64,000 bases of DNA from Bacilli bacterium (lineage in GTDB: Bacteria; Bacillota_I; Bacilli_A; ML615J-28; CAG-698). Where the stretch lies: positions 1,689 through 65,688 of the forward strand of contig JBFXJT010000003.1 in the NCBI GenBank assembly GCA_050174575.1, in the 5' to 3' direction. Shown one piece after another: positions 1-64,000 of this stretch (the stretch's first letter is position 1; the number at the start of each line of letters is the position of its first letter). The position numbers and the translations under genes are program-made. Under the pieces are notes generated by a model. That model made no database searches and was not told the DNA's origin. It saw nothing but the letters and a program-made list of their open reading frames with translations.

Positions 1-755
1 AAGGAAATTTGGGATACACTTTGCAAAGCCATGTAGAAGTTTTGCACTATATAAAAGCGCCAATGCTTAATACAATTAAATTAAACATTTTTGTATTGAT
101 ATGCGTCTTTTCAATAACCTTCCCGTTAGGTATCAAAACGGCAGTAAAGAAATATTCTACTTTTGATAATAGTGTTCAAGTCTTTACCATCGTTGGAATG
201 TCGCTTCCAAGTTTTTTCATTGCATTAATTTCCATTCTAATTTTTTCCGCTTGGCTAGGTGTTTTACCAAGTAGCGGAAGCAATTCGGGGATTATTGTTC
301 GTGAAACGATGACATGGTTCCAAGTTTTATTGGATGATTTGAAATATATGGTATTACCTGTGTTTGTTTTAACAGTATCTTCATTAGCCGGAATAACACG
401 TTATGTTCGTGGTACGATGATTGATATTTTGACTCAAGACTATATCCGTACGGCAAGAGCTAAAGGATTACGCGAAAAAGTTGTTATTTATTCTCACGCT
501 TTCCGCAATGCCATGATTCCTGTTGTTACCATCATGACTGGATGGACCTTAGGAATATTTGGTGGTTCTACGATTACTGAGACCATTTTCGCTTGGAAGG
601 GAATGGGGAAAACCCTATTTGATGCCCTTATGCAAGGACCGGACTATGCTGTCATTTTAGCAATGAACCTTTTCTATACAATGCTCGGCTTAGTTGGAAA
701 TTTATTACTTGATTTACTTTACACGGTTGTTGATCCAAGGGTTAAGTTGGGGTAA
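1..755 (+). CDS. oppB: Oligopeptide ABC transporter permease, OppB-like, 5' truncated by the window edge
   Basis: Translation shows a BPD_transp_1-type permease fold with multiple TM helices and a C-terminal 'LLDLLYTVVDPRVKL' motif typical of OppB/DppB. It lies immediately upstream of the oppC/D/F homologs. The ORF reaches the window start, so the true start is upstream. Confidence 0.75.
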   Translation, partial: GNLGYTLQSHVEVLHYIKAPMLNTIKLNIFVLICVFSITFPLGIKTAVKKYSTFDNSVQVFTIVGMSLPSFFIALISILIFSAWLGVLPSSGSNSGIIVRETMTWFQVLLDDLKYMVLPVFVLTVSSLAGITRYVRGTMIDILTQDYIRTARAKGLREKVVIYSHAFRNAMIPVVTIMTGWTLGIFGGSTITETIFAWKGMGKTLFDALMQGPDYAVILAMNLFYTMLGLVGNLLLDLLYTVVDPRVKLG

Positions 756-758
756 AAT

Positions 759-2756
759 ATGAAAAAAAGAAATTTATTTCAAAATATAAAAGAGATCTTT
801 ATTGTTATTGGACGTGCTATTAGATCGACATTCCGTAGAAGTTTTTTAGGAACACACAAGGAAATGACGATTTTAGAAGAAGAAGCAGTACAAAGCCCAT
901 TAAGAGTTACAGCAAAAAAATTCATAAAAAACAAACTTGCCATCATTGGTTTAGTTGTCTTTTTATCAGTTCTATTGTTTTGCTTTGTTGGGAGTATTTT
1001 TGTAAAAGCAGACATTTATTATGTTAATAAAACACAAGCTAATACAAGTCCCGGATTTTCATTATTAAGCATTCCAGATGAATTGCAAGAAAACGGCATT
1101 TTAGACATTGCCATTGCTGCAACTTATAGTATGGGAATTGATAAGCAAAATAATGTGTATATTTGGGGTATTGATGTTGATGCCATGGCTGAATCGTTTG
1201 AAGGTGGCGGGGCAACTCCAGAGGGTATTAAACGTGGTCAAGAATTGACCAAAGATTTAAAAGCAACTAGAGTTTGGGCAGGAACAGAACATTTCATTTT
1301 AGAACAAATGGATGGTTCACTCGTTTCCTTTGGTCTTGTTACTGAAACAATTTCCTTTGGACATACTACAATCCCAACAAATTTAGCAATTAAGAGTTTG
1401 TCAGGAATGACAACTTATGTTAATGTTGTGGAAGCCATTGCCGCTGATGGCGGGGTTTTAGATGTAATTGCTGAAAACCAAGTTACAATGGTTATTACAA
1501 ATAAAAATCGTGTATTCATGTGGGGAAATACAGCTAAACGTCCATACAATTTGACTATAGCTTTAAAAAATCTTAAAGCTGTTTATGCTGGCTTTTCACG
1601 TGAAAATATTACATTCTTATTGGATGATGGAAAAATAAAAGTCGTGGGCACTGGTTCCATTTCTTCAAACATTCCTTCAATCTTGTTGGGACCAAATGCC
1701 ATGGGTGAACAACTTGTGACAACAGCAGGTAGTGCCGTTGTTCTTCGTCAAGATGGAACAATCATTGCTTGGGGTGATAACTTATCTAAAGAACTTGAAT
1801 TTGATCCAAGAATTCAGGGACATGTTGTAAAAATATCTAAAACGGCAGTTGGGTCCGATAATTATCAACACTTATCAGCTGTTTTAGATGACGGATCAGT
1901 TTATTCTTGGGGGAGCCCAACTTATGGAGCAACAGATGTTCCCAAAGCTTTATCCGAAGGAACAGAAGCTGCTAACATTTATTCAAGTTTCTTCCAAAAC
2001 TATGTTACCGATGCGGATGGAAATCTTCTAGGTACATGGGGTTTAAAAGGTCACTTGTTTGGAACTGATGAATATGGGCGTGATGTATTTGCCCGTGTTG
2101 TTAATGGTGGAAGAATTTCTTTAACAATTGGTCTTGTTGCCGTTGTTATTTCCACAACCATTGGTATCATCATTGGTGGTATTTCTGGTTTCTATGGTGG
2201 TAAAGTCGACATTCTATTAATGCGTTTTGCAGAAATAGTTGGTTCGATTCCTTTCTTCCCGTTGGCAATGACCTTATCAGTTATCTTAAATCAAGCAAAT
2301 TCTGACTTTGATACAACTGATCGTATGGTTATGATCATGGTGATTTTAGGTGTCTTAAGCTGGACTGGTTTAGCTCAATTAATTCGTGCACAAATTCTTT
2401 CAGAACGTGAAAAAGAATTCGTTGTTGCAGCCAAAGCTTTGGGTGTAAAATCACGCGCGATTATTTTCAAACATATTATTCCAAACGTATTAACAATTAT
2501 TATTATTAATGCAACTTTAGGTTATGCAAGTTCGTTATTAACGGAATCAGGATTATCTTTCTTAGGATTTGGTGTACAATTACCAGCTCCATCTTGGGGT
2601 AACATGTTAAGTGGAGCCCAAGAAATGTCTGTTATTAAGGATGCATGGTGGCGTTGGATATTCCCATCCATCTTCTTATGTATTTCCACAATCAGCATTA
2701 ACATCATTGGTGATGCGATTCGTGATGCCGTTGACCCAAGGTCAAGGGAAAGGTAG
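759..2756 (+). CDS. oppC: Oligopeptide ABC transporter permease, OppC-like, with a ~350 aa extracytoplasmic insertion containing RCC1-like WG repeats
   Basis: The C-terminal ~270 aa match OppC/DppC (motifs 'GTDEYGRDVFARV' and 'AAKALGVKSRAIIFKHIIPNV'). After the first TM, the N-terminal region has repeated '(V/I)WG' beta-propeller-like motifs. Confidence 0.75.
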   Translation: MKKRNLFQNIKEIFIVIGRAIRSTFRRSFLGTHKEMTILEEEAVQSPLRVTAKKFIKNKLAIIGLVVFLSVLLFCFVGSIFVKADIYYVNKTQANTSPGFSLLSIPDELQENGILDIAIAATYSMGIDKQNNVYIWGIDVDAMAESFEGGGATPEGIKRGQELTKDLKATRVWAGTEHFILEQMDGSLVSFGLVTETISFGHTTIPTNLAIKSLSGMTTYVNVVEAIAADGGVLDVIAENQVTMVITNKNRVFMWGNTAKRPYNLTIALKNLKAVYAGFSRENITFLLDDGKIKVVGTGSISSNIPSILLGPNAMGEQLVTTAGSAVVLRQDGTIIAWGDNLSKELEFDPRIQGHVVKISKTAVGSDNYQHLSAVLDDGSVYSWGSPTYGATDVPKALSEGTEAANIYSSFFQNYVTDADGNLLGTWGLKGHLFGTDEYGRDVFARVVNGGRISLTIGLVAVVISTTIGIIIGGISGFYGGKVDILLMRFAEIVGSIPFFPLAMTLSVILNQANSDFDTTDRMVMIMVILGVLSWTGLAQLIRAQILSEREKEFVVAAKALGVKSRAIIFKHIIPNVLTIIIINATLGYASSLLTESGLSFLGFGVQLPAPSWGNMLSGAQEMSVIKDAWWRWIFPSIFLCISTISINIIGDAIRDAVDPRSRER

Positions 2757-2767
2757 GAGGATAGCGT

Positions 2768-3763
2768 ATGGCATTATTAGAAGTAAAAAATTTACATACA
2801 TATTTTAGAACCAAAAGAGGAACTGTAAAAGCCGTAAATGGTGTTAGCTATACTCTTGATGAAGGAAAAACTCTTGGCATCGTTGGTGAAAGTGGCTCGG
2901 GGAAAAGTGTTTCCGCAATGTCCATTTTACGTTTATTAGATGGTAATGGTTATATTGATCAAGGTGAAATTTTCCTTGAAGGAACTAATTTAGTAAATGT
3001 CAGTGAAAGAGCCATGCAACACGTTCGTGGAAATAAGATTTCGGTCATTTTCCAAGAACCAATGACTTCTTTAAATCCTGTCTTTACAGTTGAACGTCAA
3101 ATTGGTGAAGTATTCCAAATTCACCAAGGAATGAGCAAAAAAGAATCTTACGTGAAAAGCGTGGATTTGCTTCGGGAAGTTGGTATTCCTAATCCCGAAA
3201 AAGTTGCGAAAACATATCCGCATCAATTAAGCGGTGGTATGCGTCAACGAGTCATGATTGCCATGGCCTTAGCTTGTCGCCCACGTATTTTAATTGCGGA
3301 TGAACCAACGACCGCCCTAGATGTTACGATTCAGGCGCAAATATTAAAATTAATGAATGACTTAAAAAAAGAATCTAATATGGCGATTATTTTCATTACC
3401 CACGATTTAGGTGTAATTAATGAAATGGCAGATGATGTAGTCGTTATGTATTGTGGTGAGATTGTCGAAAACGCACCGGTAGATGTCATTTTCTCGGATA
3501 ATTGTAAGTTCTCACATCCTTACACAGAAGGTCTAATGACTTCAATCCCACGTTTATCAACTGATAAAGAACGCTTGGAAGCTATTCCTGGTGCTGTTCC
3601 TCATCCACTTGATTTACCAAAAGGATGCAAATTTGCCCCAAGATGCAAATATGCTACTGAAAGATGTTTAAATGAAGAACCAGATTTAATTAAAGTTTCC
3701 GACATTCAAGCGGTACGCTGTTTCTATCCGAACATCGAGGAGAGACAACATGGGAAAAAGTAA
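2768..3763 (+). CDS. oppD: Oligopeptide ABC transporter ATP-binding protein OppD
   Basis: Has Walker A 'GESGSGKS', the ABC signature 'LSGGMRQR', Walker B 'ILIADEPTTALD' and an OppD-type C-terminal Cys-rich tail. The start has an AGGAGG RBS. Confidence 0.85.
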   Translation: MALLEVKNLHTYFRTKRGTVKAVNGVSYTLDEGKTLGIVGESGSGKSVSAMSILRLLDGNGYIDQGEIFLEGTNLVNVSERAMQHVRGNKISVIFQEPMTSLNPVFTVERQIGEVFQIHQGMSKKESYVKSVDLLREVGIPNPEKVAKTYPHQLSGGMRQRVMIAMALACRPRILIADEPTTALDVTIQAQILKLMNDLKKESNMAIIFITHDLGVINEMADDVVVMYCGEIVENAPVDVIFSDNCKFSHPYTEGLMTSIPRLSTDKERLEAIPGAVPHPLDLPKGCKFAPRCKYATERCLNEEPDLIKVSDIQAVRCFYPNIEERQHGKK

Positions 3764-5906
3764 AGTATTAACAAACGAACCACTAATTAAAATAGTGGGA
3801 ATGAAAAAATATTTTCCACTTAAAAAAACCCACTTATTCCAAAAAGAAGCATTAACAGTAAAAGCCAATGATGGTGTCGACCTAATAATTCATAAAGGCG
3901 AAACTCTTGGTTTAGTTGGTGAAAGTGGTTGTGGAAAATCAACCCTTGGCCGTGTTCTTTTACAATTATACCCACAAACATCGGGAAAAATTATTTATTA
4001 TGGTTATACTTTGGAAGACTATTCACCGAGATATTTATTTAAAGAAATTAATCGGTTGAAAACATCTCGTTTAAAATACGAAAACTTATTAAAGAAAATT
4101 CCTTTAATCGAGAAGAAAATCGAAAAAAAGAAAAGCGATCCTTCTTTCCAAAACCAAGTAAAAGCTAACGAACAAGAAATTGCGAAATTGCAAGCTGAAT
4201 GCGATCAAATAGCTAGTGACTGTCGAAATGATTTTGGCACATTCTTCTCTTCTAATAATATGAAAGCAATTAAGCAATCATTAAAGCTTGATGAATTTGT
4301 TTATAAGAGTGGAGAAAAAGTTGCTCAATTAGAATTAAGATTAGAAAAACTTGCTTTAGACTTAGAAAAAGCTAAAAAAATCAAAAACTTAAAAGCTGAA
4401 GCTGAAGTTGCAGCAATAAAAAAACAATTGGAAAACGCTGACTTAAACCTCATTGCTGACTTAAATAAAAAGTTATCGATTGCGGAAAGAAAAGCGCAAC
4501 ACCACATTATTTCTGTGGATATCGATATTCGCGAGACACAAAAAAATATCAATATCATTAAAGATGATACACAAAGAAGTATCGCTAGAATTAAACAAGC
4601 GCTTGAAAAGCCGATTGAATTAAACACGGAAATAATCACTAAACTTGTTAGTCGCAAACAAGAACATTTTGAAAAGGAAAAACGCTTAAAACAGCTTCAA
4701 GACTTTAATCTTTTTTCAAAAGAAAAAGGTCAAATTAAAAACATTAGTAAGCAAATCGAAAAACTAATCAATAAAACAGCCAATGTAACTGGAGCATTCG
4801 TTCTATCTGATGACATTGCTGAAGTTTCGAGAACATTGTTTAAAAACATTGATGTATTGCATAGGATTCAATTAAACAAGGATAAACTAAATCTACTTGA
4901 AGTTAGAAAGTTTAAAGTAGAACAAAAAATAGCTGACGATAAAGAAACTTATACTGACTTCCAAAAAGATGTTTTCCAAGAACGCCTTGACAAGTTAAAC
5001 AAAAAAATTGCTTTCTTAGAAGCTCAAAACGAGTCTTTGTTAGAACAAACAAGACAATTGTCACAAGCAATTAAAGATGCCAACGAAAAATTATCTTCTC
5101 ATCCGATGTATCAAGAACTTGAATCAAAAAAAGAAAAAGGCCTTGATTTATCGCGTTTGACTGGTGAAGAAATGCGTCGCTTACGTCAAGATATGCAATT
5201 AATCTTCCAAGATCCATATTCATCTTTGAATCCAAGATTAACAGTTGGACAAATTATTGGTGAGGGATTAAAAGCCCATGATGTTGAACTGAAAACCAAA
5301 GATAATTACCAAGATATTATTTTAAAAGTCATGGATAAATGCGGATTGGCACCATACATGTTACATCGATATCCACATCAATTTTCTGGTGGTCAACGTC
5401 AAAGAATTGGTATTGCCCGAGCTTTAGCCGTTAATCCAAAATTTATTGTTTGTGATGAAGCAGTTAGTGCTTTAGACGTTTCTATTCAATCACAAATTAT
5501 TAATTTGTTGGAAGATTTACGTGACCAAGAAAACTTAACTTATTTGTTCATCTCCCACGACCTAAGTGTTATTAAACACATTAGTGATCGTATCGGAGTC
5601 ATGTACCTAGGGAAAATTGTAGAATTGGGTAATGCGGATGAAGTTTATAAACGCCCATTACATCCATATACAAAAGCGCTTATTTCCGCAATCCCTACTA
5701 CAGATCAAGGAACAAAACAACGCATTTTCTTGGAAGGCGACATACCTTCGAACGTCTTTCCACCAAGTGGATGTAAGTTTAGAACACGTTGCCCATTAGC
5801 ACGTAAGGAGTGCGCACAACGCGTACCGGAATTCCGCGAAGTTGAACCTGGTCGCTTTGTTGCTTGTCATTTTTATGAAGAAACAGAAACTATTAAACCG
5901 TCTTAA
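3750..5906 (+). CDS. oppF: Oligopeptide ABC transporter ATP-binding protein OppF with a ~400 aa coiled-coil insertion in the nucleotide-binding domain
   Basis: Walker A 'GESGCGKST' sits near aa 60, but the Q-loop 'FQDP', signature 'FSGGQRQR' and Walker B 'FIVCDEAVSALD' appear only after aa ~470. The intervening segment is K/E/L-rich with heptad character. It overlaps the oppD stop by 14 nt. Confidence 0.8.
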   Translation: MGKSKVLTNEPLIKIVGMKKYFPLKKTHLFQKEALTVKANDGVDLIIHKGETLGLVGESGCGKSTLGRVLLQLYPQTSGKIIYYGYTLEDYSPRYLFKEINRLKTSRLKYENLLKKIPLIEKKIEKKKSDPSFQNQVKANEQEIAKLQAECDQIASDCRNDFGTFFSSNNMKAIKQSLKLDEFVYKSGEKVAQLELRLEKLALDLEKAKKIKNLKAEAEVAAIKKQLENADLNLIADLNKKLSIAERKAQHHIISVDIDIRETQKNINIIKDDTQRSIARIKQALEKPIELNTEIITKLVSRKQEHFEKEKRLKQLQDFNLFSKEKGQIKNISKQIEKLINKTANVTGAFVLSDDIAEVSRTLFKNIDVLHRIQLNKDKLNLLEVRKFKVEQKIADDKETYTDFQKDVFQERLDKLNKKIAFLEAQNESLLEQTRQLSQAIKDANEKLSSHPMYQELESKKEKGLDLSRLTGEEMRRLRQDMQLIFQDPYSSLNPRLTVGQIIGEGLKAHDVELKTKDNYQDIILKVMDKCGLAPYMLHRYPHQFSGGQRQRIGIARALAVNPKFIVCDEAVSALDVSIQSQIINLLEDLRDQENLTYLFISHDLSVIKHISDRIGVMYLGKIVELGNADEVYKRPLHPYTKALISAIPTTDQGTKQRIFLEGDIPSNVFPPSGCKFRTRCPLARKECAQRVPEFREVEPGRFVACHFYEETETIKPS

Positions 5907-5982
5907 AATAACACCTGAAAAAGAAGCTTTAGCTCGTCAAAAGCTTGAAGAAACACCTTTAGAAAAAGGTGATTTACGAGCT

Positions 5983-6081
5983 TTGTTAATTGCAGCCTTT
6001 ATTATGTTTGTCTTACCCACTATTGGAGTATTGGCTGTATTAGCATTCATTATGTGGTTAATCTTTTTTGCAGGAAGATAA
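5983..6081 (+). CDS. Possible small hydrophobic membrane peptide of ~32 aa (TTG start), or 25 aa from ATG 6004
   Basis: A strong RBS 'AAAAAGGTGAT' sits 9 nt upstream of an in-frame TTG. The translation 'LLIAAFIMFVLPTIGVLAVLAFIMWLIFFAGR' is a single TM helix, located between oppF and spx. Confidence 0.2.
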   Translation: MLIAAFIMFVLPTIGVLAVLAFIMWLIFFAGR

Positions 6082-6102
6082 CAAAAAGAGATAGGAGGGA
6101 AC

Positions 6103-6540
6103 ATGATTAAAGTTTATACTTCACCCAGCTGTTCTTCATGTCGCAAAGTGAAAAAATATTTCCAACAATATAAGATTCCTTATGTTGAAAAGAATATTTT
6201 ATCAACACCTTTGTACCGTGAAGATATCTACAAAATGCTTATGAACAGCGAAAATGGATTTGAAGACATAATTTCAACGCGCTCAAACGTTTTTAAAGAT
6301 TTAAATGTTGATTTGAATAAAATGAAAACGAATGAACTTGTGGAATTTATTGTTCAAAATCCAAGCGTATTAAAAAGACCAATCATAGTTACCGACTATG
6401 AAATTCAAGTTGGTTACAATGATGACGATATTGAGTTATTTTTACCACAAGAACTCCGCGATATCGATTGCCTACACTGTGTTCCTGAAAAAGATTGTGA
6501 ATACATAAAGGCAATTAAAATTGTTGAAAAATCAGCATAA
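6103..6540 (+). CDS. spx: Spx/ArsC-family global redox regulator (Spx-like)
   Basis: The N-terminal 'MIKVYTSPSCSSCRKVKKYF' carries the CxxC motif. Conserved 'IISTRSNVFKDLNV' and 'LKRPII' match Bacillus Spx, and the length is 145 aa. Confidence 0.85.
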   Translation: MIKVYTSPSCSSCRKVKKYFQQYKIPYVEKNILSTPLYREDIYKMLMNSENGFEDIISTRSNVFKDLNVDLNKMKTNELVEFIVQNPSVLKRPIIVTDYEIQVGYNDDDIELFLPQELRDIDCLHCVPEKDCEYIKAIKIVEKSA

Positions 6541-6545
6541 AAAAA

Positions 6546-6576
6546 GGGCTAAGATGAAAAATCTTAGCTCTTTTTT
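6546..6576. terminator. Bidirectional rho-independent terminator between spx (+) and yjbK-like (-)
   Basis: The sequence GGGCTAAGAT-gaaaa-ATCTTAGCTC is followed by TTTTTT on the + strand and flanked by A-rich sequence for the - strand. Confidence 0.6.
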
Positions 6577-7144
6577 AATGCAAACGTTTATAAGCGTTAT
6601 ATGCTCGACGAATTTTTTTATCGGATTTTCGATATTGTATTTCAAGTTCGTTAATGATTTGAATAAATTCTTTTTTTCCTCCACTGTATGTTTTGGCTTC
6701 ATATTCCAATTCATAATCAGTAGTTCCAAGGTAATCACTTTTATCGATAAATAAAACACCAGTTTTATATGGCATATACATTCTTAAAGTCGAAAGACTT
6801 AAGAAGTTTACGAGCTTTTGTGAGCCAATTAAAGAAATTAATTCATTCTTTATATCACTTTCAGGAACAACTCCGGTTGTTCTAATTTCTTTAAATGTAT
6901 CTGCATCAATCGGAATAGTATACTCCTGCATTGAATAACCTTTTTTTCTTTTTAAAGTTAATTCTAGATCATCACGTTCCCGAACACGTAAAGAAGCATC
7001 TAAAGCTTTTAAAGAAAAGCGGGGCGTGTCAAAATAATGATTTGTTTGAAAATCGGAACGATTTCCCTTAAATAATTCAATTAATCGCCCATATTCTTCT
7101 TTTGATAATAACGTTTTAAATTCGACTTCAGTATTGGTGTGCAT
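6575..7144 (-). CDS. CYTH-domain protein (YjbK-like triphosphatase)
   Basis: Its size and its position divergent from relQ/nadK mirror the B. subtilis yjbK-yjbM-ppnK arrangement. The N-terminal 'EVEFKTLLSKEEY' matches a CYTH-like beta-strand/EXEXK region. Confidence 0.55.
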   Translation of the reverse strand: MHTNTEVEFKTLLSKEEYGRLIELFKGNRSDFQTNHYFDTPRFSLKALDASLRVRERDDLELTLKRKKGYSMQEYTIPIDADTFKEIRTTGVVPESDIKNELISLIGSQKLVNFLSLSTLRMYMPYKTGVLFIDKSDYLGTTDYELEYEAKTYSGGKKEFIQIINELEIQYRKSDKKIRRAYNAYKRLH

Positions 7145-7322
7145 AACTTGCGACGTCCTCCCTTTCCTTAATTCATAGTATATTATACATGTTAATGCTT
7201 AAAAAGCAATAGGATTTTTCAAAATAGAAATTTGAATAAAAATAAAATAATAATATATAAAAAAAATATAAATTGTGATAAAATATAGATGACCTTCAAA
7301 TCAATTGTGAAAGGAATTAAAC

Positions 7323-8000
7323 ATGATTAATGAAAACCTTTATTGGCAATCTTTTTTATTGCCATATGAATTGGCTGTCGGCGGATTTATCGTCAAGCTT
7401 GAAGCAATGCGCAAGGAATTTTTGTTAAAAAATGTCAGCAACCCCATTGAAATTGTCTCAGGTCGAGTCAAGTCAGTGAGTAGTATTTTGGAAAAAGCTG
7501 AACGATTGAATATTGATTTCAATCATATTACGGAAGGCATTTATGATATTGCCGGAATTCGTGTTACTTGCAAATATATCGAGGATGTTTATACGGTGGC
7601 TGAACTTTTGAAGTCCCGCAAAGACATCGACATCTTTCTTGTAAAAGATTACATTAAGGACCCAAAGCCAAGTGGTTATCGTTCATTACATTTAATCGCA
7701 AGGTATAATGTTGAAACCGTTGATGGACGCATGCCAATTAATATGGAATTTCAAATTCGAACACATGCAATGCATTTGTGGGCTTCAATTGAGCACACAT
7801 TAAAATATAAATATTATCGCCACATCCCCGAAGAGATTCAAGAACGATTAATCCAAGCATCAATTATTTGTACGGATCTTGATAACGAAATGACAAGAAT
7901 TAAAGAAACAATGGGGGCTGTCGTGGTTGATAAAGTTCGTGAAAATGAACCAACTTTAGACGAGATGGAAGTTTTCTTGAATAGCATAAAAAAATGGTGA
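7323..8000 (+). CDS. relQ: Small alarmone ((p)ppGpp) synthetase, RelQ/YjbM-like (RelA/SpoT synthetase domain only)
   Basis: Strong matches to B. subtilis YjbM include 'VSGRVKSVSSILEKAERL', 'DIAGIRVTC', 'GYRSLHLI' and 'EFQIRTHAMHLWASIEHTLKYKY'. Confidence 0.9.
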   Translation: MINENLYWQSFLLPYELAVGGFIVKLEAMRKEFLLKNVSNPIEIVSGRVKSVSSILEKAERLNIDFNHITEGIYDIAGIRVTCKYIEDVYTVAELLKSRKDIDIFLVKDYIKDPKPSGYRSLHLIARYNVETVDGRMPINMEFQIRTHAMHLWASIEHTLKYKYYRHIPEEIQERLIQASIICTDLDNEMTRIKETMGAVVVDKVRENEPTLDEMEVFLNSIKKW

Positions 8001-8004
8001 TTTC

Positions 8005-8751
8005 ATGAAATATGCACAATTTGGCAATTATGAGCCATTAGTAATAAAACAAACAAGAGATGATGAACATCCCGATGTCGTTTTTTCTTTTGGTGGTGAT
8101 GGAACAATGCTTTCCGCAATCCATCGATATATTGAACAACTAGAACATGTAAAATTTATTGGTGTCAATACAGGGAAATTAGGTTTTTTTACAGATTTTG
8201 ATAAAGATGAGCTTCCGTTGATTTGTGAAATGCTAGAAAACAATCAATTTGAAGTCAATGAATTTCATATATTAGAATATACTTTATACAATGATAAGAC
8301 GACCTATACAGGCTATGCTCTTAATGAATTAGCCATCATCAGTCCAGTCCATACCCAAAACATCGATGTTTATATTAATGATGAACATTTTGAAACATTT
8401 AGAGGAACTGGGCTATTGGTGTCACCGCCAACTGGGAGCACAGCATATAATAAATCTTTAGGGGGAAGTGTGATTGATCCACATATTTGTGCGATTCAAT
8501 TAACGGAAATTGCCCCTATTAGCAACCGCGTTTTTAAAAGTTTGTCTTCGCCATTGATTTTATCAGAAAAATCAAAAATCGCTCTTTTGTTATCCGAGAA
8601 TCAAAACCCAGTTATTAGTGCTGATGGTATCATGTTAGACTTTAATGATTTGCACAAAGTCACTACCAAACTATCCCAACGCACTGTTTCGTTTATTGTA
8701 AAACCAAATACCGATTTTTTCCATCGCGTTAAAAGATCGTTTATTAAATAA
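8005..8751 (+). CDS. nadK: NAD kinase
   Basis: Carries the 'GGDGTMLSA' motif, 'NEL..ISP', 'DG..VSTPTGSTAYNKSLGG' and is the expected length. Confidence 0.85.
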   Translation: MKYAQFGNYEPLVIKQTRDDEHPDVVFSFGGDGTMLSAIHRYIEQLEHVKFIGVNTGKLGFFTDFDKDELPLICEMLENNQFEVNEFHILEYTLYNDKTTYTGYALNELAIISPVHTQNIDVYINDEHFETFRGTGLLVSPPTGSTAYNKSLGGSVIDPHICAIQLTEIAPISNRVFKSLSSPLILSEKSKIALLLSENQNPVISADGIMLDFNDLHKVTTKLSQRTVSFIVKPNTDFFHRVKRSFIK

Positions 8752-8784
8752 TAAAAAGTTAAAGATTATTCTTTAACTTTTTTT
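8752..8784. terminator. Bidirectional terminator between nadK (+) and clpP (-)
   Basis: The hairpin AGTTAAAG-attattc-TTTAACT is flanked by T-runs on both strands. Confidence 0.5.
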
Positions 8785-9356
8785 GTCATAATTTGATCAA
8801 TGATACCATATTTTAAAGCTTCCTCAGGAAACATATAATTGTCTCGTTCGGTATCAAGATTAATTTGTTCAATTGTTTTATTTGTTTTCTCGGCTAATAT
8901 TTGATTCATACGTTCTTTGACACGTAAAATATGTTTAGCGGCGATTTGAATTTCCGTTGCTTGACCGGATGCACCACCCAAAGGTTGATGGATGAGAACC
9001 TCGCTATTAGCAAGTGCAAATCGTTTTCCTTTAGTTCCGCTTGCTAAAAGGAAAGCAGCCATTGATGCAGCTGTTCCAACACAAATCGTTTGAACATCGG
9101 GAGCAACTAAATTCATTGTGTCAAAAATGGCCATTCCGGCAGTAATGGATCCTCCGGGGGAATTGATATATAAATAAATATCTTTTTCCGCATCTTCCGC
9201 AGCTAAAAATAATAACTGAGCGACAACGGAATTCGCTAAATCATCATTGATTTCGCCACTGAGCATAATAATCCGGTCTTTTAATAATCGTGAATAAATA
9301 TCATATGAACGTTCACCTAAAGAAGTTCGTTCAATAACAATCGGTGCATAATACAT
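8766..9356 (-). CDS. clpP: ATP-dependent Clp protease proteolytic subunit
   Basis: Matches ClpP in '[21 protein letters not shown]', '[18 protein letters not shown]' and 'ASMAAFLL'. An AAAGGAG RBS is present. Confidence 0.9.
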
Positions 9357-9433
9357 TTGGTTGTCTCCTTTGTTATTTTATTTTACATCTTTGCTTCAGA
9401 TAAGTCAAACAAAATACTGACAATGAAATTTGG

Positions 9434-9463
9434 CTTGCACAAAATGCTATTTAGTGATATAAT
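9434..9463 (+). promoter_or_regulatory. Sigma-A-type promoter for the pheST leader: -35 TTGCAC, 18 nt spacer, extended -10 TGaTATAAT
   Basis: Read directly from the sequence. It lies just upstream of the T-box leader. Confidence 0.4.
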
Positions 9464-9467
9464 GCAA

Positions 9468-9692
9468 GAAATCAGTGATAAAGAAGTAGTAATTGGAAAA
9501 CAATCTGTAACAGGGAGTTAGGATCGTGACTGTAAGTCTTAACCAGAGCAACCAATGAATTCATCTTTGGAGAGGTTCTAATCAAACCCGCAAAGCGCCT
9601 TGCGTTATCAAACGAATAAGTGCAACTATTGTTGAACTAAGGTGGTACCACGGAAACTTTCGTCCTTAACTAAGTTAAGGATTTTTTAATTT
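9468..9692 (+). promoter_or_regulatory. T-box riboswitch leader, Phe-specific, with terminator
   Basis: The conserved T-box sequence 'AACUAAGGUGGUACCACGG' is at ~9637-9655. The specifier-loop candidate 'GAAUUCA' has a UUC Phe codon followed by A at 9560-9563. The terminator CCTTAACT-aag-TTAAGG plus a U-tract is at ~9661-9690, immediately upstream of pheS. Confidence 0.7.
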
Positions 9693-9703
9693 TTGGAGGA
9701 TTT

Positions 9704-10726
9704 ATGGACAATCAATTAAAACAGCTGCAAGAACAATTATTAAACGAGCTTGAAAATGTAAAAACGACGAATGAACTGAACGAAACAAAAGCTCTTTACT
9801 TGGGCAAAAAAAGCCCAATTCAAGATTTGTTTGCGAAAATGAAAGATTTAAGCATTGAAGAAAAAAAGGCTTTAGGTCAAAGCGTCAATTTGTTTAAAGG
9901 TTTTGTGGAAGAGCAAATAGCTAAAAAAGCAGAACAATTGGAAAACAATAAAATTAACGCTCAATTAGAGAGTGAAGCAATTGATGTTACCCTCCCTGGA
10001 GCAACTTTTGTTCAGGGCAACAAACATCCCTTAACAAAAATGACTGAAGAAATAGAAGATATTTTTATTGGTATGGGATATAAAATTGCTGAAGGACCGG
10101 AAGTTGAACTCGATTTATTTAATTTTGAAATGCTCAATTTACCAAAAGGCCACCCAGCTCGCGAAATGCAAGATTCATTCTACATTGATGCTAATACACT
10201 TTTACGAACACATACTTCTCCTGTTCAAGTAAGAACACTTTTAGCGGCAAACAAACAACCGGTTAAAATCATCTGTCCAGGGAAAGTATATCGCCGTGAT
10301 GATGATGATGCGACCCATTCCCATCAGTTTATGCAAATCGAGGGGTTGGTCGTAGATCACAATATAACGATGTCCGATTTAAAAGGAACATTGACGCTAT
10401 TGATGCAAAAAATGTTTGGCACGAGCTTAGAAGTTCGTTTTCGCCCATCCTTCTTTCCTTTTACTGAACCAAGCGTTGAAGTCGATGTTACTTGTTTTAA
10501 ATGTAAAGGCAAAGGATGTCCGCTATGTAAAAATGCTGGCTGGATTGAAGTATTAGGGGCAGGTATGGTTCACCCTAACGTTTTAAAAATGTCGGGTTAT
10601 GATCCAAATGAATTTCAAGGATTTGCTTTTGGCATTGGAATTGAAAGAATCACAATGCTTCGATATGGAATTGATGACATTAGAAATTTTTATACTAATG
10701 ATCTTCGATTTCTTAAGCAGTTTTAG
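9704..10726 (+). CDS. pheS: Phenylalanine--tRNA ligase alpha subunit
   Basis: Class II aaRS motifs '[12 protein letters not shown]' and '[10 protein letters not shown]', with the expected length and context. Confidence 0.9.
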
Positions 10727-10735
10727 GAGGGTTTT

Positions 10736-13120
10736 ATGCGTGTAAAATTAGCATGGTTAAATGAATTAATTGATATATCCGACTTAAGTATCGAACAGTT
10801 GACTAAAGTAATTTCCCTTTACAGTACAGAAGTCGAGAGCGTTGAACGGGTTGCCAGTGGAACTTCCTTGGTTATCGGACATGTTTTACAATGCGAATCC
10901 CATCCTGACTCAGATCATTTGCATATTTGTTTAGTTGATATAAAAGAAGAGCAATTACAAATTATCTGTGGAGCACCAAATGTAAAGGCTGGACAAAATG
11001 TCATTGTTGCGAAAATCGGATGTAGCCTCCCTGGAGGTTTAGTCATCAAAAAAGCGAAAATTCGTGGAGTTGAATCCTCGGGCATGATTTGTTCACTTGC
11101 GGAACTTGGCATTGAAAAAAAGTACATTCCCGAAGAATACCAAGCAGGAATTTACTATTTTAAAGAATCTGTCGAAATAGGCAGTCCAGCACTAGAAGCA
11201 CTTGATCTTGCTGATGTTGTTTTAGATTTGTCGATTACCCCTAATCGTGGTGATTTAATGAGCATGTTAGGTGTTGCAATTGAGGTTGGAGCCGTCTTAA
11301 AGCGACCGTTAAAACCACTTGCTTATTCGCTTGAAAATTACGAAAAAGCACTTAATTTATCAATTACTCTAGAATCAAACAGCTGCGTTGGATATTATGC
11401 TCAAGTTTTTGAAAATATTCAAATAAAACCTTCTCCTTGGTGGCTAATTGCGCGTTTAATCGCTTTTGGCATAAGACCGATAAATAATGTAGTTGACATT
11501 ACAAATTATATTTTGGCGCTTTTTGGTCAACCGCTTCATGCTTTTGATTATGAAAAATTGGGATCAAAAATTGTTGTTCGTCAAGCTTTTGATAAAGAAC
11601 AATTTATAACTTTAGATGGAATCAAAAGAGACTTGGTTACGACAGATTTGGTTATTACGGATGGTAAAAACCCTGTTGCTCTCGCGGGAGTAATGGGCGG
11701 ACAAAACACAGAAATAACAAATACCACAAATTCCATTGTTATTGAAGCAGCTGTATTTGATCCAATGGCTGTTCGCAAAACATCCCAAAGATTAAATTTA
11801 AGAAGTGAATCATCAGCTCGTTTTGAACGTGGCGTGGATATCAATCGCACAAAAGAAGCGTTAGTGTATACACGTTATCTCTTAGAAACATTGGCGTGTG
11901 CTAAACCACTTAGCGATGTTGCTATTGCTGGTGTTGGCAATATTGAAGATACACCAATAAGCATTTCGGAACAAGATATCAATCAATTGCTTGGCATAAA
12001 AATATCCAAAAAAGAAATTCAAAACATTTTTGAACGACTGTTATTTAAAGTAACAAGTACTTCCAATTTATTAGTAATGGTTCCTAACCGGCGAAGTGAT
12101 ATTCGCATAAAAAACGATTTAATTGAAGAAGTGGGCAGAATCCATGGATACACCGATTTGCCTAACACGTTACCTGAATCATCGATTGCTGGGTCTTTGT
12201 CATTAAAGCAGGCTCAGAGACGATTAATCAAGCTCACTTTAGCAAATTTAGGTTTGAATGAAGTTGTTACTTATTCACTTGTTAATGATCAATATAATCA
12301 AGTTTTTATGCAAAATCATCTTACGGGCAGTCAACAACTAAAATTAATCAATCCGTTGACACAGGAACGAGGAATTTTAAGAAAAGGATTGTTGTTAAGT
12401 TTATTGGATGTGGTGCAATATAATTATTCTAGAAAAATGAAAGATATAGCTTTGTTTGAAGTTGGTAAAGGTTATAGTTTATTAGATTCTTCCAAAGAAG
12501 AAGAAATACTATCGATGGCAATGGCTAATAATTATTTCAGCAATATTTGGAAACACAATTTAAAAGTAGATTATTACATCATTAAAGGTGTGTTAGAAAA
12601 CCTTGCTTCTCAATTAAAAATTAAACTCGATTTTAAACCGATAAATGAACCAAGTTTGGAATTACATCCAAAAAGAAGTGCTGATATCTATTTTGAAAAC
12701 AAAAAAATCGGCTTTATTGGATGTCTCCACCCACAATTTGCTTTATCGCTTGGACTTGATGAAGTTTATGTTTGTGAAATAAAAATCAATAAAATTTTAG
12801 ATTTTGTTCCAGTACAAAATACATATAAACCAATCAGTAAATATCCAAGCATGGAACGTGATTTAGCAATCGTTCTTCCAAGAACAGTGCTTGCAAATGA
12901 TATCATCGAAACAATCAAAAAAGTTGATGATCAAATAATCAGTGATGTTTTTGTTTTTGATGTTTACACAGGGGAGAATGTGGAAAAAGACGAAAAATCA
13001 ATTGCTGTAAGAATTGTTTTCACAGCAAACGAACCGCTAAGTGATGAAGTCATTCTTCCGAAGACAAATCGAATCATGAAAGTCTTAAGTGCAAATTTCC
13101 AAGCAAAATTAAGAAGTTAA
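10736..13120 (+). CDS. pheT: Phenylalanine--tRNA ligase beta subunit
   Basis: A 794 aa protein following pheS with the tRNA-binding N-terminal domain, B3/4, B5 and the FDX-ACB C-terminal region. Confidence 0.9.
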   Translation: MRVKLAWLNELIDISDLSIEQLTKVISLYSTEVESVERVASGTSLVIGHVLQCESHPDSDHLHICLVDIKEEQLQIICGAPNVKAGQNVIVAKIGCSLPGGLVIKKAKIRGVESSGMICSLAELGIEKKYIPEEYQAGIYYFKESVEIGSPALEALDLADVVLDLSITPNRGDLMSMLGVAIEVGAVLKRPLKPLAYSLENYEKALNLSITLESNSCVGYYAQVFENIQIKPSPWWLIARLIAFGIRPINNVVDITNYILALFGQPLHAFDYEKLGSKIVVRQAFDKEQFITLDGIKRDLVTTDLVITDGKNPVALAGVMGGQNTEITNTTNSIVIEAAVFDPMAVRKTSQRLNLRSESSARFERGVDINRTKEALVYTRYLLETLACAKPLSDVAIAGVGNIEDTPISISEQDINQLLGIKISKKEIQNIFERLLFKVTSTSNLLVMVPNRRSDIRIKNDLIEEVGRIHGYTDLPNTLPESSIAGSLSLKQAQRRLIKLTLANLGLNEVVTYSLVNDQYNQVFMQNHLTGSQQLKLINPLTQERGILRKGLLLSLLDVVQYNYSRKMKDIALFEVGKGYSLLDSSKEEEILSMAMANNYFSNIWKHNLKVDYYIIKGVLENLASQLKIKLDFKPINEPSLELHPKRSADIYFENKKIGFIGCLHPQFALSLGLDEVYVCEIKINKILDFVPVQNTYKPISKYPSMERDLAIVLPRTVLANDIIETIKKVDDQIISDVFVFDVYTGENVEKDEKSIAVRIVFTANEPLSDEVILPKTNRIMKVLSANFQAKLRS

Positions 13121-13148
13121 AATAAGTAGTTACTATATTAAATAAAAA

Positions 13149-13199
13149 AAGACACATTATATGATTAAACTTTACACTTGTCATATAATGTGTTTTTTA
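13149..13199. terminator. Bidirectional terminator between pheT (+) and ispH (-)
   Basis: A 13 bp inverted repeat ACACATTATATGA...TCATATAATGTGT is followed by TTTTTTA. Confidence 0.55.
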
Positions 13200-14105
13200 T
13201 TTAATAAAATCATCATCTTTTAAATGTGATTTAAAAATATGATCGTTATTTTTTAAAGAATTGATAATTTCTTCAACAATGGCATTGGGAGTCGAAGCAC
13301 CGGCTGTCACACCAATTTTATGAAAATTTTTGAGATTTTGTCCCGTTAAATCTTCAACCCTTTCTAAAAACAATGTTTTTAATTGTGCTTTTTTTTCACC
13401 AACTTCTTTTAACATTTTAGTGTTATTGCTATTAGGGTCGCCGACTACAATTAATAAATCGAGTTTATTTTTGTAATCAATAATGGCCGTTTGCCTTAGT
13501 CTTGTTGCATTGCATACTTCTTCTACAAGCTCTAATTGAGGAACAAAAACCTTTAACCGATGATAGAAATTGGTAACATCGAGATAGGACATGGTTGTTT
13601 GCGTTGTCAACACAGCCTTTCTATCAATTGTTTTGGGAATATCGTTAAGATCGCTTTGGTCGGTGACTAAGATAATTTGATCCGATAAACCTAAAATGCC
13701 TTCTGTTTCAGGATGATGATCAACACCATAAAAGTAAACGATATATCCTTCGTTTAACTTGCTTTTAATTAGTTGGTGCGTTTTTTTCACATCTTTGCAG
13801 GTGGCATCAACAATAAACAACCCTTTATCAATAGCTGTTTGACGGATAGCATCGCTTACACCGTGGGCGGTAAAAATAATCGTTCCCGATATAACCATAT
13901 CGAGCATTTCTTTTCTTGTTTCACCATCCAAAACAATTATGCCTTTATTCTTAAAGGCATTTACAATATTCTTATTATGGACAACATTTCCAAGCATATA
14001 AATAGGTCGGATGACTGTTGGGTCATTCAATGTTTTATTGATAATGTTAATTGCTTTCGCAACCCCCATACAAAACCCTTGAGGTTTAATTTTTATAATA
14101 TCCAT
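13197..14105 (-). CDS. ispH: 4-hydroxy-3-methylbut-2-enyl diphosphate reductase (IspH/LytB)
   Basis: Matches in 'MDIIKIKPQGFCMGVAKAI', 'HNKNIVN' and 'TAGASTP'. ATG at 14105 has a GGTGA RBS; the track's longer ORF uses an upstream TTG. Confidence 0.85.
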   Translation of the reverse strand: MDIIKIKPQGFCMGVAKAINIINKTLNDPTVIRPIYMLGNVVHNKNIVNAFKNKGIIVLDGETRKEMLDMVISGTIIFTAHGVSDAIRQTAIDKGLFIVDATCKDVKKTHQLIKSKLNEGYIVYFYGVDHHPETEGILGLSDQIILVTDQSDLNDIPKTIDRKAVLTTQTTMSYLDVTNFYHRLKVFVPQLELVEEVCNATRLRQTAIIDYKNKLDLLIVVGDPNSNNTKMLKEVGEKKAQLKTLFLERVEDLTGQNLKNFHKIGVTAGASTPNAIVEEIINSLKNNDHIFKSHLKDDDFIK

Positions 14106-14208
14106 CTTTTTCACCAACTTAATTATAACATATGAAGAAGACGGATACTAACAATACTAATGAAATTTTTTAGTCATTATGATATAATACTTATCAGTGG
14201 AGGAAAAT

Positions 14209-15087
14209 ATGAACTATACTTTGCAGAATGAATATATCCAAATAACTGTTAGAAGTTATGGAGCAGAATTGATTTCGTTAAAGAGCACTAACAAAATAGA
14301 ATATATATGGCAACGGAATCCTGAATTTTGGAATCGCTGTGCCCCCGTTTTATTTCCTGTTGTTGGCCGTCTTTTAGATAAACACATGATGATTGCTAAT
14401 AAAAAATATGAAATGGATATCCATGGTTTTTTAAAAGATCAAGAATTTTCTTTGTTGTCACAAAGCGACACCCAATTGTCGCTTGTTAACCGTTTTAGTG
14501 AAGAAACACTGAAGCAATATCCATTTAAATATGAAGTAGTTATCAATTATTATTTGTTTAACAAACAATTACGAACAGAATATGTTGTGAAAAACATTGA
14601 TCAAAATGATATATTTTTTAATATCGGCGGTCATCCAGCCATCAATATACCCCTTTACCCAAATGAACAATTTAGTGATTATACAATTACATTTGAGCAC
14701 GAAGAAACATTTGATGCACCAACGATTGAAAAAAACGGAACACTTAATTTTGATGTTCCGGCAGTAACTTATACCAATTTAAAACAATTAGTCTTAGATC
14801 GTTCATTATTCTTTTTGGATACAATTGTCATTCCTAAAATAAAATCTCGGGAAGTATTTTTATTAAACAAACACCATCAGGGAATTGCTTTTCGCTTTTA
14901 TAACTTTACGACTTTTGCCATTTGGACAAGGTATCATCAACAAGCACCATTTGTTTGTTTAGAACCATGGATGGGCTATGGTGATCGCTACAATTCCGAT
15001 CATGATTTCTTGAAAAAAGATGATTTACAAAAATTACCACCAAAGACAACTTTTGTAGCTTATTATGATGTTGAATTGATGGAATAA
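14209..15087 (+). CDS. Aldose 1-epimerase family protein (LacX/GalM-like)
   Basis: Galactose-mutarotase-like features 'NEYIQITVRSYGAELISLK' and 'PVLFPVVGRL'. ATG 14209 has a GTGGAGGA RBS; the track ORF starts at an upstream GTG. Confidence 0.65.
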   Translation: MNYTLQNEYIQITVRSYGAELISLKSTNKIEYIWQRNPEFWNRCAPVLFPVVGRLLDKHMMIANKKYEMDIHGFLKDQEFSLLSQSDTQLSLVNRFSEETLKQYPFKYEVVINYYLFNKQLRTEYVVKNIDQNDIFFNIGGHPAINIPLYPNEQFSDYTITFEHEETFDAPTIEKNGTLNFDVPAVTYTNLKQLVLDRSLFFLDTIVIPKIKSREVFLLNKHHQGIAFRFYNFTTFAIWTRYHQQAPFVCLEPWMGYGDRYNSDHDFLKKDDLQKLPPKTTFVAYYDVELME

Positions 15088-15145
15088 AAAGACTATACAA
15101 AAACGAAAAATTGTAGTATAATAACATAAGCTATTAGGAGGAACT

Positions 15146-15703
15146 ATGATTACCACAAGTGATTTTAAAACGGGAATAACCATTGAATACGATGGGAATG
15201 TATATACTGTCATGGAGTTTCAGCATGTGAAGTCCGCAAACAGTATGGCATTTGTAAGAACAAAATTAAAAAACATGCGCACAGGAGCAATCATTGAAAT
15301 TGCTATCAATCCAAAAGACAAAATTAAAAAAGCGATGATTGAAAAGAAAAAAATGCAATATTTATATGATGGCGGAACTTCCCTAGTTTTTATGGACATG
15401 GAAACATATGAACAAATCGAAATTCCAAGCGACAATCTAACATATGAAAAGAACTTCTTAGTTGAAGGAGCATCAGTTTTAGTTGTTGATTTTGAAGGTG
15501 AAATCCTTGGTGTGACTTTACCTGAAAAACTTGTCTTAGAAGTTCGCGATTGCCCTCCAGGCGTCAAAGGAAATACAGCAGCTAACGCTACTAAAGAAGC
15601 GGTTTTAGAAACTGGATTTCACGTTCAAGTACCACTGTTTATTGAAGCAGGGGAAAAAATCATTGTTAACACCGTTGAAGGAAAATATTATTCCCGTGCA
15701 TAA
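15146..15703 (+). CDS. efp: Translation elongation factor P
   Basis: Matches EF-P in 'FVRTKLKNMRTGAIIE' and 'VPLFIEAGEKIIVNT'. The modified-loop tip reads K-S-A-N-S-M, with Asn where Lys/Arg is normally conserved. Confidence 0.9.
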   Translation: MITTSDFKTGITIEYDGNVYTVMEFQHVKSANSMAFVRTKLKNMRTGAIIEIAINPKDKIKKAMIEKKKMQYLYDGGTSLVFMDMETYEQIEIPSDNLTYEKNFLVEGASVLVVDFEGEILGVTLPEKLVLEVRDCPPGVKGNTAANATKEAVLETGFHVQVPLFIEAGEKIIVNTVEGKYYSRA

Positions 15704-15705
15704 AA

Positions 15706-15729
15706 AAGAGGTCACCTCTTTTTTTTCTT
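15706..15729 (+). terminator. Putative terminator after efp
   Basis: AAGAGGTCACCTCT is followed by T8. Confidence 0.4.
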
Positions 15730-15774
15730 GTATTCAATCTGTTTTTAATGTATGATTATAAAAGAGGTGATATT

Positions 15775-16542
15775 ATGTTACTTTGCATCGATATTGGAAA
15801 TACAAACATTGTTTTAGGCGTTTTTTTAGACAATCATTTATCGCATAGTTTTCGGATGCAATCTAATTTAATGAAAACAGCTGATGAATATGGGACAAAA
15901 ATTATTGATATTTTGACTTTTCATGAAATTGATTATCATGAAATAACTGGTGTTATTATATCAAGCGTTGTTCCCGGCTTGGATAGTACATTCGAAAAAC
16001 TAATTGAAACATATTTTCAAACAAAAGCTTTATTTGTTGGGCCAGGAACAAAAAGCGGCATCAAAATTAAAATTGACAATCCTAAACAACTAGGTGCAGA
16101 TATTTTGGTTGGTGCAGTAGCAACCCATCACAAGTATGGTGCTCCAGCTATAATCATTGACATGGGAACAGCCATTACATTCGCTTATTTAAATCAAGAA
16201 AAAGAATTGCTTGGTGGCGTTATCGTTCCCGGAATTAAAACGGCTTTTAGCAGTTTAGTTTCCAAAACTTCAAGATTAGAGGAAGCAAGAATTGATGTAC
16301 CTTTAAAGGTTATCGGAAAAGATACTGTTTCTTCAATTCAAAGTGGAATGGTTTTTGGAACAGCTTCCATGATTGATGGCATGATAAAAAAAATAAAAAA
16401 AGAAATGAATACTGACGAACTACTTGTTGTCTTAACTGGTGGTGAAGCACGGTTAATTAAGCCATATTTAGAAGAAAATGTCATTTACGATGAAAATTTA
16501 TTACTTGACGGATTACGCATCATTTATCAAAAAAACCAATAA
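15775..16542 (+). CDS. coaX: Type III pantothenate kinase
   Basis: 'MLLCIDIGNTNIVLGVF' is the typical CoaX N-terminus. RBS AGAGGTGA precedes ATG 15775; the track ORF starts upstream. Confidence 0.85.
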   Translation: MLLCIDIGNTNIVLGVFLDNHLSHSFRMQSNLMKTADEYGTKIIDILTFHEIDYHEITGVIISSVVPGLDSTFEKLIETYFQTKALFVGPGTKSGIKIKIDNPKQLGADILVGAVATHHKYGAPAIIIDMGTAITFAYLNQEKELLGGVIVPGIKTAFSSLVSKTSRLEEARIDVPLKVIGKDTVSSIQSGMVFGTASMIDGMIKKIKKEMNTDELLVVLTGGEARLIKPYLEENVIYDENLLLDGLRIIYQKNQ

Positions 16543-16577
16543 AAATAACCCTAGATTGAATTCTAGGGTTATTTTAT
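16543..16577. terminator. Bidirectional terminator between coaX (+) and the GNAT gene (-)
   Basis: AACCCTAGA-ttgaa-TTCTAGGGTT is followed by ATTTTATT. Confidence 0.55.
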
Positions 16578-16994
16578 TCTTCGCATGTGATAGTGAGGGA
16601 TTCTGGCATCATAGAATAATTCACCATAAACAACATAACCACATTTTTCATAAAAAGGAATGGCATGTGTTTGAGCATCAAGGATTATTTCTTTCACGAA
16701 GTTTTCATCACAATATTTGTGAAGTTCCATCATTAAAGAATAACCATATCCTAATGAACGATATTCTTTTAAAATACAAACGCGCTGAATTTTTGCTTTA
16801 TTATTGTCTATTTTGATTCTTGCTGCACCAATTGGCTTTTCGTCATCATAAACGACAAACATTACTCGATCTTTTTCTTCAAGATCGAATTCTTCTTCCA
16901 TGGTAACATTTTGTTCACCAACAAAGACAATTTTACGAACAATGAAATGATCGATTATTTGGTTTTTTGTTGTGCAAATTTCATATCTTATCAT
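16569..16994 (-). CDS. GNAT family N-acetyltransferase
   Basis: GNAT fold signatures and the RSLGYGYSLM motif A. Confidence 0.6.
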   Translation of the reverse strand: MIRYEICTTKNQIIDHFIVRKIVFVGEQNVTMEEEFDLEEKDRVMFVVYDDEKPIGAARIKIDNNKAKIQRVCILKEYRSLGYGYSLMMELHKYCDENFVKEIILDAQTHAIPFYEKCGYVVYGELFYDARIPHYHMRRIK

Positions 16995-17842
16995 ACAAAT
17001 ACTCCAGTTGCGATTAAGATTAAAACAACGGTTGCAACAAGCAAACAGTAGAAGCCAAAATATTTTATGTTTTTGTGTTTTACTAATTTAAAGAATAGCG
17101 TTATTGCAACATATGTTCCTACTAAACTGGCAATAAAGCCACCAATGTATCCTCCCCAAAAAACAGGTTCGGTAAGGGCTTCATCAGGATTGATTAAATC
17201 ATAAAGCCCTAATAAGGCAGCAGCAATACTTGCGGGGATATACATCATAAATGAAAAACGCAAGGCCTTGTCTAATTTTAGATGGTTGGCAACGCCTACT
17301 GAAGAAGTAACGCCCGAACGGCTAATTCCAGGCAATAAGCCGATGACCTGGGCACCACCCATTAATAAAGCATCTTTCCAAGTCACATCATCTCTAATCG
17401 CTTGTGTTTGTTTTTGTGCAATAAACAACAACAGCAATCCTGTAATGAAAAGGGAAATTCCTACGACTAATATATTTGTATAATATTGATCCCAATTATT
17501 AAACTTAATAATTAAACCAACGATACCTGCAGGGATTGTTGCCAGGATTATATATAAGACATAAAGGAAGGCAGGTTTTTCCTCTTTATTACTTTTAAAG
17601 AGAAATTGCCAACTTCCAACAATTAGTTGTTTTATTAATTGACGGTAATAAATGATAATAGCCAATAAGGAAGCAAAATTTACGGCAATTTGAAAATTAT
17701 TCATGGCTTCCTTAGAAACAACATTGCCAAATATTTGATCAAAAATAACCATATGGCCACTTGAGGAAATTGGTAATGGTTCTGTTACGCCCTGAACTAG
17801 ACCAAGCAATAAGTACTTGATGAATTCTATAAACTTTTCCAT
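16991..17842 (-). CDS. uppP: Undecaprenyl-diphosphatase (BacA/UppP)
   Basis: Contains 'GVTEPLPISSSGHMVIF' and 'PGISRSGVTSSVG' with ~8 TM segments. Confidence 0.85.
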   Translation of the reverse strand: MEKFIEFIKYLLLGLVQGVTEPLPISSSGHMVIFDQIFGNVVSKEAMNNFQIAVNFASLLAIIIYYRQLIKQLIVGSWQFLFKSNKEEKPAFLYVLYIILATIPAGIVGLIIKFNNWDQYYTNILVVGISLFITGLLLLFIAQKQTQAIRDDVTWKDALLMGGAQVIGLLPGISRSGVTSSVGVANHLKLDKALRFSFMMYIPASIAAALLGLYDLINPDEALTEPVFWGGYIGGFIASLVGTYVAITLFFKLVKHKNIKYFGFYCLLVATVVLILIATGVFV

Positions 17843-17966
17843 ATCTTCACCCCTATTAGTTGGTAATATTATACTCTAAAAATGCAAAGATGAAAACCAT
17901 TTACCGAAATATTTATTAACAAAGTTTTAAAAAGATGGTATAATTATTAAAAAGGAGAATAAAAAA

Positions 17967-18368
17967 ATGTTTTTAGAAATAGGTAAAGAGACCCTAGTGC
18001 TCATTCTTTTGGCGCTCTGTTTATTGCCGATAATTGGATTGATGTTATATGCTATCATCGTTGCCCTAAAAAAGCGCAACAAATTATCGCAAGCCCAACA
18101 AGTAGCGATTGCCCAAGATACAGACACAACCCAAAGCCAATTATTTTTTCAATTATTTGGGCAAAAAGATAACATCGTTGCTGTAACACAAGAAATGAGT
18201 CGCGTTAGTGTCCAAGTTAAAGATTTAAGCAAAGTATCCTTAGAAGAATTAAAAAACCAAGGTGCCACTGGGATTTTAGTTGTTGGGGATACGGTTAAAT
18301 GTGCTTTCGGCGATCGTGCTGTTTACATTTATAATATTTTAAAGGAATTTTCAAAAAACGATGAATAA
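17967..18368 (+). CDS. Membrane-anchored PTS EIIB(Glc)-like domain protein with the phospho-Cys replaced by Glu
   Basis: After an N-terminal TM helix, the C-terminal ~75 aa align well to the E. coli PtsG IIB domain: 'KDNIVAVTQEMSRVSVQVKDLSKV...GILVVGDTVKCAFGD' against '[24 protein letters not shown]...GVVVAGSGVQAIFG'. The catalytic Cys position is Glu. Confidence 0.5.
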   Translation: MFLEIGKETLVLILLALCLLPIIGLMLYAIIVALKKRNKLSQAQQVAIAQDTDTTQSQLFFQLFGQKDNIVAVTQEMSRVSVQVKDLSKVSLEELKNQGATGILVVGDTVKCAFGDRAVYIYNILKEFSKNDE

Positions 18369-20337
18369 AGATAAACTTGCCATTGAAGCATTAAGAATAT
18401 TGTCTGTTGAACAAATAACAAAAGCTAATTCTGGTCATCCTGGAATCGCTTTAGGTGCTGCACCCATTCTTCATACTCTGTATGGCAAGCACTTAAACAT
18501 ATCACCAAAACATCACCAATGGATGAATCGCGATCGCTTTGTGATGGCTGCGGGGCATGGTTCAGCATTGCTTTATGCTTTATTATATTTAGCTGATTTT
18601 GGTTTAGATGTTGATGATTTAATGCAATTTCGCCAATTTGGCAGCAAAACCCCCGGACATCCAGAAGTTCATATTACGCCTGGAGTTGATGCTTCAACCG
18701 GACCTTTGGGACAAGGGATTGCGATGGCGGTGGGAATGGCGATTGCAGAAACGTATTTAGGCGCTCGTTTTAATCGTCCCGATTATCCAATTATTGATCA
18801 TTATACTTATGCATTATGTGGTGATGGCGACTTGCAAGAAGGGGTTACCCAAGAAGCAATGAGTTTGGCGGGACATCTCGGACTAAATAAATTAATTGTT
18901 CTGTTTGATTCTAATGACATTCAACTTGATGGAAAAGTCGGTAATGCGAACACAGAAAATGCGAAAGAAAAATATCAAGCAATGGGTTGGGATTATTTGT
19001 TTGTCAATAATGGCGAAGATACGGAAGGTATTTCATTAGCTTTAATCCAAGCAAAATTAAATAAGAAGCCGACAATAATTGAAATCAAAACAATTATTGG
19101 ACATAATTCATCAGTTGCTAATACTTCTAAAGCTCATGGGAGTCCCCTAAACATTATTGAAACACAAAAAATGCGTTCAGAATTTGGCGGAGAACCGTTT
19201 ACTGTTCCGAATGAAGTGTTTGAATATTATCAAAAAATTTTAGTTGATCCAGGAAAAGAAAGATATGATCAGTGGCAAACAATGTATAACCACTATCAAA
19301 AAGCATATGGAAAAGAAGCCGAACAACTAGAATCATTATATGAAAATGACATAAATGATGATTGGGATCGACCGTTTAACTATGATGAAGAATACAATAA
19401 AGCCACAAGAACGACGAGTGGGGAAATTTTGAATTTCTTGCAGTCAATTGACTTAGGTTTAATTGGTGGCTCAGCCGATCTTTCTTCATCTACAAAAGTT
19501 AGGGGTATCGAAGGAGACTTTTCCAAGGTAAACCGTTTAGGACGAAATATCAATTTTGGAGTCCGTGAACATGCTATGGGCGCGATTGCCAATGGCTTAG
19601 CTCTTCATGGTGGTGTTCGTCCGTTTGTCAGTGGCTTTTTTGTTTTTTCTGATTATATGAAGCCAGCTATTCGTCTTTCCGCATTAATGGGATTACCGGT
19701 CATTTATATCTTTACCCATGATTCCATTGCTGTTGGGGAAGATGGACCGACACATCAGCCAATTGAACAATTGACCCAATTACGAAGTACACCGCATATT
19801 AATGTCATTCGTCCAGCAGATGCCAACGAAACATTAGTTGCTTGGGACGTCATCATGAAAACTAAGGATAATCCGGTTGCTTTAATATTAACAAGGCAAG
19901 ATATTCCTAATGTCACAAATAAAAAATTAGCTAGCCATTTAAAACAGGGAGCATACATCATTTCTCCAGAACGCAAAAAAGCTGAAGGTCTTATTCTCGC
20001 AAGTGGTTCAGAAATCAAACTTGCTATTGATGCTCAAGCTAAACTACGAACTGAAGGAATTGATGTGCGTGTTATTAGTATGCCGTCGTTTTATTTGTTT
20101 GAAAAGGAAAGCAAACAATATCAAGAACAAATCATTCCATCATCGTTAAAAGCAAGAGTTGCTCTTGAAATGGGTGATGGCGTTCATTACTATAAATACT
20201 TAGGTAATGACGGAATTTTAATGAACATTAGTGCCTTTGGCCAAAGTGCACCGGCATCTGTTTTGGTTCCAAATTATGGTTTCACGGTTGATGAAGTTGT
20301 CGCTAATTTTAAAAAAAGTTTTCTTAAAAATCAATAA
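18361..20337 (+). CDS. tkt: Transketolase
   Basis: Carries the TPP-binding 'GHPG..LG.APIL', 'GDGDLQEG' and the 'HDSIAVGEDGPTHQPIEQL' motif. Confidence 0.9.
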   Translation: MNKDKLAIEALRILSVEQITKANSGHPGIALGAAPILHTLYGKHLNISPKHHQWMNRDRFVMAAGHGSALLYALLYLADFGLDVDDLMQFRQFGSKTPGHPEVHITPGVDASTGPLGQGIAMAVGMAIAETYLGARFNRPDYPIIDHYTYALCGDGDLQEGVTQEAMSLAGHLGLNKLIVLFDSNDIQLDGKVGNANTENAKEKYQAMGWDYLFVNNGEDTEGISLALIQAKLNKKPTIIEIKTIIGHNSSVANTSKAHGSPLNIIETQKMRSEFGGEPFTVPNEVFEYYQKILVDPGKERYDQWQTMYNHYQKAYGKEAEQLESLYENDINDDWDRPFNYDEEYNKATRTTSGEILNFLQSIDLGLIGGSADLSSSTKVRGIEGDFSKVNRLGRNINFGVREHAMGAIANGLALHGGVRPFVSGFFVFSDYMKPAIRLSALMGLPVIYIFTHDSIAVGEDGPTHQPIEQLTQLRSTPHINVIRPADANETLVAWDVIMKTKDNPVALILTRQDIPNVTNKKLASHLKQGAYIISPERKKAEGLILASGSEIKLAIDAQAKLRTEGIDVRVISMPSFYLFEKESKQYQEQIIPSSLKARVALEMGDGVHYYKYLGNDGILMNISAFGQSAPASVLVPNYGFTVDEVVANFKKSFLKNQ

Positions 20338-20340
20338 ATT

Positions 20341-20378
20341 ATAGCAAGTGTTTTAGCACTTGCTATTTTTTTATAGCG
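20341..20378 (+). terminator. Terminator after tkt
   Basis: ATAGCAAGTG-tttta-GCACTTGCTAT is followed by T8. Confidence 0.55.
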
Positions 20379-20428
20379 AACAAAAGCGAACTTGTGATAT
20401 AATAAAGCATAATGGAAAGGACGAAAAT

Positions 20429-21763
20429 ATGAATTTTGTTGAAATTGCAAAAAAATACGAAAAAGCATTTATTAAAGATGCTCAAGGATTATTACATATT
20501 GACAGCACATTGATTGAAAATCCCGATAATGCAAAAATGCCCTTTGGGGAAGGCATTTATCAAAGTCTAGAATATATGCTTAAACTTGGGGAGTCTTTTG
20601 GCTTTAAAACAAAAAACATTGATAATATTGCCGGCCACATCGAGTTTGGCGAAGGGAAGGACATCATCGGTGTTTTAGTTCATGTAGATGTTGTTCCTGC
20701 AGTTGGAGAGTGGAAGTATCCACCTTTTTCTGGAACTGTAGAAGACGGGAAAATCTATGCAAGAGGTGCTCTTGATGATAAGGGACCAGCAGTATGTGCT
20801 TTATATGCATTTAAGATTCTAAAAGATATGGGATTTAAACCTAATAAACGATTACGCTTAATTGTCGGAACTGATGAAGAAACAGCATGGCGAGGAATAA
20901 AACGTTACTTTGAACAAGAAGAGATGCCAATTTTGGGCTTTTCTCCCGATGCCAACTTTCCTTTAATTTATGGGGAAAAGGGGATTATGTCATTAGACTT
21001 GCTTGGACCTGGTGATAGCGATTTATATTTCAAAGCTGGTGTTCGTTATAATGTTGTTCCCGATTATGCGGAAGCAAGTTTAAGCAAAGATGTGAAAGAA
21101 GCTTTTGCTGCTTTTATTCAAAATAATCATTTGAAAGGTAACGCTGAAGAAAAAATTACTTTAAATGGACGCAGTGCCCATGCCATGGAACCGGATTTAG
21201 GAATCAACGCTGCGATAAAATTGAGTCAATTCCTCCAGATTTTTTCTTCTAGTAAAGTCCTTAGTTTTGTTGCTAATCAGTTAAGTGATTCGCGCTTTAA
21301 AACTTTAGGCTTGGCTTTTAGTGATCCAGAAATGAAAGATTTGACTGTCAATGTGGCAATTGTGGAAATCGATAAAGAAAAATCAAAAATCGGGTTGAAT
21401 TTACGTTATCCGATTCATTGGAACAAAGAAGAATTCCTCACGAAACTTCAACAAAAAGCAACAGCTTTTGGCTTGAAAGTAGATGTGAAACAAGATCAAG
21501 TTCCTCATTATGTTGATAAAAACGATCCATTAATTAAGACATTACATGAAGCATATATTCGAAATACAAACGACCATCAAAACCCAATTATGACAATTGG
21601 CGGAGGAACTTATGCGCGTGCTATGAAAAAAGGTGTAGCATTTGGTCCAGAGTTTCCAAACCGTGAAAATGTTGTGCATCAACCGAATGAATATTTTGTT
21701 ATCGAAGATGCGATAAGAGCCATGGCTATTTATGCTGATTCTTTGATGGAATTAGGAAAATAA
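20429..21763 (+). CDS. pepV: M20-family dipeptidase (PepV/Sapep-like)
   Basis: Metal-binding 'HVDVVP' and 'GALDDKGP', with a PepV-like overall pattern. ATG 20429 follows a GGAAAGGA RBS; the track ORF starts further upstream. Confidence 0.7.
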   Translation: MNFVEIAKKYEKAFIKDAQGLLHIDSTLIENPDNAKMPFGEGIYQSLEYMLKLGESFGFKTKNIDNIAGHIEFGEGKDIIGVLVHVDVVPAVGEWKYPPFSGTVEDGKIYARGALDDKGPAVCALYAFKILKDMGFKPNKRLRLIVGTDEETAWRGIKRYFEQEEMPILGFSPDANFPLIYGEKGIMSLDLLGPGDSDLYFKAGVRYNVVPDYAEASLSKDVKEAFAAFIQNNHLKGNAEEKITLNGRSAHAMEPDLGINAAIKLSQFLQIFSSSKVLSFVANQLSDSRFKTLGLAFSDPEMKDLTVNVAIVEIDKEKSKIGLNLRYPIHWNKEEFLTKLQQKATAFGLKVDVKQDQVPHYVDKNDPLIKTLHEAYIRNTNDHQNPIMTIGGGTYARAMKKGVAFGPEFPNRENVVHQPNEYFVIEDAIRAMAIYADSLMELGK

Positions 21764-21765
21764 CG

Positions 21766-22401
21766 ATGCGCTTGCGAAAAATAAAACAAGCAGCAACGAA
21801 ACTTGAATCATACCCTGATTTAGTTGTCTGTAGTGGCGAACAAAATCAAGGAAAATGGTCAACAATCTTTTCGAACAATCATCCCATTTATCTTGAGATT
21901 GGTATGGGGAAAGGACAATTTATAAGCAAAAATGCCCGCAAAAACCCGCAAATAAACTACCTTGGATTAGAAAAATATGATAGTGTCGTTTTAAAAGCAG
22001 CTCGAAGGTTAGAAGATGAAGCCATTCCTAATTTGCGCTTCATTTGTGCTGATGCCCAAAACTTAGAACAAATTTTCCAAAAAGAGGAAATCACCAAAAT
22101 CTTTCTTAATTTCAGCGACCCTTGGCCCAAAGAACGTCACGCTAAACGACGATTGACTTTTGATCATTTTTTAGAACGTTACGAACACATTTTAAAGCAT
22201 CCTGGCATTATTGAATTAAAAACAGATAACAGACAATTATTTGAATATAGCATCATGAAATTTAATGAACGCCGATACCGTTTTTTAGAAGTCAATTTAC
22301 ATTTGCATGAACAACCAAACGAAGATATTATTACAACAGAATATGAAGATAAATTTATCAGTGAAAATAAAACAATTTATTATTTAAAGGTGGAATTATG
22401 A
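21766..22401 (+). CDS. trmB: tRNA (guanine46-N7)-methyltransferase
   Basis: Matches TrmB in 'YLEIGMGKGQF' and 'FLNFSDPWPKERH'. Confidence 0.85.
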   Translation: MRLRKIKQAATKLESYPDLVVCSGEQNQGKWSTIFSNNHPIYLEIGMGKGQFISKNARKNPQINYLGLEKYDSVVLKAARRLEDEAIPNLRFICADAQNLEQIFQKEEITKIFLNFSDPWPKERHAKRRLTFDHFLERYEHILKHPGIIELKTDNRQLFEYSIMKFNERRYRFLEVNLHLHEQPNEDIITTEYEDKFISENKTIYYLKVEL

Positions 22402-23474
22402 ACAACAACATTAATTTAGATATTTTTTCTCAACTAGTCAATTTACATGGTGTTTCTGGACATGAACGTTCTGTTCGTCAATTTATGAAACAAGAATTAA
22501 GTAAATACAGCGATGAAATCATCCAAGATAAACTAGGTAGTATTTTTGGCATTAAAAAAGGGAAAGACAAACCCGTTATAATGATTGCTGGTCACATGGA
22601 TGAAGTCGGAGCAATGGTTACATCAATTACCGATCAAGGTTTTATAAGAATGATTCCTATTGGTGGAGTCAATCCTGAAGTTATGGTATCGCAAAACGTT
22701 TTAGTAAGCGTATCAAAAGATAAATTTATTCCAGGAATTGTTGGTGCCGTTCCTCCGCATATTACCAAAGTTGAAGAGCATAAACCCATTTCTTTTGATG
22801 ATTTGTTATTAGATGTTGGGGCTGATTCCAAAGAACATGCCGTTGAACTCGGGATTGAAATTGGCCAACAAATTACGTTTGTAAATCATTATTATTTTAC
22901 AGCTGATGGCAAAAAAATCGTCTCTAAAGCATGGGACAATCGCTTTGGGTGCGGTATGGCCATAGAAGTTTTACGTGAACTGCAAAATATTGATCATCCG
23001 AACACGGTCATTGCTGGAGCAACCGTGCAAGAGGAGGTTGGATTAAGAGGAGCAACAACAGCAAGTCAAATGGTTGTTCCTGATTTATTCATTGCGATTG
23101 ATGTTTCACCAGTTGGTGATTTCTTAAGCAAGGATCATCCACGAGCTTACGGAACATTGGGAAAGGGCTTTTTGGTCCGTTTTTATGACCCACGTTGTTT
23201 AATGAACCCAGCGATAAAAGATTATTTTGAAAAAGTTGCGAAAAAGAATAATATACCGTTCCAACAGTTTTTATCACTTGGAGGAACTGATGCTGCGGCA
23301 GCTCAATATGCTGGCCATGGAACACTTTCTACAACCATTGGGCTTCCAGGGCGATATATCCACTCAACAGCAACAATGGTTCATTTAGATGATATGTTAG
23401 CTGTAAAACAGATGGTTCTAGCAATCATTAAGGATTTTGATAAAGATCAATTGGTGGCATTGCAAAATGCTTAA
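22398..23474 (+). CDS. M42 family aminopeptidase (glutamyl aminopeptidase/YsdC-like)
   Basis: Matches the M42/FrvX family in 'MIAGHMDEVG', 'WDNRFGCG' and 'EEVGLRGA'. Confidence 0.8.
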   Translation: MNNNINLDIFSQLVNLHGVSGHERSVRQFMKQELSKYSDEIIQDKLGSIFGIKKGKDKPVIMIAGHMDEVGAMVTSITDQGFIRMIPIGGVNPEVMVSQNVLVSVSKDKFIPGIVGAVPPHITKVEEHKPISFDDLLLDVGADSKEHAVELGIEIGQQITFVNHYYFTADGKKIVSKAWDNRFGCGMAIEVLRELQNIDHPNTVIAGATVQEEVGLRGATTASQMVVPDLFIAIDVSPVGDFLSKDHPRAYGTLGKGFLVRFYDPRCLMNPAIKDYFEKVAKKNNIPFQQFLSLGGTDAAAAQYAGHGTLSTTIGLPGRYIHSTATMVHLDDMLAVKQMVLAIIKDFDKDQLVALQNA

Positions 23475-23970
23475 ATGCTATGTTGGTTCGCAAAACCGTA
23501 TCAAATTATTAGCAACAAAAACTGTATTAAAACATTATGAAGTAATCGGCTTAAATGTTGATAGCCAAGTTTCCAATCAACCAAAAACAGATTTAGAAAC
23601 AATTCATGGAGCATTGAACCGAGCTTTGGCTCTTCCTAAAGATGGGTTAAGAATTGGTTTAGAAGCAGGGCTTCAGTTACATGAAAACCAATTGTTTTTA
23701 GTAAATTGGGGTGTTTTGCTTGATGAACAAGATCACCAGTATTTTGCTGGTGGTACAAGAATTCCTCTGCCGGAATTTATGAAGGAGCCATTATTAGAAA
23801 AAGGTTTAGAACTTGCGGAAGTCATTGACGAATATACTAATTCATTCGATGTTCGGCAAAAGCAAGGAGCAATCGGTGTTTTCACAAGCGGCCTTGTGAA
23901 ACGAAAAGATATTTTTGTTCATATTGTGAAACTACTTTATGGACAGCATTTGCGAGGTAAAAAATCATGA
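23467..23970 (+). CDS. Inosine/xanthosine triphosphatase-like protein (YjjX/DUF84 family)
   Basis: The C-terminal 'KQGAIGVFTSGLVKRKDIFVHIVKLL' matches E. coli YjjX '[27 protein letters not shown]'. Its ATG overlaps the stop of the preceding gene. Confidence 0.6.
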   Translation: MLKCYVGSQNRIKLLATKTVLKHYEVIGLNVDSQVSNQPKTDLETIHGALNRALALPKDGLRIGLEAGLQLHENQLFLVNWGVLLDEQDHQYFAGGTRIPLPEFMKEPLLEKGLELAEVIDEYTNSFDVRQKQGAIGVFTSGLVKRKDIFVHIVKLLYGQHLRGKKS

Positions 23971-24518
23971 AAGGATTAATTGTATTAGCCGACGGCTTCG
24001 AAGATGTTGAAGCTGTTGCGACGATTGATGTTTTGCGACGCAGCAAAATCGAGATTCATATAGCAACAATCAATAAAAATTTGCTTGTGGAATCATCGAA
24101 TCACTTAATGGTAAAAGCAGAAAAGGAATGGGAAAAAGTCATAGAAAAAGATTATGATTTTTTAGTCATTCCCGGAGGAAGAGCGGTTTTTTCAGTATGG
24201 GATCAATTTGCACCTTTATCCAAATTGATTGATCAGTTTGTTTTATCAAAAAAGCTAGTTGCTGCTATATGTGCAGGACCAGCTTTGGTTGGGAAATTAG
24301 GCCACTATCAAAATCATTCTTACACTTGTTTTCCTGGTAGTGAAAAGGTTATTGTCGGGGGTCATTATTTGCCAAAAGAAACGGTTATTCGTGATGGAAA
24401 CTTTATTACTGCCAAGGCTATGGCTTTCACAATTGACTTTAGTTTAGCTATTATCGAATATTTGCAGGGCAAAGAGCAAAGAGAGCGAATGAACCATAGT
24501 GTTCGCGGTGAACTGTGA
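23967..24518 (+). CDS. DJ-1/PfpI (ThiJ) family protein
   Basis: 'IVLADGFEDVEAVATIDVLRR' and 'AICAGPALV' carry the nucleophile-elbow Cys. Confidence 0.7.
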   Translation: MKGLIVLADGFEDVEAVATIDVLRRSKIEIHIATINKNLLVESSNHLMVKAEKEWEKVIEKDYDFLVIPGGRAVFSVWDQFAPLSKLIDQFVLSKKLVAAICAGPALVGKLGHYQNHSYTCFPGSEKVIVGGHYLPKETVIRDGNFITAKAMAFTIDFSLAIIEYLQGKEQRERMNHSVRGEL

Positions 24519-24545
24519 GAAAATATCTCACAGTTTTTCTTTTTA
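24515..24545 (+). terminator. Terminator after the DJ-1 gene
   Basis: CTGTGAGA-aaatat-CTCACAG is followed by TTTTTCTTTTT. Confidence 0.55.
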
Positions 24546-24645
24546 TCATTTTTTATAAAAATAAAATGTTCTTGTTTATTAAGGGCTGTTATGATAAAAT
24601 TAAACTACAATAATTTGTTATGATGAGAGAAAAGTGGTGATAACA

Positions 24646-27600
24646 ATGAACGAAAAACCAACTGAAACAACTAAAACTCCGAAGCCACGTAAGCCAAGAA
24701 CAACAATTGCCAAGGTTGAGCCAGTTGAAACAATCGATGTTCAAAAACTTAATGCTATTCCGGAAAAAAAGCCATCTTTATCACCAATTGAAGAATTAAA
24801 ACAAAAGAAAATTGTTAATCTTCCTGAAGAAGCGCCAAAACCGACCGAAGAAGAGTTGTTTGAAGAACAAGCAAAACCAAAAAAAGGGAAAAAGAGCAAA
24901 AAAATAGAAGAATCACCAATTATTAGATATTTAGATACGCCTATTCTCGAAGGCTTAAGCAATGAAATTGTTGAACAAAGAAAAGCCGACGGACTAATAA
25001 ATGTTGCGAAAAAGGCCCAAGGAAAATCGATTGTCGGAATCATTTTTTCTAATCTTTTTACTTGGTTCAATATTTTGTACATGATTATTACTATTTTATT
25101 CGTCGTATTGCAAAGTACGGATAATTTATTATTCCTTACCACCATTATTCCTAATTTAATTATTGGTATTATTCAAGAAATAAAAGCAAAACTTACGGTT
25201 GATAAATTATCATTATTAACTGCACCAACAACAACAGTTGTCCGAAATAGTGAAAAATTGGAAATTCCTATTTCTGAAGTAGTGCTTGATGATATCGTTT
25301 TTTACACTCCTGGGAAACAAATTAGTGCTGATAGCATTGTTGTTGATGGGACATTGGAAGTAAACGAATCACTATTAACTGGGGAATCAGAATCAGTTAT
25401 TAAAAATGTCGGTGGTTCTCTTTTATCAGGAAGTTTTGTTGTTAGTGGCGTAGCTGTCGCACGCGTTGACAAAGTTGGTAAAGATAATTACATTGAAAAA
25501 TTATCTGCTGATGCAAGATTATATCGCAAACCAAAATCAGAATTATTAAATACGCTTAATTGGATTATTCGCATTATTTCTTTTATCATTTTACCACTAG
25601 CAATTCTTACATATATTACGACATCAAGCGATGCTATCCGCGACTTTTTGTATTTAGGAACATGGGCTGAAAATATCTTTGGCGCAAATGCCGGATATTT
25701 CTTAAACCGTGATGGTGTTATCAAAGCAGGAAGTTCTATTTTAGCGATGATTCCAGCAGGATTGTTCTTATTAACAAGTATGGCCTTAGCTGTAGGTGTT
25801 ATTCGTTTAGGTAAAAGTAAGACTTTAGTACAAGAACTATATTGTATTGAAATGCTTGCACGCATTAATGTCTTATGTTTAGATAAAACTGGGACCATAA
25901 CAGATGGAACGATGCGTGTATGCGATTGCGTGGAAATCAAAAATTATACCGATTATACTATTCGGGAAATTGTTGGTTCAATGATGAATGCTTTCAATGA
26001 TACAAATCCGACTTCAGAAGCTTTAATCCGCTTCTTTGATAAAAACAAAGTATTAGCACCAACCGAAATTATTCCGTTTTCCTCAAAAAGAAAGTTCAGT
26101 GCTGTTACTTTTGGCCGTCAGGGAACATTCCTTTTAGGCGCACCAGAATTTATTTTGTTTGAAAATTACGATAAAGTTCAAAGCAAAGTTGAACGATTTG
26201 CACAACAAGGATGCCGTGTCTTGGCGCTTGGTCATACAACGCTCAAGATCAAAGAAAACGACTTGCCGAAAACAATTAAACCTTTAGCGCTAATTGTAAT
26301 CCAGGATCACATTCGTGATGATGCTGCTGACACCATTGCTTATTTTAAGCACAACGGTGTTGATGTCAAAGTTATTTCCGGAGATAATCCGATGACGGTT
26401 TCCGAAATTGCTCTTCGTGCCGGAGTTGAAAATGCCGAACGATTTATTAGCTTGTTTGGGTTAACAGACGACCAAGTTCGTGAATCTGTCTTTGAATATA
26501 CTGTTTTTGGACGAGTAAGTCCTGTCCAAAAACGTATCATTATTCAAACACTAAAAAAACATAAAAAAGTTGTAGCAATGACTGGTGATGGTGTTAATGA
26601 CATATTAGCATTAAAAGAAGCTGATTGTAGTATTGCTATGGCTTCGGGAAGCGAGGCAACCCGCTATGTTTCCCATTTGGTATTAATGGACTCTAATTTT
26701 TCATCCATGCCAAAAGTTGTTGATGAAGGACGCCGTGTCATTAATAATATTCAAAAAACATCAACGCTCTTCTTAACAAAAACGATTTTCTCTATTTTAT
26801 TAACAATTTTATACATTGTATTCGCAATGCAAAGCGGTTCTTATCGTACAACTTATCCGTTTACTGCTAAAAATCTTTATATGATTGAATGGTTTGCATT
26901 AGGACTTCCCGCCTTTGTTTTAGCTTTACAACCAAATCATGAAATTGTGAGAGGGAAGTTTTTAACGAACGTCTTAAAATCAACCTTACCAGGGGCTTTG
27001 ACGGTTGTCTTTTTCCACTTACTTTTAATCATTTTGCGACCGCAACCTGGCTTTGAAAATTTAATAAACTACCCAGAAGTTTATACAACTATTGCAACAA
27101 TTGTTACAACGTCCGTTGTTATGATTGTTTTATTCCAAATGTCCCGCCCTTTCAATTGGTTTAGAAAAATACTGTATGTATTAATGCTTGCTGGATGTGT
27201 TGTTTTAGGAACAGGGTTAATCAAAGATTGGCCAGTTATTCCAGATTTAGAGTTAACTTTCCTTAAAAACCCACGAGATTACGATGTTGTCTTAACAACA
27301 ATCGAAACCGATAATGGTGAAGAGTGGCTTATAAACAGCACACAAACTGGAGTAAAAGCTTTTGAATATCCTGTCAATAATGTGAATAATGTTGAAGGTG
27401 AAATTACCTATATGGTACCAATAATCACGATCAATCAAGACTTGGATTGGATATTTAATGGTAAAAAAACCAGTGCCAACGCCAATGATGTTCTAAAATT
27501 TGATTTAAGTGTACAAAATGGTTATTGGTTCTTAAATGACATAAAAACAATCAAAGCTATCAAACAACCACTCCTCAATTTTACTGCTTTAAACAATGAA

Positions 27601-28191
27601 TTTGAAGAACCAGATCTTTCTATTGATGATGGATATTGGAGTTTGAATGATATAACAACAGAAATAAAAGCCGGCAACGAAGATGAAATTCTTTTTCAAG
27701 TAAATGAATTTGGGTTCTTTACTATGAACGGAAAAGAAACTAAAGTAATAGCGCAGCCAAAAGTAGAAATCATCAATGCTAATGAATACTTTTTTCCTGA
27801 AATCAATATTGTAACTGTTGATCAAATTCGTGTTTTCAAAATTGAAAATGTCACGACAACCATACCAGCAAACGATGCTAATATGATTACATTAACTGTC
27901 AACGAAGATGGGTATTGGGAAATTAATGGTGTAAACACTAATTACTTGGCAATTAAAATTTCTGATACGGTTATCAATGACACCGTGCATGTAAAACCAG
28001 ATTTAGAAATCAGTTTTGATGGTCATTGGATTCTCAATGATGTTAAAACAGACATTAAAGTTAATAATCATATCTTAATTTTGGAAATTGTGATGACCTT
28101 GCTTTTAGTAGCATTGGCTTATTCCATCATGGGAGGATTTGCTTCCCTATTGAAAAAAGTTAAAATGATTCCCGAATATAAACAAGAGTGA
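24646..28191 (+). CDS. Cation-transporting P-type ATPase (HAD-IC) with a K/E-rich N-terminal tail and a ~280 aa C-terminal repeat domain plus an extra TM
   Basis: Carries 'CLDKTGTITDG' and 'MTGDGVNDILALKEADCSIAM', the Cation_ATPase_N region and 10 TM helices. The C-terminal ~850-1150 aa hold 4 repeats of a 'DGYWxLND(I/V)xT' motif followed by a final hydrophobic helix. Confidence 0.85.
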   Translation: MNEKPTETTKTPKPRKPRTTIAKVEPVETIDVQKLNAIPEKKPSLSPIEELKQKKIVNLPEEAPKPTEEELFEEQAKPKKGKKSKKIEESPIIRYLDTPILEGLSNEIVEQRKADGLINVAKKAQGKSIVGIIFSNLFTWFNILYMIITILFVVLQSTDNLLFLTTIIPNLIIGIIQEIKAKLTVDKLSLLTAPTTTVVRNSEKLEIPISEVVLDDIVFYTPGKQISADSIVVDGTLEVNESLLTGESESVIKNVGGSLLSGSFVVSGVAVARVDKVGKDNYIEKLSADARLYRKPKSELLNTLNWIIRIISFIILPLAILTYITTSSDAIRDFLYLGTWAENIFGANAGYFLNRDGVIKAGSSILAMIPAGLFLLTSMALAVGVIRLGKSKTLVQELYCIEMLARINVLCLDKTGTITDGTMRVCDCVEIKNYTDYTIREIVGSMMNAFNDTNPTSEALIRFFDKNKVLAPTEIIPFSSKRKFSAVTFGRQGTFLLGAPEFILFENYDKVQSKVERFAQQGCRVLALGHTTLKIKENDLPKTIKPLALIVIQDHIRDDAADTIAYFKHNGVDVKVISGDNPMTVSEIALRAGVENAERFISLFGLTDDQVRESVFEYTVFGRVSPVQKRIIIQTLKKHKKVVAMTGDGVNDILALKEADCSIAMASGSEATRYVSHLVLMDSNFSSMPKVVDEGRRVINNIQKTSTLFLTKTIFSILLTILYIVFAMQSGSYRTTYPFTAKNLYMIEWFALGLPAFVLALQPNHEIVRGKFLTNVLKSTLPGALTVVFFHLLLIILRPQPGFENLINYPEVYTTIATIVTTSVVMIVLFQMSRPFNWFRKILYVLMLAGCVVLGTGLIKDWPVIPDLELTFLKNPRDYDVVLTTIETDNGEEWLINSTQTGVKAFEYPVNNVNNVEGEITYMVPIITINQDLDWIFNGKKTSANANDVLKFDLSVQNGYWFLNDIKTIKAIKQPLLNFTALNNEFEEPDLSIDDGYWSLNDITTEIKAGNEDEILFQVNEFGFFTMNGKETKVIAQPKVEIINANEYFFPEINIVTVDQIRVFKIENVTTTIPANDANMITLTVNEDGYWEINGVNTNYLAIKISDTVINDTVHVKPDLEISFDGHWILNDVKTDIKVNNHILILEIVMTLLLVALAYSIMGGFASLLKKVKMIPEYKQE

Positions 28192-28210
28192 TGAACCCAT
28201 CACTCTTTTT
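28183..28210 (+). terminator. Terminator after the P-type ATPase
   Basis: AGAGTGATG-aaccc-ATCACTCT is followed by TTTTTTG. Confidence 0.5.
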
Positions 28211-28281
28211 TGTTTCATTTTTTTATTGAAAAAACGTCCACTTTCAGGTATAATTGTTATTAGATTGAAAGGATAATCGTT

Positions 28282-28638
28282 ATGGCAATCATTGGCAACA
28301 TTTTGTGGTTAGTTTTTGGTGGCTTATTAATGGGATTATTATGTTATTTAATCGGAGCAATTTTATGCTTAACGATTATTGGCATTCCTTTTGGTTTACA
28401 AATATTTAAAATTGGTACCCTTTTTTTATGGCCATTTGGCAGTGACATTGATATTCATTTTGAAGCATTCCCTCTTGCCAATATTTTATGGCTCATTTTT
28501 TTTGGGATTGAACTGAGTGTTAGCTGTTTAATCATGGGTGCATTATTTTGTATAACGATTATTGGGATTCCCTTTGGACTGCAGTGGTTTAAATTAGCTC
28601 AACTTACACTCCTCCCTTTTGGGGCAATTGTAAAATGA
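28282..28638 (+). CDS. yccF: YccF-like inner membrane protein (DUF307, internal duplication)
   Basis: Two tandem halves each carry an 'IIGIPFGLQ.FK....L.PFG' motif. A TTGAAA-17-TATAAT promoter lies upstream at ~28227-28255. Confidence 0.6.
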   Translation: MAIIGNILWLVFGGLLMGLLCYLIGAILCLTIIGIPFGLQIFKIGTLFLWPFGSDIDIHFEAFPLANILWLIFFGIELSVSCLIMGALFCITIIGIPFGLQWFKLAQLTLLPFGAIVK

Positions 28639-29111
28639 AAATCGAAAAAACAAATGTTATGCGACTTTTGGATACACAAAAAATTACATACAACGTTTAT
28701 ACTTATCCTCATCAAGAACAGGCTGTTGACGGAGAAATGGTTGCCAGCTTAATTGGCAAAAGGCCAACTCAAGTTTTTAAGACACTTGTTGCAAGAGCTA
28801 AGAACCAAATTTATGTTTTCATGATTCCTGTTTGTGATAGTTTGGACTTAAAAAAAGCAGCCATCGCTGCCAATGAAAAAAGTTTGGAAATGGTTGGAGT
28901 AAGTGAACTACTACCATTAACTGGCTATATAAGAGGTGGATGCAGTCCCATAGGAATGCGTTATAAATATTCTACTTTTATAGAACAAAAAGCAGAAGCA
29001 CTGGATACAATTATTTTTAGTGCTGGAAAAATTGGTTATCAAGTTGAATTATCCCTAGAAGATTTAGGAAAAATATTACCGATAAAAATAACAAATTTAA
29101 CGGTAAACTAA
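28635..29111 (+). CDS. ybaK: Cys-tRNA(Pro)/Cys-tRNA(Cys) deacylase YbaK/EbsC family
   Basis: YbaK-like 'KTLV...IPV...LDLKK' and 'GGCSPIG', with ~158 aa length. Confidence 0.7.
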   Translation: MKIEKTNVMRLLDTQKITYNVYTYPHQEQAVDGEMVASLIGKRPTQVFKTLVARAKNQIYVFMIPVCDSLDLKKAAIAANEKSLEMVGVSELLPLTGYIRGGCSPIGMRYKYSTFIEQKAEALDTIIFSAGKIGYQVELSLEDLGKILPIKITNLTVN

Positions 29112-29130
29112 AATAGAAAGCTAGATTTAT

Positions 29131-29943
29131 ATGAATTTATTTGAAAAAATTATTGACTTTTTAAGTTATCAACTTCCTTATGTTCCACAACCATATGGAA
29201 CATTTCATTTGGTTTTTTTAGGATTAACAGTCCTCATTTGTTTGTTTATTGGATTAAAGTTCTCCCACAGTACGGATAAACAAGATAAAAATATTTTACT
29301 ATTTTTCAGTATCCTATTATTAAGTTTTGAAGTATATAAGCAATTAGTCTTTACGATTGAAAAAGATGTTTGGTCTTATCAGTGGTATGCTTTTCCCTTC
29401 CAATTTTGTTCTGTACCGATGTATGTAGCGTTTATTACTGCTTTTTTAAAACCGGGTAAAATTAAAAATGCTTTCTATAATTTCTTAGGTACTTTTTGTT
29501 TGTTTGCAGGATTAGCAGCAATGTTTTATCCAGACGATGTTTTTATTTCAACTTTAGGAATTAGTATCCAAACAATGGTTCACCACGGATCGATGGTTAT
29601 TATTGGCTTTTATTGTTTGATATCAGGCAGAACAACAATAAACAAAAAAAGTATCATTGGCAGTGGAATTGTTTTTTCTGTTTTATTTTTAATGGCGTTA
29701 GGAATGAACCTTTTATTTAAAAACGTTAATGGTACTTTTAATATGTTTTTTATTAGCCCCTACTATCAATGCCATTTGCCAGTATTATCACAAATTCAAA
29801 GCCAATTTGGTTATGTTGTTTTCTTGCTATCTTATTTATTAGGATTTATCTTTATTGCTTATTTAATCTTACTCATTGCTTTAGGAATTAAGAATTGGCA
29901 TTATAAAGCTAAAAGTTTACGAAAATTAGTCAAAGCCAACTAA
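29131..29943 (+). CDS. Integral membrane protein of unknown function
   Basis: ~7 predicted TM helices. No family is recognised from the sequence. Confidence 0.4.
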   Translation: MNLFEKIIDFLSYQLPYVPQPYGTFHLVFLGLTVLICLFIGLKFSHSTDKQDKNILLFFSILLLSFEVYKQLVFTIEKDVWSYQWYAFPFQFCSVPMYVAFITAFLKPGKIKNAFYNFLGTFCLFAGLAAMFYPDDVFISTLGISIQTMVHHGSMVIIGFYCLISGRTTINKKSIIGSGIVFSVLFLMALGMNLLFKNVNGTFNMFFISPYYQCHLPVLSQIQSQFGYVVFLLSYLLGFIFIAYLILLIALGIKNWHYKAKSLRKLVKAN

Positions 29944-30030
29944 AGGCATTTGTTAGAATAAAAAAAACGGACAATCAATATAGGATACCATCATTTAACA
30001 GATATATCTTAAATTTATTGTCCTTTTTTG

Positions 30031-31500
30031 TCATTTATCGTAAGTTATTCCGATTTCAAAAGCCCGATTCCATGGGAAATAAGCTTTATAATTTTGTTTA
30101 AAGAATGGGTCGGACAAAACATGTAGCTCTTTTTGCAACAATTGTTTTAATTCATTGTTTGGTTTAAAATCAAACAAGTTTAAAAAATTAAGTCGCAAAT
30201 ATTCATGAACTTTTCCTCTCACGATATCTTGATAAAAACAATCATCAATAATTCGTTCTTGTAAGAACACATTTGTAAGTGCTATGTTTGGCGAAGTTTG
30301 ACTGCAATAAATTAGGGCTGTTGCAAGTAGGCTCCCAGTAGCGTTAGAAGCAGTATTCCAAGCACTATAACCTTTTAATTTTAAGAAATCAAGCTGTTTT
30401 AATAACCAAAAACAGCCGCCATTAGGTGTATGAATATCTAGCAAAAAGACAGGAGTTTTATTTTGCAGTACTTTATTTAGTTGCTCAATGAAGGAATTCG
30501 TGTTTTGGTCGGATAAGGCCTCTAATGGATGTTCGCGATCAGCGATTTCCATTTTTTGGAAGTTATCGCCTTGAAAAATTGCTAAAACAAACGATGCCTC
30601 TTGAATATCGTTCGTTCTTTGCATATGTAAAATGCTGGTCATTTTATTTAGGTTTTCTAAATAAGGACGATCTTCAAATGGAAGACAAATGTTTAATAGT
30701 TCTTCTTTTGGGTGCAACAGAAAATATTTTAATTCACGGTTTCCGATATTACTAATGATTTTTGCAAGTAAAAAAGTGGTTCCTTCATCGGTGCCGTTAT
30801 ATAACCAAGCTTTTTCTTCTAAATGGTGCTCTTTAATCTGCGCCATTAAAAGATCATGCTCCAATGTTTGCAAACCATCAGCCATTGAATCTTCTTGAAG
30901 AAGAAGCAAAAAATCAATTTCATTTTGTTGCAACATATTAATTGCTAGTTTGTTTACTTCGTGTTTTTTAATTCTTGCGATTTCATATGTTTTTAAAACA
31001 TCAACAGGGATTTTTAAACTAATTTCTTGAAACTTTTCACAGTCCTTTTGCTCATGGTATCGTAAATATTTTCCCTTATAACGGCTATACTCATTGATTA
31101 AACGCCAGTATTGTTTCGTTTTTTCATCAAATGTAGAAATGGAAGTGCGAAGAACGGTATCAAACATATAAATTTTTAGTTTTGGATTATGTTTTTTTAG
31201 TTTTTTTATTAATTGAATTTTATATTGTAATTCTTCTTTTGAAAAATTAGCACTTCTGCTTTGAATTAGTCCTCCACTAATGATACTATCTAGTGGACAA
31301 ATTAAATAATCGAGATTTCTTGCTTCTTCGTTTAAGAAGTTTTCGATGTTTTTAAAATCAAGTTTTGTATGGAGAGTCCCTAATTGGGTTTTATCCATCG
31401 TTATCAAATTGACGTTTGCTAATTTTGCTAATGTAATTGCCCAATCGTAATTACAAGGCCGACTATCTAGAGGAATTAAGCCAATATTCGTTTTCATCAT
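30031..31500 (-). CDS. Uncharacterised cytoplasmic protein, paralog A of a ~500 aa family (DUF4127-like; assignment from memory, unverified)
   Basis: Shares the N-terminal 'IGLIPLDSRPCNY' and C-terminal 'SAWNTASNATGSLLA' motifs with the paralogs at 45043 and 48483. The ATGATG start follows an AAAGGAG RBS; the track ORF is extended upstream. Confidence 0.5.
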   Translation of the reverse strand: MMKTNIGLIPLDSRPCNYDWAITLAKLANVNLITMDKTQLGTLHTKLDFKNIENFLNEEARNLDYLICPLDSIISGGLIQSRSANFSKEELQYKIQLIKKLKKHNPKLKIYMFDTVLRTSISTFDEKTKQYWRLINEYSRYKGKYLRYHEQKDCEKFQEISLKIPVDVLKTYEIARIKKHEVNKLAINMLQQNEIDFLLLLQEDSMADGLQTLEHDLLMAQIKEHHLEEKAWLYNGTDEGTTFLLAKIISNIGNRELKYFLLHPKEELLNICLPFEDRPYLENLNKMTSILHMQRTNDIQEASFVLAIFQGDNFQKMEIADREHPLEALSDQNTNSFIEQLNKVLQNKTPVFLLDIHTPNGGCFWLLKQLDFLKLKGYSAWNTASNATGSLLATALIYCSQTSPNIALTNVFLQERIIDDCFYQDIVRGKVHEYLRLNFLNLFDFKPNNELKQLLQKELHVLSDPFFKQNYKAYFPWNRAFEIGITYDK

Positions 31501-31569
31501 AAGCTCCTTTTTGTTCATATTGTAACACAGGCAATTTAAAAAGAGAATAAGAATATTTTTAAAAATCAA

Positions 31570-31598
31570 TTGACTAGACATTTAGTTGGTGCTATAAT
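31570..31598 (+). promoter_or_regulatory. Consensus sigma-A promoter (TTGACT-17-TATAAT) with an operator-like TTGACTAGACA element over the -35
   Basis: The -35 and -10 boxes are read directly. The identical 11-mer TTGACTAGACA recurs at the promoter at 50031. Confidence 0.5.
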
Positions 31599-31609
31599 CA
31601 AAGGCGTGA

Positions 31610-31623
31610 TGTAAACGTTATCA
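31610..31623 (+). promoter_or_regulatory. Catabolite-responsive element (cre, CcpA site) just downstream of the -10
   Basis: TGTAAACGTTATCA matches the TGWAANCGNTNWCA consensus at every constrained position. It lies within a larger 8-5-8 inverted repeat AAACGTTA-tcagt-TAACGTTT (31613-31633). Confidence 0.5.
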
Positions 31624-31681
31624 GTTAACGTTTTCCGTCTACTATAGCAGTTTATCAAACTGCAAAGAAAAGGAGAAAAAG

Positions 31682-33229
31682 ATGTTTAAAAAATTAATGA
31701 TTGCCTTTTTAATGATTGCCTCGGTTTTCATGTTTGTTGGATGTACTAAAGATGACGACGTTGTTGAAAGCTTAGACAACATTAAAATTTATGGCCCGTT
31801 TGACACATTTGACCCAGAAACTGATTATGTTCATCAACTAATCAAAGATATTACTGGTGTTGATGTTGATTATGACTTTTTACCACAAGATGGCGCTTCT
31901 GCAAATACTAAACTTTATTTAGATATTGCTGGACAAGCAGAATACCATTTGATGAAACTTGCTCCTACTCAATTTGATCAACTAAGAGCTGTTGGAGCTT
32001 TACTCGATATTACTGAATTACTAAACGAATATGGAACAAATATTACAAGTTCTGTTAGTGAAGAAGTATGGAAAACAGCAACTTACGATGGAAAAATTTA
32101 CGGTGTTCCTCAAAAGAACCCATCAAACAACATCAATAGTGCTTTATTCTTAAGAAAAGACATTTTTGTTGAAAACGAGATAGCTCTTCCAACTACTTTA
32201 ACGGAATTTAAAGATGCTATGGTTGCTTTAAAAACAAAATTAGGAACTGGATTTGTTCCTTTCAGTGCTAGTTCACATAACATTGAACCAATTAGAGGCG
32301 CCTTTGGGATCGTTACTGACTGGGTTCCACAAACTGATGGCACTTTAAAATATTGGACAGAAACAGCTGCTTTCTAAGACTATGCAGATTATATGAAAGA
32401 ATTAGTTGACTTGGGAGTTATGCAAGATGGTTATTTAACAATCCCTAATTATGGTGCAAATAGCCGTGCCGGATTGCAAAACGGAACAGTTGGTGTTACA
32501 CTAGATGCATGGTGGAGTGGCAATGGTATTATCAATGGTATCGCTGCTTCAGAAGGACAAACAGAAGAATATGTAATCGAACACGCTGCTGATTACTTAC
32601 ATTTTATTGACTCTTTATTAGGTGATGCTAATTATGGTACACCAGGAAAAGGTCAAGCTAAAATGGATTATTCCGTTACTTATTTCTATGCTATTCCAAA
32701 ATATATGGAAAACACAGCCATGGCCGTTATTAAATGGATGAATGAAAAAATGGATCCAGTTAACTTCAAACGTTTAACAATTGGTGAAGAAAATGTTCAT
32801 CATACACTTGTTGATGGCAAATATTTCCCAATATTAACACCTGATACTAATGGAAAAATTCCTTTTGATTCTTTCAATAAAGGTGATTATTTCTTAACTG
32901 GTATTCGCGAAGAAGATTATTCATTATACTGGCAATGTCGAGCTCGTAAGAATCCTCGTCAACAATTTGTTTGGGAAGGAATGAATACAGAAGCACAAAA
33001 AACAAGTGTCGGAATTTATGATCGCGTTGGTCTAGCTCCAGGATTCTTAATTTATGGCGCTAATAAAACGAAATTATCACAACTTACGACTGATTACTTA
33101 GTAAGTGTCATCACAGGCCAAGGGACACAAATGACACAAACTGAATTCAATGCGAAATTAGTTGCAGAAGCACAATTAACAGAAAGCATCGCTGAAGTTA
33201 ATGCTTGGTATGCAACTCTTGGTGATTAA
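31682..33229 (+). pseudogene. LplA/YesO-type extracellular sugar-binding lipoprotein (ABC SBP family 1) interrupted by an in-frame TAA at 32375-32377
   Basis: Lipobox 'FMFVGC'. ORFs 31682-32377 and 32393-33229 are in the same frame, and the read-through translation '...YWTETAAF*DYADYMKELVDLG...' is continuous SBP sequence. Confidence 0.6.
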
Positions 33230-33250
33230 TCCGCATTCGGAGGTAAATTA

Positions 33251-33886
33251 ATGGTTAATAGAGCACTTTTTGTTATGGGGCGTTTATTTTTATTAAATGT
33301 CATATATATTCTTACGATTGCTTTTAGTGTAGGAATATTGGTTGCCCCGGCAACAAGTGCTCTTTTTTATTGTACTAAAGACTTGTTAAAAAAAGATACA
33401 CACGAGTTTGGCTTTTTCAAACAATATATTAACATCATCAAAACAAAATTCCGTTATAGTTTTTTGTTTGGACTGATTGCTTTGATTATTCTTTATCTAT
33501 GTATCGTTAATTTAGATAATGTATTATTGCTGAATTATGAACAATGGTTATTAAAAACAATTGTTGTATTTCAATATATTATTATTCTTGAAACTTCTTT
33601 AATGTTTATTATGGTTCTTTTTTTGAATGGACTGTTTGTTTTTAATAAGTTTTCTGATTTATTAAAAATGTCTTTTTTCATTTTACATCGACATATCCTA
33701 ACAACTATTTTGTTGGGTATATCCGTTATTGTTCTCATCTATGTTTTTATTTATTACATCAACGCTTTATTCTTATTATTGTTTTTTAGTATGATTAGTT
33801 TATGGGTCAATTTATTATATTGGCCTATCGTGATAAAATATATAAAAAAGGAGGAAAAACCCGAACATGAGCAAGAAACCGAATAA
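33251..33886 (+). CDS. YesL-like membrane protein (DUF624)
   Basis: The N-terminal pattern 'RLFLLNVIYILTIAFSVGILVAPATSALFY' and its size/TM layout are typical of DUF624 proteins that accompany LplABC transporters. Confidence 0.55.
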   Translation: MVNRALFVMGRLFLLNVIYILTIAFSVGILVAPATSALFYCTKDLLKKDTHEFGFFKQYINIIKTKFRYSFLFGLIALIILYLCIVNLDNVLLLNYEQWLLKTIVVFQYIIILETSLMFIMVLFLNGLFVFNKFSDLLKMSFFILHRHILTTILLGISVIVLIYVFIYYINALFLLLFFSMISLWVNLLYWPIVIKYIKKEEKPEHEQETE

Positions 33887-34805
33887 GTTATTAAAACATT
33901 TTAAACAATATGGGGCCTTGTATTTCTTCTTAATACCCGGGTTAGTTCTTGTTGCCATTTTTAACTATGTTCCTATGGCAGGAATTGTTATTGCTTTTAA
34001 GCATTATGATATTTTTGCAGGAAATACACCAATTGAATCAATCATAAAAAGTGATTGGGCGGGATTTACCCATTTCGAAGCTTTATTTAGTAATAACGAC
34101 TTCATTAATGCTTTCGAAAACACTTTAATCATAAGCACTTATAAAATTGTTTTTTTATTCCCAATACCAATTGTTTTAGCAATCATGATTACCGATATTA
34201 AAGCTCTTTGGTATAAAAAGGTTATTCAAATTGTTTTATACTTGCCACATTTTTTGTCATGGATTGTTGTTACAGCTTTGTTTATTCAAATATTAGGGCC
34301 TTACGGGGTCATCAATAATTGGTTAAAAGATTTGAACATAATTGAGCATTCACTGGCCTTTTTTGGAAATAATGATATTTTCCGTGGACTGATTGTTATT
34401 TCTGCTGGATGGAAAGAAGTAGGCTGGAATGCGATTATATATATTGCTGCCATTACGGGGATTAACCCACAATTATATGAAGCAGCAAAAATGGATGGAG
34501 CCAATAAAATTCAACAAATTTTCTATATTACAATTCCATCAATTGCTAATACAATTGTTATGTTGTTTATTTTGCGAATTGGCGCTATTTTAGATGCTGG
34601 TTTTGACCAAATTTTTAATATGTATTCCTATGTGGTATATGATAAGGGTGATATTTTGTCAACACTTGTTTACCGATCAGGTATTGGACAACAAAACTAT
34701 AGTTTTGCGACAGCAGTCGGATTATTCAATTCCGTTGTTGCGTTAATCATGGTTCTTGGAGGCAATTATTTATCACGTAAAATCTTTAAGAAAGGATTGT
34801 GGTAA
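33867..34805 (+). CDS. Sugar ABC transporter permease, LplB-like (CUT1)
   Basis: 'KHFKQYGALYFFLIPGLVLVAIFNYVPMAGIVIAFKHY' is the characteristic LplB N-terminus, and the 'EAAKMDGANKIQQIFYITIP' EAA loop is present. Confidence 0.8.
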   Translation: MSKKPNKLLKHFKQYGALYFFLIPGLVLVAIFNYVPMAGIVIAFKHYDIFAGNTPIESIIKSDWAGFTHFEALFSNNDFINAFENTLIISTYKIVFLFPIPIVLAIMITDIKALWYKKVIQIVLYLPHFLSWIVVTALFIQILGPYGVINNWLKDLNIIEHSLAFFGNNDIFRGLIVISAGWKEVGWNAIIYIAAITGINPQLYEAAKMDGANKIQQIFYITIPSIANTIVMLFILRIGAILDAGFDQIFNMYSYVVYDKGDILSTLVYRSGIGQQNYSFATAVGLFNSVVALIMVLGGNYLSRKIFKKGLW

Positions 34806-34807
34806 TT

Positions 34808-35674
34808 ATGCTTGAGTCAAGAAGCGATAAAATATTCAGCATTATTGTATATATCATTTTATCCATTTTTGGATTATCAATTATTTTGCCGTTTTTCAAT
34901 TTATTAGCGACATCCCTTTCCGATCAAGTAGCTGTTTCTAACGGTTCAGTTTCATTTTGGCCAAAAAACTTCACATTTAGTGCTTACCAATTTGTTGTGC
35001 AAAACGATCAATTTTGGAATGGATTAAAAACAACGGTCTTTGTAACATTTGTTGGAACGGCATTAGCGATGGTTGTAACAACACTTGTTGCCTATCCGCT
35101 AAGCCTTCCCAAATTTCGAGCTCGTAAAATTTTTCTAGTTATCTTTATTATTGTTATGCTTTTTAATGGAGGACTAATTCCCACATATTTACTTATTAAT
35201 CAAATCGGATTACGTAATAATCGGTGGGCGCTAATCTTGCCATCCCTCATTTCTACATACAATATGTTACTTGTGAAAAACTATTTTGAAACATTGCCAG
35301 AATCATTGTATGAGTCCGCTAAAATTGATGGGGCAACCGAATTTCAAATCTTTTTGAAAATCACGTTACCTTTATCACTACCAACACTGGCAACTGTTGC
35401 TTTGTTTTATGCCGTTGGCTTTTGGAACGCTTATGTTAGTGGTATGTTGTATATATCAACACCGAGCAAAATGCCACTGCAAACATATTTACAAACGCTT
35501 CTCAATATGGCGTATATACCGGCACACGAACTATCGCCAGAAGCAGCTGAAAGTTTGTCGACGGAATCGATTAGAGCAGCAACAATTTTTTCAGCAACAG
35601 TCCCTATTTTGATTCTTTATCCTTTCTTACAAAAATATTTTGTGAAAGGGTTAGTATTGGGGTCGGACAAATAA
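34808..35674 (+). CDS. Sugar ABC transporter permease, LplC-like (CUT1)
   Basis: EAA-loop 'ESAKIDGATEFQIFLKITLP' with 6 TM helices. Confidence 0.8.
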   Translation: MLESRSDKIFSIIVYIILSIFGLSIILPFFNLLATSLSDQVAVSNGSVSFWPKNFTFSAYQFVVQNDQFWNGLKTTVFVTFVGTALAMVVTTLVAYPLSLPKFRARKIFLVIFIIVMLFNGGLIPTYLLINQIGLRNNRWALILPSLISTYNMLLVKNYFETLPESLYESAKIDGATEFQIFLKITLPLSLPTLATVALFYAVGFWNAYVSGMLYISTPSKMPLQTYLQTLLNMAYIPAHELSPEAAESLSTESIRAATIFSATVPILILYPFLQKYFVKGLVLGSDK

Positions 35675-36096
35675 TGAAAGACCGTTTTAAAATTTTTATC
35701 TTAAGATCCTGGGTAATTGGGATGGTTGTCGTTGTGGTTTATTTCATGATGAGTTTGCAACATATTTTTATTGGACTTATTTTAGGAATTATCAATACCT
35801 TTTTGGTTGATTTATTAAGTTTAACTATCAACAAAGGTAATCAGGCTGCTTTTCCTACAGGATGGAAATTGTTTTTTAAAACCATTTTCAATATTGCTAT
35901 TGCCATCATCATTAGTTTAATTATTCGCTTAATCGATTTGCAACTATTAAAAAACAACCTTATTACTATGCCAATTGAAACATTTCGCTTTATTGCTTAT
36001 TACCAAATTATTTATTATGGATCGTTATTCGTATATAACAAAATAAAAAGATTAATTGAGAGGAACAAAAATGAAACGATTATTAAAAAGCCTTAA
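35674..36096 (+). CDS. Small membrane protein of unknown function
   Basis: 3-4 TM helices. It overlaps neighbouring genes in an operon-like arrangement. Confidence 0.35.
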   Translation: MKDRFKIFILRSWVIGMVVVVVYFMMSLQHIFIGLILGIINTFLVDLLSLTINKGNQAAFPTGWKLFFKTIFNIAIAIIISLIIRLIDLQLLKNNLITMPIETFRFIAYYQIIYYGSLFVYNKIKRLIERNKNETIIKKP

Positions 36097-36766
36097 AACT
36101 AAACCGATGACACTTGTCGTCAGTTTGCCAGAAAACACTTACGAAATGGCAAAAGCTGCTTGGGAAGCAGGCGCAGATGCCATTAAAGTGCACATCAATT
36201 TATTTCACAACGCTAGTTTAATCAAATTTGGAACGATTGAAGAGCAACGACCTGTTTTAGAAAAAATATTGCACGACTCTCCGGTTCCTGTTGGTGTCGT
36301 AGCTGGCGAAAATACAAAAGTTAGTGAAGGGGTCATCGAAGAATTAGTTCGAATGGGATTCGATTTTATATCTTTGTATGGTCATCATATGCCTGTATCG
36401 TTATGCAATCGCCAAGACGTATCAAACTTATTTGCAATTGATTATAGTTATTCAGTTGAAGAAGTAAAAACAATTACTAATTCATTCATTGCAGAAATAT
36501 TGGAGTTATCAATTCTTCCTCATGAAGAATATGGTTCTCGTCTTAATGCCCGAGATTTAAGTCGTTATTTAGCTTTTTCACAAGTATCTAATATTCCAAC
36601 ACTTTTACCAACTCAAAGATTGATTTATCCGAGCGATGTTCAAGCAATTGCTAATTGTGGCGTCAAAGCAATCATGATTGGAGCAATTGTTTTTGGTCAC
36701 GATCTTCATCAAATGGTTGAACAAATAAAGTTATTTAAACAAGCTATAAATGAATTAAAGCAGTAA
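36071..36766 (+). CDS. Hypothetical cytoplasmic protein, possibly a TIM-barrel (alpha/beta) enzyme
   Basis: Alternating beta-alpha pattern with 'AWEAGADAIKVH' and a 'VKAIMIGAIVFG' phosphate-binding-like C-terminal motif. The family is not recognised with confidence. Confidence 0.35.
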   Translation: MKRLLKSLKTKPMTLVVSLPENTYEMAKAAWEAGADAIKVHINLFHNASLIKFGTIEEQRPVLEKILHDSPVPVGVVAGENTKVSEGVIEELVRMGFDFISLYGHHMPVSLCNRQDVSNLFAIDYSYSVEEVKTITNSFIAEILELSILPHEEYGSRLNARDLSRYLAFSQVSNIPTLLPTQRLIYPSDVQAIANCGVKAIMIGAIVFGHDLHQMVEQIKLFKQAINELKQ

Positions 36767-36776
36767 GGAGTAATTT

Positions 36777-37736
36777 ATGTCACTAGCGATTCAGGCCGTT
36801 CCGATATATGATAGTAAAGCGTTTGATATACGTCGCTATATCCATCCTCCAATATATGATGGAAAAATCGATCAAGAAAAACTTCCAATTGCCCCTCCAG
36901 CATGTTTTTTAGGAGCATGGTATCGTAAAGTTTTTTCATCATTTGACAAATGGGTTGGTATTGAAGGGGTGATTGAATTAGGAGAATTTACTCCCGATGA
37001 AGCACGTTTCAATTTAGATGGTAAAGGCCGCTATATGGATGTTCCAAGTATTTATATGGGTGGAAAAAGCGCTTTTGAAAGTGATGCCGGCTTAGGTTTA
37101 GGACCAACATATTTAACTTCTGATTTTTCTTTTGAATTAACAATGGCCAGTCCTAAAATAGCTTATCGTCCTTTTTGGCGTTATATTTATCAAGATGCAA
37201 CTGATATCAACGGTAATGTCAATCGACGTGAAATCAATTCTTGGAATGTTACTGAACCTAGAAGCGTTATTTATAGTTACTTTCCTGGTGATGTTTTAAG
37301 AATGAGTGTTTATAGTCCTATTCCTGATTACTTACAATTACACATCGAAGTATTAAAAACGACGACGATTCCTAAATATGTGCAAATTAGAGAACAATAT
37401 CATTTAGAAAATAATCGTCCCGATGATTTTTTCAGCCCAATCTTTTTATCAAAAGGTCATGGGAAAAATGATGCAGAATTTAAAAGAGTGAATGCTATTG
37501 ATCAATTTGGGAATGAAGGATTTCATGCAAAACCAACCAAAGCTGAAGTTTCAAAAGCTACTTGGCACGAAACATATTTATATCGGATGATTAATAACGA
37601 AGTTAGACGTATTCCATTTTCGAAAGCTAGGCAAACAAGTATGATTTGCCCAAACAATGATGCCGTTTCTGTTATCGACATTGATCCAGAAATTGGCAGC
37701 GAAGCAATAATCATTCATCCGGGGAAAATAAAATAG
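36777..37736 (+). CDS. Unknown-family cytoplasmic protein, 319 aa, paralog A
   Basis: ~45-50% identical to the 44071-45030 product. Shared blocks are 'FLGAWYRKVFSSFD.W.G.EGVI.LGEFTPD..RFNLDGKGRYMD.PSIYMGGKSA', 'AYRPFWRYIY..ATD..GNV.R.EINSWNV' and 'RQTSMICPN.DA'. It has no signal peptide and an AAGGAG RBS. Confidence 0.5.
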   Translation: MSLAIQAVPIYDSKAFDIRRYIHPPIYDGKIDQEKLPIAPPACFLGAWYRKVFSSFDKWVGIEGVIELGEFTPDEARFNLDGKGRYMDVPSIYMGGKSAFESDAGLGLGPTYLTSDFSFELTMASPKIAYRPFWRYIYQDATDINGNVNRREINSWNVTEPRSVIYSYFPGDVLRMSVYSPIPDYLQLHIEVLKTTTIPKYVQIREQYHLENNRPDDFFSPIFLSKGHGKNDAEFKRVNAIDQFGNEGFHAKPTKAEVSKATWHETYLYRMINNEVRRIPFSKARQTSMICPNNDAVSVIDIDPEIGSEAIIIHPGKIK

Positions 37737-37745
37737 GGGGTAAAG

Positions 37746-39449
37746 ATGAATTTTAATGAAACTACTTATATTTGTAAAAACGTATATTCCATTGATGGAA
37801 TATTAAAGTTTGATGGGAAAATCCCCGTTGATATCAATGGGCGTACAGTCACTTATAAAATGTATAGTAATTTCCATGAATTGCTTGATAAAAACATTTT
37901 TGAAGTGAACAATCATGGTCTTTTGTTTTACGTTCATTACGATGAAAATATTAAAGAGGATGGCTATTATTTAAACATTACTACTGAAAATAAAATCATC
38001 ATTAAAGCATCGAATATACGAGGAATCCGTTATGCCTTTAAAATGCTTAACGATTTAGCAAGAAAATCCAATGATGGGTTTTTATTACCCATTGTTTTAA
38101 TCGAAGACGAACCTTCATTCCCTATAAGAGGAATCGTCGAAGGTTATTATGGAGAACCTTGGACGTTAGATGAGCATTTAGATATGGCTGATTTTATGGA
38201 TCAATTTCGTTTAAATGCTTTTATGTACGCGCCAAAAACTGATCAATATCATCGTGAGAAATGGTTTGAATTATATCCGGATGATCTTTTTCAACAATTG
38301 TTAACAATAAAAAACAAGTTAGCAAGCAAGGATATCGATTTTTATTATTGTATCTCACCAGGTCATGCAAAAAATCCAGAAGATGGATTTCAATATGCGA
38401 AGGATGCTGATTTTGACCGTTTATTTATAAAACTTAAACAAGTTATTGATGTTGGTGTCAATCATTTCGGATTATTTTTTGATGATATTGATTATCAATT
38501 AAGTGGAGATAACTTACAACTTTTTAAACGCCCAGGAATTGCCCATGCCCATATTTGCAATAAAGTAATGGACTTTTTAAGAGAGAATGTAATTGACCCA
38601 GTTCTTGTTATGTGTCCAACAGAATATCATCAAATTGGCGCAACAGAATACCGTAATGATTTAAAACAAAATTTAGATGAAGATATTGTTGTTTTCTGGA
38701 CGGGAGACCGCGTTTGTGCAGAAGCTATTACAGAAAATGATGCTAAACAAACAGCAGAAGCTTATGAAAAACCAATTTTTATTTGGGATAATTTCCCTGT
38801 CAGCGATTTTACATACGGCGTGAGAGAATTTATTGCGCCAATTAAAAACAGAGCTGCCAATTTAAGTGATTATGCTTTGGGTTATTTAATTAATCCAAGC
38901 TTGCATTATCATATTTCAAAAATCGGAATGATTACTATGGCTCACTATGCATGGAATTGTCAACACTATGATTATGTGAAATCATATTCCATCGCATTAA
39001 ACAGCGTCAGCCATGAATTTGCAACTTTAGGGGAAGCATACTTCGAATATAATTATCCGAACGTTCTTTCTCATGGGAATTTAGCCTTAGAAAAGCAAAT
39101 GGTAGAAAATCATGATTATTCTGCAATTTTAGCTTATATGGAAAAAGTATCAAAGAGCGCAACGCAACTACTTACCATCAATGAGCCGATTATTGATGAA
39201 CTAAAACCATGGTTATTAAGAGTTATTGATGAAGAAAAAATCATCAAACAAATCATTGATGGAGAACTAAACAAAAAAACATTACTTACTTTCTTGCAAA
39301 ATATCAAATTTTCAGGTGGAAAAATCCTTGATTATTTGATTGCTGACAAAAAATTATTGACCGATGAAGAGTTTACTAATTTGCTTTCTAAACGACGAGG
39401 CGGAGAATGGTATCGTGTGTTTGAATACAAACGCTGGCCAAAGCACTAG
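37746..39449 (+). CDS. GH84-family beta-N-acetylglucosaminidase (O-GlcNAcase/NagJ-like), cytoplasmic
   Basis: 'FPIRGIVEGYYGEPWTLDEHLDMADFMDQFRLNAFMYAPKTDQYHREKW' matches the GH84 catalytic-domain N-terminus, and the catalytic Asp-Asp sits in 'FGLFFDDIDY'. It has no signal peptide. Confidence 0.8.
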   Translation: MNFNETTYICKNVYSIDGILKFDGKIPVDINGRTVTYKMYSNFHELLDKNIFEVNNHGLLFYVHYDENIKEDGYYLNITTENKIIIKASNIRGIRYAFKMLNDLARKSNDGFLLPIVLIEDEPSFPIRGIVEGYYGEPWTLDEHLDMADFMDQFRLNAFMYAPKTDQYHREKWFELYPDDLFQQLLTIKNKLASKDIDFYYCISPGHAKNPEDGFQYAKDADFDRLFIKLKQVIDVGVNHFGLFFDDIDYQLSGDNLQLFKRPGIAHAHICNKVMDFLRENVIDPVLVMCPTEYHQIGATEYRNDLKQNLDEDIVVFWTGDRVCAEAITENDAKQTAEAYEKPIFIWDNFPVSDFTYGVREFIAPIKNRAANLSDYALGYLINPSLHYHISKIGMITMAHYAWNCQHYDYVKSYSIALNSVSHEFATLGEAYFEYNYPNVLSHGNLALEKQMVENHDYSAILAYMEKVSKSATQLLTINEPIIDELKPWLLRVIDEEKIIKQIIDGELNKKTLLTFLQNIKFSGGKILDYLIADKKLLTDEEFTNLLSKRRGGEWYRVFEYKRWPKH

Positions 39450-39461
39450 GAAGGATTAGTG

Positions 39462-40127
39462 ATGATTGAACAATTAAAAAACAAATTGATAGTTTCATGT
39501 CAAGCAAAAGATAATGAACCTTTAAAAGACCCCCAAATTATGGCGAAAATGGCTGCTGCAGCATTACTTGGTGGTGCTGGTGGCATTAGGGCGGCAGGAG
39601 TTAACGATATTAAAGCAATTAAAGCCATGAATGAAACCATTGTTATTGGACTAATTAAAAAAGACTATTCGGATTCTGAAGTATACATTACACCTACTAA
39701 ACAAGAAGTTTTCCAATTGTTGGAAAGTGGTTGTGAGATTATTGCTTTAGATGGTACGAATCGCAATCGGCCCAACAAAGAAACATTATTCAGTTTAATT
39801 TCATTAATTCATGCCAATAACCGTTTAGCTATGGCTGATATTTCCACATTTGAAGAAGCTTTATTAGCCCAACAAGCTGGAGCAGATATGGTTTCCACAA
39901 CGCTTTCTGGTTATACAAGTTATACAAAGAAACGCCAGGGACCCGATATAAAGCTTGTCGGACAATGTGTTTCAAAACTGCAAATTCCTGTGCTTGCGGA
40001 AGGAAGGATTAGAAATCCTCAAGATTTAAAGAAAGTTTTACGAAAAAAACCGTTTGCTGTTGTTATTGGAACAGCAATAACACGTCCAACCGAAATTACT
40101 AAAACTTTCGTAGGGTGTTTTAAATGA
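39462..40127 (+). CDS. nanE: N-acetylmannosamine-6-phosphate 2-epimerase
   Basis: Collinear with E. coli NanE in 'LIVSCQA', 'IIALDGTNRNRP', 'TTLSGYT', 'AEGRIRNPQ' and 'VVIGTAITRP'. Confidence 0.85.
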   Translation: MIEQLKNKLIVSCQAKDNEPLKDPQIMAKMAAAALLGGAGGIRAAGVNDIKAIKAMNETIVIGLIKKDYSDSEVYITPTKQEVFQLLESGCEIIALDGTNRNRPNKETLFSLISLIHANNRLAMADISTFEEALLAQQAGADMVSTTLSGYTSYTKKRQGPDIKLVGQCVSKLQIPVLAEGRIRNPQDLKKVLRKKPFAVVIGTAITRPTEITKTFVGCFK

Positions 40128-41767
40128 ACAGAAAAACGATCAACGAATCTTATAAAGATATTCTAAGCAATTGGAATAATGAATTTTCCCATAATTATCC
40201 GATTACGGAACGATTATTCAAAGAAAAAATTCTTGATTCGCTAGAAATTGTTGCCGATGGTTCATACTCCTTATATGACAAAGAGGAATATATTGGCAGT
40301 GTTATTTTAAAATTTAATCATATTAATGATAAAAAATTGCAAGACTACGCTTATATTTCGTTTATTTTTGTGGCTTCAAAATTTCGAAATCGAGGATACG
40401 GTTCTGTTTTGATAAGTGATGCGCTTAGAATATGTATTGAATATGAAAAAAGCATGTTATATGTAGGTGGTGATAACGATTGCTTGTTTTCCGGTGTTTT
40501 TTTAGATAATAATGAATTTGTTCACCAATTTTTTAAAGAACATCGTTTTAATATTGCTTACAAAAATTATAATTTGATTTGTAAAGAACCACCAAAAACA
40601 ACAAACGACGAATACAAATATACGACGTTAAAGACTGAAAAAGAAAAAAAGGACTTATTAAAGCAAGTTCATAAATTATTTCCTTCAAGATGGCATTATG
40701 ATTTGCAAAGCTGTGAACCAAAAGCTTTTTTTGTTGCGAAAGAAAATGATAATATTGTTGGGGTTGTTCGTTTAAATACGCCTAAATCAAATCACATCGC
40801 CAACAGTGTTAATACTTATCCGTTATACAAAATGCTTGGAGGAATTGGCCCCGTTGCCATCTTCCCCGAAAAAAAGGGTTCGGAATTAGCCAACAACATC
40901 GTCAAACAAGCAGTCAACTATTTGTTCAACTTGGGATGCTCCGAAGTTATTGTCGATTGGACCAATTTTATTGATTACTTTAAAGCTTCGGGATTTTCGG
41001 ATATCTCTAATTCCTATGTTCTCTATGAATTGCGTGTTCAAGAAAAAATCAAAGGGCCAAAAACACATATTTATCAGGTTATCGAAAATGATTTACGACA
41101 TGACATTTTAGAAGGTAAATATAAACATGGAGATATTATTCCTAGTGAAGTGGAATTAGCTTCTACATATAAAGTAACGAGGATGACAGTTAGACAAGCT
41201 ATCAACAACTTGTTAATCGATGGATTTATATATCGTCATAAGGGACGCGGCACGTTTGTAACATATAATAAAAGAAATATTGATTTTGAAGACAAACCTT
41301 ATTTTTCATTTAACAATGATAAGGCAAATAATAATGAATTACGAACGACTGTTTTAATTTTTGAAATCAGGGCAGCAGATGAATTACTCGCTCTGCGATT
41401 ACAACTAAAAACAGGTGATCCGCTTTATTATGTTGAACGGGTTGTTTCCTATGATAATTTACCATTATTGTTTGAAAGATTATATTTACCAGCAAACATG
41501 TATGCCAATTTAAATGAAAAAATATTTGAAAAATCATTTTATCAATATGCGAAAGAGCAGTTGCACTGGAATTTAGTTTCATGCAACATCAATATAGAAG
41601 CAAGAGGTCTAAGTGGACGGGCTGCAGAAGTCTTACAATTATCCCAAGGCGATCCAGCGCTTTATTGCAGTAGTGTAGCTCACTTGGTCAATGGTAGAGC
41701 AATCTTGTATACTAGAACTTTTTTCAATGCGGAACAAGTAAATTTTTCCCATCAATTTTCTTTTTAA
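40124..41767 (+). CDS. Fusion protein: two N-terminal GNAT acetyltransferase-like domains plus a C-terminal GntR/HutC-family regulator (HTH + UTRA)
   Basis: GNAT motif A 'FIFVASKFRNRGYGSVLISDAL' is at ~aa 80-100, and a second GNAT-like region spans ~aa 190-300. The GntR HTH 'SEVELASTYKVTRMTVRQAINNLLIDGFIYRHKGRGTFV' is at ~aa 330-370, and a UTRA-type C-terminal domain follows. Confidence 0.7.
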   Translation: MNRKTINESYKDILSNWNNEFSHNYPITERLFKEKILDSLEIVADGSYSLYDKEEYIGSVILKFNHINDKKLQDYAYISFIFVASKFRNRGYGSVLISDALRICIEYEKSMLYVGGDNDCLFSGVFLDNNEFVHQFFKEHRFNIAYKNYNLICKEPPKTTNDEYKYTTLKTEKEKKDLLKQVHKLFPSRWHYDLQSCEPKAFFVAKENDNIVGVVRLNTPKSNHIANSVNTYPLYKMLGGIGPVAIFPEKKGSELANNIVKQAVNYLFNLGCSEVIVDWTNFIDYFKASGFSDISNSYVLYELRVQEKIKGPKTHIYQVIENDLRHDILEGKYKHGDIIPSEVELASTYKVTRMTVRQAINNLLIDGFIYRHKGRGTFVTYNKRNIDFEDKPYFSFNNDKANNNELRTTVLIFEIRAADELLALRLQLKTGDPLYYVERVVSYDNLPLLFERLYLPANMYANLNEKIFEKSFYQYAKEQLHWNLVSCNINIEARGLSGRAAEVLQLSQGDPALYCSSVAHLVNGRAILYTRTFFNAEQVNFSHQFSF

Positions 41768-41770
41768 TAT

Positions 41771-41795
41771 CAGTGCCATTTTTTGGCACTTTTTA
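41771..41795 (+). terminator. Terminator after the GNAT-GntR gene
   Basis: AGTGCCA-tttttt-GGCACT is followed by TTTTAATTT. Confidence 0.5.
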
Positions 41796-41797
41796 AT

Positions 41798-41809
41798 TTG
41801 TATATACAA
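41798..41809. promoter_or_regulatory. Perfect 12-bp palindrome TTGTATATACAA (GntR-family GT-N-TA-N-AC operator type) in the promoter region of the GHL10 gene
   Basis: Read directly. It lies ~17-28 nt upstream of a TATAAT at 41826-41831. Confidence 0.4.
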
Positions 41810-41854
41810 GTTGGTTATTAAATGTTATAATTAAGAAAAAAAGGAAATGACACA

Positions 41855-44074
41855 ATGAGGAAAATTCTTATGGCTTTTTTATTAACATCACTCGCAGCAA
41901 ACATTTTTGTTAATGCTGAACAAACAACGATTGTCGACGATTATTTAAATGGAAAAGACATCGTTCGTTACGAAAACTACTTAGTTTATTATAGTTTTAA
42001 TTCATCCTTGAAATCTCCTGCAAATCAATGGGGGTATGAAATTGCAGTGAGCCCGGACCATTTTGTAATTGATTGCGATACCAATGCAACCATGGAAGAA
42101 GGAGGTTACATTATTTCTGGTCATGGAACGAAAAAAACAATCCTTTTGGATGTCAATGTTGGCGATCAAGTAAATATCGATTGGGGAACTAAAAAAATTA
42201 TCATTACTAGAGATCCCCTAAAAAGTCCGCAGTTTTTAGCACACCGCTTTAAACAAACGGCAATTGATTATTACAATCAAGCTACAAAATACGGTTATGC
42301 TTTTGATTCTATCCTTGTTAATCAACTGATTGATCTGATTGACAAGGACTGTGATTTAATCGATGAGATTGCTATCAAAAGCGAGCCAACAAGTGATGAT
42401 TTAAATCAAGTAAAATTGTTAGCCGAAAACATCGAGACGCGGGCTTTAACAATCAAATTTCTTACTTCTTATTCTTCAAAAACGGAGATTCGAGCTTTGT
42501 GGCATCGGCCAAATGCAGCAGGGTTAAAAGAGGATAATTTAGACAATTTAAAAGCTTTCGTACAAGAAGTTAAAGATTTAGGGTTTAATACAATTTTTGT
42601 AGAAACATTGTGGAATGGATATGTTAGCTATCGATCAGATATCATCAGCACACACCCACAAGTAGCTGGTTTTACATATGGTGAAGTTTACCAAAACGAT
42701 TATATCGCAGCATTAATTGGCGAAAGCAAAAAACTAGGGATTGATGTTCATGCTTGGTGTCATACCTTCAATGCTGGAAATGTTACTTATAAAGCGGCAT
42801 CAATCAAAGATGAATGGTTACTAGAAAATTACCAAGGCTTAACATTGCACCCTAACACTTACGGTGGGAGTTATTATTTGGATCCATCAAATCCTGAAGT
42901 ATTAACTTACTTAACCAGTGTCTTTTTAGAAATGGTTGAGAAGTATGACTTTGCAGGTATCCAATTAGATTACATTCGTTATTATGATAACAACTATTCA
43001 CAAACGCCCATTAGAGATAGTGGTTACGGATTGCTTCCGGAAAATCGCTTTAAAGAAGCTTATGAATTAACCGGTGATGTCCGTGAACTCATCAAACAGG
43101 AAACAAATTTAGAAAAATGGAACAAATGGCGACAAGACAATGTCACTAACGCCGTCAAAACATTTTCACAAGCTTTACGAAATAAAAATCCCGAAATTGT
43201 CATCTCTGCTGATGTTGTTGCCAATATTACTTATGCAAAAGCAACATACATGCAAGATTGGAAAACATGGGTTGATAAAGGGTATATTGATTTACTTTGC
43301 CCAATGATTTATACAGGAAGTGCCGAAGCAATTAAAGAAGATTCTTTAGCTATTATGAACCAAATAAAAAATTTAGCCTTTTTATCTTCAGGTATTGCAC
43401 CGATTTATTATGGATATTCTGTAGAAATTAACCACGATGAATTTGAAGCAACGAAAAGTGCTGATGGCTTAGCCTTTTTTGCAAGTCAAAATATTGTTGG
43501 GTTACAAGAAGTTTCACAATCAATAAAAACAGGGGTATTTCGATTAGAAGCTACATCCCCACTTCAGAAAACGTCAATTGTTATTGAAAATGGATTGCAA
43601 CATTTAAAAGAATACGTAACTATGGCAATGGTAAATGAACCGCAACAACAAATGTTCCTTGACCATATAAACACGATGAGTGCCATGGATTGCAATAATC
43701 CATCTGATTATCAAAGCCTAATGGAAAAAATGGATTTTGTAAGAACAATATCTCCATATGTTATTTCCAATGACATTAGAGAAATTTTCAACTTGGAATT
43801 GGAACAATTAATTCATGTATTAGACGTCAAGATTAGCCGGGAAATGATTACTTTAGGTTTTTATGACCCCAGTGATGGAAGTCGACCAGACCCTGATTTA
43901 TTTGATTATCCTGTTGATGAACCCGAACCTGAACCAGAACCAGAACCTGAGCCAGAGCCTGAACCAGAACCCACTGACGAAAAAGGATGCTTGAATTTTT
44001 TTACAGCACCTTCAATAATATTCTTCGGATTGATACTTATGTTATTTAGAAAAAAAGAAAGAGGTAATATATGA
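41855..44074 (+). CDS. Secreted glycoside-hydrolase-like protein (GHL10/YngK-YddW-like TIM barrel) with a (Pro-Glu)n linker and a C-terminal membrane anchor
   Basis: Carries a signal peptide. The central region 'GFNTIFVETLWNGYVSYRS...' with 'DVHAWCHTFN' and 'GIQLDYIRY' resembles the DUF187/GHL10 family, though this assignment is unverified. The C-terminus is 'PEPEPEPEPEPEPEPTDEKGCLNFFTAPSIIFFGLILMLFRKKERGNI'. Confidence 0.6.
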   Translation: MRKILMAFLLTSLAANIFVNAEQTTIVDDYLNGKDIVRYENYLVYYSFNSSLKSPANQWGYEIAVSPDHFVIDCDTNATMEEGGYIISGHGTKKTILLDVNVGDQVNIDWGTKKIIITRDPLKSPQFLAHRFKQTAIDYYNQATKYGYAFDSILVNQLIDLIDKDCDLIDEIAIKSEPTSDDLNQVKLLAENIETRALTIKFLTSYSSKTEIRALWHRPNAAGLKEDNLDNLKAFVQEVKDLGFNTIFVETLWNGYVSYRSDIISTHPQVAGFTYGEVYQNDYIAALIGESKKLGIDVHAWCHTFNAGNVTYKAASIKDEWLLENYQGLTLHPNTYGGSYYLDPSNPEVLTYLTSVFLEMVEKYDFAGIQLDYIRYYDNNYSQTPIRDSGYGLLPENRFKEAYELTGDVRELIKQETNLEKWNKWRQDNVTNAVKTFSQALRNKNPEIVISADVVANITYAKATYMQDWKTWVDKGYIDLLCPMIYTGSAEAIKEDSLAIMNQIKNLAFLSSGIAPIYYGYSVEINHDEFEATKSADGLAFFASQNIVGLQEVSQSIKTGVFRLEATSPLQKTSIVIENGLQHLKEYVTMAMVNEPQQQMFLDHINTMSAMDCNNPSDYQSLMEKMDFVRTISPYVISNDIREIFNLELEQLIHVLDVKISREMITLGFYDPSDGSRPDPDLFDYPVDEPEPEPEPEPEPEPEPEPTDEKGCLNFFTAPSIIFFGLILMLFRKKERGNI
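43918..43974 (+). repeat. In-frame hexanucleotide microsatellite (GAR-CCN)x9 encoding the (Glu-Pro)9 linker
   Basis: 'gaacccgaacctgaaccagaaccagaacctgagccagagcctgaaccagaaccc' is read directly. Confidence 0.8.
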
Positions 44075-45030
44075 GTTTAGCAATTAATGTTATTCCAACA
44101 TTGGATAGTCAATTTATAGACAGCCGAAAATTTCAAAACGCAAAAATATTTTATGGAAATATTGAAAACGAGGTAAAACCAATTTTGGCTCCAAAATGTT
44201 TTCTTGGAGCGTGGTATCGCAAAGTTTTTTCATCCTTTGATTATTGGTTAGGGATGGAAGGGGTTATAAAATTAGGTGAATTTACCCCTGATAAGCTTCG
44301 CTTCAACCTTGATGGTAAAGGTCGTTATATGGATAACCCATCAATTTATATGGGAGGGAAAAGCGCCAAAGAAACTGATGCTGGCTTAAACCTCAATTTA
44401 AGTTATCTATCAGATGATACTAAAGACGACTTAGTTCTTTCTTCTCCAAAGCTAGCTTATCGACCATTTTGGCGTTATATTTACAATACTGCGACTGATG
44501 TATCAGGGAATGTTGAACGCCATGAAATTAATTCTTGGAACGTTCATAATCCTAGACATTTAGGAAATTATTATTTTCCCGGCGATGTTATCAAAATGAG
44601 CGTTTATAGTCCGATGAAAGACTACTTACAACTACGTATTGATGTTATTGAACCGACAACAAACCCAAAATATGTGAAAATAAGAAATGGATACAATTTA
44701 GAAAATAATCTTCCCACTTCATTTTTAAGTCCTTTATTTTTTTCTAAAGGACATGGTTATGAAAAAGCCGAATTTAAACGTGTAAATTCCATTGATCAAT
44801 ATGGTAACGAAGGCTTTGTAGCACAAAATACCAATGCCGAAGTATCGGAAGCTGTTTGGCAAGAGGTCTATTTGTACAAAGAAATCGACAAAACAATTTA
44901 CAAAATTCCTTTCTTACAAAGTCGCCAGACATCAATGATTTGCCCAAACACAGATGCTATTACTGTGAAAAATCATCCAGTTGATCCCACTGGAGAATCA
45001 GTTATCATTCATCCAGGAAAAAGGAATTAA
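44071..45030 (+). CDS. Unknown-family cytoplasmic protein, 319 aa, paralog B
   Basis: Paralog of the 36777-37736 product with the same conserved blocks. Its start overlaps the upstream stop as ATGA. Confidence 0.5.
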   Translation: MSLAINVIPTLDSQFIDSRKFQNAKIFYGNIENEVKPILAPKCFLGAWYRKVFSSFDYWLGMEGVIKLGEFTPDKLRFNLDGKGRYMDNPSIYMGGKSAKETDAGLNLNLSYLSDDTKDDLVLSSPKLAYRPFWRYIYNTATDVSGNVERHEINSWNVHNPRHLGNYYFPGDVIKMSVYSPMKDYLQLRIDVIEPTTNPKYVKIRNGYNLENNLPTSFLSPLFFSKGHGYEKAEFKRVNSIDQYGNEGFVAQNTNAEVSEAVWQEVYLYKEIDKTIYKIPFLQSRQTSMICPNTDAITVKNHPVDPTGESVIIHPGKRN

Positions 45031-45042
45031 AAGGCCGAACTT

Positions 45043-46545
45043 ATGAAAAAAATAGTTTATATTCCCCTTGATGAACGACCTTGCAACTATGATTTTCCTA
45101 ACGAGATTTTTCAAAATTCCCAAACAAATATTGTCATTCCCCCAATCAATATTATGGGAGACAAAAAAATGCCGGCTAACCATAATGCTTTAGAAGCTTT
45201 TCTCTTAAAAGAGACAAAGGATGCCGACGGTTTAGTCATTTCTTTAGACACACTAATTTATGGTGGGATTGTTCCTTCTCGTTTACATTATTTAGATGTT
45301 AGCGTATTAAAAGAGCGATTATTATTTATTGAGCAGATTAAAAAACAAACGCCAAAATTACCTATTTTTGCTTTCCAATTAATCATGCGTTGTCCCCAAA
45401 ATAATTCAAGCGATGAAGAACCAGAATATTACAAGCATTCTGGAAGAAGCATTTATTTAAATGGTTATTATCAAAACAAAAAACAATTAGGCATTATTAC
45501 CGAAGAAGAAGAAAAACATTGGAAAACATTGTCAATTGAAGATACCTATTTAAATGATTTTTTACAAAGACGATTTACAAATAAACAAATTAATATTTTT
45601 GCTCTCAATTTGCTTGAGAAAGAGATGATTGACTTTTTGGTTGTTCCTCAAGATGATGCGAGCGAATATGGGTATACAGCGATAGATCAAGTAGATATTA
45701 GAGAAATCATCCGTCAAAAGCAACTGATGTTAAAAGCATATATGTATCCAGGAGCCGATGAAGTCGGATGTATCTTATTGAGTCGTATGATTAACCATTT
45801 AGAAAATAAAAAGCCTGCTTTTTTTGTTAAGTATCCATCACCAACAACACCAATGGTGATTCCTTGTTTAGAGGATCGCTATGTCGATGTAACCATTAAA
45901 TATCATATTGCTTGTACGGGTGGAATTACTGTTCCTTCTTTAGCAGATGCAGACATTGTTTTACTAGCTTTCCTTGGAGCAACTAAAATGATTTCTCATC
46001 CAAACAATGAACCAAGTTTGGATGTTGATGTCATGTGTAACTTTACGGAAATGATGGAGTTTGCGGATTATGCAATCAAAAAGGGATATCCCGTTGCTAT
46101 TGGTGATTTAGTTTACCTTAATGGTGGTTCGCTAGATATCTTACATTTTTTAGAAGCAAAGCAACTAACAATGAAAGTTGCATCGTATGCTGGATGGAAT
46201 ACATCAAGTAATTCTTTAGGAACAGCCATTGCTCAAGCGATTCAGTTTTGGTACCAAGGAAATACTTTGTCACATCAAGCTTTCTTGATTAAACGCTATG
46301 TGGAAGACGTGGGCTATTGTGGAATTGTTCGAGCTGATGTTACAAAAGAACTTGCAAAACATCAAATGGATTATTTTAATGTTAATGAAAAAGATGGTAT
46401 TGCTGCCAAACTCGTCAATCATGGATTGCAAAAATTCATCCATGAACATTTAACAAGTATCAGTCACCAATTTACCGTTACAAAAGTAAACTTACCTTGG
46501 AAGCGGATGTTTGAAGTCGCTTTTGAAGTTCATTTGAAGGATTGA
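45043..46545 (+). CDS. Uncharacterised cytoplasmic protein, paralog B of the ~500 aa DUF4127-like family
   Basis: Carries the N-terminal 'KIVYIPLDERPCNYDFP', 'DTLIYGGIVPSRLH', 'QLIMRCPQ', 'FLVVPQDD', 'YMYPGADE' and 'AGWNTSSNSLGTAIAQA' motifs, all shared with paralog C. Confidence 0.5.
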   Translation: MKKIVYIPLDERPCNYDFPNEIFQNSQTNIVIPPINIMGDKKMPANHNALEAFLLKETKDADGLVISLDTLIYGGIVPSRLHYLDVSVLKERLLFIEQIKKQTPKLPIFAFQLIMRCPQNNSSDEEPEYYKHSGRSIYLNGYYQNKKQLGIITEEEEKHWKTLSIEDTYLNDFLQRRFTNKQINIFALNLLEKEMIDFLVVPQDDASEYGYTAIDQVDIREIIRQKQLMLKAYMYPGADEVGCILLSRMINHLENKKPAFFVKYPSPTTPMVIPCLEDRYVDVTIKYHIACTGGITVPSLADADIVLLAFLGATKMISHPNNEPSLDVDVMCNFTEMMEFADYAIKKGYPVAIGDLVYLNGGSLDILHFLEAKQLTMKVASYAGWNTSSNSLGTAIAQAIQFWYQGNTLSHQAFLIKRYVEDVGYCGIVRADVTKELAKHQMDYFNVNEKDGIAAKLVNHGLQKFIHEHLTSISHQFTVTKVNLPWKRMFEVAFEVHLKD

Positions 46546-46546
46546 T

Positions 46547-48490
46547 ATGAGACTCATAAAAAGTTTATTTAGTTTGATGCTTTTTTGTTGTGTGTTATTT
46601 TTTTGCTTTCATGTAAACACGAATGCTCATTTAATGAGTGTTGTAAAAGTAGAAACAATTAAAAGTGGAACAGTTACAGATGGTGTTTATTATGAAAGTT
46701 TCAAAGGTACTACAACGAATGATGCCCAAACTATTAGTAATCAACGTATTAGCTGGGTAAAAAAAGAAGCAAGCGCTAATGCAAAAATCGTTGCTTGGAG
46801 CAAACTAGGAAAAACAGGTATTGTTGGAGCTAATTTATTAGCATTAGCTCTTGATTTTGAAACGAACAATCCCGGATGGCATGTTTTAGCAGGAATCAAC
46901 GGAGATTATTATGATCCTACAACAAAAACACCAATCAATGCCCTTGTTCAACAAGGAGATGTTGTAAAAGCAACAAACTTTTCACTTTCACGTTATTTTT
47001 CTGTGGGGTTTTTAGATAATAGCCAAAGTTATATGTCTTCGAAAATAAACATATCCGAAAGTAAATATGCCCTAAGTATTTATGATGATACAAACACCCA
47101 AATTATATCGGAAGTACTGATTCAGGGGATAAATACTTTTCCAAGCGCAGGACAAACAAGCATATACTTTAATAGTCCATACCCATATCAGATTGCAAAT
47201 GCTCGTTATTTTCGTATTAACGATTTAGAACATGTAATTAATTACGGATCATATTTGTTTAAAGGAACTGTTTTTGAAGAAGTAGAAGATACTCAAACAG
47301 ACTTAAATGAATTAGTAATTGTGTCGTTGGATGAAGAAGTACAAACTTTATTGGCAAATAATCCCTCTATTCGGATTCAAAAACATTTAAAAGAAGCAAA
47401 CAATGGTTTAGAAAATGTTATTGGTGTTGGCAGTCAGCCATTAAAAGATGGTACTATCCTTGAATTTGGTGAAATCAATGACCAAAATATTGATTTCGCA
47501 AAGCAAAGAGCACCAAGATCAACGATTGGTTTTACTGAAAATGGTGATTTTGTGATGTCAACCATTGATGGCCGGCAAGCACTGATGGCTGGTGCTGATC
47601 TACGTGAAGAAGCGATGGTTATGGAATCACTTGGATGTAAGCAAGCTTTTAATTTAGACGGTGGTGGTTCTACACAACTAATTGTTAGAGAAAATAATCA
47701 ATTAGTAATGTTAAATTCGCCTTCCGAAATATATCGAAGTAATGCTAATGGGTTATTGCTTGTGGAACCAGATGTTTATGTGGATGCTTCCATTACCGAT
47801 TTAAACATTTCTTCTCTTCATTTACAGTATTCTTTAACATCAAGCGAAGAAGTTATCATCAACAATCACACTTTGTATTTGAATAATGTGGCGATTGATT
47901 CAACCAGTGAAAATTTAACTGTCGATTCACTCATTTCATCAGGAATAAATTACTTATCAATCGTTGTGAAATACGAAAAACAAGGAATAATGTATGAACA
48001 TTGTTTATGGAGTGAACGCATCAACCTTGCAAATTATGGTTTTGTAGAAGAAGTTATTAAAGTAAAACCCCATAATTTTCAAATCGAATTTGTGAAAGAT
48101 GACACAATCAACGGTTTTAGCGCTATTGTTAATTTTGATGATCCCGATAAGACACTCACAAAACTTTATGTAGCATATGCTGATAATCAAGAGATTGCCA
48201 TTAAAGATTACCGTGGATATGTTGTCGATTTTTACAATGTTGCTAATCCAAGTTCGTTTACATTTTCCATTATTTATTATTATCGGATAAATACCATAAA
48301 TGCTGTTTTCGAAACTTTTGAAACAACATTCCCCTATACTTATGAGGTAATTGATGATCCGATTATTGAACCAGAACCAGATCCGGAAGAAAAGCCAAAA
48401 GGATGTTTGCAACAAACAACCATCATGCCATTTTCGGCCTTGTTATTAGGAATATTTCTCTTGTGGAAAAAGGGACGCAAAAATGGTTAA
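46547..48490 (+). CDS. Secreted phosphodiester glycosidase family protein (NAGPA/uncovering-enzyme-like domain, DUF2233) with C-terminal beta-rich domains, an acidic Pro linker and a membrane anchor
   Basis: Carries a signal peptide and the hallmark 'FNLDGGGSTQL' motif of the phosphodiester glycosidase domain. The C-terminus is 'IIEPEPDPEEKPKGCLQQTTIMPFSALLLGIFLLWKKGRKNG'. Confidence 0.65.
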   Translation: MRLIKSLFSLMLFCCVLFFCFHVNTNAHLMSVVKVETIKSGTVTDGVYYESFKGTTTNDAQTISNQRISWVKKEASANAKIVAWSKLGKTGIVGANLLALALDFETNNPGWHVLAGINGDYYDPTTKTPINALVQQGDVVKATNFSLSRYFSVGFLDNSQSYMSSKINISESKYALSIYDDTNTQIISEVLIQGINTFPSAGQTSIYFNSPYPYQIANARYFRINDLEHVINYGSYLFKGTVFEEVEDTQTDLNELVIVSLDEEVQTLLANNPSIRIQKHLKEANNGLENVIGVGSQPLKDGTILEFGEINDQNIDFAKQRAPRSTIGFTENGDFVMSTIDGRQALMAGADLREEAMVMESLGCKQAFNLDGGGSTQLIVRENNQLVMLNSPSEIYRSNANGLLLVEPDVYVDASITDLNISSLHLQYSLTSSEEVIINNHTLYLNNVAIDSTSENLTVDSLISSGINYLSIVVKYEKQGIMYEHCLWSERINLANYGFVEEVIKVKPHNFQIEFVKDDTINGFSAIVNFDDPDKTLTKLYVAYADNQEIAIKDYRGYVVDFYNVANPSSFTFSIIYYYRINTINAVFETFETTFPYTYEVIDDPIIEPEPDPEEKPKGCLQQTTIMPFSALLLGIFLLWKKGRKNG

Positions 48491-50012
48491 AATTGTATAT
48501 ATTCCCCTTGATGAACGCCCTTGTAATTATCAGTTTCCTACAAAAATATTTAACCAAAAAGATGTTGAAATAATTACTCCACCCCAATCAATAATGGGAT
48601 ACAAAAAGCAACCGACTGATATAGATCAATTAAGCGATTGGTTAATGACGAACACAAAACAAGCTTATGGATTAGTTGTTGCCCTTGATACGCTGCTTTA
48701 TGGAGGAATTGTTCCTTCTAGATTGCATCAGCTTCCCCTTAAAATCCTTTTAAAAAGATTACAAATTTTAAAAAAACTGAAAAAACAAAATCCTGAACTT
48801 CAAATTTTTGGGTTTCAGTTAATCATGCGTTGTCCTCAATATAATTCAGCCGATGAAGAACCTGAATATTTTAAAAACTATGGAAAAAGCATCCACATGT
48901 TGGGATACTATTCTCACATGAAAGAGCTAGGAATTCTTCCCAAAAAAGATCAGGAAAAACTAAACAATATTTTTGTCCCACAACCATTTTTAGATGATTT
49001 TGTCAATCGAAGAAAAGTGAATCAGCAAATGAATATCGCAGCCTTAAAACTAGTTTCAGAAGGCATTATATCATTTTTCACTTTCCCTCAAGATGACTCA
49101 TCAAAATTTGGTTGGACAGCAAAAGATCAAATTGTTATTAGAAAGTCTATAAAAAAACGTCATTTAATGCATCTTGTTTATATGTATCCTGGAGCGGATG
49201 AAGCGGGGAGTGTCCTTGTTAGTCGCATGGTCTGTCAATTTAAACAAGTAGTTCCAAAAGTATTAATAAGATATCCCGGTCCAAGTTGCGCAAAAATCAT
49301 TCCCTCAATCGAAGACCGTTATTTAGATACTATGGTTAAATATCACGTTTTAGCATGTGGAGGAATTATCGTCGATTCTTTGAAAGAATGTGATGCTGTT
49401 GCTTTTATTAATGCACCGGCAGATTATATGCGTTCATCATTTTCTAGAGAGGCTCCTAAACATGGATTAGAAGTTTTAAGAAACATGGTTGAGGCAATGG
49501 AGTTTTTGGATTATGCCCGTCACCAAAACAAAGTCATAATCATCGGTGATATTACTTATGGAAACGGTAGCGATCTTGAAATCTTCCATTTACTATCACA
49601 AAAACAAATGACATTTGATTTGGCAGGTTTTGGAGGATGGAATACAGCCTCAAATGCGATTGGTCAGGCTATTGCCATGGGATTTTCATTCTTAATAAAC
49701 GGTTGCACAGAAAGCCATTTGAACTTTTTAGTAAGTCGTTATATTGAGGATATTTGTTATTGTGGTTATGTTCGTCAAATCGTTATGAAAAATTTTTTAC
49801 CAAAGCATCCACAACTTGATTATTTTAATGTAATGGAAAAAAATGGACTTGTTGCTCAAGAAGTTGCAAGACAATTAAACTTATTCATCAAAAAGAACAT
49901 GCCTCAATTGTGGGACCATGGAAAAATCATCAAAGTTGAATTACCGTGGAAAAGGATGTACGAAATCGATTTAGAAGCTATTTATCAAGAGGATAATAAA
50001 AAAAGCATGTAA
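48483..50012 (+). CDS. Uncharacterised cytoplasmic protein, paralog C of the ~500 aa DUF4127-like family
   Basis: 'VKIVYIPLDERPCNYQFP' and 'GGWNTASNAIGQAIAMG' are present. It is collinear with paralog B (~45-50% identity), and its start overlaps the upstream stop. Confidence 0.5.
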   Translation: MVKIVYIPLDERPCNYQFPTKIFNQKDVEIITPPQSIMGYKKQPTDIDQLSDWLMTNTKQAYGLVVALDTLLYGGIVPSRLHQLPLKILLKRLQILKKLKKQNPELQIFGFQLIMRCPQYNSADEEPEYFKNYGKSIHMLGYYSHMKELGILPKKDQEKLNNIFVPQPFLDDFVNRRKVNQQMNIAALKLVSEGIISFFTFPQDDSSKFGWTAKDQIVIRKSIKKRHLMHLVYMYPGADEAGSVLVSRMVCQFKQVVPKVLIRYPGPSCAKIIPSIEDRYLDTMVKYHVLACGGIIVDSLKECDAVAFINAPADYMRSSFSREAPKHGLEVLRNMVEAMEFLDYARHQNKVIIIGDITYGNGSDLEIFHLLSQKQMTFDLAGFGGWNTASNAIGQAIAMGFSFLINGCTESHLNFLVSRYIEDICYCGYVRQIVMKNFLPKHPQLDYFNVMEKNGLVAQEVARQLNLFIKKNMPQLWDHGKIIKVELPWKRMYEIDLEAIYQEDNKKSM

Positions 50013-50030
50013 ACCTTTACAAACTCTTCT

Positions 50031-50059
50031 TGACTAGACAAGTAATTAAAGATATAATA
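50031..50059 (+). promoter_or_regulatory. Consensus sigma-A promoter (TTGACT-17-TATAAT) carrying the same TTGACTAGACA element as the 31570 promoter
   Basis: Read directly. It is followed by an AAGGAGG RBS and the ATG at 50089. Confidence 0.5.
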
Positions 50060-50088
50060 GAGTTATCATTAGACAAAGGAGGAAACTA

Positions 50089-53000
50089 ATGTCAAACATT
50101 AAAAAATTTCTATTTTTTCTATGTTTAATCATTGTGGCTTTTGCTGTCACTGCTTGTGGAACCGATGATATCGAGAACCCAAGTTTAGTGATCAATTCCC
50201 CAACGATTACGCATGTTGTAAACGAGGATGTTGATTTATTAGAAAACATCACGGCAACAGATAATGAAACAGTGGCTGATGACATTGTCATTGAAATATC
50301 CGATTTAGGTGGATATGACAAGACTAAAGTCGGCACGTATACAGTAACAATCAAGGCTACTGATAAAGCAGGAAACTCTATCACAGCAGACATTACTGTT
50401 ACAGTTACTGAAGAGCCTGTTTTAGATACTGAAGCACCAACGCTTACAATTGGCAAACCGAGCATTACTCATGAAATTAATGCGACTGTCGATTTATTAG
50501 CTGATGTCAGTGCAACTGACAACATCGATGCTGCTAGCGAAATTATAATTAGCATTTCTAATTATAATGGCTATGACAAGAGCGTCGAAGGGACTTATGA
50601 AATTACAGTAAAAGCTACAGATACTAGTGATAATTTCACTACCGGAACAATTACTGTAATTGTAAAAGAAGATATTTTACCACCAATGGTTACTGGTGCT
50701 GTTACAACAGTTACACAATTGGCTGGCGAAACAGTTGACCTTACTAAAGGGTTAGCCGGTGTTGATAATAAAGATGGCATAAATGTCATTTTTACAGTTA
50801 CCAATTTTAAAGATTACAATAAAGATGTACCAGGAACATACACGGTTGAAATTACTGCTTCCGATTCTTCCGACAACGAAGGGCTTCCGTTTAACCGAAC
50901 AGTTGTTGTAGAAGAAAGTTATGCTCGTGCAGAAATGACATCCTTTGCAGGCGATACTATTCGTTATGAAGCGTTATATAATCCTCAAATAATGAACAGC
51001 AATACCGCAACAGGTTACAATGCAGCATATGATGGTCATTATGTCAATGTTCTTTCTAAAGAATATCTTGAATGGATTATTGAATATGCTCCTGAACGTT
51101 TAGGCGCAGGTGTTGGTTGGAGTGTTATAGCTGTAACTGATGCTGATGAAAAGATTGTCTATGTTCGTCATTGGAATAGTGGAGAAGCTTACCATGATGA
51201 AGCAGGTAATCTAGTTTCTGCAAAATCTGTTAACTGGTCAACAGGAACAATCCGTACTTGGACTGAAGATGTTGGTGGTCAAGTTGTCGGCATGTCAAAT
51301 GCGAAATACAGTTCTGCAGAAATGGGCATGATGATGGCTAATATTAATGAATGGGTTCCAACTGGCGGACACGTCTTTATCTTTATCAATTGGTCAACAA
51401 TCGGTGAAGACGAAGGCGGAAATGTTGTTGGAATTGCCAACTCAGCAACAATGCCACGATCCATGGGTGCAAACTACATTATGTCAAGCGATGAAAATGG
51501 CGATGATGTCATGGATTATGCTATTGGTCGTACATTAAAAATCTTAGATAAACAATTAACTGATGAAACAATTCGTCAAAGTTTTGATGCAGCTAATCCA
51601 TTCCCAATTATTTCGATTCCAAGTGTTAGATATATAACATCAACGGGAATTTGGAAAAACCGCTATACAGAAACTGTTTATCTTGATGAATATAATCAAG
51701 AAAATCCTTTCAATCCTTTAAATGGCGTTACTGCCAATGATGGAAAAGGTAATGACATCACATCAACAGTTTCTTATAAACTATTCCGTTATCAAACAAC
51801 AGAAACTGCTTATGGATTAATGACTTCTCTTCCAATTGATGATCCTCGTTGGGCACAATATTTCGAAGATGCAGAATTATGGAAGAAAGAAGAAAATGAA
51901 GTAACATTAGAACAAGCAATGGTTGATGCTAATAATGATTACTATTTTGTTGTTCAATATCAAGTTACTGCTAACGAATTTACGGATACAGCTTATAAAT
52001 TAATTCAGATTAAAGCTTCAGTTCCAGATTATATTGATTTATATGGAACTACTGATTCGGTATTTTCTGAGGCAATGGGGATTCAACAACGTTTAGACAT
52101 GAATCCAAATCTTGAAGACTTTGGTTCGATGACTGCAACAGAAAAAGGTATTATTTATACAGCTTCCGCATTTAAAGATTTAACTACTTTCCCTGCTTTG
52201 GAAAAAGGTGTTATTGTTGTAGTTGATCCTTTCTATCGCATTCAATTAATCAGAATTGTTAATGGTATTGCTTTTGAAATGGATGCCACTGGCACAGCCA
52301 AAACGACCGATTTAACTTGGACTGCAAGTCAAATGTTTAGTGGGTTAGATACATTGGTTCCTGCTGGCGGGTATGTCATCGTTTATCCAGAAGGATTAGA
52401 TGGTTCCGTTTTAACAAAGGCCTTAAAAGCATACTATGATTATAATTATCAATCAGGTTTATTAACAGAAGCCCTTCCAACAAACGGAAAAGTTTCAATC
52501 GAAATGATCATTAAAGAAGTAAAAGAAGTATCCACATTCGTCGTTAATGATGTTGCTCCACAAATCTCCATCAATAACACTGATACTAATATTTTTGTTG
52601 TGGAAAACAACAAAGCATCGTTAGTATTCTCATCATCTGGTGGTGGCGCTGGATTCCGTTTGGATACTGGAAAAGCTTATTATTATACAAAAGCTGAATA
52701 CGCTGTTTTATCACAAAATACTGATGTTGTTACTTCATTTACAACACTAAGCCCGAACAAAGGTGTTCCTTGGTTCCGCGATGGCGTTATTATCGTTGTT
52801 GATTCAACTGGCAAGTTTGTACAAGCCCGTGTTATGACAACGAGCGCAGCTGCTGAAGTCCGTGTTGACGGAACAGTTGTTTATGGTAATGCTGCCGTTG
52901 TTGCCCTTAGTGAAACTGCGAAAACTGCTGCTGGAGAAGCTAACCTAACTTGGGATTTAGTTCTTCCAAACGCTGCTAACACTGTTGCTCATGGGCCACT

Positions 53001-55473
53001 TGCTGATATTCAATCAGTTATCCCTGATGGAGGAGCTTTCTATATTCTTCCAGGAACAGCCAATACTGCTGTTCGTAATTATGCTATTTCCTTAGTTTGG
53101 AACACTGCTTATCCAGGAAGTGGTATCATTGTTGATGCTACTTTAGCTGAACAACCTGTAGGTAATCCAAGTCCAGCAACAAATGGCTTTGATTTCACAA
53201 ACTATAATGCAGCATACTTTGCAGGATTAACATTTAAAGTTCAGTTCGTTTCAACCATAACTGCTAAGCCAGCAAAAATTGCTCGTCCTGTAGCGACAAT
53301 TACAGATAACGTTTTAGCTTGGGAACAAGTAGAAAACGCTGGAAGTTATGATGTTTATGTTGATGGTATCTTAAAAGCCTCAAATGTTGGCGAGTTATTA
53401 ACAGAAACGACAACATTTAACTATGATTTACGTTTATTAAAATTAGATGATCAAGTTCATACAATTCAAGTACGTGCTATTACAGCGAATGCTCAAACTG
53501 CATCAACTTCAGTATTATCCGATGCTGTTACAGTTCAATTTATCGCTTTAACAACACCAGCAAACTTAGTTGTCACTGATACTGTACTTTCGTGGGGTGT
53601 TGTCGATAAAGCATCAACTTATGAAATTTATGTTAATGATGTTTTAGTTGGCACATCGGAAACCAACAGTTTTGATCTAAAAGACTTCTTTGGATCATCT
53701 ACAAAAGATGTTCAAGTTAAAGCATTACCGGGTGATGTTGACAAAATGTATGTTGCTTCGCCATTATCAGACAAATTCCCATTTGGTGAACCAACAACAA
53801 CTTATTTAACATTAACACTTGAAACACAACATGTTACTTATACAACAGTTGACGAGTGGATGGTAAAACGTAATATTACGATTCCTAATGGTGGTTTCTC
53901 AGGTTCAAATGAAATCTTCTTAATTGAAGATGCTTATGCCTTTACAACATTTGCAACACCAACATCCTTAATTACTGTTAATGGAACGTTCTTGTTGTTT
54001 GGTGCTGATGGCAAATTAAAAGCTATTCGTACAATTATTGCTAATCATCAATGGTTAGCAACTAACGATCAATTAGTTAATAATGGTTGGACAACTGTTT
54101 CAACATATACAAATGGTCAAGTAAAAGTATCCGAAGTTACTCCATTATTAGCTGAAGGCGATTTCATCTTAGTGACAACTGCGGGAACAACAAAACAACC
54201 AGGTGCAACATTAAATGCCCGTGATTTCCTAGCTTATCACTTCATGGGTTCATGGGATACAACGATTGCAAGTAACGAAATTTGGCGCAAGACAATCGAT
54301 TTATTCTCCAATCCATCAACTGTTACTTACAAATTATCATCTTACCCTGTAACTTATTACTTAGCTTTAACTTTAGAAAGTCAACATGTTACTTATACAA
54401 CTGTTGATGAGTGGATGGTAAAACGTAATGTTACAATTCCTAATGGTGGTTTCTCAGGTTCAAATGAAATTTTCTATATTGAAGATGCTTTTGCCTTTAC
54501 AACATTTGCAACACCAACATCCTTAATTACTGCTAATGGAACGTTCTTGTTGTTTGGTGCTGATGGAAAATTAAAAGCTGTTAGAACAATCATCAATAAC
54601 CATCAATGGCTTGCAACAAATGATCCATTAGTTAACAATGGTTGGACAACTGTTTCAACATATACAACTGGTCAAGTAAAAGTATCCGAGGTTACCCCAT
54701 TATTAGCTGAAGGCGATTTCATCTTAGTGACAACTGCGGGAACAACAAAACAAGAGGGCGCAACATTAAATGCCCGTGATTTCTTAGCTTATCATTTCAT
54801 GGGTTCATGGGATACAACGATTGCTAGTAATGAAATTTGGCGCAAAACGATTGATCAATTCATCAATCCAACAGCCGTAACTTATTCTGTTGTTGGACGC
54901 CCATACATTAACAAATTAGCTTTAACCCTTGAAAACCAACAAATTGCTTTTACAACTGTCGATGAATGGATGGCAAAACGCAATATTGTTGTTGCTAGTG
55001 GTGGTTTTTCTGGATCAACCAATATTTTCTATATTGAAGATGCATATGCTTTTTCAACTTTTGCAACACCAACAGCTCTAATAACTGTTAATGGAACATT
55101 CTTACTATTTGGCGCTGATAACAAGTTAAAAGCAGTGCGCACTGTTCTTAATAACCATCAATGGTTAGCTACCAATGACCCGTTAGTTAATAACGGTTGG
55201 ACAATTGTCTCAACCTATACTTCAGGTCAAGTAAAGGTTCAAGAAATTACTTCCTTCTTAGCTGAAGGTGACTACATTATTCTATCGAACAATGTAACAT
55301 CTAAACAAGTAGGAGCAACCTTGACACCAAGAGATTTCTTAGCTTATCATTTCATGGGTCCATGGGATACTGCTGTTGCAAGTAACGAAATTTGGCGCAA
55401 GACAACTTTTGAAACATTTATTAATCCTTCAACTGTTACTTTCGCAATTAAGAAAGTTGTTGTAACTTTCTAA
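50089..55473 (+). CDS. Giant surface lipoprotein (1794 aa) with three N-terminal Ig-like domains (DUF5011-type), a central multi-domain region, two FN3-like domains and three C-terminal tandem ~183 aa repeats
   Basis: Lipobox 'AVTACG'. Three ~95 aa Ig-like modules each carry 'VDLL...ATDN' and 'GTY.VT.KATD..GN'. A recurring '(I/V)P.GG' beta-sandwich-like module appears ~6 times, and the C-terminus is a triplicated domain. Confidence 0.7.
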   Translation: MSNIKKFLFFLCLIIVAFAVTACGTDDIENPSLVINSPTITHVVNEDVDLLENITATDNETVADDIVIEISDLGGYDKTKVGTYTVTIKATDKAGNSITADITVTVTEEPVLDTEAPTLTIGKPSITHEINATVDLLADVSATDNIDAASEIIISISNYNGYDKSVEGTYEITVKATDTSDNFTTGTITVIVKEDILPPMVTGAVTTVTQLAGETVDLTKGLAGVDNKDGINVIFTVTNFKDYNKDVPGTYTVEITASDSSDNEGLPFNRTVVVEESYARAEMTSFAGDTIRYEALYNPQIMNSNTATGYNAAYDGHYVNVLSKEYLEWIIEYAPERLGAGVGWSVIAVTDADEKIVYVRHWNSGEAYHDEAGNLVSAKSVNWSTGTIRTWTEDVGGQVVGMSNAKYSSAEMGMMMANINEWVPTGGHVFIFINWSTIGEDEGGNVVGIANSATMPRSMGANYIMSSDENGDDVMDYAIGRTLKILDKQLTDETIRQSFDAANPFPIISIPSVRYITSTGIWKNRYTETVYLDEYNQENPFNPLNGVTANDGKGNDITSTVSYKLFRYQTTETAYGLMTSLPIDDPRWAQYFEDAELWKKEENEVTLEQAMVDANNDYYFVVQYQVTANEFTDTAYKLIQIKASVPDYIDLYGTTDSVFSEAMGIQQRLDMNPNLEDFGSMTATEKGIIYTASAFKDLTTFPALEKGVIVVVDPFYRIQLIRIVNGIAFEMDATGTAKTTDLTWTASQMFSGLDTLVPAGGYVIVYPEGLDGSVLTKALKAYYDYNYQSGLLTEALPTNGKVSIEMIIKEVKEVSTFVVNDVAPQISINNTDTNIFVVENNKASLVFSSSGGGAGFRLDTGKAYYYTKAEYAVLSQNTDVVTSFTTLSPNKGVPWFRDGVIIVVDSTGKFVQARVMTTSAAAEVRVDGTVVYGNAAVVALSETAKTAAGEANLTWDLVLPNAANTVAHGPLADIQSVIPDGGAFYILPGTANTAVRNYAISLVWNTAYPGSGIIVDATLAEQPVGNPSPATNGFDFTNYNAAYFAGLTFKVQFVSTITAKPAKIARPVATITDNVLAWEQVENAGSYDVYVDGILKASNVGELLTETTTFNYDLRLLKLDDQVHTIQVRAITANAQTASTSVLSDAVTVQFIALTTPANLVVTDTVLSWGVVDKASTYEIYVNDVLVGTSETNSFDLKDFFGSSTKDVQVKALPGDVDKMYVASPLSDKFPFGEPTTTYLTLTLETQHVTYTTVDEWMVKRNITIPNGGFSGSNEIFLIEDAYAFTTFATPTSLITVNGTFLLFGADGKLKAIRTIIANHQWLATNDQLVNNGWTTVSTYTNGQVKVSEVTPLLAEGDFILVTTAGTTKQPGATLNARDFLAYHFMGSWDTTIASNEIWRKTIDLFSNPSTVTYKLSSYPVTYYLALTLESQHVTYTTVDEWMVKRNVTIPNGGFSGSNEIFYIEDAFAFTTFATPTSLITANGTFLLFGADGKLKAVRTIINNHQWLATNDPLVNNGWTTVSTYTTGQVKVSEVTPLLAEGDFILVTTAGTTKQEGATLNARDFLAYHFMGSWDTTIASNEIWRKTIDQFINPTAVTYSVVGRPYINKLALTLENQQIAFTTVDEWMAKRNIVVASGGFSGSTNIFYIEDAYAFSTFATPTALITVNGTFLLFGADNKLKAVRTVLNNHQWLATNDPLVNNGWTIVSTYTSGQVKVQEITSFLAEGDYIILSNNVTSKQVGATLTPRDFLAYHFMGPWDTAVASNEIWRKTTFETFINPSTVTFAIKKVVVTF
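53800..55470 (+). repeat. Three tandem intragenic repeats of ~550-560 bp (R1 53800-54349, R2 54350-54907, R3 54908-55470)
   Basis: R1 and R2 are ~90-95% identical at the nucleotide level, with identical runs exceeding 50 nt. R3 is ~75% identical. Each encodes a copy of the 'VDEWMVKRN..IPNGGFSGS...LAEGDFILV...ARDFLAYHFMG.WDT' domain. Confidence 0.85.
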
Positions 55474-55491
55474 TATCAATCAATGATTAAG

Positions 55492-55519
55492 TGAATAAGT
55501 CGAGGAGCAATCCTCGACT
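55492..55519 (+). other. Strong 12-bp stem-loop (ATAAGTCGAGGA-gcaa-TCCTCGACTTAT) without a U-tract, between the giant lipoprotein gene and the downstream transporter genes
   Basis: Read directly. No T-run follows, so it is not a canonical intrinsic terminator. Confidence 0.35.
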
Positions 55520-55542
55520 TATCGTTAATCACGGAGGACAAA

Positions 55543-56205
55543 ATGAAATTTGAAAAATTATTTAATAGCAAGTTCTATATGTTTTTTGAATGGCTATATC
55601 GGATGATTATCATTAATTTGTTATTTATTTTATGCTCCGTACTTGGTCTTATTGTCTTTTCGATTGTCCCTTCGTTTATTGCAATGATTACTATTATAAA
55701 ATCGTTGTCTACGGAAACCTCATTTCCGATTGTTCGACCTTTTTTTCGGATTTTCTTAAAACACTTTAAACAAAATATAGTTTTATCATTAGTTTTTTTA
55801 GTGCTTACTTTGATGTTTTTGTTTAATACTTATTTTTTCTTTCTCGCTTGGCAAGAATATCAAGCCTTAATCAATGAAATAATTTTTAATTTTACGCTAG
55901 TATTAGATGGAATTTTAATTGTATCATTCATTAATGCTTTATTTATTAGGGTTTATTTCCCTAATTTAAACACTTTAAAAACACTAAAATATGCCATAAT
56001 TTTGTTAAGAGCAATGCCAATGCAATTCTTGTTGGTGTTCTTATTGTTAATTGTCATGGCTGTTTTACTTTATTATTTCCCTTACTTTTTAATTATTATG
56101 GGATTTTCAATCGTCATTTATATTGTCAATTTATTAATAAGAACAAAATATTCCAAGCTTGTTGCAACGGGAGTAATCTCGCTTCAAGCACAAGATTATT
56201 TATAA
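55543..56205 (+). CDS. YesL-like membrane protein (DUF624), second copy
   Basis: The N-terminal 'FFEWLYRMIIINLLFILCSVLGLIVFSIVPSFIAMITII' pattern and TM layout resemble the 33251 product. Confidence 0.55.
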   Translation: MKFEKLFNSKFYMFFEWLYRMIIINLLFILCSVLGLIVFSIVPSFIAMITIIKSLSTETSFPIVRPFFRIFLKHFKQNIVLSLVFLVLTLMFLFNTYFFFLAWQEYQALINEIIFNFTLVLDGILIVSFINALFIRVYFPNLNTLKTLKYAIILLRAMPMQFLLVFLLLIVMAVLLYYFPYFLIIMGFSIVIYIVNLLIRTKYSKLVATGVISLQAQDYL

Positions 56206-56230
56206 AAAGGACTTGTGAAAGGAAGGACTT

Positions 56231-59125
56231 ATGAAGAAAAAAATCGTCATTATTACGCTTTTAATATTGTTAGCGTTAAGCGGATATTTGTTAATTGATT
56301 TTTTAGATGTTGAAGCAAGTGAACCGCGTCCTTATGTCGGGTCCATTTATGAAAGCGTGCTGGTTAATAGTTCTTCTTATGAAGAATATTTGCAAAACAT
56401 TGATGAAGATGTATCCGATGTTGCTTTTTCGCAAGCAGCCACTCAAGGATATACTTATTCACTAGATAACGCCAATGTCCTGCCATATGTTCTTACAATT
56501 GATGATCAAGAAGGGTTATATATCCCCGAAATTGGTGACGTATCTTGGACGGTCAATGTTCCCAAAGCAGGACAATACACCATTTCATTGACATATTATC
56601 CAATTGAAGGACGAAGTTCAGAAATAAACCGTGGGTTAAAAATAAACGGTGAATATCCTTTTTCAGAAGCATCATCATTTGTCTTACCAAGAATTTGGGA
56701 GGATGCTTTTGATGTTTCTACAAGAAGAATTGACGGAAAACATGATCAAAAACCCGCACAGATTGAAAAGCCAAGATGGAACGTATTTCCTATACGTGAC
56801 ACCGCTGGTTTTTACAACGGGAAAAGTTATTTCTTCTATTTAGAACAAGGTGCTTCCACAATTACTTTAACTGGAAATAAAGAACCAATGATTTTATCCT
56901 CGTTTCAATTTCAACCGGTTGTTAACGAAAAAACATATCTTGAATTGCTTTCTTACTACGAGGAACAAAACTATGAAAAAGTAAGTAGTGAAGAAATGAG
57001 CAATGTCGGTTATATAAAGGAACAAGGTGAAACAACTTTTGAAAAATCAACACCAATTTTATCACCTGTTGCTAATTGGAGTAGTTATAAGGTTGATCCA
57101 TATGTCCAGTTCATTACAAGATACAACACTGTTGGTGGAACAACTTGGCGTGTTGCTGGCGATTTTGTTAGTTGGGAAGTTGAAGTCCCTAAATCGGGGT
57201 TGTATCAGCTAACATTAAAAGTGCTTCAGAATTATCGTCAGGGAATGTACTCAACAAGAATTTTATCGATTAACGGTGAAGTGCCTTTTAGTGAATGCCG
57301 AAACATTCAATTTAAGTATGATAGCGATTGGCAGAATGTAACTTTAGGCAATGACGATGGTGCTTATTGGTTTTATTTTGAACAAGGCAAAAATACAATT
57401 ACATTGGAAGCAACAATTGGCGTTTATGCGCAAATAGTGAGAGTTGCGGAAGAAACCATTGCTACATTAAACTCCTTATACCGTAAGGTAGTCATGATTG
57501 CGGGAGCTAATCCCAATGAATATCAAGACTATTTGCTAGAAGAACGGATCGATGGTTTATTCGAAATGATCTCTTCTAGTGCAGATAATTTACAAGCATG
57601 CATCGACAGCATCGTTACTATTGCTGGCGAAAGAAGTGCGCTTGTTTCCAGCTTTGAACGAACACTCTATCAAATGCGACAATTTGCGAAAAGCGAACGT
57701 AATATCCAAATTGGTTTGAAAGAACTTGATGATAATATTGCTGCTTTGGGGACATGGGTCATGACCATTTCCGAACAATCTTTAGCAATCGATTGTTTTT
57801 ATATTCATGGTGAACATGTGAAATTGCCCAAAGCAAGCACAAACTTTTTCCAAAAACTTTGGCATGAAATTGTCATGCTTTTCGGAAGTTATGGTGCAAA
57901 CACATCTTTAGAAAGCAGTGTTGAAACCGATGGGGAAACAATTACTGTTTGGATATCTTCTGGCCGTGATCAATCACAACTCTTAAGACAATTAATTGAT
58001 GAATCATTTACTTTACAAAAAAATATTAATGTTAGTTTAAAATTAGTTTCGCAAGCAGCACTTTTACCGGCAACATTATCGGGGAATGGTCCCGATGTTG
58101 CCATTGGTGTTGGTCAAAACATCCCTGTTAACTGGGGGATCAGAAATGCCCTATTGGATTTAACTCAATTTACGGATTTTGAAGAAGTACAAACTTGGTT
58201 TCATGATAGCGCCATAACACCGTTTATTTTTCAAAACCATGTTTATGCATTACCAGATACTCAAGATTTTTTAGTATCGTTTGTGAGAACGGATATTATG
58301 GCTGAATTGAACATGACTGTCCCTGATTCTTGGGATGAAGTCATCGATACGCTTCCACAACTACAAAGGCAATATCTTGATTATTATTTACCTAATTCCA
58401 AGGGCGCATTAAGTTCGTTATTGTATGCAATGGTTGCTCAAAAAGGTGGTCGTTTATACGATGACGAAGGAACAAAAACATTGCTGACAGAAACAAATGC
58501 TACAGAAGCTTTTATTGATTTCACAACGTTTTTTAGTGACTATGGTTTTGAAGTGAGTGCCAACTTCTCTAATCGTTTTCGTAGTGGTGAAATGCCAATA
58601 GGCGTTGCGAATTTTTCGCTATACAATACACTATCGGTATTCGCTCCAGAAATTCGTGGTCATTGGGAATTTAGACCTTTACCTGGTTACAAAACGAATG
58701 AAGAAATTGCTAACCAAACAACATCAACTGTTACAGGAACAGTTATTTTAGGAAACACAAAGCATCCTAATGCTAGTTGGGAATTCTTGAAATGGTGGTT
58801 GGGTGAAGAAGCACAAGCGGGATATGCTCGAGGCATGGAAGCCATTCTAGGGGCTGCAGCTCGTTATCCAACAGCTAATTTAACGGCTTTTGAAAAATTG
58901 CCATGGTCAACAAAGGATTATCAATTGTTGACTTCCCAAAGAGAAAAGGCTGTTGGTGTTCCAACATTCCCTGGTGATTACATTGTCGGCCGTTATATCG
59001 ATAATGCTTTTCGGGCTTCAATCAATGATAATATCAATCCTCGTGACAGTTTATTTGAATATTGTAAAAAAATAAATATCGAACTTGAAAGAAAACGTCA
59101 AGAATTCGGTTTGAATGGAGAGTAA
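56231..59125 (+). CDS. Large (964 aa) membrane-anchored extracellular solute-binding protein: N-terminal duplicated beta-sandwich (carbohydrate-binding-like) domains fused to a family-1 sugar SBP
   Basis: The N-terminal TM/signal anchor is followed by two homologous ~150 aa modules ('W.V.VPK.G.Y.L.......R.L.INGE.PFSE...') and then a C-terminal ~420 aa SBP_bac_1-like domain. It is immediately followed by LplB/LplC-type permeases. Confidence 0.65.
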   Translation: MKKKIVIITLLILLALSGYLLIDFLDVEASEPRPYVGSIYESVLVNSSSYEEYLQNIDEDVSDVAFSQAATQGYTYSLDNANVLPYVLTIDDQEGLYIPEIGDVSWTVNVPKAGQYTISLTYYPIEGRSSEINRGLKINGEYPFSEASSFVLPRIWEDAFDVSTRRIDGKHDQKPAQIEKPRWNVFPIRDTAGFYNGKSYFFYLEQGASTITLTGNKEPMILSSFQFQPVVNEKTYLELLSYYEEQNYEKVSSEEMSNVGYIKEQGETTFEKSTPILSPVANWSSYKVDPYVQFITRYNTVGGTTWRVAGDFVSWEVEVPKSGLYQLTLKVLQNYRQGMYSTRILSINGEVPFSECRNIQFKYDSDWQNVTLGNDDGAYWFYFEQGKNTITLEATIGVYAQIVRVAEETIATLNSLYRKVVMIAGANPNEYQDYLLEERIDGLFEMISSSADNLQACIDSIVTIAGERSALVSSFERTLYQMRQFAKSERNIQIGLKELDDNIAALGTWVMTISEQSLAIDCFYIHGEHVKLPKASTNFFQKLWHEIVMLFGSYGANTSLESSVETDGETITVWISSGRDQSQLLRQLIDESFTLQKNINVSLKLVSQAALLPATLSGNGPDVAIGVGQNIPVNWGIRNALLDLTQFTDFEEVQTWFHDSAITPFIFQNHVYALPDTQDFLVSFVRTDIMAELNMTVPDSWDEVIDTLPQLQRQYLDYYLPNSKGALSSLLYAMVAQKGGRLYDDEGTKTLLTETNATEAFIDFTTFFSDYGFEVSANFSNRFRSGEMPIGVANFSLYNTLSVFAPEIRGHWEFRPLPGYKTNEEIANQTTSTVTGTVILGNTKHPNASWEFLKWWLGEEAQAGYARGMEAILGAAARYPTANLTAFEKLPWSTKDYQLLTSQREKAVGVPTFPGDYIVGRYIDNAFRASINDNINPRDSLFEYCKKINIELERKRQEFGLNGE

Positions 59126-59128
59126 AAG

Positions 59129-60085
59129 ATGAATAAAACACTTATTACTCATACACAAAAGCAAGCAGAAAGACGAGCTCGGCGACAAGAATTTTGGAAA
59201 CAAGTTAAGAAAAACAAAGTTTCTTACACGATGATTGCCCCCTTTATAATTATATTCTTTACATTCACCGTTCTTCCGGTATTGATGAGCTTTTTCTTAA
59301 GTTTTACATCTTTTGATATGCTTCAGGCACCAAAATTTCTTGGTCTTGATAATTATATTAATCTGTTTTTAAACGATGAAGTTTTTTTAATTGCAATTAA
59401 AAACACCTTTATATTAGCAGTGATTACCGGTCCTGTTTCTTATGTTTTAGCGTTTTTATTTGCCTGGCTAATCCATGAATTACCGAAAAAGATCCGTTGG
59501 TTTATGACCTTGGTTTTTTATGCTCCGTCAATCAGCGGTAGTGCTTATTTACTTTGGCAGCTAATCTTTTCTTCCGATATGTATGGCGTTTTAAATGCTT
59601 TCTTAATTAATTTAGGCATTATCAATGCACCAATTCTTTGGCTAGAATCACCTCAATATGCACTTATTATCTTAATCATTGTTCAACTTTGGTTAAGTTT
59701 AGGCGTAACTTTCCTTGCTTTCATTGCCGGATTACAAACTGTTGATCGCACTTTGTATGAAGCGGCAGCCATTGATGGTTTACGTAACCGTTGGCAAGAA
59801 TTATGGTTTATTACACTTCCTCAAATGAAATCACAATTGATGTTTGGTGCTGTAATGCAAATTACAAATGCCTTGGGGATTGCCTCTGTTTCGATTAATT
59901 TACTCGGATTTCCATCTGTGGAATATTCCGGACACACAATTGTCACCCATTTAATGGATTTTGGATCAACCAATTCCACCCGTTTAGAAATGGGATATGC
60001 TTCAGCAATTGCGACCGTCCTTTTCTTTATCATGTTGGGTTCCAACCTAATTGTTCAAAAAATAATTAGGAGGGTCGGATCATGA
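59129..60085 (+). CDS. Sugar ABC transporter permease, LplB-like (CUT1)
   Basis: LplB-type N-terminus and the EAA loop 'EAAAIDGLRNRWQELWFITLP'. Confidence 0.8.
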   Translation: MNKTLITHTQKQAERRARRQEFWKQVKKNKVSYTMIAPFIIIFFTFTVLPVLMSFFLSFTSFDMLQAPKFLGLDNYINLFLNDEVFLIAIKNTFILAVITGPVSYVLAFLFAWLIHELPKKIRWFMTLVFYAPSISGSAYLLWQLIFSSDMYGVLNAFLINLGIINAPILWLESPQYALIILIIVQLWLSLGVTFLAFIAGLQTVDRTLYEAAAIDGLRNRWQELWFITLPQMKSQLMFGAVMQITNALGIASVSINLLGFPSVEYSGHTIVTHLMDFGSTNSTRLEMGYASAIATVLFFIMLGSNLIVQKIIRRVGS

Positions 60086-61038
60086 GTAAAAAGAAAGCAA
60101 TGATGATGACCGAACAAGAGCGAAGTCAAGTCATCCAAGATCTTAAAGTTCAAGAATTAGAATGGTACAAACAAAAACGAAAATTTAAAAAATACCGCCG
60201 AGTTCGACTGAGTCGATCAATTTGGGGAGACATTTTTGTTGTTTTTGTGTTAGTACTATTTGGAACGTTCAGTGCCTATCCACTAATTTATACAATTTCG
60301 AATTCCTTAAAAGGGCTTGATGAAATTTTTGTTTTTCCACCACGTTTATTTCCGAGAAATATAACGTTTCGTAATTTTATCGATTTATTCAATTTAATTG
60401 GTAATACGCAAATTCCTATTTCTCGTTATTTTATCAATACATTAACGATTACTTTATTTGGGACAGCAGGACATGTTTTACTGTCTTCTCTTTGCGCTTA
60501 TCCTTTATCAAAGCACCGTTTTCCTGGGCGCCATTTAATCAACCAATTAGTTGTTTATTCATTAATGTTTTCAGCAGCCGTTACGGCTATTCCATCTTAT
60601 ATGATTATCAGTTGGCTTGGATTAATTGACTCGCAATTAGCCATCATCATCCCAGCGTTTGGGTTTACTTTAGGCTTGTTTTTAATGCGTCAATTTATGA
60701 ATGTCATTCCCAATGAATTACTAGAAGCAGCAAAAATTGATGGTGCTAACGAATATCAAATCTTTTTTAAAGTCGTTATGCCACTTGTGAAACCTGCTTG
60801 GTTAACTTTAATTATTTTGTTATTCCAACAATTATGGGGAACTGATGGTGGATCGTATATCTTTACAGAAAATTTAAAACCGTTAAGCTATGCTTTAGGG
60901 CAGATTGTTGCTGGCGGTGTTGCCCGAACAGGAACAGCAGCAGCTGTTACCGTCATCATGCTGATTGTGCCAATTTCCGTATTCATTTTCAATCAAACAA
61001 AGATGCTGGAAACAATGGCCCATTCAGGACTTAAGTAG
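60082..61038 (+). CDS. Sugar ABC transporter permease, LplC-like (CUT1)
   Basis: EAA loop 'EAAKIDGANEYQIFFKVVMP' with 6 TM helices. Confidence 0.8.
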   Translation: MSKKKAMMMTEQERSQVIQDLKVQELEWYKQKRKFKKYRRVRLSRSIWGDIFVVFVLVLFGTFSAYPLIYTISNSLKGLDEIFVFPPRLFPRNITFRNFIDLFNLIGNTQIPISRYFINTLTITLFGTAGHVLLSSLCAYPLSKHRFPGRHLINQLVVYSLMFSAAVTAIPSYMIISWLGLIDSQLAIIIPAFGFTLGLFLMRQFMNVIPNELLEAAKIDGANEYQIFFKVVMPLVKPAWLTLIILLFQQLWGTDGGSYIFTENLKPLSYALGQIVAGGVARTGTAAAVTVIMLIVPISVFIFNQTKMLETMAHSGLK

Positions 61039-61047
61039 GAGGGACTT

Positions 61048-62538
61048 ATGAAAAAAATTATTAGTCTACTTCTAAGTATTGTTTTGCTTGTTTCGCTTAA
61101 TTTTGCTTCCGTTAAAGGAGCTTATAATTACAGCCCTTTGGGAGAAGTGATTGCTTCAGCAGAAGCTCTGATTGCTACAAAAGTCATTGATTCTTCCAAT
61201 TTAAGAACGGAAAATGATGAAAAAGCGTCCCTTGTTTTGGGAACGCTCAGTGATGTCTTTTCATTCAATGACTATATTTATATCGTTGATAACACAAATA
61301 GTATGATTCATATCTTAAATAGTGATTATCAGTATGTGAAAAGTTTTGGACAAGGGTTAGCACCTGCCAGACTTAATAAACCGCAAGGGATTTTTATTAC
61401 TGATAACTATATTTATGTTGCCGATACCGATAATTTTCGGATAGCTATTTTTAATCATGAAGGGGAATATGAAAAAGAAATTAACGCCCCCGATGATTCC
61501 ACATTTAAACAAAGCCCCGACGATCAAACAGGATACGACTTTAAGCCAATCAAAGTTGCTGTTGACCGAACAGGACGAATTTATGCAATCGCGGATCAAA
61601 TTTTTGAAGGCATTATTGACTTTAACCCCGATGGTAGTTTTTCACGTTATGTTGGCGCTAATTCCATCACCCTATCTGTTTGGGATGCTTTTTGGTTGCA
61701 GTTTACATCCGAAGAACAAAGACAAAACCAGGGATATCGCTTAGCAACAACTTTCTCCAATTTAAATATTGATGACAAAGGTTATTTATATACATTATCG
61801 GGTCCAGAAGAAGGAACGAAAGTAATTAAAAAGCTCAACTATAAAGGGCTTGATGTTTTAACCCGTAACGGTTATGTTCCTTTAGTGGGGGATGCTAATT
61901 ATTTAATAAGTCAAGACGATGTTCCAGAAGGACCAAGTCAATTAATTGATATTGATATTAACGAGCAAGGTTATTATACCGTTTTGGATAGTGTTAGAGG
62001 ACGTATGTTCACTTATGACTTTGAAGGAAATCTCTTATATATCGGTGGACAAATAGGGAATATTAGTGGTTCCACAAACAACCAAAGTACTTTATTCATT
62101 AGTCCAAAAGCGCTATGCTACCATCAAAATAAAATTTTGGTTATCGATTCTTTAAATAAAAATTTAGTTGTTTTTGAATATACGGAATTTGGAAAACTAG
62201 TCAATGAAGCAACCAATCTTTATTTATTAGGAAAATACGATGAAGCAAAAGAAGTTTGGGAGCAAGTTCTTGTTCTCAATACCAATTATTATTTAGCCTA
62301 TGCTGGCATTGGTAAAGCCCAATTACGAGCAGGAGATTATGAACAAGCCATGGATAATCTAAAACTTGGTTATGATTCATATAATTATTCACAAGCTTAT
62401 CAACAATATCGTTATGATCAGTTAACAAAAGTATTTCCTTTTGTTATGGGAATAATCATCATTTTGATGGTTTTTGCTTTTGGAAAATCAATTAAAAAAG
62501 CTGTTGACAACGAAGTTAAGGAGGAAAAAGATGAATAA
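61048..62538 (+). CDS. Secreted NHL-repeat beta-propeller protein with a C-terminal TPR-like region and a TM anchor
   Basis: Carries a signal peptide. NHL-like 'YIYVADTDNFRIAIFNHEG', 'RIYAIAD' and 'KILVIDSLNKNLVVF' blades, TPR-like 'YDEAKEVWEQVLVLNTNYYLAYAGIGKAQLRAGDYEQA' and a C-terminal hydrophobic helix. Confidence 0.5.
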   Translation: MKKIISLLLSIVLLVSLNFASVKGAYNYSPLGEVIASAEALIATKVIDSSNLRTENDEKASLVLGTLSDVFSFNDYIYIVDNTNSMIHILNSDYQYVKSFGQGLAPARLNKPQGIFITDNYIYVADTDNFRIAIFNHEGEYEKEINAPDDSTFKQSPDDQTGYDFKPIKVAVDRTGRIYAIADQIFEGIIDFNPDGSFSRYVGANSITLSVWDAFWLQFTSEEQRQNQGYRLATTFSNLNIDDKGYLYTLSGPEEGTKVIKKLNYKGLDVLTRNGYVPLVGDANYLISQDDVPEGPSQLIDIDINEQGYYTVLDSVRGRMFTYDFEGNLLYIGGQIGNISGSTNNQSTLFISPKALCYHQNKILVIDSLNKNLVVFEYTEFGKLVNEATNLYLLGKYDEAKEVWEQVLVLNTNYYLAYAGIGKAQLRAGDYEQAMDNLKLGYDSYNYSQAYQQYRYDQLTKVFPFVMGIIIILMVFAFGKSIKKAVDNEVKEEKDE

Positions 62539-63220
62539 TGATTTAAAAAAAGTCAAGCACTTTTCCAACTTTAACTTTAAACAAGCTTTTAAAAAGTTTA
62601 TCGATGAAGCTTTTGCGAAACCCTTTTATTTAATTACTCATCCCATAAAAGGGTTTGACGAATTTAAAAGGGAAAAAACATCGCGAACGGATATTGCCAT
62701 CTTTTATCTTGTTATGATGATCATTACCCAAATTATTGCTTACAATGAGAACGGTTTTTTAATTAATCGGCAAAACCCCGATGACTTCAACTTGTTTCTA
62801 ACAATTGCTTTGGTCATTTTTCCGGTATTAATCGGCACAATAGGCAATTGGTCATCAACCGTTTTAATGGATGGTAAAGGAACAATGAAGGAAATATTCC
62901 ATGTTATATGTTATGCCTTCTTTCCTTATGTGTGGCTTGGTTTGTTTTCAACGCTTATCAGCAATATTATAACGATTGATGAAATTATTTTCTTTAGTTT
63001 TTTTAATGGGTTAGGAGCATTTTTATTAGTTTACATGTTGTTTTTTGGACTGATGGGGATTCATGAATATGGTTTATTGAAAACAATCTTCATGATTATT
63101 GCAACAGTTGTTGCCATTGCTGTCATCTTATTTATCATGTTGCTTTTCTTGTCCTTAATCCAACAAGTTTATTCCTACATTGCTTCGGTATATCGTGAGT
63201 TTGTGATGAGGTTTCTATGA
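62531..63220 (+). CDS. Yip1-domain-like polytopic membrane protein
   Basis: An AGGAGG RBS precedes ATG 62531. It has 5 TM helices and an N-terminal cytoplasmic segment. The family assignment is tentative. Confidence 0.4.
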   Translation: MNNDLKKVKHFSNFNFKQAFKKFIDEAFAKPFYLITHPIKGFDEFKREKTSRTDIAIFYLVMMIITQIIAYNENGFLINRQNPDDFNLFLTIALVIFPVLIGTIGNWSSTVLMDGKGTMKEIFHVICYAFFPYVWLGLFSTLISNIITIDEIIFFSFFNGLGAFLLVYMLFFGLMGIHEYGLLKTIFMIIATVVAIAVILFIMLLFLSLIQQVYSYIASVYREFVMRFL

Positions 63221-64000
63221 TGGAAAAAGAACCAATGACGACTTATCGGCCACTACCGTGGTATAAAAATATTTGGATTAATTGGAAATCAGGAATAACG
63301 AATTACATTCGTAATTATCGTTTTCCTTGGAAAAAATTAATAATTGTCCTTGTTTTGGCGTTTATCGTTTTAACTGTTTATTTAGCTGTTGTTTTCAGCC
63401 AAGTTATCGTACCAGAACGATTGCCGTACGATAAAACAGCGTTCATTGATGCTCCAAATTATATTGATGAATTTGGCCAAGAAACTGTTATTGAAAATGA
63501 TGATTATCGATTTGTCTTAAACAATAATTCAACAACCTTTACCATTACTGATAAATCGACCAATGAAGTTTGGTCAAGCAATCCCAATACGTCCTCAAAA
63601 CGCTTTTTAGAACCTTTGATTGTTTACTATGCTGGTTCTTTAGGTGCCGCATCATCCATGGGAGCATTGGAAAAAGCAGTCGATTTTAAAGATTATTACT
63701 TTCGAAAACAAGCCAATTCCCTAGAAATCCTCTATGAGATTGGTGGAAAAAAGGATGTTGACCGAACGGATTTTCCGGAAATCATGACCAATGCTAGAAT
63801 GGAAGAAAAAATTTTATCGAAATTGGAAGAAGGAAGTATAGCTTATCGTCGCGTTACGGAACAAATGTATACCATCGGTGAATTAAAAGGCGAACAAGTC
63901 TGGAAACTAAAAGATGGAATCACAGTAGTCCCACTACGTAATTTATATAAGATTTTTTATGAAGATTGTGGCTATACCAAAGAAGACTTACAATATGATT
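63220..64000 (+). CDS. Hypothetical N-terminally membrane-anchored extracytoplasmic protein, 3' truncated by the window end
   Basis: An ATGATG start overlaps the upstream stop, and the ORF stays open to the window end. A single TM helix (aa ~40-60) is followed by a hydrophilic domain. The family is not recognised. Confidence 0.35.
   Translation, partial: MEKEPMTTYRPLPWYKNIWINWKSGITNYIRNYRFPWKKLIIVLVLAFIVLTVYLAVVFSQVIVPERLPYDKTAFIDAPNYIDEFGQETVIENDDYRFVLNNNSTTFTITDKSTNEVWSSNPNTSSKRFLEPLIVYYAGSLGAASSMGALEKAVDFKDYYFRKQANSLEILYEIGGKKDVDRTDFPEIMTNARMEEKILSKLEEGSIAYRRVTEQMYTIGELKGEQVWKLKDGITVVPLRNLYKIFYEDCGYTKEDLQYD

Follow-up and report, generated by a model that had tools for sequence, protein, structure and literature searches.

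A very large predicted surface lipoprotein bearing six modules of an undescribed alpha/beta superfamily precedes a conserved importer gene cassette

The window, by which we mean the entire 64,000-nucleotide stretch of DNA analyzed, contains at positions 50089-55473 of the (+) strand an ORF whose translation is a lipoprotein of 1794 amino acids, in agreement with the first-pass annotation of this sequence. Its domains occur in the order lipobox cysteine (Cys23), three Ig-like domains, a module termed here M1, a fourth Ig-like domain, modules M2 and M3, two FN3 domains, and three C-terminal repeats, R1 to R3. The anatomy proposed earlier proved largely correct: a lipoprotein whose spacers are of the Ig-like and FN3 types, with a C-terminal unit present in triplicate and approximately six copies of one module. 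The product is a genuine, very large surface lipoprotein, its surface location being predicted. The signal peptide occupies residues 1-23 (50089..50157, +); the N-terminal sequence MSNIKKFLFFLCLIIVAFAVTAC, followed by G, fits the lipobox pattern [LVI][ASTVI][GAS]C as V-T-A-C, with Cys23 predicted to be lipidated. An equivalent (A/G)C lipobox is found in every examined relative whose N-terminus is present, and all examined relatives are lipoproteins, as had been claimed for this ORF.

Upstream of the coding sequence lies the top promoter-like site of the region, TTGACT-17 nt-TATAAT (50029..50058, +), which matches 11 of 12 consensus positions and therefore falls one short of the perfect consensus originally described. 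An imperfect palindrome, CTTGACTAGACAAG(T), which is conserved and could serve as an operator, encloses its -35 hexamer, and this overlap of promoter and operator-like palindrome suggests substrate-responsive regulation. The promoter hexamers and a 14-mer, TTGACTAGACAAGT, are kept upstream of the orthologue in 15 of 15 loci while the flanking sequences diverge; within the window the 14-mer has a single exact copy. The ribosome-binding site reported earlier can be read from the sequence as AAAGGAGGA (50075..50083, +), 6 nt before the ATG, and its GGAGG core is conserved among the orthologous loci.

Three tandem Ig-like domains (residues ~26-109, 113-195 and 196-280; 50164..50928, +) were delineated by self-BLAST, in which domains 1 and 2 were 51% identical (E 8e-20) and both matched domain 3. 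This region matches Pfam InlK_D3 in three stretches (score 32.7 bits, cut-off 25) and the Ig-like domain of PDB 2kpn (E 2.5e-4). While the presence of three N-terminal Ig-like domains is thereby upheld, their earlier designation as DUF5011-type is less secure: the corresponding model (PF16403/DUF5011) scores 21.6 bits against a cut-off of 27. Homologues carry precomputed PF16403 matches. Residues 523-643 (51655..52017, +) form a fourth domain, probably also Ig-like and containing a helical insertion, mainly beta in the AF2 model (pLDDT 70-90 within strands) and having no Pfam match; its motif GVTANDGKGNDIT appears to resemble the N-terminal Ig domains. This domain was overlooked in the long central region described previously, which does contain modules, and it served as the negative control for the hhalign tests below. 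The two domains preceding R1 (residues ~1051-1135 and ~1149-1230; 53224..53790, +) are seven-stranded beta-sandwiches that match solved FN3 domains, as expected from their initial description as FN3-like. These and the three N-terminal repeats belong to the bacterial surface Ig-like (PF16403/DUF5011, InlK D3/D4) and FN3 spacer families, and we propose that the six modules are displayed on spacers formed by the Ig-like and FN3 domains. The spacer families cover only ~30% of the protein, leaving the M and R modules unexplained.

The C-terminal array consists of R1 (residues 1235-1419; 53791..54345, +), R2 (residues 1420-1604; 54346..54900, +), which was the unit chosen for structure modelling, and R3 (residues 1605-1794 plus the stop codon; 54901..55473, +), which shares 70% identity with both R1 and R2. 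Repeats were found by a repeat search and by chunked self-BLAST, their period exceeding the 500-nt limit of Tandem Repeats Finder. The three tandem repeats announced earlier are real, but the unit is 185 rather than ~183 amino acids (555 nt) and the array spans 53791-55470 rather than 53800-55470. Similarity between R1 and R2 had also been overstated at >90%; we measured 86.7% DNA identity (ungapped) and 88% protein identity, with R3 at 70-71% DNA identity to either. Codons differing between R1 and R2 comprise 30 synonymous and 22 nonsynonymous changes, indicating that both copies are under purifying selection, and among 86 R units the residues K77, W100, D124, R144 and R166 are almost invariant.

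Near-identical repeats in an assembled genome invite the concern, raised in the first-pass annotation, that copies were mis-joined or that their number was collapsed or expanded, and a related metagenome-assembled genome (L004) indeed has a 100-N gap within its repeat array. In the window, however, 13-30% of DNA positions vary between copies, the longest exact run common to them is 57 nt, and the frame is open through all three. Moreover, the R units number exactly three in each of the 10 complete orthologues found in other species' genomes, and R1, R2 and R3 show positional orthology, the nearest relative of R3 being the R3 of the closest orthologue. Ten independent orthologues with three repeats argue that the triplication is old, and an assembly artefact is extremely improbable; for annotation, the triple repeat can be recorded as genuine and conserved, with no assembly problem.

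The central region contains M1 (residues 283-522; 50935..51654, +), M2 (residues 644-812; 52018..52524, +) and M3 (residues 813-1045; 52525..53223, +), the last a paralogue of M2 with insertions. Each includes one of the motifs noted previously, WVPTGGHVFIFINW at residue 422, LVPAGGYVIVYPEG at residue 756 and VIPDGGAFYILPGT at residue 977, respectively, all present as described; the pattern [IV]PxGG occurs five times in the protein, against 0.04 expected from shuffling. Profile comparison with hhalign related M2 to M3 (probability 99.3%, E 5e-20), the merged M profile to R (96.5%, E 8e-10), and the M2/M3-type profile to M1 (95.9%, E 5.6e-9), while control pairs gave E-values of 0.13-0.84. These matches place M1, a divergent member, together with M2, M3 and R in one superfamily, and so substantiate the estimate of about six copies. 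The register on which that estimate had been founded is nevertheless wrong: the IPNGGFSGS sequence of the repeats lies at R residues ~30-38, whereas the central VPxGG and its following strand align with LAEGD(F/Y)I of the repeats (LAEGDFILV, R residues ~120-129), and we rejected the former alignment on this basis.

The M and R modules constitute a single, previously undescribed alpha/beta superfamily with three diverged classes, M1, M2/M3 and R1-R3. In AF2 models the order of secondary-structure elements is common to all four module types, that of M3 paralleling R, with moderate mean pLDDT for M1-M3 (66.5); the modules are mixed alpha/beta domains rather than beta-rich, as first thought. No other part of the protein is as well conserved as M1: its identity among 15 species genomes is 64-92%, and its numerous invariant positions include Tyr, Asp, Asn, Arg, Glu and Trp. 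Polar invariants differ between the classes, a pattern that would fit binding sites diverged in specificity. The modules are rare. A six-frame hmmsearch found neither M nor R elsewhere in the window, and nearly all proteins that bear R also contain M modules and are devoid of enzyme domains.

The original description of the module as unrecognized has withstood wider interrogation. Residues 283-1045 and 1235-1794 matched no family, catalytic or otherwise, in Pfam, NCBIfam or PDB sequences; M1 had neither a Pfam nor a PDB match, and when PDB sequences were searched with the entire protein and with the profiles of R and M1, the Ig-domain match was the only one returned. Foldseek comparison of the R model with the PDB gave nothing significant. 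No CBM family model matched M1, M2, M3 or R at E-values up to 10, or the distant homologues, and neither a SusD-like TPR fold nor SusE/F beta-sandwich CBM-like domains were found in the modules. The lipoprotein contains no PF09992 match and no DGGGS, its motifs being P[TAD]GG, PNGGFSGS and EGD. We also considered whether the modules are degenerate NAGPA domains; hhalign gave E 0.45 with the neighbouring NAGPA protein and 0.04-0.39 with a 16-member family, leaving the idea unsupported and at most a weak lead.

Orthologous loci were gathered with the M1 alignment from 15 related species genomes, labelled Izemoplasmatales or Tenericutes. Izemoplasmatales have been described as free-living, wall-less bacteria (PMC8397711), and the host is probably an Izemoplasmatales-like, wall-less organism. 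As far as contigs reach, the order GHL10-unk319-(GH84)-DUF4127-NAGPA-[lipoprotein]-DUF624-SBP-permeases is kept in the 15 species genomes, and nothing points to the island mentioned at first being mobile. Wherever downstream DNA is covered, the lipoprotein gene lies directly upstream of genes for a DUF624 protein, a ~960-aa solute-binding protein (SBP) and two permeases, followed in loci extending far enough by NHL/TPR, Yip1 and DUF5696 genes; NAGPA, GHL10, GH84, DUF4127 or NanE genes are often nearby. Distant homologues of Ig-M-FN3x2-R architecture precede the same DUF624, SBP and permease genes, which in loci L018 and L019 are followed by NHL, Yip1 and DUF5696; some homologues also adjoin NAGPA, GHL10, NanE or GH84. 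NAGPA enzymes use a DGGGS motif to cleave GlcNAc-1-phosphodiesters (PMC13474241), and the NAGPA protein encoded nearby contains NLDGGGST; GHL10 is the family of the Cwp19 peptidoglycan lytic transglycosylase (PMC6016235).

That the gene strictly keeps its place beside those for an ABC sugar importer and GlcNAc-related enzymes, even in distant homologues, fits a role in substrate capture. From this gene context we favor, with moderate confidence, a non-catalytic surface lipoprotein that heads and feeds the importer cassette. Anchored by its lipid at the cell surface, with modules held out on the Ig-like and FN3 spacers, it would capture a polymeric glycan at the membrane. Neighbouring enzymes (an NAGPA-type phosphodiester alpha-GlcNAcase, the GHL10 enzyme, a GH84-type beta-GlcNAcase and DUF4127 proteins) would trim the polymer, and the ABC system would import the products, NanE then channeling ManNAc-6-P into metabolism. 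The cassette so headed would comprise the DUF624 protein, the ~960-aa binding protein, two permeases, and the NHL/TPR, Yip1 and DUF5696 proteins. Judging from the neighbours' annotations, a plausible substrate is a phosphodiester-linked polymer carrying GlcNAc/ManNAc; wall teichoic acid-peptidoglycan debris from other bacteria would be one example.

The conservation of M1 and its many invariant polar residues would also fit an active site, and the protein may instead be an enzyme in which at least one module class, M1 being the likeliest, forms a novel domain with glycoside hydrolase, lyase or phosphodiester-cleaving activity on the polymer at the cell surface. Invariant K, D, R and R residues retained in the R units are in keeping with this, as is a weak hhalign hint (E 0.042) between the Rw profile and the NAGPA family near the DGGGS region. 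Yet the lipoprotein itself has no DGGGS motif, its module classes have no polar invariants in common, and no significant sequence or profile similarity connects it to catalytic families or to the neighbouring NAGPA, GH84, GHL10 and DUF4127 proteins. Tandem triplication of a catalytic domain would, in addition, be unusual, and we consider an enzyme possible but unlikely.

A lipoprotein of this size, containing domains of the Ig-like and FN3 types and expressed from a strong, conserved promoter, in a group whose Izemoplasma members are described as wall-less (PMC8397711), could alternatively be a structural coat or adhesin comparable to the large surface lipoproteins of mollicutes, with no direct nutrient role. 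We judge this quite improbable given that the importer cassette keeps its order even beside a distant R module in a different architecture, that linkage to GlcNAc-related enzymes recurs, and that an operator-like palindrome overlapping the promoter suggests regulation by substrate. Somewhat less credible again is a cohesin-type scaffold in which the modules, instead of binding glycan, dock secreted enzymes, the giant binding protein and the NHL, Yip1 and DUF5696 proteins into one surface complex. The seven-gene cassette does always co-occur, as far as contigs reach, the repeated modules are set apart by spacer domains, and orthologues invariably have three R units; but M and R profiles compared with all ORFs of the window and with the neighbour families (hhalign, hmmsearch) revealed no partner module, and homologues with a single R unit retain the cassette.

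If substrate capture is correct, the modules would add to the known glycan-recognition domains a new superfamily, one represented by no model in Pfam or NCBIfam and lacking a convincing analogue among solved structures, and the cassette would mark a conserved, wholly uncharacterized import system in free-living, wall-less bacteria. Several of the partner families have little or no known function in bacteria (DUF4127, DUF5696, DUF624, bacterial NAGPA and the 319-aa unknown protein), and our search of the literature on Slr0280, DUF4127 and DUF5696 found nothing useful; a defined surface binder would provide an experimental handle on the substrate of the whole cluster. Izemoplasmatales are known mainly as DNA foragers, and the cluster would be relevant to their use of polymeric necromass. 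A broader and more speculative proposition, which we offer tentatively and regard as unlikely in its entirety, is that M and R represent a new fold family recognizing or cleaving phosphodiester-linked GlcNAc/ManNAc glycopolymers, wall teichoic acid-peptidoglycan debris among them, and that they form with the conserved cassette an undescribed surface machine with which wall-less Izemoplasmatales feed on other bacteria's cell walls.

Among characterized systems, the lipoprotein most resembles in outline the SusD/SusE/SusF-type proteins of Bacteroidota and the ABC-linked glycan-capture proteins of Gram-positive bacteria, which are likewise lipid-anchored (a prediction in the present case) and multi-modular with Ig/FN3-like spacers. 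It shares with the SusD/E/F type the lack of a recognizable catalytic domain and the proximity of the transporter and glycosidase genes it would serve: a lipobox gene adjoins an ABC importer and glycosidases in an arrangement conserved across loci. The transporter here is nonetheless of the ABC type, its binding protein being ~960 aa long, in place of SusC/TonB, and the modules, being alpha/beta and in this respect unlike most known carbohydrate-binding modules, match neither SusD (TPR-like), SusE/F (beta-sandwich) nor Pfam CBMs in sequence or fold. In sequence, absence of PF09992 and DGGGS separates the lipoprotein from the NAGPA/DUF2233 phosphodiester glycosidases (PDB 6ozd, BPSS2145; 5h3k, Slr0280; 3ohg; 6pku). 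Binders of wall polymers built on triple repeats include proteins with three SLH domains and, in Clostridioides difficile, the Cwp proteins with three CWB2 domains, such as Cwp19. No SLH (PF00395) or CWB2 (PF04122) match or fold was found in the R repeats, but here too the tandem repeats number exactly three and are conserved together, the units of the array have conserved basic and aromatic residues, and the lipoprotein gene is linked to one of the GHL10 (Cwp19-type) family.

The open reading frame at 50089-55473 (+) is genuine by translation, and its 1794-aa product opens with a signal peptide (N-terminus MSNIKKFLFFLCLIIVAFAVTAC/G) whose lipobox Cys23 bears out the earlier designation of a lipoprotein. 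Three Ig-like domains, recognised by self-comparison and Pfam, occupy the N-terminus, the count given in the first-pass annotation; against its DUF5011-type label, PF16403 scores below threshold and InlK_D3 above it. Alignment with homologues delimits the central modules M1 (residues 283-522), M2 (644-812) and M3 (813-1045), with a further, probably Ig-like domain (523-643) between the first two, and protein-level repeat detection places the C-terminal units R1, R2 and R3 at residues 1235-1419, 1420-1604 and 1605-1794.

Neither M1, M2, M3 nor R matched Pfam, NCBIfam or PDB sequences, even at E = 10. A first profile-profile comparison, based on window-proximal homologues, joined M2 to M3 (E 5e-15), with weaker links to M1 and R and with controls against Ig-like and FN3 profiles at E 0.16-0.68. 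The module signal grew stronger once the profiles drew on 15 species genomes: merged M2/M3 reached E 1.5e-6 against M1 and 4.6e-5 against R, and the M profile extended with distant homologues from an exhaustive search matched R with a probability of 96.5% (E 8e-10) and M1 with 95.9% (E 5.6e-9), all of its control pairs lying at E 0.13-0.84. The AF2 models give the four module types a common element order (strand-helix, four-strand meander, variable insert, helix-strand-helix). These matches and the common order together identify six homologous modules, in agreement with the roughly six copies of an unrecognised module proposed earlier. Two details of that proposal were revised: the central VPxGG motifs, read as copies of 'IPNGGFSGS', align instead as 'VP(T/A/D)GG + strand' to 'LAEGD(F/Y)I' of R, and the supposedly beta-rich module is mixed alpha/beta in a confident AF2 model of R2 (from 13 repeat units; pLDDT 93.9, pTM 0.90). 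The model of the central region is of moderate confidence (mean pLDDT 66.5). Residues K77, G99-W100, G123-D124, R144 and R166 are nearly invariant over 86 R units, and the M modules keep a different polar set.

At the DNA level the three tandem repeats start at 53802, 54357 and 54912, a period of 555 nt (185 aa) in place of the ~183 aa first reported. R1 and R2 share 86.7% DNA identity, lower than the >90% claimed, and 88% protein identity; R3 is ~70% identical to either, and the longest exact run common to the repeats is 57 nt. The 30 synonymous and 22 nonsynonymous codon differences between R1 and R2 argue that both copies are under purifying selection. A second R subtype (signature 'DRWGHEWN..DGWTTNAGGW') replaces that of the window in several orthologues (P0013, P0015 (= L016), L009, L010, L013, L017), likewise in three copies, and occurs in one copy in P0005 and P0006.

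In a word-indexed search of 5.8 billion proteins the repeats had 3 relatives and the centre 8; an exhaustive HMMER search of 1.84 billion cluster representatives returned 43 proteins at E <= 1e-3. Orthologues occur in fifteen GTDB species genomes, nearly all MAGs, labelled Izemoplasmatales, Tenericutes, Bacilli or Bacillales, with three labelled otherwise (two 'Bacteroidales', one 'Thermoplasmata archaeon'); Izemoplasma has been described as free-living and wall-less (PMC8397711, PMC10470597). All complete orthologues (10/10) carry exactly three R units, and each unit of the divergent species is nearest to the same-position unit (R1, R2 or R3) of other genomes, a pattern that marks the triplication, as judged from these comparisons, as old. 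Unit pairs have been homogenised in some lineages (R1~R2 in the window and locus L003, R1~R3 in L006 and L011), and more distant family members (P0005, P0010, P0016, P0020) bear one or two units. The concern that the array had been mis-assembled is answered by the constant number and positional closeness of the units, and an assembly artefact is effectively excluded as the source of the triple repeat. The apparent 1.2 copies in L004 stem from a 100-N gap within the array (~10760-10860 of that locus; MAG CAZYFI010000021), which shortens the called protein to 1505 aa; such a gap points either to assembly breaks at the repeat arrays of this family or to masking.

The lipoprotein gene is preceded, in order, by genes for a GH84 NAGidase, NanE, a GNAT-GntR/UTRA regulator, GHL10, an unknown 319-aa protein, DUF4127, NAGPA and a second DUF4127, and is followed by DUF624, a 964-aa binding protein, two permeases, an NHL/TPR protein and Yip1. 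This order is kept in 15 species genomes to the limit of each contig. Distant homologues of simpler architecture, Ig-M-FN3x2-R(-M), retain the same downstream genes: L019 has DUF624, the ~960-aa solute-binding protein, two permeases, NHL, Yip1 and DUF5696; L018 has the same set without a called DUF624 gene; and L022 has DUF624, the binding protein and permeases up to the contig end. Some also adjoin genes for NAGPA, a ~300-aa unknown protein, GHL10, NanE, GH84 or GH38. The downstream cassette (55543-64000 in the window), comprising DUF624, the ~960-aa binding protein with a long N-terminal extension, two permeases, a ~490-aa NHL/TPR protein, Yip1 and a ~870-aa DUF5696 protein, lies 3' of every M/R lipoprotein gene examined, to contig limits (L001, L002, L018, L019, L022), and seems to constitute an undescribed import system. 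No terminator-like site was found 3' of the lipoprotein gene, which makes co-transcription with the downstream DUF624 and transporter genes probable.

Upstream, a ribosome-binding site (AAAGGAGGA) is seen on inspection 6 nt 5' of the ATG, and the 76-nt intergenic gap holds a promoter-like TTGACT-17-TATAAT that, with 11/12 matches, falls short of the perfect consensus reported before. Its -35 hexamer sits within an imperfect palindrome, TTGACTAGACAAGT (50029-50042); the 14-mer is the same in 11 of 15 orthologous loci (L001, L003-L017, 5' of the orthologue), with diverged flanks, and similar sites occur at two other intergenic transcription-unit heads of the cluster (31570-31581 and 41798-41809). 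The palindrome resembles GntR/HutC (NagR/DasR-type) operators, and the sites suggest a candidate regulon of the regulator encoded at 40124-41767, itself unusual in joining two GNAT acetyltransferase-like regions to a GntR DNA-binding domain and a UTRA effector domain.

The best-supported reading is that the lipoprotein is a putative non-catalytic, surface-anchored capture protein for the adjacent importer, a variant to be grouped with known surface glycan-capture lipoproteins by an inferred role. Its three module classes would differ in specificity by divergence, and the constant count of three R units hints that they may act cooperatively or as a pseudo-trimer. NAGPA enzymes free GlcNAc from GlcNAc-1-phosphodiesters (PMC13474241), and the GHL10 family includes the peptidoglycan lytic transglycosylase Cwp19 (PMC6016235, PMC5765458); from such neighbour annotations we would guess at a polymeric substrate containing both GlcNAc/ManNAc and phosphodiester links, for example teichoic acid-peptidoglycan debris. 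The protein could possibly be a novel enzyme instead, M1 especially; none of ten distant relatives scanned has an enzyme domain fused to the modules. A structural coat protein or a docking scaffold is likewise possible. The M/R modules form a genuine, rare and uncharacterised superfamily within a conserved glycan-import locus.

The cluster contains three DUF4127 paralogues, at 30031-31581 (-), 45043-46545 and 48483-50012. The unknown 319-aa protein is present as two paralogues (36777-37736 and 44071-45030) and has no match in Pfam or NCBIfam; in distant loci, too, its family adjoins the NAGPA and lipoprotein genes. A sugar-binding protein gene 5' of a second ABC permease pair seems split into ORFs 31682-32377 (231 aa) and 32393-33229 (278 aa), with an SBP_bac_1 match in the first only, and may reflect a frameshift, a pseudogene or a sequencing error. 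At 759-2756, an OppC-type oligopeptide permease (OppC_N + BPD_transp_1) carries inserted RCC1-like beta-propeller repeats, an unusual fusion.
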